Positions 1 through 27,746 of a stretch of 27,746 bases of DNA are shown in pieces (within the stretch, counting starts at the first letter, position 1; each line of letters starts with the position of its first letter). The stretch is taken from assembly GCA_045614245.1 (NCBI GenBank), contig JAZLCM010000016.1, positions 1 through 27,746 on the forward strand, read 5' to 3'. This DNA comes from Candidatus Enterousia sp. GTDB taxonomy: Bacteria; Pseudomonadota; Alphaproteobacteria; Rs-D84. Below the pieces are notes generated by a model. The model searched no databases, was not told the origin of the DNA, and saw nothing but the letters and a program-made list of their open reading frames with translations. Made by a program: the position numbers and the translations under genes.

Positions 1-5
1 CCAAC

Positions 6-215
6 ATGTCGGATATAAGGGAACAGATTTTTCAGGAATTATCAAGACTAGAAGATGCCGCGACGCGTCTGCGCGCGACGGCGGTTGATGCCGGCAAACA
101 AACCGACCTTGAGGTTGCGATTTTAACGCAACAGGTGCGAAATCTGCGTGCAAAAAACGCGCGGGCAACCGAACTTATCGACCAATCTGTCGATTTACTA
201 AGGAAATTGGCATGA
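6..215 (+). CDS. Small coiled-coil protein upstream of zapA (DUF4164/ZauP-like)
   Basis: 69 aa, heptad-like Leu pattern; stop overlaps the zapA start (ATGA). A short coiled-coil gene precedes zapA in many alphaproteobacteria. Family assigned by context. Confidence 0.55.
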   Translation: MSDIREQIFQELSRLEDAATRLRATAVDAGKQTDLEVAILTQQVRNLRAKNARATELIDQSVDLLRKLA

Positions 216-490
216 GTGTTGTTTCAATACCGATTGTGAATAAAAATTACCCTATGGGCTGTGAAGACGGGCAAGAAGGTCGCCTGGTGGAACTGGGGCA
301 AATGGTTGACGCACGCGCACGGGAAATTTTGGATAAAATTGGACCTTTGCCGGAAACTTCATTGCTTGCCACCGTTTGTATCGTTTTGGCGGACGAATTG
401 CGTAATAAACCCGCACCAAGTGTGACCGATGCAGATTTGCGGGAAATTTTGGCGCGAATCCGCGAAATCAAAAATAAAATCGCCGAATAA
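212..490 (+). CDS. zapA: Cell division protein ZapA
   Basis: N-terminal [30 protein letters not shown] and [13 protein letters not shown] match the ZapA pattern (V.I.I.G+.Y...C..GQE..L..LA..vD ... L.mA.L.lADEL). Confidence 0.85.
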
Positions 491-504
491 TTCGCGTTTT
501 TTGG

Positions 505-533
505 TTGTTATTTTTTTTCAAATGTTCTATGTT
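505..533 (+). promoter_or_regulatory. Putative sigma70 promoter of parC
   Basis: TTGTTA (505-510), 17 nt spacer, TATGTT (528-533); ATG at 544 with no Shine-Dalgarno. Confidence 0.4.
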
Positions 534-543
534 TCATGTCGTT

Positions 544-2775
544 ATGAGTAAAGAAATAGTCGAAAGAATTGATTCACAGCAATTGGCGGATGCGCTTTCC
601 ACGCGGTATTTGTCGTATGCGGTCAGTACGATTGTGTCGCGCGCCCTGCCCGATGTGCGCGATGGGTTAAAGCCTGTACATCGCCGCATTTTATATTCTA
701 TGTTACGGCAAAAGTTATCGCCCGCGGCGGCTTTTCGCAAGTGTGCAACGGTTGTTGGCGATGTTTTGGGACACTATCACCCGCATGGCGATTCGTCGGT
801 CTATGACGCGATGGTCAGACTTGCCCAGGATTTTTCCGTACGTTATCCATTGATTGATGGCCAGGGGAACTTTGGAAACATTGACGGCGACCCCCAGGCG
901 GCATACCGTTACACTGAATCCAAAATGACCGATGCGGCAATGCTGATTATGGACGGCATTGACGAAGACAGTGTCGATATGATGCCGAATTTTGACGGCA
1001 CGACGGTTGAACCGGTGGTTATGCCGGGCGCGTTTCCAAACTTGCTTGCGAACGGTGGCATGGGTATCGCGGTTGGTATGGCAACGAATATCCCGACACA
1101 CAATGTTGCAGAGGTTTGCGATGCATTGACATTAATGGTGGACAAACCGGAATCTACAACCGCCCAGGTTATGAAAAAAATGGTCGGGCCGGATTTCCCA
1201 ACTGGTGGTGTGTTGATTGATGATTTTGATACGATTGTTAAAAACTATGATACTGGCAAGGGCGCATTTCGTATTCGCGCACGCTATGAAATCGAAGAAT
1301 TGGACCGTGGCGGGTACCAGATTGTAATTACCGAAATCCCGTACGGAATCATAAAGTCCAAGTTGGTCGAACAAATCGGCGAAATGATTGACGCGAAAAA
1401 ATTGCCGTTGGTTGATGACATTGTTGATGAATCAACAACCGATGTTCGCATTGTGATTACACCAAAAAGTCGTAATGTGCCCGCGGACAAAATGATGGCG
1501 CATTAGTTTGCACTGACCGATTTGGAATATAAATTTAACATGAACTTTAATGTTATCGATTCCAACGGTGCGCCACGCGTTATGGGCATTCGCGATGTTT
1601 TACTTGAATTTATCGCGCATCAAAAAAAGGTTCTTTGTCGGCGGTCGCGGTGGAGATTGGCAAACATTGACCGGCGGTTGGAAATTTTGGGTGGCTTGCT
1701 GGTTGTGTATCTGAATTTGGACCGCGTGATTGAAATCATACGAACCGAAGATGATCCAAAAGCGGTATTGATGGCGGAATTTCAACTTTCGGAGATCCAG
1801 GTTGAATCTATTTTAAATACGCGCCTGCGTGCGTTGCGAAAACTCGAAGAAATGGAAATCCGGCGCGAAGACAAAAACCTGCGCGCGGAACGGGAACAAC
1901 TGGTCGCTTTGTTGCAAGACGAAGAAATTCAAAACAATCAAATAAAGGCGTGGTTTGCCGATATTAAAAAGCAATATGATAAAAAAACCGCGCTTGGGCG
2001 GCGACGCACGACTTGGGCGGCACAAACCGAAGAAATCACCGTCAATGCCGAAGAGTTTATTGAAAAAGAACCATTGACGATAATTCTTTCGACCATGGGT
2101 TGGATACGCGCGGCGCGGGGACATATGGATTTGGGCGCACTGGATTTGAAATTCAAAGAAGGTGACGAGTTGCAATTTGCTTTCCACGCGATGTCCACCG
2201 ATAAAATAAACCTTTTCGGGTCGTCGGGTCGCATGTTCACACTTGCCGCGAACGATTTACCATCGGCACGCGGATTTGGGGAATCGGTGCGCATGATGGC
2301 GGACATCGGCGCGGACGAAGTTATTGTCAACGCGTTTGTATTGGATACCGCGGCAAAGTATTTATTGGTGTCGCGACATGGAAACGGTTTCATTATCGCG
2401 GGCGAAAACTGTTTGGCACAGACGCGCACCGGGAAACAGGTTATGAATGTTGACGACGGTAATCCGGCAAGTTTCTGTGTGCGGGTTACGGGTGACATGG
2501 TGGCGCTTTCGGGATCAAACGATAAAATTTTGATTTTTGCAACGGCAGAGATTCCGGAAATGGTTCGTGGCAAGGGTGTGATTTTGCAAAAATACAATGC
2601 CGAACGAACATATGTTTTGGATGTTATGTTCTTTGACGTGGCGGACGGGTTCGGTTGGACAACGGGTCGCGGGACAACAAAACTTGACGATTGGAAACCA
2701 TGGACGGGCAAACGCGCAACCCAGGGTCGCACAATTCCGGTCGGCTTTCCACGCAGCGGGAAATTTGGGAAATAG
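544..2775 (+). pseudogene. parC: DNA topoisomerase IV subunit A (ParC), full length (743 codons) but interrupted by one in-frame TAG at 1504-1506
   Basis: [50 protein letters not shown], catalytic RYTE; C-terminal beta-pinwheel without a GyrA box, ending GFPRSGKFGK. ORFs 505..1506 and 1522..2775 share one frame. Start taken as ATG 544 (MSKEIV). May be an intact gene with a sequence error. Confidence 0.9.
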
Positions 2776-2797
2776 TGGTTAGTGTAAGTGGTTAGTG
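2774..2797 (+). repeat. Short tandem repeat AGTGGTT/AGTGT(A/T) directly after the parC stop
   Basis: AGTGGTT AGTGTA AGTGGTT AGTG; the 13-mer TAGTGGTTAGTGT recurs at 27536-27548. Confidence 0.7.
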
Positions 2798-2822
2798 AAA
2801 CGGGCGCGAATGCGCCCGGTTC
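2798..2822. terminator. Probable bidirectional intrinsic terminator between convergent parC and proS
   Basis: CGGGCGC (2801-2807), loop GAAT, GCGCCCG (2812-2818); AAA on the left and T-rich sequence on the right. Confidence 0.75.
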
Positions 2823-2823
2823 T

Positions 2824-4104
2824 TTACTTGTGCAAAAGTGTTTTTATCGTCTTTTCAACATCGGCAATACATGTTTCGATTTTGAATTCGGTTGGTAACT
2901 GTGATGTATCAAAATCGTTCACACGATATTTAACCTCTATCGCATTACGGGCAAGTGTTTTTTCCGACACAATCAAGCGAATTGGCGCCGCGATTAAATC
3001 CGCGTCTGCAAATTTTTCACCCGCACGAATGTCGCGATTATCCAATAAAACCTCTATATCGGCACTTTTCAAATCATTATAGATTTTTTCCGCCACCCCA
3101 AAAGTTTTATTTTCTTTATCAACAAGCCCGATAACTTCGACCGCAAAAGGCGCGGTTTCCATGTTCCAAATTGGCCCGTTGTCGTCCGCACTTTCTTCCA
3201 AAACAGCCGCCATCGTGCGACCAACACCAATGCCATAGCATCCCATAATCGGCGTCTTTTCCGTTCCGTCCGCCGCGGTATATGTCATGTGCATGGAATC
3301 AGTATACTTTTTGCCAAGTTGGAATATATTTCCAACCTCGATACCGCGAATTTTTTTCATTTGCTTGCCGCACTTTGGACAAAGTGTTGAATCGCGATCT
3401 TCCAATTCTTTATTTGCGCGAAAACCACAATCGCAAACATACAGTGTATCTTCACCCATTTCGTTGACCAATTGGAATTCGTGCGCGACCGCACCGCCCA
3501 TATCGCCGGTGGACGACATAACATCAATGACGTTCTTTAAGCCACAGCGATGGAATATGCGATAGTACGCGTCAAAACAAAGTTTGTAATAACGTTCCAA
3601 ATCTTCCTGGGTTTCATGGAAAGAATAGCCGTCCTTCATGATAAATTCACGTGTTCGAATCAACCCAGCACGCACGCGCAATTCATCGCGAAACTTTGTT
3701 TGAATCTGATACAGCATAAACGGCAACTGACGATACGAAGTGGTCACCGAACGCGCATAATCCGTTACAACCTCTTCATGCGTGGGACATATTACATAAT
3801 CCGCACCAGATGAACCTTTGAACTTTGCAAGCACCGCCATCGCATCATAGCGTCCCGTTTCACGCCACAAATCCGCAGTGCAAACAACGGGCATCAAGAT
3901 TTCTTGACCATCGATTTTATCCATTTCATCGCGTATAATTTTTTCAATGTTATGAACCACGCGCCAACCGGTCGGTGTAAGTGTATATCCACCTTGGAAA
4001 GTTTGATATATATACCCGCCCTTTATTGCCATTTTGTGTCCGCGCGTTGTTGCACCGGCGACATCACCAATTTGTCTTTTTACGCATAATTTTTCAATTC
4101 TCAT
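2824..4104 (-). CDS. proS: Proline--tRNA ligase, short form without the INS editing domain
   Basis: PTHEE proline-binding loop, motif 2 YQIQTKFRDELRVRAGLIRTREFIMKDGYSF, GIEVGNIFQLG, motif 3 MGCYGIGVGR, anticodon domain DDRxxxxGxKFADADLI-like; 426 aa. Confidence 0.95.
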   Translation of the reverse strand: MRIEKLCVKRQIGDVAGATTRGHKMAIKGGYIYQTFQGGYTLTPTGWRVVHNIEKIIRDEMDKIDGQEILMPVVCTADLWRETGRYDAMAVLAKFKGSSGADYVICPTHEEVVTDYARSVTTSYRQLPFMLYQIQTKFRDELRVRAGLIRTREFIMKDGYSFHETQEDLERYYKLCFDAYYRIFHRCGLKNVIDVMSSTGDMGGAVAHEFQLVNEMGEDTLYVCDCGFRANKELEDRDSTLCPKCGKQMKKIRGIEVGNIFQLGKKYTDSMHMTYTAADGTEKTPIMGCYGIGVGRTMAAVLEESADDNGPIWNMETAPFAVEVIGLVDKENKTFGVAEKIYNDLKSADIEVLLDNRDIRAGEKFADADLIAAPIRLIVSEKTLARNAIEVKYRVNDFDTSQLPTEFKIETCIADVEKTIKTLLHK

Positions 4105-4930
4105 TTTTTATTACCTTTTTAAGTTCCATGTATTTATTTGAAATTATTTCATGCATTATTTCCGCAATTTCTTTTCGTGTTTTTCCCGCCAAAGGCGGTG
4201 GTGGCAACATATAGACATTTACGCGAAATCCGCCCAAAACCATTATGTGAAAGATTTGACCAAATGCGCTGCGTTCGCGGGAACATTTTGGACCTTGGGT
4301 CTGTTTCGCGTTATCAAAGTACGCATAATGTTCCGCTAGATCCGCATCACTTATCGGTGTGCCGTCATGATGGCAATATTGAATAACAACCGGTTGAACC
4401 GTTAAATCCGTGCCTTCGGCGACATTGAAAAGTGGACTTTTGAATTCTTTGACATATGCGCCATTTGTTGTTGTTCCTTCGGGGAAAACATAAAGTGGCC
4501 AATCGATTGTCGCAATTTCATTTTGAACCTGGTTTAATACCTCCATCGCGTGGGACGGACGGCGGTCGATGAACACAACACCGAACTTGTTCGCAATCCA
4601 CCCAACCAGTGGCCAATTACGAACATCGTTTTTAGAAATAAAACTTCCCCCAAACATGACCGGGAAAGTTGCAATTTCAAATACGGAAATATGATTGCCC
4701 GCAACCAATAACGGACGTTTTTTCGACATTGTGCCATGCTTTACGATTTTAACATTTGCAATCCAAAGGAAAATACGCATAAACACCGACATATACTTTA
4801 CGGTTATTTTTTTTCGCGCCGGCAAAAATAAAATTATCGGCAACTGTAACACAACCATCAGCCAAAAAGCGACAAAACGCAACGAACCAGTTATTGTGTT
4901 AAAAAGATTTTGTTTCCTGACCTTTGACAT
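4094..4930 (-). CDS. PlsC-family lysophospholipid acyltransferase, probably lyso-ornithine lipid O-acyltransferase (OlsA-like)
   Basis: NHISVFE (block I), FIDRR (block II), FPEGTTTNG (block III), VQPV; directly downstream of olsB (1 nt gap). Confidence 0.85.
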   Translation of the reverse strand: MSKVRKQNLFNTITGSLRFVAFWLMVVLQLPIILFLPARKKITVKYMSVFMRIFLWIANVKIVKHGTMSKKRPLLVAGNHISVFEIATFPVMFGGSFISKNDVRNWPLVGWIANKFGVVFIDRRPSHAMEVLNQVQNEIATIDWPLYVFPEGTTTNGAYVKEFKSPLFNVAEGTDLTVQPVVIQYCHHDGTPISDADLAEHYAYFDNAKQTQGPKCSRERSAFGQIFHIMVLGGFRVNVYMLPPPPLAGKTRKEIAEIMHEIISNKYMELKKVIKNEN

Positions 4931-4931
4931 T

Positions 4932-5888
4932 TTATTCTTCTTCGTCCGTCACCTGTGATTCATCGATGAATTCCGCGTCCGCCGCATCTTCACGCAGCAA
5001 GAATTCAAAAAACGCGCCAAGCATATTTATTGACCCAGTTATCGGCAACAACATTATCTTACCAAGTGTTTGAATAGGCCGACGCTTTACATCCAAATGT
5101 TCAAGTGCGTTTTCGCGACCATAGAAATGCTTTTGATACGCGGCATCCATATTTTTCGTTTGCATCATAACAAAGACATCGTATGTATTGAACGGTTTAT
5201 CAATAAACACACCCTGGCCAAAAGTTGCACCCATACGCAGATACCCCTTGATAAGAGGGGTCATTTGTTTTTTTGCGATTTCTTCATCAACAAAGGCGCG
5301 TGGTAATATATTCATCTGTGCCATGCGTTGGTCCACACCATCGGCAAAGTTTTCCGGCATCACGCGGGCGCGCAAACGCAGTGGAGACAGATAATTGTAA
5401 TACAAATAAGATATCGCCTGTGCCGATTCCACAGGTTTTTGCCCGACCCAAGACGCGACACCAAATAAAACCGCAATGCGACGACGTAAAACATATTCAC
5501 TAAGCCCTGCCCAAAGCATCCGCATAACCAACGCGTTTTCGCGGTATTCGCGTGCAACACATGCGCGCGACATTTCCGCGATATTATCAGACGCCTTTTT
5601 TATCTTGGATATATTAAATTCCGTTTCGGTATAAAAACCGCCCATTTTATCCGCCGCCTTTTTATCGATAATGCGGTATGTGCCAACAATTTTACCATTA
5701 TGAAAGACCGCCATATATTCAGCGAATTTATCAAATTCATCAAATTCTTCGTGCAATTCGTTTTGTTCATCGGTGGCACTTGCACCTTCTTCGGCGACGA
5801 ATACGTCATAGCGTAACTGGCGCACCATGCGACGTTCTTCTTTGTTATGCGTCAAGCGCACTTCGAAATCACGAACTTTGATAGCCAT
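4932..5888 (-). CDS. olsB: GNAT-fold ornithine N-acyltransferase (OlsB family)
   Basis: LRYDVFVAE, IVGTYRI, GGFYTETEFNI, EMSRACVAREYR, LWAGL, LFGVAS, PLIKGYLRMGA, IDKPFNTYDVF all follow the OlsB consensus. Confidence 0.85.
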   Translation of the reverse strand: MAIKVRDFEVRLTHNKEERRMVRQLRYDVFVAEEGASATDEQNELHEEFDEFDKFAEYMAVFHNGKIVGTYRIIDKKAADKMGGFYTETEFNISKIKKASDNIAEMSRACVAREYRENALVMRMLWAGLSEYVLRRRIAVLFGVASWVGQKPVESAQAISYLYYNYLSPLRLRARVMPENFADGVDQRMAQMNILPRAFVDEEIAKKQMTPLIKGYLRMGATFGQGVFIDKPFNTYDVFVMMQTKNMDAAYQKHFYGRENALEHLDVKRRPIQTLGKIMLLPITGSINMLGAFFEFLLREDAADAEFIDESQVTDEEE

Positions 5889-5921
5889 CGTTTATTTCCT
5901 TTTTACTAAGTCAATAAGTAA

Positions 5922-5950
5922 AGAATACCAAACAAAAGCCGTCGGTGCAA
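5922..5950 (-). promoter_or_regulatory. Putative sigma70 promoter of the olsB-acyltransferase-proS operon
   Basis: TTGCAC, 17 nt spacer, TATTCT preceded by TGG; Shine-Dalgarno-like AAAAGGA before the olsB ATG. Confidence 0.6.
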
Positions 5951-5980
5951 TCTTTTTATTTTCTGAGGAACAGAAGAAAA

Positions 5981-7018
5981 CTATTTCAATTTATCGGCAA
6001 GTTCGGCAATCGCAACCGCGTACCAATTTGAATTATTCCATTTCTTTATGCGATAGAAATTTGGATACACCAAATACGCCTTGATTACCGGACGCGGAGC
6101 AACATCGGAATCCGGATTGTCGCCCGTTTCCGATATTTCTGGCAAATTTGCCACATCGGCGATTAAACCCGCAACCATGTCGCCATTTGGTATTGCCGTT
6201 CCATCGGGGTTCAAAACACCCATCTTTGCCCATTCATCCAATGTTTTCTTGGTTTTGCCGTCAAGCAAAGAAGTATCAAAATCCGCCGGTAAAATTACGC
6301 GGCGCGCAATTTTCTCATTTTTATTCCACCCAAGTTTACCAAGGTAATTTCCCGCACTGGCCATCGCATCGGCGACATTGTTTATAATATCAATCCGACC
6401 ATCGCCATTGCCGTCAACACCATATGTTTCAAGTGTTGTTGGAATAAATTGGAAATGACCCATGGCGCCCGCCCAACTGCCCCTTATTTTGTTTATATCC
6501 AACGAATTTTTATCCGCAATTTTCATCAGCGCCAATAACTGGTCACTAAAAAACTTTTCGCGCCGACCGTCGTAAATAAGTGTAAAGAACGCATCAACCA
6601 AACGATGACGCGATTTTACTTCGCCATAGTTTGATTCCATGCCCCAAAATGCCAAAATAACATGCGGGGGCAAACCATATGTATTTTCCACGTATGACAA
6701 AAGTGTAGGATATTTATTCCGCATTTCGCGACCACGCGCAACACGCGTAGAATTTACGGTTCTGTCCAAATATTCTTGTAAAGTCAATTTGAATTCAGAT
6801 TGATTTCTATCACTTTTCACAATAGATGGTATGAATGCGGGCGAACGCAATGTATCGTTTATTGTTGATTCAGAAATATGCATCGCAACCGCACGTGAAC
6901 GCACGTTATCCATTATAGTATTCCAACGGTCAATATCAAAGTCACCAGTGTCCGCAAAAACCGTTCGAACGGTTATGCAAAAAAGCAAACTTATAAAAAA
7001 CTTACCTATACGAAACAC
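5981..7018 (-). CDS. Lytic murein transglycosylase, MltB/SltB family
   Basis: Signal peptide; catalytic FWGMESNYG, GSWAGAMGHFQFIPTT, EF-hand-like DGNGDGRIDI, C-terminal NFYRIKKWNNSNWYAVAI. Confidence 0.9.
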   Translation of the reverse strand: MFRIGKFFISLLFCITVRTVFADTGDFDIDRWNTIMDNVRSRAVAMHISESTINDTLRSPAFIPSIVKSDRNQSEFKLTLQEYLDRTVNSTRVARGREMRNKYPTLLSYVENTYGLPPHVILAFWGMESNYGEVKSRHRLVDAFFTLIYDGRREKFFSDQLLALMKIADKNSLDINKIRGSWAGAMGHFQFIPTTLETYGVDGNGDGRIDIINNVADAMASAGNYLGKLGWNKNEKIARRVILPADFDTSLLDGKTKKTLDEWAKMGVLNPDGTAIPNGDMVAGLIADVANLPEISETGDNPDSDVAPRPVIKAYLVYPNFYRIKKWNNSNWYAVAIAELADKLK

Positions 7019-7034
7019 GACTATTTCCCAACCA

Positions 7035-8564
7035 TTAGAAAGCGTACTTTATACCCAAATGCACACCAAAGGATTGCCAATCCGCGGACTTTAACGCTTC
7101 GCTTACATCTTCGGTATGTGCGGGAACCGTTTGCAAGTATGGGAACCCGTTTTCATCAACCGCGTATTGTCCGTTTTCATCAATTACAAATTCTGTATAT
7201 TCCGCCACGTAAAGTTTTCCGGGAATTTTCCCAACATGAAAGAAATTTGTATCAACCTTTAACGCCAAGTGCAACCGCGACGCAAGACGAACATTATATT
7301 CCAATTCGGCGGCATACGTGTACGAATCGTTGGTTCCTTCGTCAAGGAAACTTGGGTTTTGTTGCCAATCGGTCCGGTTCGGCCAAATACCTTCGGATGA
7401 ATACTTTGGCATACCAACCTGGAAATAAAAGCGCAACTTGTCAGCAAGTGTCATTTGTTTTTCTATTTCCAACCCTACATAGAATCCACTCCATGTCGTA
7501 TTGTAAATATGTGTGGTCCCGCCAACCCGTATCGGGCCGTCGCCACCGATAATTACACAGTCACCTTCATACACGCCCCACGGTATATCACCCATAGATG
7601 AATTATAATCTTCGGTTATTAAAACTTCGCCAAGGTATGTTACATACCCCGAAGAAGCACCGTTTTGTGCCACAACCTTGATATCTTCGGGCCCCATACA
7701 TACCTGGTACCAGGTATCGGGCGGTATCACATCAATCGGCAAAGAATAATAATTTCCGTCTTCGTCGCCATAAACATATTCGCCCAAATCCGTCATAAGG
7801 GGTAAATATATCCCCTGGTTCGGGTAAAGGTGATCGGACATTTCCAAATTATGCTTGAAAATTTCATATCCGATTACCGGCGATAATTTCCATCCACCAA
7901 TGTTCCAAATGTGCTTTGCACCGATACCAAGACGCAAATGGTGCGATTCGCCAGATTGACCACCCATAGAAATCGTGAAAATACCGTATGACGGGTCCGA
8001 CCAATCATATGGTTCCAAGTCATAGTCCATGGAAAGACCACCGCTTTCCATTTTACCATAAGAATAATCAGCAAACGCAAACATATCAAAATTGCCAAGC
8101 GAAAGTGTATGACGACCGCCAACATTTACCTCGTTAAAAATCATATCGTCCCATTCAAGTATGGAATTCACACCCGTTTTAAAATCAAAATTTGCAAATC
8201 GACGCGAATATCCGCCATAAAGATATGTTGATGGTTCCTGTTCCGGTGCCATACCAACACCATTTACCGTCATTATTCCCGCATCGGCATATGTCATATT
8301 TTCAACATATTCTTCAATGGTTGGGACCGGCCGATTGCGTCTTTCCGTTGTGTACGAATATGTCCGCGTACCAACAACCTGTTTTTCGCCGGTTTTTCCA
8401 ATATACTTTGTATAACCGGTATCCGCATACTTTCCATATTTTGCTTGATTAGTGCTTACCTTTGCGGGATCTTGATAATAAACAGGCACACCTTCATTGA
8501 CCGCAAAAGCGGCAAAATGAACCAACAGCGCCGGCAGAAAAGATATTATTCCCCTTTTCATCAC
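7035..8564 (-). CDS. Outer-membrane beta-barrel protein, omptin-like
   Basis: Signal peptide (FAAFA), alternating aromatic strands, terminal Phe (GIKYAF). Segments SILEWDDM, GGLSMDYD, IYNTTWSGFYVGL and GIKYAF parallel OmpT SQLDW, GNMVDQDW, YKQRFKMPYIGL and GLKYTF. Confidence 0.65.
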   Translation of the reverse strand: MMKRGIISFLPALLVHFAAFAVNEGVPVYYQDPAKVSTNQAKYGKYADTGYTKYIGKTGEKQVVGTRTYSYTTERRNRPVPTIEEYVENMTYADAGIMTVNGVGMAPEQEPSTYLYGGYSRRFANFDFKTGVNSILEWDDMIFNEVNVGGRHTLSLGNFDMFAFADYSYGKMESGGLSMDYDLEPYDWSDPSYGIFTISMGGQSGESHHLRLGIGAKHIWNIGGWKLSPVIGYEIFKHNLEMSDHLYPNQGIYLPLMTDLGEYVYGDEDGNYYSLPIDVIPPDTWYQVCMGPEDIKVVAQNGASSGYVTYLGEVLITEDYNSSMGDIPWGVYEGDCVIIGGDGPIRVGGTTHIYNTTWSGFYVGLEIEKQMTLADKLRFYFQVGMPKYSSEGIWPNRTDWQQNPSFLDEGTNDSYTYAAELEYNVRLASRLHLALKVDTNFFHVGKIPGKLYVAEYTEFVIDENGQYAVDENGFPYLQTVPAHTEDVSEALKSADWQSFGVHLGIKYAF

Positions 8565-8581
8565 TTCTCTTTCACCAAGAT

Positions 8582-8611
8582 ATTATAACATAGACTTTAT
8601 TTTGTAAACAA
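8582..8611 (-). promoter_or_regulatory. Putative extended -10 sigma70 promoter of the barrel/transglycosylase genes
   Basis: TTGTTT, 18 nt spacer, TATAAT with TGn extension. Confidence 0.55.
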
Positions 8612-8672
8612 CTATTTTATCGTGTGTATATTTTTATTGCAGATTTTGATCCCCGTTGTAATATGTTGCAAT

Positions 8673-9731
8673 ATGAATACTGCGCATAACCTTTATATCC
8701 ATGTTCCTTTTTGTATTTCAAAATGCAATTACTGCGCATTTTTTTCGCGCGCATGTGCACAACCTGATTGGGATTTATACGCCGAAAAAATTATTCATGA
8801 AATAAAACATTGGCATAATGTGCTTGGGCAAATTTCGGTGCCAACAATTTTTTTCGGCGGGGGGACACCGTCACTTTTACCAACAAGTATTTTTGCGAGG
8901 ATAATACAATCTATTCACGAAAATTTCAATTTGTTGCCCGATGCCGAAATTACAATCGAAGCAAACCCAAAAACTTTGGATTCTGTGCGTTTGCGCGAAT
9001 TCTGTGATGCGGGGGTCAATCGGATTTCTATTGGTGTGCAATCTTTTGATGACGAAAAGTTAAAGTTTCTTGGACGCGCACACAATGCCGATGATGCACG
9101 ACGATTGATTGATGATGCAATGTCGCAAATGAAAAATGTTTCGGCGGATTTTATCTATGGTTTGCCGTTTGAAACAACCGAAGATGTGATAAACACCTGT
9201 ATTGAAATAAATAGAATTGGGTTACCACATTGTTCAATGTATGAATTGACGATTGAACCGAATACACCTTTTGGAAAGATGAATTTGCAAATGCCGTCAA
9301 ACGAAACAATGGCGAAAATGTATGCCGCAATTTCAAGAACATTAAAATTAAATCGGTACGAAGTATCAAACTATGCGGTGCCTGGCATGGAATGTCGGCA
9401 TAATGCAAATGTTTGGGATGGTGAACCGTATATTGGAATCGGCGATGGCGCGGCGGGACGAATTTTAATGGACGGCAATTGGTACGAAGAAATGGGAAAT
9501 GGCAAATTATTTAAACCTTTATCCGGTTCTGAACGCGCAGTCGAAAGGGTTATAACCGGCATGCGAACAAGGTGCGGTGTAAAAATTGATAAAACAATCG
9601 AAAAAATAATTGATATAGAATTTGCAAAATCAAATCCAAATATGATACAGTTCAAATCTGATAACCGAATTTCGGCAACCAATGCGGGAATTTTGGTTCT
9701 TGACAGTCTAATCGAAAAACTGGTGAAATGA
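8673..9731 (+). CDS. hemW: Radical SAM heme chaperone HemW (HemN-like)
   Basis: LYIHVPFCISKCNYCAF (HxPFC plus Cx3Cx2C), FFGGGTPS, EITIEANP, GVNRISIGVQSF, YEVSNYA, HNANVW. Start moved from 8622 to ATG 8673. Confidence 0.88.
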   Translation: MNTAHNLYIHVPFCISKCNYCAFFSRACAQPDWDLYAEKIIHEIKHWHNVLGQISVPTIFFGGGTPSLLPTSIFARIIQSIHENFNLLPDAEITIEANPKTLDSVRLREFCDAGVNRISIGVQSFDDEKLKFLGRAHNADDARRLIDDAMSQMKNVSADFIYGLPFETTEDVINTCIEINRIGLPHCSMYELTIEPNTPFGKMNLQMPSNETMAKMYAAISRTLKLNRYEVSNYAVPGMECRHNANVWDGEPYIGIGDGAAGRILMDGNWYEEMGNGKLFKPLSGSERAVERVITGMRTRCGVKIDKTIEKIIDIEFAKSNPNMIQFKSDNRISATNAGILVLDSLIEKLVK

Positions 9732-9732
9732 A

Positions 9733-11721
9733 ATGCGACATACTTTATTAAATATATTTGGAATCGTTGCCGTTGTATTTGCGGTGATATTTGCAATACA
9801 AATCAAAGGGGGTAAAAAAATGGGTATCGGTATAAATATAGATAATTTAGATTTTTCGTTAAATCCGGCAAATGATTTTTTTGATTTTGCTACATCGCGC
9901 TGGCGTGCGGCAAATCCGATTCCTGATGATTACGTTCGCTATGGCGCATTTGAAGTCTTACAAGAAACCAATCTGAATCGTGTGCGCGAAATTGCCGAAA
10001 ATGATAACGGAAAAATTGGTATGCTTTATAAAATTGCAATGAATTCTAACCGGTTGAACGCCGATAAAACCGCACCGGTCAAAAAATACTTTAATGAAAT
10101 TGATGATATAAAATCAAAGTCCGATTTACCCGAATACCTTGGTAAAAGGCATGCGTATTTTTCAACATTTTGGGGTGACGCGGTCGCCATTGACGAAGGC
10201 GACAGCGAACATTTTATTTATAGTTTACACCAATCGGGGATTGGTTTGCCACGCGATTACTATTTTGACGACGACGCACGCACGCGCGAAATCCGCAAAA
10301 AGTATATCGATTTTATTGCAAAGCAATTGAAAAACTTTGGTATCAATGCGGACGCGAAAAAAATCTATGCATTGGAAGAACGCATGGCAAAGTCTTTCTT
10401 TACCAAAGAAAAACTGCGCGACCCACACGCAAACTATCATAAAATTTCCCGTGCAGATTTCGTTCGCGAATATGATGGGTTCGATTGGAAAACATATTTT
10501 GATTTTCGTGGTGCAAATGCCGCAGAATTTATTGATGTCGGGCAACCGGACGCCATCAAAGAATCAATAAAAATCATAAACGATACCGACATCGATTTAA
10601 TCAAAGCATATTTAAAATATCATGTTATTTTGGCGGCTGATTCGCTTTTGGATGATGACACATATGCGATATCTTTTGACTTCTTTAATCGCGAAATGTC
10701 GGGACAACGCGAACAAAAACCTCGTTGGAAGCGCGCAATCGGAATGCTTGATGGTGCAATCGGTGAAGAAATCGGTCGGCTTTATGTTGCGAAATATTTT
10801 CCGGCGGCGGCGAAACTGCGCATGCAAGAATTGGTTGAAAATCTGCGTCGGGCATATGCCGCCCGCATTCAAAAACTTGATTGGATGTCGGATGCGACGC
10901 GCGAAAATGCGTTGCGTAAATTAAATTCTTTTCATGCAAAGATTGGATATCCGGACAAATGGCGCGATTATTCAAAACTTACATTGGACGAAAATGAAAG
11001 TCTGTTTGAAAATATGATGCGGGTTGCAAAATTCGAGGATGATTTTTGGATGGCGAAAATCGGTAAAGAAAAAGATCCGACCATTTGGTACATGAATGCG
11101 CATACAATCAACGCATACTATGACCCGACCACGAACGAGATTTGTTTTCCCGCGGGAATTTTGCAACCCCCGTTCTTTGATATGAATGCGGATGATGCAT
11201 TTAACTATGGCGCGATTGGTGCGATAATTGGGCACGAAATGACACATGGATTTGATGATTCCGGTCGCCACTTTGATGAAAACGGAAATATGCGCGATTG
11301 GTGGACAGACGCGGATTCAAACGCATTTACCGAACGCGCAAATGTTATGCGAAAATATTTTGATAACATCTTGGTTGCGCCCGACACACATGCAAATGGT
11401 GAATTTACACTTGGTGAAAATTTGGCGGACTATGGCGGTGTGACAATTGCATATACAGCATACAAGAATTTTGGCAAACCGTCCGAAACCGTTGAAAACC
11501 TGACTCCGGATATGCGATTCTTTATCGCGTACGCGGGTGCATGGGCGGGCAACATACGTGATGAACAGGTTTTGGTACAAACAAAAACGAACGAGCATTC
11601 ATTGAATCGTTGGCGCGTGAACGGAATTTTGCCGCACATTGATGCATGGTACGAAGTGTTCGATGTTAAACCGGCAAACAAAATGTATCTTAGCCCTGAA
11701 AAACGCACGCGCTTGTGGTAA
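9733..11721 (+). CDS. M13 family zinc metalloendopeptidase (PepO/neprilysin-like)
   Basis: DDFF-like ANDFFDF, INAYYDP, PAGILQPPFF, NYGAIGAIIGHEMTHGFDD (HExxH), GENLADYGG, RVNG. Alternative in-frame start at 9820. Confidence 0.95.
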   Translation: MRHTLLNIFGIVAVVFAVIFAIQIKGGKKMGIGINIDNLDFSLNPANDFFDFATSRWRAANPIPDDYVRYGAFEVLQETNLNRVREIAENDNGKIGMLYKIAMNSNRLNADKTAPVKKYFNEIDDIKSKSDLPEYLGKRHAYFSTFWGDAVAIDEGDSEHFIYSLHQSGIGLPRDYYFDDDARTREIRKKYIDFIAKQLKNFGINADAKKIYALEERMAKSFFTKEKLRDPHANYHKISRADFVREYDGFDWKTYFDFRGANAAEFIDVGQPDAIKESIKIINDTDIDLIKAYLKYHVILAADSLLDDDTYAISFDFFNREMSGQREQKPRWKRAIGMLDGAIGEEIGRLYVAKYFPAAAKLRMQELVENLRRAYAARIQKLDWMSDATRENALRKLNSFHAKIGYPDKWRDYSKLTLDENESLFENMMRVAKFEDDFWMAKIGKEKDPTIWYMNAHTINAYYDPTTNEICFPAGILQPPFFDMNADDAFNYGAIGAIIGHEMTHGFDDSGRHFDENGNMRDWWTDADSNAFTERANVMRKYFDNILVAPDTHANGEFTLGENLADYGGVTIAYTAYKNFGKPSETVENLTPDMRFFIAYAGAWAGNIRDEQVLVQTKTNEHSLNRWRVNGILPHIDAWYEVFDVKPANKMYLSPEKRTRLW

Positions 11722-11726
11722 AATTT

Positions 11727-12056
11727 TTAGTGATGCAAAAACAAATGTGTGACAATTCCCGCAACTGTAAGAATTGTTATACAGGTTAAAATTATCATCT
11801 GTACGCGGTGATGGTGCGTTTCGTCGCAGTGTTTGCAATCGCAGTTACGATTGTTGAAATATGTAATCCAAGACAGCAAAAGCATCAAAACCGAAAAAAC
11901 AAACAGCCACTTTTCCGCACTTTCCGGGATAAATTCGTGGTCGGCAACACCGGGTGCAACAAGACCGACCAAGCCCAACACCACCGGCAGCACACAGCAA
12001 AACAGGTGTGGCAAAATTCCCGCAATTATTCCATATTTCAACGCACGATTTTTCAT
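11727..12056 (-). CDS. MerT-like three-helix heavy-metal transport membrane protein
   Basis: Three hydrophobic segments; Cys-Cys in TM1 (LFCCVLP); CDCKHC-HHH in the TM2-TM3 loop, the same Cys layout as MerT; GGATGA Shine-Dalgarno. Confidence 0.65.
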   Translation of the reverse strand: MKNRALKYGIIAGILPHLFCCVLPVVLGLVGLVAPGVADHEFIPESAEKWLFVFSVLMLLLSWITYFNNRNCDCKHCDETHHHRVQMIILTCITILTVAGIVTHLFLHH

Positions 12057-12072
12057 GTATCATCCATTATCT

Positions 12073-12148
12073 TGGTATCCCCAGCCGGAATCGAACCGAC
12101 ATCTAATTCTTAGGAGGAACTTGTTCTATCCAATTGAACTATGGGGAC
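12073..12148 (-). tRNA. tRNA-Arg(CCT), 76 nt, CCA encoded
   Basis: Folded by hand: acceptor GTCCCCA/TGGGGAT, D arm GTTC/GAAC, anticodon arm AGTTC-CTCCTAA-GAATT, T arm GTCGG-TTCGATT-CCGGC, 3' ACCA. Confidence 0.97.
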
Positions 12149-12157
12149 ACAGATTGT

Positions 12158-12207
12158 ATTTTAATCTTTGATTTTGATATTGCAAGTTATATTAAAACCT
12201 GTATAAT
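12158..12207. promoter_or_regulatory. Back-to-back divergent promoters (tRNA-Arg and fabH) sharing a palindromic -35
   Basis: TTGCAA at 12180-12185 is self-complementary; plus-strand TATAAT at 12202-12207 and minus-strand TAAAAT at 12163-12158 each lie 16 nt from it. Confidence 0.6.
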
Positions 12208-12235
12208 ACCCAGGCACCGTAATTGGAAGTTTTAA

Positions 12236-13174
12236 ATGGGGAACAAACTTATCGGATATGGATCTTATTTACCGTCGCGCGTCATGACGAACGCAGACTT
12301 TGAACGCGTAATGGATACGACGGACGCGTGGATTGTTGAACGCACCGGGATTCGTGCGCGGCACTTTGCGGCGGAAAATGAAACTGTCGTTGACATGGCA
12401 ACAAATGCGGCGCGCGCGGCGTTGGAAAATGCAAAGATTGGAATTGATGATATCGATATGATAATCGTCGCGACAACAACACCGGAATTGGATTTCCCGT
12501 CTGTTGCGGTGACGGTTGCGGGTCGATTGGGCGCAACGAACAATATGCCGGCTTTTGATGTTCGTGGTGCATGTACGGGGTACATATATGCCCTGCACTG
12601 CGCACGCGGATTTTTCACCGCCGGCATGCATGAAAGAATTATGATAATCGGTGCGGAAAAGATGTCGCGCTTTGTTGACATGAATGACCGTTCTACGGCG
12701 GTTCTGTTCGGCGACGGTGCGGGCGCATTGATATTCGAACGGTCAACTTCAAGTTATTCTGGGATTATCGATACGGTTGTTATGTCGGACGGTAAAAAGT
12801 TCAACATGTTGCATGGGTCGCCCGACCACCGGATTATTATGAACGGACCGGAAACATATAAAATGGCGGTGTCATTAATGCCGGATGCGGCGCGGTATAT
12901 TATGGATCACGCGGGAATTACCCAAGATGACATCGATTGGATTGTTCCGCACCAGGCGAACATAAGGATTATTGAATCCTGTGCGGCGCGGTTGGGTTTC
13001 CCGATTGAAAAGATTTTGATAACGGTGGACAAACACGCGAACACCAGTGGCGCATCTGGCGCGCTGGCGTTGGCATATGCGTTTGACAACGGCATCATAA
13101 AACATGGACAACTTGTCCTTTACCCCGCGTTTGGCAGTGGCCTTACCTGGGGCGCAACATTAATAAGGGTATAA
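12236..13174 (+). CDS. fabH: 3-oxoacyl-ACP synthase III
   Basis: WIVERTGIRARH, GACTGYIY (catalytic Cys), TAVLFGDGAGA, PHQANIRII (His), ANTSGAS (Asn), FGSGLTWG. Confidence 0.96.
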   Translation: MGNKLIGYGSYLPSRVMTNADFERVMDTTDAWIVERTGIRARHFAAENETVVDMATNAARAALENAKIGIDDIDMIIVATTTPELDFPSVAVTVAGRLGATNNMPAFDVRGACTGYIYALHCARGFFTAGMHERIMIIGAEKMSRFVDMNDRSTAVLFGDGAGALIFERSTSSYSGIIDTVVMSDGKKFNMLHGSPDHRIIMNGPETYKMAVSLMPDAARYIMDHAGITQDDIDWIVPHQANIRIIESCAARLGFPIEKILITVDKHANTSGASGALALAYAFDNGIIKHGQLVLYPAFGSGLTWGATLIRV

Positions 13175-13191
13175 CATAGGGGGCATAAAAA

Positions 13192-13482
13192 ATGGCAACG
13201 ATGACAAGAAATGATTTAGCAATGAAATTGCGCGATAAATTTGGATTTACCGCGGCACAGTCGGGAAAACTGGTCGATTTGATATTCGATGAAATATGTG
13301 AATCGCTGGTTAACGGTGAAGAGGTTAAATTCGCCGGGTTCGGCACATTCAAGATATTGGATAAATCTGCGCGTGTTGGTCGCAACCCAAAGACCGGCGA
13401 AATGGCAATTATAACGGCGCGTCGTGTTGTGACATTCCACCCCAGCAATGAATTCCGCGACCGCGTATCAAACGGAAAGTGA
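13192..13482 (+). CDS. ihfA: Integration host factor subunit alpha (HU/IHF family)
   Basis: VKFAGFGTF, GRNPKTGE, RRVVTFHPS; lies after fabH as ihfA does in alphaproteobacteria; GGGGG Shine-Dalgarno. Confidence 0.85.
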   Translation: MATMTRNDLAMKLRDKFGFTAAQSGKLVDLIFDEICESLVNGEEVKFAGFGTFKILDKSARVGRNPKTGEMAIITARRVVTFHPSNEFRDRVSNGK

Positions 13483-13584
13483 TGACAATTTTTTGTCATG
13501 GCTGTCCTGAAACAAGTTCAGGATGACAATAAACAAGTTTAGAATGACAAAACAACCCTATTCCGGGTCAAGCCCGGAATGACA
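13482..13584. repeat. Cluster of REP-like palindromic elements tagged with ATGACA (TGTCAT on the minus strand)
   Basis: ATGACAA-TTTT-TTGTCAT (13482-13499); TCCTGAA-ACAAG-TTCAGGA-TGACA (13505-13528); half copy AAACAAGTTTAGAATGACA (13531-13549); ATTCCGGG-TCAAG-CCCGGAAT-GACA (13560-13584). Confidence 0.8.
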
Positions 13585-13603
13585 AAGAGAAAATACTACA
13601 AAC

Positions 13604-13630
13604 AAAACGGGCGCAACCGCGCCCGTTTTT
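13604..13630. terminator. Bidirectional intrinsic terminator
   Basis: Perfect 11 bp inverted repeat AAAACGGGCGC-AACC-GCGCCCGTTTT between convergent ihfA and the giant-protein operon. Confidence 0.9.
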
Positions 13631-13637
13631 ATTGCGC

Positions 13638-13945
13638 CTACCGCACCAAGTTTGCACATCTATAATTTTGGATATTCGTTGACAAATAACCTACGATACA
13701 AGATTCGTCACCCGATATTCTTGAATGCATAACAATGTTGCTTGTTGCTGTAATAGGACCGATTGGTGTATGCACTCATGCACCATTTTCGTACACAAAA
13801 CATAATCGTAAGCAACTAAAGTTTTATCACTGGAGCATGATAATTTATATGCACAAGAAATTTGTCCAGATACAAGTGGAAATTTAGCAACGGTAACACC
13901 GTTTAATCCACTAATATCCGGACAAAAGAAACCTTCATTTGTTAC
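13638..13945 (-). pseudogene. Degraded C-terminal repeat of the upstream Cys-rich protein (two frameshifts plus a TGA)
   Basis: The +1 frame gives EGFFCPD...SCAYKLSC, matching the gene's FxCP...CxYxxxC repeats. The original frame resumes VYENGA*VHTP...SCIVGYLSTNIQNYRC and ends at TAG 13638-13640, next to the terminator. Confidence 0.7.
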
Positions 13946-16832
13946 CCTGCCCTGTGCCACTATTAGGAGTGCACACATATTTACCAAATTCTGTTGTCAA
14001 ATAGTACAGACTTTGGTAAGCACCGTATCCATCCGTGCAATTACTTGCTATACATCTAACTTTGCCTACATTACCAGACACAGGATCATTATTATACGAT
14101 AACGTTCCTGGAGAATAATCACCATTACAATAAATGTTATATTCACACAAAAGTCCCGTTTGTGTTGGTAACGCAGGCGATACACTCGGATCTGCACCGT
14201 TAAAATTCGGGCATGTAAAACAACCCAATGAAGCAAACCTGGTGTTTAACTTTCCTTTAACACAGGCCATATTATCACTGCCATCACCATTACAACTAAT
14301 GTCCATAGTATTATTAATATAACTTGTTAAATCTGCGTCAGATGGTATAGAACTAAATCTATATGGATAGGTTCCATTTGGATCGTATACCGCCCCATTG
14401 TTGCAAGCAACAGTATACTTACACTTTTTAGCGGGATAATCGGAATCGTCGACTTTTTCGCGACTCACAATTTGCATACCTGATGGTAAAGTCAAATCAG
14501 ATGGACACACAAAAGCATAATTTGCGCAGTACTGTGTAGCATTGTTACCACATTTACCTGGCTCGCTCTCGCATGATTCAATACATAACTCATAGTTAGA
14601 TCTACAATATCTGTGCCCTGTGGTTTCATTACGTACCAAAGTATATCCCTCATTGCATTGCAAACGTTTGCAATCCCCCCACAAAGTTCCTGTATTGTTA
14701 TTGTCATATTGTATGGTTTGATCACCTATAACGTCCACACACGTACCATTTGTCGCTTCACATAAATCACAAACAAAACCTTTAACATTGGCTACGACTT
14801 CTATGCCAAAACTACTCTGACCACATGCTAAGCTATGATTTGGGCTGAAGTATTTATTATTAAGCCGTAAATATCTCAGTTGATATCCATTTGTATGACT
14901 ATTGAAATTATCCGTACTTAGAAAATGATAAGTAGAACCATATGTACAACTATCGCCAAAATTATACGAAAACTCAACGACATCAGCATATTGATTAACA
15001 AATGAATAGTTAATATCTACACTGGTACCTGTACCAGAGGTGCAAACCGGCTGATATGATTGATACGTGTCTGTTGTTACACTGTTACTTCCACTGCAAG
15101 ACGTCGTATACTGCACATCACCACGTCCATATGACGTACCACTCTGTCCATTAATGAGTAACGAACAACTTGCACCTTCCCCTGGCGCACAATTCTTTGC
15201 CCATGCACCATAAAGTGTAATGTCATATTCAGTCATCGGGTCTGAATTCGGAACGCATACGCTATAAATCGTAGAATAAGGAGAGCCTATGACCATTTCC
15301 CTATTATTTGGGTTTCCAACCCCAAAACCATTTACAGGTGCACCGGCATTCGTATTTTTCGTAGCAAACCATTTTATATCACTATCATCCAAATAATATC
15401 CACGGAAAGTCCAACCAATCGCCTTTGGTTGCGGAATCCCCCATATCAAATCATTTGTCTGTGCAGGTGTATAATTACCATTTGGCACACACACCTGCTG
15501 ATTTTCTTGGCTGCCATCGTCATTGGTAACAACTTGGGTTATATAGGTACATCCAAGTGATTCGTTCAAACATATACTCATGCCATTAGTGCCCTCATAT
15601 TGCTTGTCACAAGGACATTGATAATAATAGTAATGAACAGTTGTTTGTTGTCCATCTACGTATTCTAATCTATTAAAAGAACGATCTTCACATCCAGAGC
15701 ATCTTGTGCAATCAGTTGTTGAAGGCAAATAATACATTACCTCTGGTGGTATTGCACCTTCGCTAGTAAACCAGCAACCATGTTCACGACAATATAACAC
15801 GTGATGTGTTGTTGTGTTTGGTCCACCAGAATGTAACCATTCTGGGGTAACACTGATGTTACCGTTACTATTTGTAGAAAAACTTACATTGCTTGGTGCA
15901 GTATACGTACCCATATATGGTTCATGATAAGTTTGCGAATACCTTGAATACCACAAATTGTTATGATAATAATGCGTACCGTCTATATAATCTGCATTAG
16001 CGGAATTTGAATCATAGTACATATAGTAATACATTTTATTTACAAAATCACTTGTAAGATTGAAACCTTGTATCTCCGCAGTGCCACTAGGATTATAATC
16101 ATATAATTTGATTGTTCCTGTTTTTATACATTTCTGCTCTTCCGCATTAACATAATCTGGATTAATTGTTGTACCATTTTTATCTACATAAACCGTGTTT
16201 TCATCAACGCATGTTCCTTTGGAATTCATGGTAGCGCGTGCATCGTTATCGCAAGTATATTTTGCAATATATTTTTGGGTTGTTGCGGTTCCCACGGTTA
16301 CGATTGGACTTGCCGTAGAATCGCTTGCACCTTCGGCATAAAATCCGACCAACTTTGCATTATCAGAACGCGTGACACCCGCCGACAATATCAAATCCCC
16401 GGGGTGCATTGCCATGGTGGATTGTGTGAAACTAACCGGCAACGATCCGCCCTTCATATCCAATGTTACGGTTACTAATTGTTCTGATGCCGGAATGACC
16501 GAACCGGTTAGTGGTGTTCCGCCTGAGGTGGCGCCTATAAGTGCGTTACGGATCTGTTCATCTGCATAAGCGGTTGTATTTGGTGTTCCATCGGCATTAA
16601 ATAATTTTATGGTGCGACTGCCAACGGTAACATTTAGACCCTGTGCCCCACTGGGCAAAGTGATACTATTTACTTTATTGGTCTGCGTACAACATTGACC
16701 GGTCCCAGGTTGACTGCGACACAGGCTAAGCCCCGCACATGTATCCGGAACAACATTCAACCAGTACGTGGTCGCGGTGGCGGCACCAGTTACAAAACAT
16801 CCACAAATCGAATAAATACAATACTTTTTCAT
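13935..16832 (-). CDS. Large secreted Cys/Tyr-rich repeat protein with InlB B-repeat-like segments, unknown function
   Basis: Long ORF (track gives start 16841; ATG 16832 has AGGATGA upstream); signal peptide MKKYCIYSICGCFVTGAATA; PQPKAIGWTFRGYY...ITLYGAW resembles the Listeria-Bacteroides repeat; C-terminal ~97 aa repeats. Confidence 0.85.
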   Translation of the reverse strand: MKKYCIYSICGCFVTGAATATTYWLNVVPDTCAGLSLCRSQPGTGQCCTQTNKVNSITLPSGAQGLNVTVGSRTIKLFNADGTPNTTAYADEQIRNALIGATSGGTPLTGSVIPASEQLVTVTLDMKGGSLPVSFTQSTMAMHPGDLILSAGVTRSDNAKLVGFYAEGASDSTASPIVTVGTATTQKYIAKYTCDNDARATMNSKGTCVDENTVYVDKNGTTINPDYVNAEEQKCIKTGTIKLYDYNPSGTAEIQGFNLTSDFVNKMYYYMYYDSNSANADYIDGTHYYHNNLWYSRYSQTYHEPYMGTYTAPSNVSFSTNSNGNISVTPEWLHSGGPNTTTHHVLYCREHGCWFTSEGAIPPEVMYYLPSTTDCTRCSGCEDRSFNRLEYVDGQQTTVHYYYYQCPCDKQYEGTNGMSICLNESLGCTYITQVVTNDDGSQENQQVCVPNGNYTPAQTNDLIWGIPQPKAIGWTFRGYYLDDSDIKWFATKNTNAGAPVNGFGVGNPNNREMVIGSPYSTIYSVCVPNSDPMTEYDITLYGAWAKNCAPGEGASCSLLINGQSGTSYGRGDVQYTTSCSGSNSVTTDTYQSYQPVCTSGTGTSVDINYSFVNQYADVVEFSYNFGDSCTYGSTYHFLSTDNFNSHTNGYQLRYLRLNNKYFSPNHSLACGQSSFGIEVVANVKGFVCDLCEATNGTCVDVIGDQTIQYDNNNTGTLWGDCKRLQCNEGYTLVRNETTGHRYCRSNYELCIESCESEPGKCGNNATQYCANYAFVCPSDLTLPSGMQIVSREKVDDSDYPAKKCKYTVACNNGAVYDPNGTYPYRFSSIPSDADLTSYINNTMDISCNGDGSDNMACVKGKLNTRFASLGCFTCPNFNGADPSVSPALPTQTGLLCEYNIYCNGDYSPGTLSYNNDPVSGNVGKVRCIASNCTDGYGAYQSLYYLTTEFGKYVCTPNSGTGQGNK

Positions 16833-16863
16833 TTTTATCATCCTGTTGTTTTAAAATTCGACA

Positions 16864-19800
16864 CTAATCTACATTGACCGGAATATATTGTGGTTGCACA
16901 CTGTTACTCCATTGTGCCATGCATGTTGTTGTTCCGGTTATTGTTATACTGTCATTCGGTTCATAGTTGTTGTTGGCACAGAGCCAACCGCTAAGTGTGT
17001 ATCCGTCGCGTGTGCACCAAGTAGAATCCAAGTTAAACGGCGTATTGGTTGACTTATCAAGGGGACTTGTAATACCGTTAAGTTCCCCAGCACCACAATT
17101 AACCGTTAATTTTACCGTTTGTGCGTCGCCGCTACCCGCGGACTGATATTGTGCCGTGCAGGTCAAAAATTCCCCGGGTTCCACAGAAAATGTAGTGGTA
17201 TTTGAATTTGATGTACCACCATAATTTTGACCCAAACTGGACACGCAAGACCATTGATACGGCAGATAACCCGTTGGCGCGGTGCAGTAGTGGTCCATTG
17301 GTTGTAGGTTAGATACGGTACGGTCATTGGTATTTACGACAAAGTGACGTGTAACACCAGCTATTGACGTACCTTCGCCGCATTCAAGTTGCAATTCACC
17401 CGGCAAGATGCATTGTGCGTAACAAGCCACCGAAGTATTGGGAATAAGATCAACCGAACCAGTGCCGTAATCACCCAAGGAATTTAAATTAACCACACCA
17501 TTTGGTGAACATGTCCATTCTTGGGCACCCCCATTGGCAAAAAAGACAGGAACAGTGACTGTGGAATCACCACACGAATAGGTTTCGGGTTTGGTTTGGT
17601 TGCATTGTTCTGTTTGACCATTAGCTATTGCAAATGTTACAGAACATTCATCTTCGTCGGAACTACAAACCGGAGTAAGGGTTTGGACAACATCTGGGTT
17701 TAATAGCAAATTATCAGTCGGCCCAATACCCGATGGAGATTTTTTGTTTGATGCTGTATTTGACCATCCTGTAATAGTTCCACTTGTGCAAGAACACAAA
17801 TTACCCGACAATGTCATTGAGGCCGCCGGGGTTTGAATGGTGTATATGTTTCCAGCGGCGCCAAGTGTTCCCGTACCGTTGGAAGCGTGAGCCAACGCGG
17901 CAAGCGCGCCTTGGTTCAAGGTTGCGGGATTGTCCGCGTCGTCCGAGTCGCATTTAAACTGAACGATTGACTGACTAAGAGCCGGTGTCTGGCAATCGCT
18001 CTCACTTGTAACACATTCGTGGGTATAATCACACCAATATGGGGTAGCGTCGGGACATGCCTCGTCCATGTAGAGCGGGAAACAGGTTTTGTTGGCGACT
18101 ATATCAGAAAGCGTATATGGCGCGGGTTGCCAACTACCTGTGTTAATATAATTGTTACCCCAGGTCATATTACCACCATTCACACAATACCACTTTTCGG
18201 TGTCAATGGTATTATTGTCTTTTCTGCATAAAGTTGTGGATAACGTATAGTTGCCGCCATTCGTCACGTTGGTTTGATATACACCGTTAGATAATTGCGT
18301 CCATGTTCCGCTTGCCTGATCGGAAGAATTAAACGCTCCATCGCGACAATTCACCGTAAGTGTGTGATTGTTTTCGGGTTCGTCTTCGGGCGGATTACAA
18401 GTTACATTACAATTAACATCGGCGTTAGGCATATAGAATGTACTTTGTGACATCGCTTGATTATTAACATAACATGCTATGTTTTTTACACTATACCCCG
18501 AAGGGATTTTACTATTGGCTATGGTACCTATGTTCACATTGGTATTGTATGCATATGAAAGTGTTTGAGGTGCCGAAACACCACAATCACTATAATTTAT
18601 AAACAAGTTGTGTGTACCATTATCGCCACCAACATTTCCGCCACCGGAACATGTCACATAGCAATCAACATCAGCCGCCGGCATGCTGAATTTGTAACTC
18701 TGCATACTTATTTCTGTGGTGCCTTGATAACATTGTATGTTATCTATTGAATAACCCTGGGGCAAATCCCCAGTGGCTATACTATACACATTTACAGTTT
18801 CATCCTGTGACGGGGTAGGGTTAAGAACGTGGTTACCTCGACCACAGCTTTGTTGGTTGTATTTCAATGTAAATGCGTACCCGTCGTCGTCGGTTCCACC
18901 ATCACCGGAACATTTACCACCTTCACAGTCATAATTTGCAAAACATGTTATCGATGAGTTAACAGTAACTTGTTCTCCCGCAGTATATGTTTCACTGCCG
19001 CATACATACTCAACAGCCTCATTACTATCAGAATCTTTACATAAACCGCCCGCTAAGGTAAAAATGAAACTATTATCACCACTTCCTATGGGCGATTTCC
19101 TGAAACTTCCGGAGTGTCCAGTACCAGAAACCCAAATATATTCCGTATGGGACGTGCTATAATTACCATTAAACGTATTTCCTGATCCACAATCTATAGT
19201 TACTGTCGGATAAGGGTTAGAACCATCATTGTCATAACAAACTGCTGTACAGGTTGTTGATTGTGTCAGTCCATAAGCGCTAATGTTATCCAATCTCCCT
19301 ATTCCTGTTTCTCCACCCAATTCATTTAATCCATCTTCTAATGGGTCGCTATTAACACAAGACCATGTCTGCAAATCAACACCTGTAGCAAATCTAAGGT
19401 TCGTTGATGTTGTCGAATTACAGGCAACAATAATCGGATTAGCCGTTCCACATCCAACACCAGGTTGGAATATCACTTTGCAATCATTGCCTGCGCCTTC
19501 CGAGCTATAACAAATCGCAGTACAAGTTGTAGATTGAGTTATTCCATAAGTACTAAGTGGTTCTAACATTCCAAGCCCAGCCCCATTACCCAATGAATTC
19601 AAAACTGTTTCTAAATTATCATTATTTGGACAGGACCACACTTGTACACTATCATTGTCGTCAGAAACGAACCCATGTATAGCCGTTCTTGATGTTTTAT
19701 CACATGGAATTATAAGCTGACTAGCGGAACCACATCCGTTACCTGGTGCAAGTGTCACTTGACAAGTATCCCCGCTACCAGGACAAGCACCGACAACACA

Positions 19801-22410
19801 AACACCATCGCACCATGTACCTCCATGCTCTTCACACTCATATTGCCCGCCACCTGTGCAGTAAGTGGTATATTCCGACAGGGACGAATAACAGCTTGAC
19901 CTTGATGCGCACCAATATCCGCCGTTTGAACCGCAATCTGACTTGCTGTCACAATACCTCAATGTAGTTGGGGTGCATTGAATTGTGGAACTTTTGATAG
20001 CCAAACAATCCGGTGTTGTATAGTTATACAGCAACCCTTGGACCCAGCAATTCATTTCCGTTGGTGTTGGTGTGTCGATTGAATATCCGTTCACCGACAT
20101 ACAGGTTACAACCTGGGCGCGACATGCGTTAACCGCAATATTTGCCTTGGTCGTGTTGGTCGTTGTTTCCAAACCTGCCTCCCATTCGTTTGGATCTTCT
20201 TCGGGATACCCATTTTGCGACAAACACGATGTAACATCCGCCACGCATGTTTCGGCGTATTCAGACAAAATCGCATCCTGTTTCGCCTTTATCTGGACCA
20301 AAACGCGCCCCAGGTATTGTTTGATAACATCGTTTTCTTCGTTATATGTCGCGGAAGTTCCCTTGCCGGTGTATGTATAGTCTTGGCATTTATTCAACAC
20401 CGATATGCACATACCATAGTTGCGACCTTCCTTGGCATCAACATAACCGATTTTGTTTTGCAAGTATTGTGACATATTTTCACTGGCGTTTTTCGCGGTA
20501 CCTTTTTTAACCGTTTTTTCGATATAGTTCACAAGGTTATCGCCATAGCCAGTGCCACTGCCCCATGCGTTGTTCTGGGCATAGGTGCTTGGATATTGTT
20601 CATACGTTGGACCATCGTCGTTACCAGTGTGTTCCGTACACGTTTCACCTGGGAAATCCCATGTGCGGTAAAGATTCACACGGCAAACATCACTGGTCAT
20701 AACACTGGCGACACGTTCACGCAATTCTGGGTCGATGGCATGACCGGGTTGACTGCCCACCACGATTTCGCCGTTCACGATATAGCGGCCCGTCGGGTCA
20801 AGGCAATTTTCATATTCCGAACCACAAACAAAATCATCCTGCATACATTCATCCAAGGCATTGATACAACCACGCATGTCGTATGTATTTTTCTGTTGCG
20901 CGACCATCAAACGCGCCTTTTGCAAAACGTTCTTTGCGTTACGGACCGTCGCCAGCATTTCGTCGTTCGAATCGTTCAAACTGCGTTCGTACATGATACA
21001 TTCGCGGTCAATTTCCAAATCGTACGCGTTGGTAATAAGCGATGCATCAACACCACGCGCCGTACAAGCCTTTATCACAGATGTTTTGCAACGCGCCGCC
21101 GCGGTTTTATATAACTGTTCCCCGCGTTGGTTGTTGACACTGTTCGTGTTTGATGTGCCGAACAAAGAACCCAAATCGAAACCGGTACTGTCGAAAGAAA
21201 ATTCTAAAAGACCGGACAAATCGAAACCAAAGTCAGATCCCGCATTGCTTGTTGCGCCACCGGATTTAACATCGATTATCATGTCCTTTATCTTGTCAAG
21301 ACTTGTTTGCAATTGACTTGTATCCTTGCCCGCCGATTGCATCGCCGCCTCGGCCGCGGTTTGCGTAAACAAACTTTCTACTTCACGCTTGGTAAGTCCA
21401 ATGTATTGAATCTTTTGCGCGACATCTTGCAATTCTTCGGTTGCGGATTTTAACGCTGCCTCGGCCTTGGCATAGTTTTTCAGATTTGCACTGCAACTGC
21501 ACCGACCCTGGTTATCATCCAAGACATTACAATAGTTATCCATGCACGATGCATATTGCGCCTTGCAATAATCGGTCATTTCCGCAAGGTCGTCCATATC
21601 CTCCATCGACATTGCGACCGATGTTTCAGTCAAAGTCGACATACGCGTTGTCGGTGTCCGAATAGATGCAGATTTATAAAGTTTGGTGCCCGTGCTGTCT
21701 ATACCAGTGACAACCTGTGCAGTTCCAACACTGTTTTTGTTCGCCGCACCAACATATTGCGCCCGCACCGATGGACGCGACGCATCAGTTGTTGCCGCAC
21801 GTGACACATTTGTTGTGGCCCGCGCACCAGTCGCACGACCCGCCGTTGTTGCCGTACGTGCAACCCCAGACTTAACCGATGCGGTTGTTGTTGCCGCAGT
21901 ACGCGACGCACCACCCGTTGCACGCGCCGCCGCCGCACGCGTCGCCGCGGTATTCGTTGTTGACCTTGTTGATGTAGTCGCGGTTGTTGTTGTACGCGGT
22001 GAAACATTTGTTGCCGCACGTGAATTTACCGCACGATTTGCCGCCGCACGCGAAGCGTTTGTGCCCGTCGTACCACGCGACGCGACCACGCGCGAAGAAT
22101 TTCCCGCCGCCGTTCCACGACCCGATGCACCGGCCAAAGATGACGCAGGCATTGCACGTGTCGATGTTGAACGATTTGCCACAGGCGTGCCACTTACCGG
22201 TTGACGCGAAATCTTAACCGGTGTTTTCGGTGCAACCGTTTCGGTTGTTTCCTCGACAACTTCTTCGTCCGGAATTATCAAAAATCCATTTTCATCGTAC
22301 ATCGCGTCGGTGTATTCCAGCGCGTTTTCATCGTCGATGAAGATTGGTGCAACCTCAGCAAATGCGGGCATTACCAGCAATCCACCAATAAATATAGCAA
22401 GTCGTTTCAT
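16864..22410 (-). CDS. Giant (1848 aa) secreted Cys-rich modular protein, unknown function
   Basis: AAGGAAGG Shine-Dalgarno; signal peptide ending AFA; Arg/Ala/Thr low-complexity region; helical Cx6C core; about 10 C-terminal repeat modules, the last (RDGYTLSGW...TTTCMAQW) resembling an InlB B-repeat. Confidence 0.9.
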   Translation of the reverse strand: MKRLAIFIGGLLVMPAFAEVAPIFIDDENALEYTDAMYDENGFLIIPDEEVVEETTETVAPKTPVKISRQPVSGTPVANRSTSTRAMPASSLAGASGRGTAAGNSSRVVASRGTTGTNASRAAANRAVNSRAATNVSPRTTTTATTSTRSTTNTAATRAAAARATGGASRTAATTTASVKSGVARTATTAGRATGARATTNVSRAATTDASRPSVRAQYVGAANKNSVGTAQVVTGIDSTGTKLYKSASIRTPTTRMSTLTETSVAMSMEDMDDLAEMTDYCKAQYASCMDNYCNVLDDNQGRCSCSANLKNYAKAEAALKSATEELQDVAQKIQYIGLTKREVESLFTQTAAEAAMQSAGKDTSQLQTSLDKIKDMIIDVKSGGATSNAGSDFGFDLSGLLEFSFDSTGFDLGSLFGTSNTNSVNNQRGEQLYKTAAARCKTSVIKACTARGVDASLITNAYDLEIDRECIMYERSLNDSNDEMLATVRNAKNVLQKARLMVAQQKNTYDMRGCINALDECMQDDFVCGSEYENCLDPTGRYIVNGEIVVGSQPGHAIDPELRERVASVMTSDVCRVNLYRTWDFPGETCTEHTGNDDGPTYEQYPSTYAQNNAWGSGTGYGDNLVNYIEKTVKKGTAKNASENMSQYLQNKIGYVDAKEGRNYGMCISVLNKCQDYTYTGKGTSATYNEENDVIKQYLGRVLVQIKAKQDAILSEYAETCVADVTSCLSQNGYPEEDPNEWEAGLETTTNTTKANIAVNACRAQVVTCMSVNGYSIDTPTPTEMNCWVQGLLYNYTTPDCLAIKSSTIQCTPTTLRYCDSKSDCGSNGGYWCASRSSCYSSLSEYTTYCTGGGQYECEEHGGTWCDGVCVVGACPGSGDTCQVTLAPGNGCGSASQLIIPCDKTSRTAIHGFVSDDNDSVQVWSCPNNDNLETVLNSLGNGAGLGMLEPLSTYGITQSTTCTAICYSSEGAGNDCKVIFQPGVGCGTANPIIVACNSTTSTNLRFATGVDLQTWSCVNSDPLEDGLNELGGETGIGRLDNISAYGLTQSTTCTAVCYDNDGSNPYPTVTIDCGSGNTFNGNYSTSHTEYIWVSGTGHSGSFRKSPIGSGDNSFIFTLAGGLCKDSDSNEAVEYVCGSETYTAGEQVTVNSSITCFANYDCEGGKCSGDGGTDDDGYAFTLKYNQQSCGRGNHVLNPTPSQDETVNVYSIATGDLPQGYSIDNIQCYQGTTEISMQSYKFSMPAADVDCYVTCSGGGNVGGDNGTHNLFINYSDCGVSAPQTLSYAYNTNVNIGTIANSKIPSGYSVKNIACYVNNQAMSQSTFYMPNADVNCNVTCNPPEDEPENNHTLTVNCRDGAFNSSDQASGTWTQLSNGVYQTNVTNGGNYTLSTTLCRKDNNTIDTEKWYCVNGGNMTWGNNYINTGSWQPAPYTLSDIVANKTCFPLYMDEACPDATPYWCDYTHECVTSESDCQTPALSQSIVQFKCDSDDADNPATLNQGALAALAHASNGTGTLGAAGNIYTIQTPAASMTLSGNLCSCTSGTITGWSNTASNKKSPSGIGPTDNLLLNPDVVQTLTPVCSSDEDECSVTFAIANGQTEQCNQTKPETYSCGDSTVTVPVFFANGGAQEWTCSPNGVVNLNSLGDYGTGSVDLIPNTSVACYAQCILPGELQLECGEGTSIAGVTRHFVVNTNDRTVSNLQPMDHYCTAPTGYLPYQWSCVSSLGQNYGGTSNSNTTTFSVEPGEFLTCTAQYQSAGSGDAQTVKLTVNCGAGELNGITSPLDKSTNTPFNLDSTWCTRDGYTLSGWLCANNNYEPNDSITITGTTTCMAQWSNSVQPQYIPVNVD

Positions 22411-22436
22411 GGTAAATTTTTCCTTCCTTTACGAAA

Positions 22437-22466
22437 AGTTTACCATTTTATTGAAAATTAACGCAA
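22437..22466 (-). promoter_or_regulatory. Putative sigma70 promoter of the giant-protein operon
   Basis: TTGCGT, 18 nt spacer, TAAACT with TGn extension. Confidence 0.55.
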
Positions 22467-22531
22467 GCGAAAAATGAATACTTTTTCTAAAAAAATTTAT
22501 TTTTGTGAATTGTATCCTTTGGCGTTTTGAC

Positions 22532-22560
22532 TTGCGAATAAAAAGGTGACTTGATATAAT
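22532..22560 (+). promoter_or_regulatory. Putative sigma70 promoter of the phospholipase D gene (leaderless)
   Basis: TTGCGA, 17 nt spacer, TATAAT with TGn extension; ATG begins 7 nt after the -10 hexamer. Confidence 0.65.
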
Positions 22561-22566
22561 CGCAAT

Positions 22567-24147
22567 ATGACCAAGAAAAAGTTTTTTTTGTCACGAATAA
22601 TGTTTCCTTTTTTGGGTTGCGCAATCCCGACCAGTATGAAAGACGAAAGACTTTCGAACTATGTTCCAAAAATAACCGATAAAGATTTTGAATACAATCC
22701 AATCGATACACCAATTGCAAAGGTTTATAAAAAAGAACTTACCGATGGCACAAACATAAGTGGCGCAACACTTATCGACGACGGACTTTCTGCGTTCATT
22801 ATTCGCGCCGCGTTCGCACGCATGGCAACCAAGACTATTGATTTACAGACATATATATACAGTAACGATTTTTCCGCACATGTTTTAATAAGTGAACTTA
22901 AAAATGCCGCCGACCGCGGGGTCAAGGTAAGAATTCTTATCGACGATTACGGAACAAATTCCGACATCGCGGATGTTATCGTTTTGAACCAGCATCCAAA
23001 TATCGAAGTCAAAATTTTTAATGCGGTGAAACATCGGTCGCGACTTTTGTATTATCCGCAAATACTTATGGATTTTAATCGGCTTAATTCGCGCATGCAT
23101 AATAAACTTTTTATTATTGATAATGTCGCACTGATTACCGGTGGTCGAAATATAGGCAGTAATTATTTCATGCCGGAAACCGCCGCGAACTTTTCCGACA
23201 CTGATGTTTTATTCATTGGCGAAATAACACGCGGCGCAACCAAAAGTTTCGATGATTATTGGAACTTTGAATTGTCTGTGCCGGCGTCGGTTATTCCAAA
23301 GGCTTGTTCCGCGCGCGCGATGCAAAAACTTAGTCGACATTTTAGACGCCAAGAACAAATCGGAACAAAGAATATAAAACGATACGACAAAATTATTTCA
23401 CTTGTTGTGCGCGAATATAAACACAAAAATTTTGATTTTTCGTGGGGTCGCGGACGATTCTTGGCGGATGCACCAAGCAAAGTGCAAATGCCAATGAACA
23501 AAAAAGAAACCTATCGCGGGCAAATTATGCGTATGCTTAATAAACTTTGGCGCGACACGAAAACATGCGCCTATGTTTCCGCCGCATATTTTGTTCCGGG
23601 ACGTGGTGGCATGCAAATGATGCAACGTGAAGAAAAATCCGGTGTTCATGTTACCATTGTAACAAATTCTTTGGCATCAACAAATGCACCGACCGTTTTT
23701 GCAAAATGGGAAAAGTATCGAAAAAAACTTATTCGCGATGGAATTGATGTTTACGAATTTATGTCTTCGGCGGAAAATCGGCGCGGTCGAAAACACGACC
23801 GTATGCGAAAGCAATCAAGTTTTTCCGTAATGCACAGTAAAACCATCGTATTCGATGATAAAATTTCATGGATAGGCAGTTTTAATCTTGACCCGCGCAG
23901 CACATATTATAACACCGAAAATGTCGCGATATTTGAAAGCGCAGAGTTTGCAACAAAACTGCGTAATATGATTATCGAAGACACTGAAACTTCGTGGCAT
24001 GTAACAATCGACGAAAACAAAACGACTTGGATGGGGTTACGTGGTGGTGATAATGTCGCGCGAGTGTATAATCACGACCCCGACACAACAATTTTTAGAC
24101 GCATTTTTAAAACTATTGCAAAAATTATTCCGGAAAAATATGTCTAA
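22567..24147 (+). CDS. Phospholipase D family protein, cardiolipin synthase ClsC/YmdC-like
   Basis: Two HKD motifs (MHNKLFIIDNVALITGGRNIG; MHSKTIVFDDKISWIGSFNLDPRS), IDLQTYIY, AADRGVKVRILIDD, VTIVTNSLASTN. Confidence 0.9.
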   Translation: MTKKKFFLSRIMFPFLGCAIPTSMKDERLSNYVPKITDKDFEYNPIDTPIAKVYKKELTDGTNISGATLIDDGLSAFIIRAAFARMATKTIDLQTYIYSNDFSAHVLISELKNAADRGVKVRILIDDYGTNSDIADVIVLNQHPNIEVKIFNAVKHRSRLLYYPQILMDFNRLNSRMHNKLFIIDNVALITGGRNIGSNYFMPETAANFSDTDVLFIGEITRGATKSFDDYWNFELSVPASVIPKACSARAMQKLSRHFRRQEQIGTKNIKRYDKIISLVVREYKHKNFDFSWGRGRFLADAPSKVQMPMNKKETYRGQIMRMLNKLWRDTKTCAYVSAAYFVPGRGGMQMMQREEKSGVHVTIVTNSLASTNAPTVFAKWEKYRKKLIRDGIDVYEFMSSAENRRGRKHDRMRKQSSFSVMHSKTIVFDDKISWIGSFNLDPRSTYYNTENVAIFESAEFATKLRNMIIEDTETSWHVTIDENKTTWMGLRGGDNVARVYNHDPDTTIFRRIFKTIAKIIPEKYV

Positions 24148-24200
24148 TAACAATCGATTGAAATTTTTTTAAAAATTTTTTCATTTTTTTTATTTTTTCA

Positions 24201-24231
24201 CTTGACCCACGATTCGTTTTTATTCTATCAT
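24201..24231 (+). promoter_or_regulatory. Putative sigma70 promoter of the 112 aa orphan gene
   Basis: CTTGACC -35, 18 nt spacer, TATCAT; implies a leader of about 170 nt. Confidence 0.55.
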
Positions 24232-24310
24232 CCCTGTATAGACATTGGGACCAGAGGAAAAACGTTCGGATTTTCGAAAAAAACGCGGATTTTCGGGCAC
24301 AACAACAAAC

Positions 24311-24357
24311 AACTTGTAAATTCATATCGAAAACTTGTAAATACATCGTGTAAATAC
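24311..24357 (+). repeat. Direct repeats in the 5' leader (possible regulator binding sites)
   Basis: AACTTGTAAAT at 24311 and 24332 (21 bp apart); third TGTAAAT at 24349. Confidence 0.55.
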
Positions 24358-24407
24358 AAATTCGGGCTGAGTTTCAAAACAAACACCCAGAAAGGAGGGA
24401 CACACAC

Positions 24408-24746
24408 ATGCAACAAAAGAATATCAAAGAAATCATGATTGCCCTGCACAAAGTATTAAGCACAACTGTGTGGGTAAACGCCGATAGACAGATTATATCG
24501 CTTAGTGATGAACTGCAGATCGGTCAAAACAATTCACCGCGTTCAATCGAAGATTTGCCACGTACATCCTTGGTCGGTGCATATGTGTCTTTGCAAATTC
24601 GAACCGATAATTTTGATGTCGCCGCCGAAACGCTTGAAACACGTGAATTGGCGTTGCGCGTCAAAGAAATGGTCTTTGCCGAAGCAAAACGCATCATGGA
24701 TGCAGACGAAGGCAAATCGGGTGAAACTATCGCGATGGCGGCATAA
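24408..24746 (+). CDS. Hypothetical protein, 112 aa
   Basis: Strong Shine-Dalgarno AGAAAGGAGG, own promoter and terminator; no family recognised. Confidence 0.8.
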   Translation: MQQKNIKEIMIALHKVLSTTVWVNADRQIISLSDELQIGQNNSPRSIEDLPRTSLVGAYVSLQIRTDNFDVAAETLETRELALRVKEMVFAEAKRIMDADEGKSGETIAMAA

Positions 24747-24753
24747 CACCCGC

Positions 24754-24776
24754 AAAAAAGTTTCCGGTTTCCGGAA
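24754..24776 (-). terminator. Probable intrinsic terminator for the 302 aa gene
   Basis: Minus strand: TTCCGG-AAA-CCGGAA followed by AC and TTTTTT. Confidence 0.5.
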
Positions 24777-24786
24777 GGAAGGAGAG

Positions 24787-24819
24787 CACGTCGGCGGGTA
24801 ACCGCCGATGTGTATTTTT
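24787..24819 (+). terminator. Intrinsic terminator for the 112 aa gene
   Basis: CACGTCGGCGG-GTAA-CCGCCGATGTG (11 bp, one G-U pair, GNRA loop) then TATTTTT. Confidence 0.8.
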
Positions 24820-25726
24820 AATATGTAAACACAGATTTTCTAAAAAGTGGCATATCCTTGACCTCCCTTGCACATGTAGACGCACAATTGTCCTTTAATG
24901 CCCCCCAAGTTCCACGCGTACTAAAAACCCATTTGCCCGGTTTGGGGTCGGTCATTTTACAGTAACACGCATAATTTTTGACATCATCCGATGCCGCATA
25001 CCCATTTTGTTGCCAATCTAGATATTCATTCGTCACTTTGGATTGTATTGTTTCATCGGGAATGGTGCCATTACCCGCATCATACGCCGGTATAGTTTTT
25101 GATATAAAAGACGTTCCACGCACCGTGGTATCATTTGAAAATTCAACAATCCATTCACCGGGGCTTAAATCACCACATTCGAATTTTATTTTGTCATTCG
25201 TTATGGTTTCTTCAACCGTGGGTAAATTATCCAAGGCAAGATGATAACACTTGCCTGTTCCGTTCATATCTGAATTCAGTTGCGAATATACCGATTTCTC
25301 CTTGACCACTGGGTTTGTTTGCACTTGGTCTTTTTTTGATGAAACGAACTTTGGCTGTTGGGTGGGATACAGTTTGTTTGATTGATTATCCATAGTTTTT
25401 TCTTGGATTTGATTATTTACAGAATCAAGTTCTTCTCCAATTGCTTTTAACTGATTTTTTCCATCCTTTATCTGGGTGGTTAATTGGTCGCTTTTTGATG
25501 CCTGGGCAATGTTCACACCAACGCCAACAACCGTCAAACCAATAGTTGATATACCAGCAATCATCCAACCTTGCTTTTTGCCTTCGCATTTTTCAAGCTC
25601 TGTAATCTTATTTTGTTTTTCTATTAAAAGTTGTTGAATTTGTGGTGTCATATCTATACTGTACACCGTTGCAGAATTCAATGCAAAACACACGCCGATT
25701 AAAACGCTATAGTAAAACTTTGACAC
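24818..25726 (-). CDS. Exported protein with coiled coils, a Gly-rich hydrophobic helix and a Cys-rich C-terminal domain, unknown function
   Basis: GTG start with GAAGGA Shine-Dalgarno and TGnTATAAT upstream; signal-like N-terminus; WMIAGISTIGLTVVGVGVNIAQA; C-terminal CYCKM...WVF...CASTCA...FR. Confidence 0.8.
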   Translation of the reverse strand: MSKFYYSVLIGVCFALNSATVYSIDMTPQIQQLLIEKQNKITELEKCEGKKQGWMIAGISTIGLTVVGVGVNIAQASKSDQLTTQIKDGKNQLKAIGEELDSVNNQIQEKTMDNQSNKLYPTQQPKFVSSKKDQVQTNPVVKEKSVYSQLNSDMNGTGKCYHLALDNLPTVEETITNDKIKFECGDLSPGEWIVEFSNDTTVRGTSFISKTIPAYDAGNGTIPDETIQSKVTNEYLDWQQNGYAASDDVKNYACYCKMTDPKPGKWVFSTRGTWGALKDNCASTCAREVKDMPLFRKSVFTY

Positions 25727-25785
25727 GCTTTTTTCCTTCGTGTGTTTATTATATCATAAAATATAGTAAGACATTAAAAACTTTT

Positions 25786-26853
25786 TTATTCAGTGGCTTG
25801 TAATTCTGAACGGATATGCGCAAGGTTTGCAACACGACCGCCAATTATGTCGTTCAAATCATTTTTAGTAAATTCCGCCGCATAATGTATCGCGTTTGCA
25901 AACGCCAAAGCGTCCGAATTTCCATGAGTCTTTACAACAAAACCATTTAGACCCAAAAAGGTCGCACCCGCATAAGAACGCGGATCAATTTTATGCTTTA
26001 ACCGTTTGAACACATGAACAAGGAAAAACGCGCCGATTATCGCAAGCCATGATTTTTTCATATTTTCAGATATAACACGCTTGATAAGTTTTGCGGTGCC
26101 TTCGACAGTTTTCAAAACTATATTGCCGGTGAAACCATCCGTCACAACAACCTGGACCCGACCAGCACTGATGTCAGTAGGTTCCACAAACCCAAGGTAT
26201 TCAAACGGCAACTCTGCACGATGCGCCGTCAGCAACTTATTTATGTGTTGCAATGTTTCGTTGCCCTTGGTTTCTTCTTCACCGATATTTAAAACCCCAA
26301 GTTTCGGGCGTGGCATTTTACCGATAACCTCGGCATAAACACTGCCCAGAATCGAAAAATCAAACAAGTTTTCCGCATCACATTGAACATTTGCGCCCAA
26401 ATCTAAAACCACCACACGTGAATCACCCGCACCCGACGGCAACATTGTAGTTATCGCCGGTCGCGAAATGCCGTCAATCGTTTTCAGCGCAAGTTTCGAC
26501 AACGACATTAAAACCCCGGTATTCCCGGAACTGACCACCGCGGCACTGTTCCCTTCACGTACATCCTTTATCGCCATGTACATCGAAGTATTTTGCGCGT
26601 GACGAATTACATCACGGACCTTATCTGTGCCTTGGATTACATCCGGCGCGTTAATGACCGTACAGTTGCGTGCAACACGCGGATAGCGCGCCAATAATTT
26701 GCGCAGAACCTTTTCATCGCCAAAAATACGGAAAAAAGTGTGCGATTCACCGTGCTGGTACAAAAACTGGTTTATACCGCCAAGAACCGCCGCGGGACCA
26801 CGGTCGCCGCCCATCGCATCAATCGCAATAATTTTCTTTGTATCTTCGGCCAT
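25786..26853 (-). CDS. plsX: Phosphate acyltransferase PlsX
   Basis: IAIDAMGGD, SSGNTG, GISRPAI, LDLGANV, LNIGEEETKG, VVVTDGFTGNIVLKTVEG, GATFLGLNGFVVKTHGNS. Confidence 0.97.
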   Translation of the reverse strand: MAEDTKKIIAIDAMGGDRGPAAVLGGINQFLYQHGESHTFFRIFGDEKVLRKLLARYPRVARNCTVINAPDVIQGTDKVRDVIRHAQNTSMYMAIKDVREGNSAAVVSSGNTGVLMSLSKLALKTIDGISRPAITTMLPSGAGDSRVVVLDLGANVQCDAENLFDFSILGSVYAEVIGKMPRPKLGVLNIGEEETKGNETLQHINKLLTAHRAELPFEYLGFVEPTDISAGRVQVVVTDGFTGNIVLKTVEGTAKLIKRVISENMKKSWLAIIGAFFLVHVFKRLKHKIDPRSYAGATFLGLNGFVVKTHGNSDALAFANAIHYAAEFTKNDLNDIIGGRVANLAHIRSELQATE

Positions 26854-26860
26854 TGCGTAT

Positions 26861-26909
26861 TAAAAATGCAGACAGGCACGAAAATGCGCCCAATCTGCAC
26901 ATATTTTTA
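26861..26909 (-). terminator. Long imperfect hairpin between rpmF and plsX (partial terminator or attenuator candidate)
   Basis: Minus strand: TAAAAA..TGCAGA..GGGCGC-ATTTTC-GTGCCT..TCTGCA-TTTTTA; ends 7 nt before the plsX ATG. Confidence 0.45.
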
Positions 26910-26917
26910 TCTTGTTA

Positions 26918-27067
26918 TTATTTTGCACCACATGCCGGGCAAATGTGATGCGGACGTTTCTTTTCACCACAAGATTTGCATACGCCACATGGCATTGTTG
27001 CCAATGCATCATGAGAACGACGTTGTGCGCTGCGTGCTTTGCTTGTTTTACTTCTTGGCGTTGCCAT
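26918..27067 (-). CDS. rpmF: 50S ribosomal protein L32 (49 aa; absent from the ORF track)
   Basis: Translated by hand: MATPRSKTSKARSAQRRSHDALATMPCGVCKSCGEKKRPHHICPACGAK, TAA TAA; AAGGA Shine-Dalgarno; precedes plsX. Confidence 0.95.
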   Translation of the reverse strand: MATPRSKTSKARSAQRRSHDALATMPCGVCKSCGEKKRPHHICPACGAK

Positions 27068-27137
27068 TTTTCAATCCTTTTATTTGACAGTTGTTAATTC
27101 TATTCAATTATTGCCCATTTGCAAGCAAAAAATTGTA

Positions 27138-27536
27138 TCAATCACTTATCACCTTTGCCACGAACATGCCATGATTGTGCATCAATCCAATCACCGCGCT
27201 GTGATCGTCAAGCCCAAGATAGAATTTATAGCCGTCTGCTTCCAATTCCTTTATCTTGGCAAGTTTATATTCCGCCGTTGTTCCGGGGTAATCGTGCGGT
27301 TTACAAAACACAATCTTTTTTATATTCGGCAGCAAGTTATCGATAAACGCGTTCACTTTTTCTTGACCCATGGCCCAACGACCGGTTATAAAGACTATTG
27401 TAAAATCCCGTCCCAGTGTTTCCAAAACGCGTATCATATTCGCATTTGGTTCACCAAAACGGTCATAGTCAGCAATCGCCCATTTTTTGGACACAACGCC
27501 ATCGATATCACAGAAAATTGCTGGTTTATCAATCAT
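27138..27536 (-). CDS. Capless HAD-superfamily phosphatase resembling the polynucleotide kinase 3'-phosphatase domain
   Basis: Motif I FCDIDGV, motif II FITGR, motif III K, motif IV GLDD; 132 aa. Confidence 0.75.
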   Translation of the reverse strand: MIDKPAIFCDIDGVVSKKWAIADYDRFGEPNANMIRVLETLGRDFTIVFITGRWAMGQEKVNAFIDNLLPNIKKIVFCKPHDYPGTTAEYKLAKIKELEADGYKFYLGLDDHSAVIGLMHNHGMFVAKVISD

Positions 27537-27587
27537 AGTGGTTAGTGTTAGTGGCTAGTGTCAGTGATTGCACCGAACACTAACCAC
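27537..27587. repeat. AGTGGTT/AGTGTT tandem repeat plus 12 bp inverted repeat between rpoC and the HAD gene
   Basis: AGTGGTT AGTGTT AGTGGCT AGTGTC AGTG (27537-27566); GTGGTTAGTGTT (27538-27549) pairs perfectly with AACACTAACCAC (27576-27587). Confidence 0.75.
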
Positions 27588-27596
27588 CCTATTTCT

Positions 27597-27746
27597 TTAC
27601 AAATCCAACAATTGTTGATGGTCGCCACCTTCGCGTGCGATGCGTTCCGCCTTTTCTTCGGCCTTGGCAATTTCGCGAACGCGACGGACATAGGCACCCG
27701 TTCCAATTGGAATCAGACGACCAACAATAACGTTTTCATTTATACC
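27597..27746 (-). CDS. rpoC: DNA-directed RNA polymerase subunit beta', 3' end only (runs off the window)
   Basis: Translated by hand: GINENVIVGRLIPIGTGAYVRRVREIAKAEEKAERIAREGGDHQQLLDL*, matching the RpoC C-terminal GLKENVIVGRLIPAGTG. Confidence 0.93.
   Translation of the reverse strand, partial: GINENVIVGRLIPIGTGAYVRRVREIAKAEEKAERIAREGGDHQQLLDL

Follow-up and report, generated by a model that had tools for sequence, protein, structure and literature searches.

In Proteobacteria, rpmF, plsX and fabH form a conserved cluster for lipid synthesis, rpmF-plsX-fabH(-ihfA). Invertible DNA segments are described in site-specific switches such as fimS/FimBE, Hin-hix, Bacteroides invertons and shufflons, and inversions are also attributed to homologous recombination between dispersed inverted repeats or palindromic terminators. 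Fixed inversions and gene-order shuffling are known in small, host-associated bacterial genomes. The window analysed in this study, namely, the whole stretch of 27,746 nucleotides, is an entire contig of a 122-contig MAG of Candidatus Enterousia with a genome of 857 kb. As in the Proteobacteria cluster, all four genes are intact, rpmF is adjacent to plsX, and fabH is adjacent to and co-oriented with ihfA. However, fabH has its own promoter here and is linked to a tRNA-Arg(CCU) gene and a MerT-like gene, and orf302 occupies the place behind plsX.

The earlier note had read the DNA between plsX and fabH as a 13.5-kb segment whose inversion would rebuild the operon, as a fixed historical inversion, a reversible switch or a misassembly. 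The locus shares with the site-specific switches the occurrence of both segment orientations among relatives, but flanking inverted repeats and an adjacent recombinase are lacking, no promoter or coding partner changes, and the second orientation was not seen in the sample contigs. The locus also resembles the shuffling of small host-associated genomes: a short stretch differs in orientation between species although no dedicated machinery lies close by, and the order of neighbouring self-contained modules changes in almost every species. Unlike in those genomes, the zone lies at neither origin nor terminus, IS elements or rRNA repeats do not flank it, and one 1.75-kb cassette has flipped repeatedly. 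The sequence comparisons below indicate that the layout of the window very probably arose by ordinary evolutionary reshuffling and became fixed, and that it does not represent a functional invertible element.

Layout of the locus and integrity of the assembly

The genes fabH-ihfA (plus strand, 12236-13482) and rpmF-plsX (minus strand, 25786-27067) converge, as described earlier; plsX and fabH lie 12.6 kb apart, and the four-gene operon is neither contiguous nor co-oriented (Table 1). A flip of the intervening DNA would place fabH behind plsX, but any pair of convergent genes would be brought together in this way. The M13 peptidase gene, whose stop lies 5 nt from that of orf109, is the conserved far edge of the shuffling zone, and the hairpin cluster behind ihfA is the orf968-side edge of the fabH cassette. 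In relatives, orf109 is linked with the tRNA gene and fabH. The tRNA-Arg was the only RNA family detected by an Rfam search of the window; this tRNA-Arg(CCU) and the conserved promoter between orf109 and fabH had been missed in the earlier note.

Table 1. Features of the locus, with positions in the window
Feature	Position	Strand	Evidence and remarks
M13 peptidase gene	9733..11721	+	Pfam Peptidase_M13_N/M13; colinear with relatives
Inverted segment: cassette of orf109, tRNA-Arg(CCU), promoter, fabH and ihfA	11725..13472		blastn and gene map
orf109, small Cys/His-rich membrane protein	11727..12056	-	weak MerT-like match (NCBIfam MerTP, E 5.7e-6, below cut-off)
tRNA-Arg, anticodon CCT (CCU)	12073..12148	-	ARAGORN; Rfam 60.3 bits; divergent from fabH
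fabH promoter, TTGCAA-16-TATAAT	12180..12207	+	promoter scan 10/12; alignment of fabH upstream regions
Motif, left copy, AAGTTTTAAATG	12227-12238	+	fabH ribosome-binding region and ATG
fabH (KAS III)	12236..13174	+	Pfam ACP_syn_III and ACP_syn_III_C
ihfA (HU/IHF family)	13192..13482	+	Pfam Bac_DNA_binding
Four-hairpin cluster behind ihfA	13483..13634		fold z-score -7.7; palindromic terminator 13604-13629 (terminator scan)
orf968, exported Cys-rich (5.1%) giant protein	13935..16841	-	no family in Pfam/NCBIfam
orf1848, exported Cys-rich (4.5%) giant protein	16864..22410	-	no family in Pfam/NCBIfam
PLD-family, cardiolipin-synthase-like gene	22567..24147	+	Pfam PLDc_2; NCBIfam cardiolipin synthase below cut-off; divergent from orf1848
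orf112, small protein, conserved genus-wide	24408..24746	+	77-92% identity in relatives; no Pfam/NCBIfam family
Palindromic terminator between orf112 and orf302	24786..24813		strong; 12-bp stem
orf302, exported/membrane protein	24818..25726	-	no Pfam/NCBIfam family; homologues in relatives
Motif, right copy, AAGTTTTTAATG	25772-25783	-	11/12 match; orf302 promoter region, 2 nt after plsX stop
plsX	25786..26853	-	Pfam FA_synthesis, E 4e-95
rpmF (ribosomal protein L32)	26918..27067	-	49-aa ORF, assigned from sequence and position

The two giant genes differ in their conservation. The N-terminal ~800 aa of orf1848 are conserved across the genus, and orf968 is strain-variable, being without cover at ≥90% in the contigs of other samples. 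The 302-aa protein had been taken for an orphan, but homologues follow plsX in L026, L027 and G075, and a further one heads contig C15 of G012. Its gene has its own TGnTATAAT box (25756-25748), which is conserved in L026/L027. In L021-L023, where orf302 is missing, the same hairpin as at 24786..24813 stands directly behind plsX.

The MAG is fragmented, one entire contig of it making up the window, and this contig might have been misjoined or inverted at AT-rich junctions. Against such an artefact, G052/L153 have the same full gene order, and the partial orders of L021, L022 and L023 agree with it; these genomes with a window-like layout were assembled by different groups and come from different hosts. 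In addition, Logan contigs of run X1, which come from an unrelated sample and are about 96% identical, bridge 24648-26960 and 12122-13530 and thereby span both junctions in the window's arrangement. With four independent assemblies and the contigs of another sample in agreement, the probability of the misassembly considered earlier is negligible.

The presence of a tRNA gene at one edge, and of giant exported proteins without known family inside, would suit a horizontally acquired island inserted at tRNA-Arg between plsX and fabH. This origin is highly improbable. The genes orf112 and PLD and the N-terminus of orf1848 are conserved genus-wide (45-92% identity), and the 3′ end of the tRNA points away from the segment. 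No att-like duplicate of the tRNA-Arg 3′ end was found and no integrase is present in the window; the integrase, the repeated tRNA 3′ end and the patchy distribution of a tRNA-linked island are all missing.

Separation of plsX and fabH and inversion of the cassette

The order rpmF-plsX-fabH-ihfA, given as usual in the earlier note, holds for other families of the order Rs-D84: in five genomes of three such families, plsX and fabH are 35-190 nt apart on one strand, and the deep relative L099 also keeps them together. Both genes share a contig in 31 Enterousia genomes, and the pair is split in all of them; its arrangement is colinear in 18, convergent in 12 and divergent in 1, and the distance is never below about 0.5 kb; plsX directly followed by fabH occurred in no Enterousia genome searched. 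Loss of fabH is a repeated event, roughly one third of the sampled species lacking the gene altogether; in L023, it is deleted and its promoter drives ihfA directly. The upstream arrangement of fabH, with TTGCAA-N16-TATAAT and the tRNA, is conserved genus-wide in both orientations, the tRNA being present in most relatives. These comparisons indicate that the separation of plsX and fabH already predates the lineage of the window and extends throughout the genus.

The nearest colinear relatives (G080, G081, G075 and G050; plsX 85-88%) differ from the window in gene order only by the orientation of the cassette; the order matches across orf112, PLD, orf1848 and M13, and plsX and fabH are about 8.5 kb apart. 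In blastn, window positions 13472-11725 aligned in inverted orientation with 14530-12765 of L150 (79.6%, 1770 nt), with both flanks colinear, and 11725-13472 was the sole reversed part in comparison with L150/L149. The breakpoints were located to within tens of bases, and the one on the orf968 side is not at nucleotide resolution because orf968 is too divergent. By gene order, the cassette alone is also flipped in two further flanking contexts (the L053-group versus L031, and L065 versus L155), and one breakpoint of the L065/L155 flip was checked at the nucleotide level.

In the plsX tree, the colinear L151 and L149/L150/L152 are basal to the starred 8-row group of the window. At least 8 orientation changes were counted among 29 scored rows, with 5 forced by starred branches, and the direction of the flip follows from parsimony on this single-gene tree, in which some backbone nodes are weakly supported. 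The flanks are colinear, only the segment is reversed, and the same state is repeated in independent assemblies, as in a fixed inversion. The historical inversion envisaged earlier therefore stands as an inversion but not in its extent: the comparison with colinear relatives places the segment at 11725-13472, not 12227-25783, with other breakpoints.

We propose that the rpmF-plsX-fabH-ihfA operon came apart at an early stage of Candidatus Enterousia evolution, with self-contained modules taking up a place between plsX and fabH. The fabH gene would have kept or gained its own promoter and then become linked to tRNA-Arg(CCU) and the small MerT-like gene. The ancestor of the window's 15-species clade would have carried the order plsX, (orf302), orf112, PLD, orf1848, orf968, [orf109, tRNA, promoter, fabH, ihfA], M13, with plsX and fabH on the same strand and about 8.5 kb apart. 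The bracketed 1.75-kb cassette alone would then have flipped in the ancestor of the window's 8-row subgroup, generating the present convergent layout, probably through illegitimate or short-homology recombination. As every module is equipped with a promoter and terminators of its own, flips would be cheap and often fixed. The fabH promoter, a part of the cassette, travels with fabH.

The 12-nt match and the possibility of a switch

The 11/12 inverted match on which the earlier proposal was built is present at 12227-12238 and 25772-25783, and it does not extend into the flanking bases on either side. Two or more matches occurred in 11 of 100 shuffles of the window, and the 857-kb genome contains 26 copies of the motif with at most one mismatch. 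When 59-nt windows matched for AT content were compared with the fabH start context, ~1% contained an inverted match of at least 11/12, and among random pairs of AT-rich sequence 3% reached the same score; this positional chance of ~1-3% is low, yet it comes from a test picked post hoc. Nine close relatives (L021-L028 and L045) lack the motif behind plsX, and about 30 relatives lack it where fabH begins; no relative has a conserved motif at either junction. Inside the left copy, same-species strains of runs X1 and X3 (other samples) carry a T>G change at 12233. The match looks like chance, apparently a coincidence of two AT-rich signal regions, one being the fabH RBS/ATG and the other the promoter of orf302, which follows the plsX stop. 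The caveat already attached to it, that an AT-rich match of this kind may arise by chance, agrees with the 26 genome copies and the unremarkable shuffle and positional tests.

One 13.5-kb inversion (12227-25783), with a crossover in this motif that split plsX from fabH and swapped the fabH promoter with the orf302 leader, fits the geometry of the locus; the match is found at both proposed junctions, and its positional chance is about 1-3%. Such an event is nevertheless very unlikely. The tRNA-promoter-fabH block is conserved in both orientations genus-wide, and this linkage implies that no crossover took place at the fabH ATG and that fabH and orf302 never swapped the fabH promoter. The promoter that was to move in front of orf302 is conserved with fabH, and orf302 has its own box. 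Synteny also contradicts a 13.5-kb flip that rebuilds the operon, because the nearest colinear relatives differ from the window by the 1.75-kb cassette alone and their plsX and fabH are already separated. In no Enterousia genome searched does fabH directly follow plsX, the deep relative L099 alone keeping the two together, and the motif is not conserved. Twelve bases are far below the length needed for homologous exchange.

The many changes in the orientation of the fabH cassette between species, together with recombinase genes elsewhere in the genome, might indicate an active, reversible site-specific inversion that couples fatty-acid initiation genes to surface-protein genes. The genome search for recombinases recommended earlier detected three tyrosine (PF00589) and two serine (PF00239) recombinases, all on other contigs (C118, C6, C115, C84 and C49). 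The ORFs of the window include no recombinase, as had been stated, and no integrase. In a repeat search, nothing at 12.2/25.8 kb stood out from the background of inverted repeats; the only pair flanking the cassette is one of 17 nt (82%), whose left arm is M13 coding sequence. Flanking repeats, an adjacent recombinase and recombination sites conserved in relatives, which mark invertons, are thus all lacking.

The contigs of four sequencing runs contained only the window's orientation, with no strand-changing joints; these runs are other samples stored as contigs, which drop rare variants, and the best holder shares 0.30 of the sampled words, so that a minority orientation may exist in the source population. 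Independent subgroup assemblies and the contigs of another sample likewise show a single orientation. A degenerate pattern covering the present plsX/orf302 and the predicted plsX/fabH junctions gave 0 matches in JGI metagenome contigs, positive-control junction included, and therefore bears on neither arrangement. Whichever way the segment lies, every gene retains the promoter that belongs to it, and a flip would switch nothing obvious. With no second orientation in contigs, no flanking repeats and no recombinase nearby, the reversible switch entertained in the earlier note has very little probability.

Candidate causes of the repeated shuffling and its meaning

Pure cassette flips were found in three flanking contexts, and across about 30 species the orientation has changed at least 5-8 times. 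In L014, L053, L071, L154 and L155, both cassette ends carry near-identical copies of a palindromic terminator built around the core ACCGGCAAATGCCGGT; being palindromic, it forms an inverted repeat with itself, and one L155/L065 breakpoint abuts it. From these sequences, it is possible, though rather doubtful, that the 1.75-kb cassette flips again and again as a unit of Enterousia chromosomes, that near-identical palindromic terminators or other short inverted repeats at the two ends favour these flips, and that its orientation is perhaps still polymorphic within some species. The cassette ends of these five relatives resemble known cases of homologous recombination between dispersed inverted repeats or palindromic terminators. 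By contrast, the window has a palindromic terminator on the ihfA side only (13604-13629), and its M13/orf109 junction measures 5 nt and contains no repeat; the window therefore gives no demonstration of this mechanism.

Several other candidates for a hotspot were considered and rejected. The ACCGGCAAATGCCGGT terminator is moderately repeated (9 exact-core copies in G031) and not concentrated at the hotspot. In the complete genome G031, the GC-skew minimum lies at ~170 kb, the maximum at ~680 kb and plsX at ~14 kb, placing the shuffling zone about 160 kb from the minimum, away from origin and terminus. A REP-like 'RATGACA' motif behind ihfA showed no genome-wide enrichment, and the paralogues of orf1848, as substrates for recombination between giant genes, are just 24-37% identical and located on other contigs. 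Separately, the PLD gene alone is inverted between L064 and L066, with flanks 94% identical and no inverted repeats at the breakpoints by eye.

A 13.5-kb switch joining lipid synthesis to surface proteins would, if true, be a new regulatory switch, and the evidence does not support it. For the annotation of Enterousia MAGs, the layout is to be read as neither a misassembly nor an island. The result opens no new question; it offers a case history of a deeply conserved operon dismantled in a genome-reduced gut symbiont, in which modules with their own promoter and terminators would have come first, followed by free flips and permutation and then by the loss of fabH, and it thereby bears on the importance of gene order after an operon has been atomised.

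Gene content and source of the window

The window represents the entire contig C16 of a metagenome-assembled genome of 857 kb in 122 contigs. Candidatus Enterousia belongs to the uncultured order Rs-D84 of Alphaproteobacteria and comprises gut and rumen bacteria with genomes of <1 Mb (PMC12306168). In this contig, parC (DNA_topoisoIV family) was present as two ORFs (505-1506 and 1522-2775) split by a stop, and other decay was not visible. Upstream of rpmF, the strain in X1, a public sequencing run of another sample, had ~970 additional letters between 27135 and 27140 compared with the window.

Annotated features of the window with positions and strands
Feature	Position	Strand	Remark
zapA, parC (two ORFs), class II aminoacyl-tRNA synthetase, acyltransferase, GNAT, SLT_2, Pom-like porin, radical SAM	upstream of 9733	mixed	
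M13 peptidase	9733-11721	+	
orf109	11727-12056	-	weak MerT-like match
tRNA-Arg(CCT)	12073-12148	-	
fabH	12236-13174	+	
ihfA	13192-13482	+	
orf968	13935-16841	-	
orf1848	16864-22410	-	
PLD / cardiolipin-synthase-like	22567-24147	+	
orf112	24408-24746	+	
orf302	24818-25726	-	
plsX	25786-26853	-	
rpmF	26918-27067	-	
rpoC 3' end	to window end	-	read from peptide only

The genome also carried fabF-like, fabZ and fabD genes, so fabH belongs here to a functioning set of type II fatty-acid synthesis genes. In 29 of 79 Enterousia genomes (completeness ≥90%), no fabH-family gene was detected, and the loci with ihfA visible, placed on the plsX tree, indicate that fabH was lost independently at least three times.

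The N-termini of orf968 and orf1848 were signal-peptide-like, their Cys content was 4.5-5.1%, and a family search assigned them to no known family. Same-species strains of other samples gave almost no cover at ≥90% identity over orf968 and over the repeat region in orf1848 (13530-19990), and the X1 contig omitted 369, 1219 and 1339 nt within this interval; these giant Cys-rich genes thus differ between strains. Eight paralogous matches to residues ~207-778 of orf1848 (24-37% identity), located on contigs C96, C24, C32, C13, C10, C74 and C66 of the same genome, point to a putative multigene family whose shared, conserved domain matches no known family. The orf302 gene had been regarded as an orphan; homologues were detected in the relatives L026, L027 and G012, and also in G075 (28% identity), and the closest relatives (L021-L023 and G052) were without it. 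A terminator search of the stretch from the plsX stop to orf302 found none, so read-through from plsX into orf302 is possible.

Extent and history of the inverted segment

Among genomes in which plsX and fabH share a strand, the nearest (G080, G081, G075 and G050; plsX 85-88% identical) had the order plsX, (orf302 in G075), orf112, PLD, orf1848, orf968-like gene, orf109, tRNA, fabH, ihfA, M13 and rSAM. At the nucleotide level, the window was colinear with G080 over rpoC-plsX, orf112-PLD-orf1848 and M13-rSAM-Pom, and the sole reversed alignment was window 11725-13472 (1770 nt, 79.6%). The inverted piece is therefore a 1.75-kb cassette (orf109, tRNA-Arg, promoter, fabH and ihfA), not 13.5 kb. 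Of the readings in the earlier note on 12227-25783, a segment whose flipping would rebuild rpmF-plsX-fabH-ihfA, only the weakest, a fixed historical inversion, was supported, with another segment and other breakpoints, and the distance between plsX and fabH was probably already ~8.5 kb before the flip. The M13-side breakpoint was located within 18 nt (window 11706 to 11725), at the point where 5 nt now separate the stop codons of M13 and orf109. The other breakpoint fell between the ihfA stop and the orf968 3' end, and could be placed no closer because orf968 was too divergent.

The relative G052/L153 (94%) had the full layout of the window, and the partial maps of L021 (96%), L022 and L023 agreed with it. 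In the plsX tree, the colinear loci L151 and L149/L150/L152 branched below the supported 8-row group of the window, in which all four scored members were flipped. By parsimony on this tree, we infer the direction of the flip and a single event, which would have occurred in the ancestor of the 8-row group.

Junction motif, assembly and promoter linkage

The geometry on which the larger inversion had been based was confirmed, with the 12-mer at 12227-12238 (+) and its 11/12 inverted match at 25772-25783 (-). The match is real but not beyond chance: two or more motif matches occurred in 11 of 100 shuffles of the window, the genome held 26 copies with ≤1 mismatch, and 3% of random AT-rich pairs gave an inverted match of ≥11/12. 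Such a match to the fabH start context was present in ~1% of AT-matched 59-nt windows. Both percentages come from a test devised once the match was already known. The bases flanking both 12-mers did not lengthen the match. The left copy consisted of the fabH ribosome-binding region and ATG; the 30 nt leading up to the start codon, in which the motif lies, varied freely among some 25 Enterousia loci, and base 12233 inside the motif was G in runs X1 and X3. The right copy lay in the upstream portion of the orf302 promoter (TGnTATAAT, 25756-25748, minus strand), which was kept in L026 and L027, where the 12-mer was not. Unrelated sequence occupied the position behind plsX in nine close relatives; in L021-L023, the orf112 terminator stood there in place of the missing orf302.

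Misassembly, one of the readings offered earlier, was excluded by independent assemblies with the same layout and by the Logan contigs of X1 (an unrelated sample, ~96% identical), which were unbroken over 24648-26960 (orf112 end, orf302, plsX and rpmF) and 12122-13530 (tRNA 5' part, promoter, fabH and ihfA). Among the entries listed, all of them contigs of other samples, no strand-changing joints or loose ends appeared at either junction. A reversible switch received no positive evidence: a search for inverted repeats flanking the segment or the cassette found none above background, and the window held no recombinase, as previously noted; the three tyrosine and two serine recombinases of the genome were all on other contigs.

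A crossover at the motif had also been expected to exchange the fabH promoter with the leader of orf302. In some 25 Enterousia loci, whether fabH was colinear or convergent with plsX, it was preceded by the tRNA gene and by a promoter that hardly varied (TATTGCAAG ... TGTATAAT). In L023, a clean deletion had removed fabH from between the promoter and the ribosome-binding site of ihfA (L023:20360-20560), and the promoter led directly into ihfA. The promoter has thus always travelled with fabH, and no such exchange took place.

Gene order across the genus and plasticity of the region

Five genomes from three other families of the order had fabH directly behind plsX on the same strand, and the deep relative L099 (plsX 72%) retained plsX-fabH-ihfA, with a promoter-like box already in the spacer; rpmF-plsX-fabH-ihfA, cited earlier as the usual order, is accordingly the ancestral state. 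Across 81 Enterousia genomes (completeness ≥90%), plsX was present in all 81 and fabH in 52. The two genes shared one contig in 31 relatives (18 colinear, 12 convergent and 1 divergent) and were adjacent in none of these; the smallest gap was ~0.5 kb and most were 2.5-20 kb. Gene maps of about 90 loci revealed the interval from plsX to the M13 peptidase as a shuffling zone, in which three modules, namely [orf109, tRNA-Arg, fabH, ihfA], [PLD + orf1848, divergently transcribed] and [orf112], occurred in nearly every order and orientation. The PLD gene alone was inverted between L064:16250-17990 and L066:16250-17990, relatives 93.6% identical over 16 kb; identity was only 84% within PLD and 74% within orf1848, a drop suggesting that recombination between species replaced these modules.

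Location near the origin or terminus was rejected as an explanation: in the complete relative G031 (958,618 bp), the cumulative GC skew had its turning points at ~170 kb and ~680 kb, with plsX at ~14 kb. The G031 dnaA (347846-348298) was ~175 kb from the skew minimum (near 170 kb) and hence does not mark the skew-inferred origin. A genomic island was likewise rejected, given genus-wide conservation of the genes, no integrase and no duplicate of the tRNA end.

Palindromes, each being its own inverted repeat, offered a candidate mechanism. In the L014/L053/L071/L154/L155 clade, near-identical palindromic terminators of ~28 nt (core ACCGGCAAATGCCGGT) bordered both cassette ends, and one L155/L065 breakpoint abutted such a terminator, suggesting palindrome-assisted flipping. 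The window had such a hairpin at one cassette end only, and the element was not concentrated in the shuffling zone; we consider this mechanism unlikely. G031 had only 9 exact-core copies, several near the skew minimum. RATGACAA occurred four times in the 150 nt behind ihfA (13483-13634), which folded into four strong hairpins (z = -7.7); this motif was not enriched genome-wide. Similar GTCATYCC/GGRATGAC hairpins adjoined the orf968-like gene of L149, L150 and L153.

The same cassette alone was opposite in two other flanking contexts (L053-group vs L031; L065 vs L155). Each module carried its own promoter and hairpin terminators, so module inversion should be nearly neutral. The flip in the window belongs to the ordinary evolutionary rearrangements of a plastic region of known type.

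Follow-up and report, generated by a model that had tools for sequence, protein, structure and literature searches.

Two co-oriented genes, A and B, lie on the minus strand of a 27,746-nt stretch of DNA (the window, meaning the whole stretch analysed) from the 857-kb, 93% complete genome of a Candidatus Enterousia-type alphaproteobacterium. Their features are collected in Table 1. Together the two genes encode 2816 amino acids and take up 30% of the window, and their Cys contents of 4.5% and 5.1% compare with a mean of 1.3% for the ORFs of at least 300 aa genome-wide. The gap from A to B is 22 nt if B starts at its first ATG and 31 nt if it starts at the second (MKKY...), which agrees with the N-termini of the homologues and has an AGGA at proper spacing. 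An earlier note on this DNA had described an exported, Cys-rich, modular pair of about 2800 aa (~30% of the window) with its own promoter, a strong Shine-Dalgarno sequence, a 22-31 nt gap and one terminator. All of these elements could be located except the promoter, for which the divergent spacer of 156 nt shared with a PLD/cardiolipin-synthase-like gene (cls) holds a match that we treat only as a candidate, because it scores 9/12 and promoter-like matches are not enriched over shuffled sequence (22 found versus 24 expected). A and B are presumably co-transcribed and may cooperate, but adjacency alone is not sufficient reason to claim that the two proteins bind each other. Between positions 13400 and 22700 no long direct or inverted repeats, cassettes or shufflon-like elements were found, the sole repeats there being short degenerate ones within the low-complexity spacer. 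Switching of the locus by inversion or cassette exchange was dropped since this region has no suitable DNA repeats. In the surroundings, a Pom-like porin gene lies near the locus, MltB is encoded within the window, and the parC ORF on the same contig is split at 1504-1506.

Table 1. Features of the A/B locus (positions are those of the window; residues are those of the respective protein).
Feature	Position	Strand	Remarks
Gene A (P0001)	16864..22410	-	1848 aa, 84 Cys (4.5%); exported Cys-rich protein
Gene B (P0002), as read in the assembly	13935..16841	-	968 aa, 49 Cys (5.1%)
Candidate promoter TTCGCA-18-TACAAT	22509..22538	-	-35/-10 score 9/12
Shine-Dalgarno sequence of A, AAGGAAGGA	22421..22429	-	10 nt before the ATG at 22410; strong
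A residues 1-18, Sec type-I signal peptide	22357..22410	-	MKRLAIFIGGLLVMPAFA/EV (AFA/EV), read from sequence
A residues 19-262	21625..22356	-	short acidic stretch, then Cys-free basic T/A/S/R/G-rich low-complexity spacer
A residues 263-812, conserved core	19975..21624	-	~550 aa, Cys-patterned, mostly helical; alignments A1, A2
Family signature domain of A, 274 aa	20764-21600	-	within the core
A residues 813-1848, hypervariable tail	16867..19974	-	short Cys-dense linker, then module array
About nine Cys-stapled Listeria-Bacteroides-like modules of A			residues 881-973, 976-1064, 1070-1160, 1178-1266, 1268-1350, 1512-1568, 1587-1667, 1675-1756, 1769-1834
B residues 123-198	16248-16475	-	Flg_new-like module
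B residues 472-552			second module look-alike
~97-aa FVCP/FTCP repeats of B	13938-14513	-
Out-of-frame continuation of B	13638..13934	-	third C-terminal repeat; +1 frame 13933-13694, original frame 13772-13641
Intrinsic-terminator hairpin	13604..13629	-	11-bp stem, 7 GC pairs, loop of 4, flanked by A tract and T tract

Conserved core and hypervariable tail of gene A

The signal peptide is the only hydrophobic window of A. The spacer that follows carries a net charge of +25 across residues 61-262, and its coding DNA is GC-rich and yields spurious antisense ORFs. This layout of a signal peptide and a Cys-free basic spacer recurs in nine of the ten paralogues having an N-terminus. The signature domain within the core is marked by the pattern C-x6-C-M-D-x2-C ... 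R-C-x-C-S ... and by later conserved Cys pairs. Sixteen Cys residues of the core are invariant in an alignment of 41 sequences, and across the family some nine pairs of conserved Cys would hold the core together. Against the A1 profile, the segment of A that covers residues 271-549 reaches 342 bits, this segment being itself part of alignment A1. Independent support for family membership comes from blastp, in which A matches ten other ORFs of the genome, and from 80 orthologous loci with 65-88% identity. The AF2 model of the core has a pLDDT of 74. Neither a Pfam family nor a solved fold was matched by the core. In the fold search (PDB by Foldseek, AFDB clusters, VIA-wide, ESM atlas), for which the core was taken as one 551-residue model, only the own family and generic helical bundles were returned, the latter at Z values of 9.5 or lower, which is below chance level for helical models. 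A known fold may still lie within the well-modelled half of the core (residues 250-530 of the model, ~510-790 of A).

The boundary between the conserved and the hypervariable part, at about residue 800, is sharp. When A is compared with 12 orthologues, the identity across residues 751-800 is 66-90% (84-90% for the nine closest), whereas from residue 801 on it is 28% or less. The tail that begins here is made up mainly of the modules listed in Table 1, and it also holds two segments without module assignment. The modules, of about 70-90 aa, follow the pattern V-x-F/C-x-x-N/G-G-G ... G-x-x-F-x-G-W ... L/C-x-A-x-W; a BLAST self-comparison gave no internal repeats, and iterated HMMs were used instead. 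Nine of 42 aligned homologous modules match PF09479 at E<0.01, the best at 1e-7. The best module of A itself scores 21.4 bits against the 27-bit cut-off of PF09479 and 20.4 against 20.95 for TIGR02543, and two family members, P0038 and P0088, exceed the Flg_new Pfam cut-off with 56 and 33 bits. The module model (68 residues, pLDDT 90) has as its top structural match the N-terminal domain of the Treponema denticola sialidase (Z 6.2, 2.1 Å, 61 residues), and the InlB B-repeat 2y5p ranks 2-3 among 48,161 chains (Z 4.6, 3.0 Å, 61/68 residues), these Z values being modest, as expected at 68 residues. Foldseek of the module model returned no match at E<=0.001, and the module profile found only 2y5p among the PDB sequences, at E 0.064. 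By hhalign, the module types of A and residues 123-198 of B are tied to one profile. Taken as profiles and predicted folds, these comparisons show the tail modules of A to be Listeria-Bacteroides repeats (Flg_new, InlB B-repeat, beta-grasp). Searches of Pfam and NCBIfam with the whole of A and B gave only sub-threshold matches (FTA4, Glyco_hyd_101C, Flg_new), and a look-up in a language-model atlas gave no usable match.

Gene B and the distribution of the core family

B begins with a signal peptide, MKKYCIYSICGCFVTGAATA/TT, read from the sequence. Besides the module and repeats listed in Table 1, the rest of the protein consists of other Cys-rich segments. When B was split into nine pieces, the annotation search returned nothing usable. 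It has three database relatives, and no match was found in 60 related genomes. Its sequence characters suggest that B is a secreted add-on carrying at least one Flg_new-like module. The annotated stop of B is premature, as about 95 further codons follow in the +1 frame and then in the original frame up to a restored stop at 13640-13638, and the pieces of this continuation are colinear with residues 981-1012 (E 2e-5) and 1047-1063 (E 0.003) of the orthologue P0004. Given this out-of-frame tail, the B gene of this strain may be a truncated or decaying one. Loss of function here, through real mutations, of B or even of the entire tail expansion would agree with the premature stop and the two frame changes within the last ~300 nt of B and with the split parC ORF. 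However, the reading frames of A (1848 codons) and of the rest of B (968 codons) are uninterrupted, the Cys counts are even or nearly so, the signal peptides are intact, and truncation costs B no more than the third of its C-terminal repeats; misassembly of this metagenome-derived contig might moreover account for the two compensating shifts, which fall within 140 nt. We consider such a loss of function very unlikely.

The core domain occurs in 11 ORFs of the source genome, namely A and ten paralogues, which answers the call of the earlier note for a paralogue count. Its profile matched 828 database clusters at E<=1e-3, of which 491 still match at the stricter E<=1e-30, and none of the clusters has a name. 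Within the same family of bacteria it was found in 121 of 121 sampled genomes with 9-20 matches each; in the sister families of the order, 27 of 29 genomes had 1-11 matches with much weaker E-values; and at E<=1e-5 none of 298 other alphaproteobacterial genomes had any. Among the genomes sampled, the family is confined to one order of gut alphaproteobacteria with tiny genomes, that of Enterousia, whose members carry it in 13-20 copies; this Enterousia/Rs-D84 family with its Cys-rich helical core has no Pfam or NCBIfam model. More broadly, about 40 Cys-rich ORFs, most of them with signal peptides, make up ~8% of the genome. Weak Ephrin_rec_like matches were seen in other Cys-rich ORFs and in one family member.

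An orthologue of A is present at 79 related loci, and cls lies divergently upstream at 58 of them. At 1848 aa, A is longer than all 72 complete orthologues (671-1755 aa), most of which are a bare core of about 700 aa with no second gene; a downstream Cys-rich gene is found at 23 of the 72 loci, all in the closest clade. The earlier note had taken A and B as a self-contained, undescribed two-gene system, namely a surface layer, a filament or two paired adhesins that would use an unrecognised route of export or anchoring. In line with this, the genes are adjacent in the same orientation with a small gap and one terminator, the pair is conserved at 23 related loci, and a known route was not detected. 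Nevertheless, A stands alone at 49 of the 72 complete orthologous loci, there as a core without the tail array, its ten paralogues elsewhere in the genome have no B-like partners, and the unit has no extra export gene. The two-gene system is thus highly improbable, and the claim that it is undescribed gives way to a lineage-wide family whose repeats are recognisable Flg_new modules; of the roles proposed, the adhesin-like one is the best reading. On sequence comparison, A is the cls-adjacent orthologue of this family and the A/B locus is one local, expanded copy; the supposed giant operon does not make up a system of its own.

Export, placement and probable function

The earlier note had seen in the pair no autotransporter barrel, RTX repeats, LPxTG or C-terminal transmembrane helix, and no recognisable route of export or anchoring, and our searches bear this out. 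At E<=1, Pfam places no domain of the autotransporter or RTX kind in A or B, nor any domain known to act as an anchor; LPxTG and GGxGxD motifs are lacking; and outside the signal peptide of A there is no 19-residue window with a KD value of 1.4 or more, and so no C-terminal transmembrane helix. Among the Pfam, NCBIfam and fold searches, none pointed to a characterised family with a known route. A ends in ...IPVNVD, its terminal residue not being aromatic, and the C-termini of both proteins are Flg_new-like or Cys repeats. The conserved C-terminal sorting motif for which the note had suggested looking was not seen among the Cys-rich ORFs and paralogues of the genome. Its statement that there is no lipobox holds for A, whereas in B residues 12-15 read ICGC, which resembles a lipobox but is non-canonical at -2. 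Downstream of this motif come further hydrophobic residues and a type-I site, ATA/T, and in relatives the B-like proteins show clear AxA sites and no lipobox; most likely, ICGC simply belongs to the hydrophobic core of a signal peptide of type I. As no anchor was found, A and B could be periplasmic or released.

The genome encodes a membrane-anchored DsbA-like protein, LspA, BamA and three TolC-like proteins. Of the Dsb and T2SS genes that the note had proposed to look up, the DsbA-like gene and PilO/T2SSE/T2SSF are present, and DsbB and VKOR were not found in the 93%-complete genome. The organism is a non-respiring anaerobe, which makes disulfide formation in A and B less easy to explain. Disulfides are presumed to form in both proteins. 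The lineage has been predicted to lead a partner-dependent life, and many hypothetical envelope proteins have been noted in it (PMC12306168).

We consider it moderately probable that A is an exported family protein with a helical core and a variable module tail, that B is an added partner gene, and that the pair serves recognition at the surface or outside the cell. Hypervariable surface or extracellular recognition is, judging from sequence, the most likely function, and a surface location is suggested for both proteins. From the N-terminus on, a member of the family consists of a Sec signal peptide, the Cys-free basic spacer rich in T/A/S/R, a helical core of ~550 aa and a C-terminal tail that can be replaced. 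The tail has expanded in this species into an array of about nine Cys-stapled beta-grasp modules, and B, a secreted and presumably co-transcribed protein, has been gained downstream. Both proteins would pass the inner membrane via Sec, be cleaved by signal peptidase I, be oxidised in the periplasm, where the encoded DsbA-like protein could act, and come to lie on or outside the cell. In this arrangement the conserved core may provide a scaffold or stalk, and ligands (a partner cell, host mucus or a glycan) would be recognised at the end formed by the fast-changing array of modules.

Two other placements have to be weighed against surface recognition. The proteins might form a disulfide-cross-linked lattice, periplasmic or associated with the outer membrane, that would stiffen the envelope of a reduced-genome cell, much as the chlamydial outer membrane complex does, and bind no outside ligand. 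The large share of the genome given to about 40 Cys-rich ORFs, the strict conservation of the core Cys positions, a basic spacer that could bind anionic envelope polymers, the missing outer-membrane export signal, and a lipid-metabolism gene next to A with the porin nearby are all consistent with a lattice. What would not be expected of it are tails so divergent that they can no longer be aligned between species of a single genus, and the gain and loss of whole genes. The Flg_new modules are typical of surface adhesins, and the peptidoglycan machinery is present, with MltB in the window and MreB, RodA and MrdA reported for the lineage (PMC12306168). In our estimate a lattice is unlikely. Equally, A and B might leave the cell as soluble binding, scavenging or antagonistic proteins, possibly through a type IVb-pilus-type secretin, as does TcpF of Vibrio cholerae. 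The lack of an anchor of any kind would fit with release, disulfide-rich domains suit extracellular stability, and the genome encodes a PilN-type secretin, TcpQ, PilO, a GspE/PilB-type ATPase and a platform protein. Yet the A/B locus is not linked to these pilus genes, which lie on other contigs and 120 kb away in a closed relative, no enzyme or toxin domain was found, and 13-20 paralogues in which the basic spacer and the core are conserved look more like a displayed scaffold; release appears improbable.

A bolder proposal, which we hold to be unlikely, is that the Cys-core family is the contact apparatus by which the non-respiring, transporter-poor Enterousia would attach to, and live off, partner cells. 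A disulfide-stapled helical stalk of a novel kind would carry swappable beta-grasp arrays, with oxidative folding that proceeds in an anaerobe without DsbB or VKOR and an outer-membrane route as yet undescribed for such proteins, possibly the type IVb-pilus secretin. Several per cent of each Enterousia genome is given over to the family. The bacteria of this order, Candidatus Enterousia among them, are uncultured, have sub-megabase genomes and are widespread in the rumen and in the guts of humans and birds; a family kept in 13-20 copies in such small genomes, without described relatives and with a hypervariable recognition end, would be the obvious candidate for mediating partner dependence. 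The defined core and the exact variable boundary offer a handle for antibodies, metaproteomic searches, the search for partners and strain typing.

Comparison with known systems

The Cys content of 4.5-5% had led the earlier note to liken the pair to protist variant surface proteins, and in this respect A and B do resemble those of Giardia and ciliates. The likeness is superficial, as CxxC occurs 0 times in A and 4 times in B, and neither a C-terminal transmembrane helix nor a VSP or furin-like Pfam match is present. The chlamydial Pmp and rickettsial Sca autotransporters and the variable lipoproteins of mycoplasmas are expanded variable surface-protein families of reduced-genome bacteria. The Cys-core family shares with them the many paralogues in a very small genome, the division into a conserved and a fast-changing part and a predicted partner dependence; A and B differ in having no autotransporter barrel, lipoprotein anchor or homology to them, and no repeat or inversion switch at the locus. 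The chlamydial OmcA and OmcB are Sec-exported, Cys-rich envelope proteins of a small-genome diderm, as A and B, with their Sec-type signal peptides, may also be. In contrast to OmcA and OmcB, which they match neither in sequence nor in Pfam, A and B belong to a helical family with a hypervariable tail, and their lineage keeps the peptidoglycan shape genes (PMC12306168).

The closest comparison is with the Listeria-Bacteroides repeat proteins (PF09479 Flg_new, TIGR02543, PDB 2y5p). The modules of A and B differ from these in being found in a diderm alphaproteobacterium, and most of them carry 3-4 Cys at hydrophobic core positions (L-Y-A becoming T-C-T-A, for example). Those in A itself lie just under the curated thresholds and are joined to a helical Cys core that is absent from the described Flg_new proteins; LRR, GW, LPxTG or other known anchors are lacking from A and B. 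What is held in common is the module pattern with its predicted beta-grasp fold, in the tail of A and in at least one module of B, and the occurrence of such modules as tandem arrays in exported, adhesin-like proteins, as in A.

The A and B gene pair

The window covers in full a contig of 27.7 kb (C16), whose genes A and B encode proteins containing 4.5% and 5.1% Cys, respectively, against a mean of 1.3% over the long ORFs of the genome. The N-terminus of A is a predicted signal peptide (MKRLAIFIGGLLVMPAFA/EV), as is that of B when counted from the second ATG (MKKYCIYSICGCFVTGAATA/TT), which is most likely the start of B. The gap between the genes is 31 nt to this codon and 22 nt to the first ATG, and the pair has a clean hairpin terminator. 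The cysteine-rich exported pair described in the earlier note is thus confirmed. The strong Shine-Dalgarno assigned to it is seen in AAGGAAGGA, 10 nt 5' of the A start. The promoter-like match is weak, and such matches are no commoner than in shuffled sequence.

The stop of B at 13935 is premature. The reading goes on in the +1 frame (13933-13694) and re-enters the original frame (13772-13641, with the return near 13797-13800) until a stop at 13640-13638. The two pieces run colinear with the orthologue P0004 (residues 981-1012 and 1047-1063), and the out-of-frame part (13638-13934) is the last ~97-aa repeat of B. The break, which had been noticed separately before, could be an assembly error or a real truncation; that B itself is decaying we regard as quite improbable.

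The neighbours of A and B (OlsB, ParC, MltB, ProS, PlsX and FabH) are of alphaproteobacterial type. ParC reads as two ORFs, the second covering positions 317-736 of the ParC model. A separate 509-aa protein matches Pfam Pom (Protochlamydia outer membrane protein; E 2e-12) over its C-terminal 166 residues, and in relatives its gene keeps its place beside those for a radical-SAM protein and an M13 peptidase. P0163, encoded between plsX and the PLD/cardiolipin-synthase-like gene cls, has either a signal peptide or a TM helix, a coiled-coil stretch and a C-terminal domain that contains Cys; relatives have longer Cys-rich versions of 389-604 aa at this position.

Features of the contig and segments of protein A
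Feature	Position	Strand	Description
Gene A	16864-22410	-	1848 aa, 84 Cys
Gene B	13935-16841	-	968 aa, 49 Cys
Hairpin terminator	13629-13604	-	clean
Promoter-like match	22538-22509	-	weak
Antisense ORFs	20596-22204	+	several, 150-170 aa
fabH	12236-13174		
ParC, two ORFs	505-1506; 1522-2775		
In-frame amber codon in parC	1504-1506		as reported earlier
Pom-like gene	7035-8564	-	509 aa
P0163	24818-25726	-	302 aa
Protein A	residues 1-18		signal peptide (predicted)
Protein A	residues 19-262		short acidic stretch, then Cys-free basic spacer
Protein A	residues 263-812		Cys-patterned core
Protein A	residues 813-1848		Cys-dense linker and module array

A conserved core and its family

The spacer of A (residues 61-262) consists of T 21%, A 20%, S 13% and R 11%, with a net charge of +25. 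Several antisense ORFs overlap the GC-rich DNA coding for it (GC 0.51 versus ~0.42) and look like by-products of composition. In the paralogue alignment C-x6-C-M-D-x2-C ... R-C-x-C-S is invariant in the core, and further Cys pairs follow it. An AF2 model of the core from a 41-sequence alignment is mainly helical (pLDDT 74, with residues 250-530 mostly >85). Foldseek found no match to it in the PDB, a search of the AFDB clusters returned two family members and nothing else, a VIA-wide search returned generic helical bundles (Z ≤9.5), and an atlas look-up gave no match. As modelled, and searched as a whole, the core fold appears to reveal no function.

Ten other ORFs of the same genome share the opening 274 aa of the core, and a signal peptide followed by a basic spacer is common to nine of the ten paralogues having an N-terminus. 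The genome-wide paralogue count suggested in the earlier note thus gave ten core-bearing ORFs besides A. Roughly 8% of the genome is taken up by Cys-rich ORFs, of which there are ~40, the majority carrying a signal peptide. Two large Cys-rich ORFs on contigs C22 (L095:2-3250; 1083 aa, 7.6% Cys) and C51 (L096:890-4201; 1104 aa) are not core-family members; both have near-threshold Flg_new matches and one also a weak match to Ephrin_rec_like (furin/VSP-type Cys repeat).

Searched against 1.84 billion representative proteins, the profile matched 828 clusters at E≤1e-3, of which 491 reached E≤1e-30; those looked up were unnamed or "hypothetical". The core domain is present in 121/121 genomes of the same family (9-20 matches per genome) and, with much weaker E-values, in 27/29 genomes from sister families of the order (1-11 matches). 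None of 298 other alphaproteobacterial genomes matched at E≤1e-5. These searches indicate a lineage-wide, expanded family without a Pfam or NCBIfam model.

Variable tails and accessory genes

An A orthologue occurs at 79 related loci, divergent from the PLD/cardiolipin-synthase-like gene in 58. Complete orthologues span 671-1755 aa with a median of ~760, which argues that the ancestral gene was essentially the core alone; none of them is as long as the present A. Residues 751-800 are 66-90% identical to 12 close orthologues (84-90% to the nine closest), and from residue 801 on the identity to the same 12 is ≤28%. The module types of A are tied to one another by iterated HMMs, and 9 of 42 aligned modules match Pfam Flg_new (PF09479; best E 1e-7). 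A's own modules score just below the curated thresholds; two other family members pass the Flg_new cut-off. A module model from the alignment (pLDDT 90) was compared with 48,161 chains. The top match was the N-terminal domain of a Treponema denticola sialidase (Z 6.2, 2.1 Å, 61 residues). The InlB B-repeat (2y5p/7pv9) aligned over 61 of 68 residues (Z 4.6, 3.0 Å), and a Listeria lmo0835 domain appeared lower in the list. From these HMM, Pfam and structural matches the tails appear to consist of a known beta-grasp repeat of the adhesin type in Cys-stapled form.

Residues 123-198 of B fit the same module profile (hhalign probability 86%, E 5e-6), and the remainder of B gave no hhalign match to it. 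Three relatives of B turned up in the database, sharing 37-41% identity with it, and 60 genomes from the genus and order contained no match; HMMs of its segments pick up B-like genes (13-32 proteins) in related loci. B is as labile as the tail of A. At 23/72 loci, all in the clade nearest this genome, A is followed downstream by a secreted Cys-rich gene, in some cases by two or three. With the core in ten other ORFs and in every genome of the family that was searched, and a downstream gene at under a third of loci, the reading as a unique operon-level system finds no support, and a self-contained system is very unlikely.

The orientation of fabH relative to A and B varies among close relatives (opposite strand in loci L013-L023, same strand in L024-L034), so the locus has been rearranged within the genus; a 13.5-kb inversion at this region had been raised earlier as a possibility. 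A search of the A/B locus for anything able to drive switching, be it a DNA repeat, a cassette or an inversion element, came up empty.

Export, lifestyle and a proposed recognition role

Pfam, motif and hydropathy scans found no autotransporter, RTX, LPxTG, TM helix or other anchor in A and B, in agreement with the earlier note. Their being released soluble factors, which would need no anchor, nevertheless seems unlikely to us. The 857-kb genome, 93% complete, encodes LspA, BamA, three TolC-like proteins and, on C111 (L094), a DsbA-like protein with a thioredoxin fold and N-terminal TM helix. A type IVb-pilus-like set comprises a PilN-family secretin with TcpQ on C41 (L093) and PilO-like, GspE/PilB-type ATPase and T2SSF platform genes on C62 (L100); in a closed relative 120 kb separate the pilus ATPase and secretin. 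All of these genes are unlinked to the A/B locus, and, in line with the earlier note, the analysis recognised no route by which A and B would cross or attach to the outer membrane.

Enterousia (order Rs-D84) are sub-megabase, non-respiring fermenters in which standard transporters are reported absent and dependence on partner cells is probable (PMC12306168). Neither DsbB nor VKOR was found in the genome of this non-respiring anaerobe, so that no source of oxidising power for ~40 Cys-rich exported proteins was apparent. We give a disulfide-linked envelope lattice a small chance, equal to that of release.

We lean, at slightly better than even, towards A and B being hypervariable surface or extracellular recognition proteins. 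This reading draws first on how abruptly a strongly conserved scaffold gives way to a tail that keeps no similarity between members of one genus, and further on the adhesin-type modules used, on accessory module genes that come and go, and on the predicted partner-dependent lifestyle. Modules of this type are already known; in the literature searched we met no description of the core family or of the architecture as a whole. As a broad kind, we rate A and B as belonging with modular variable surface proteins.
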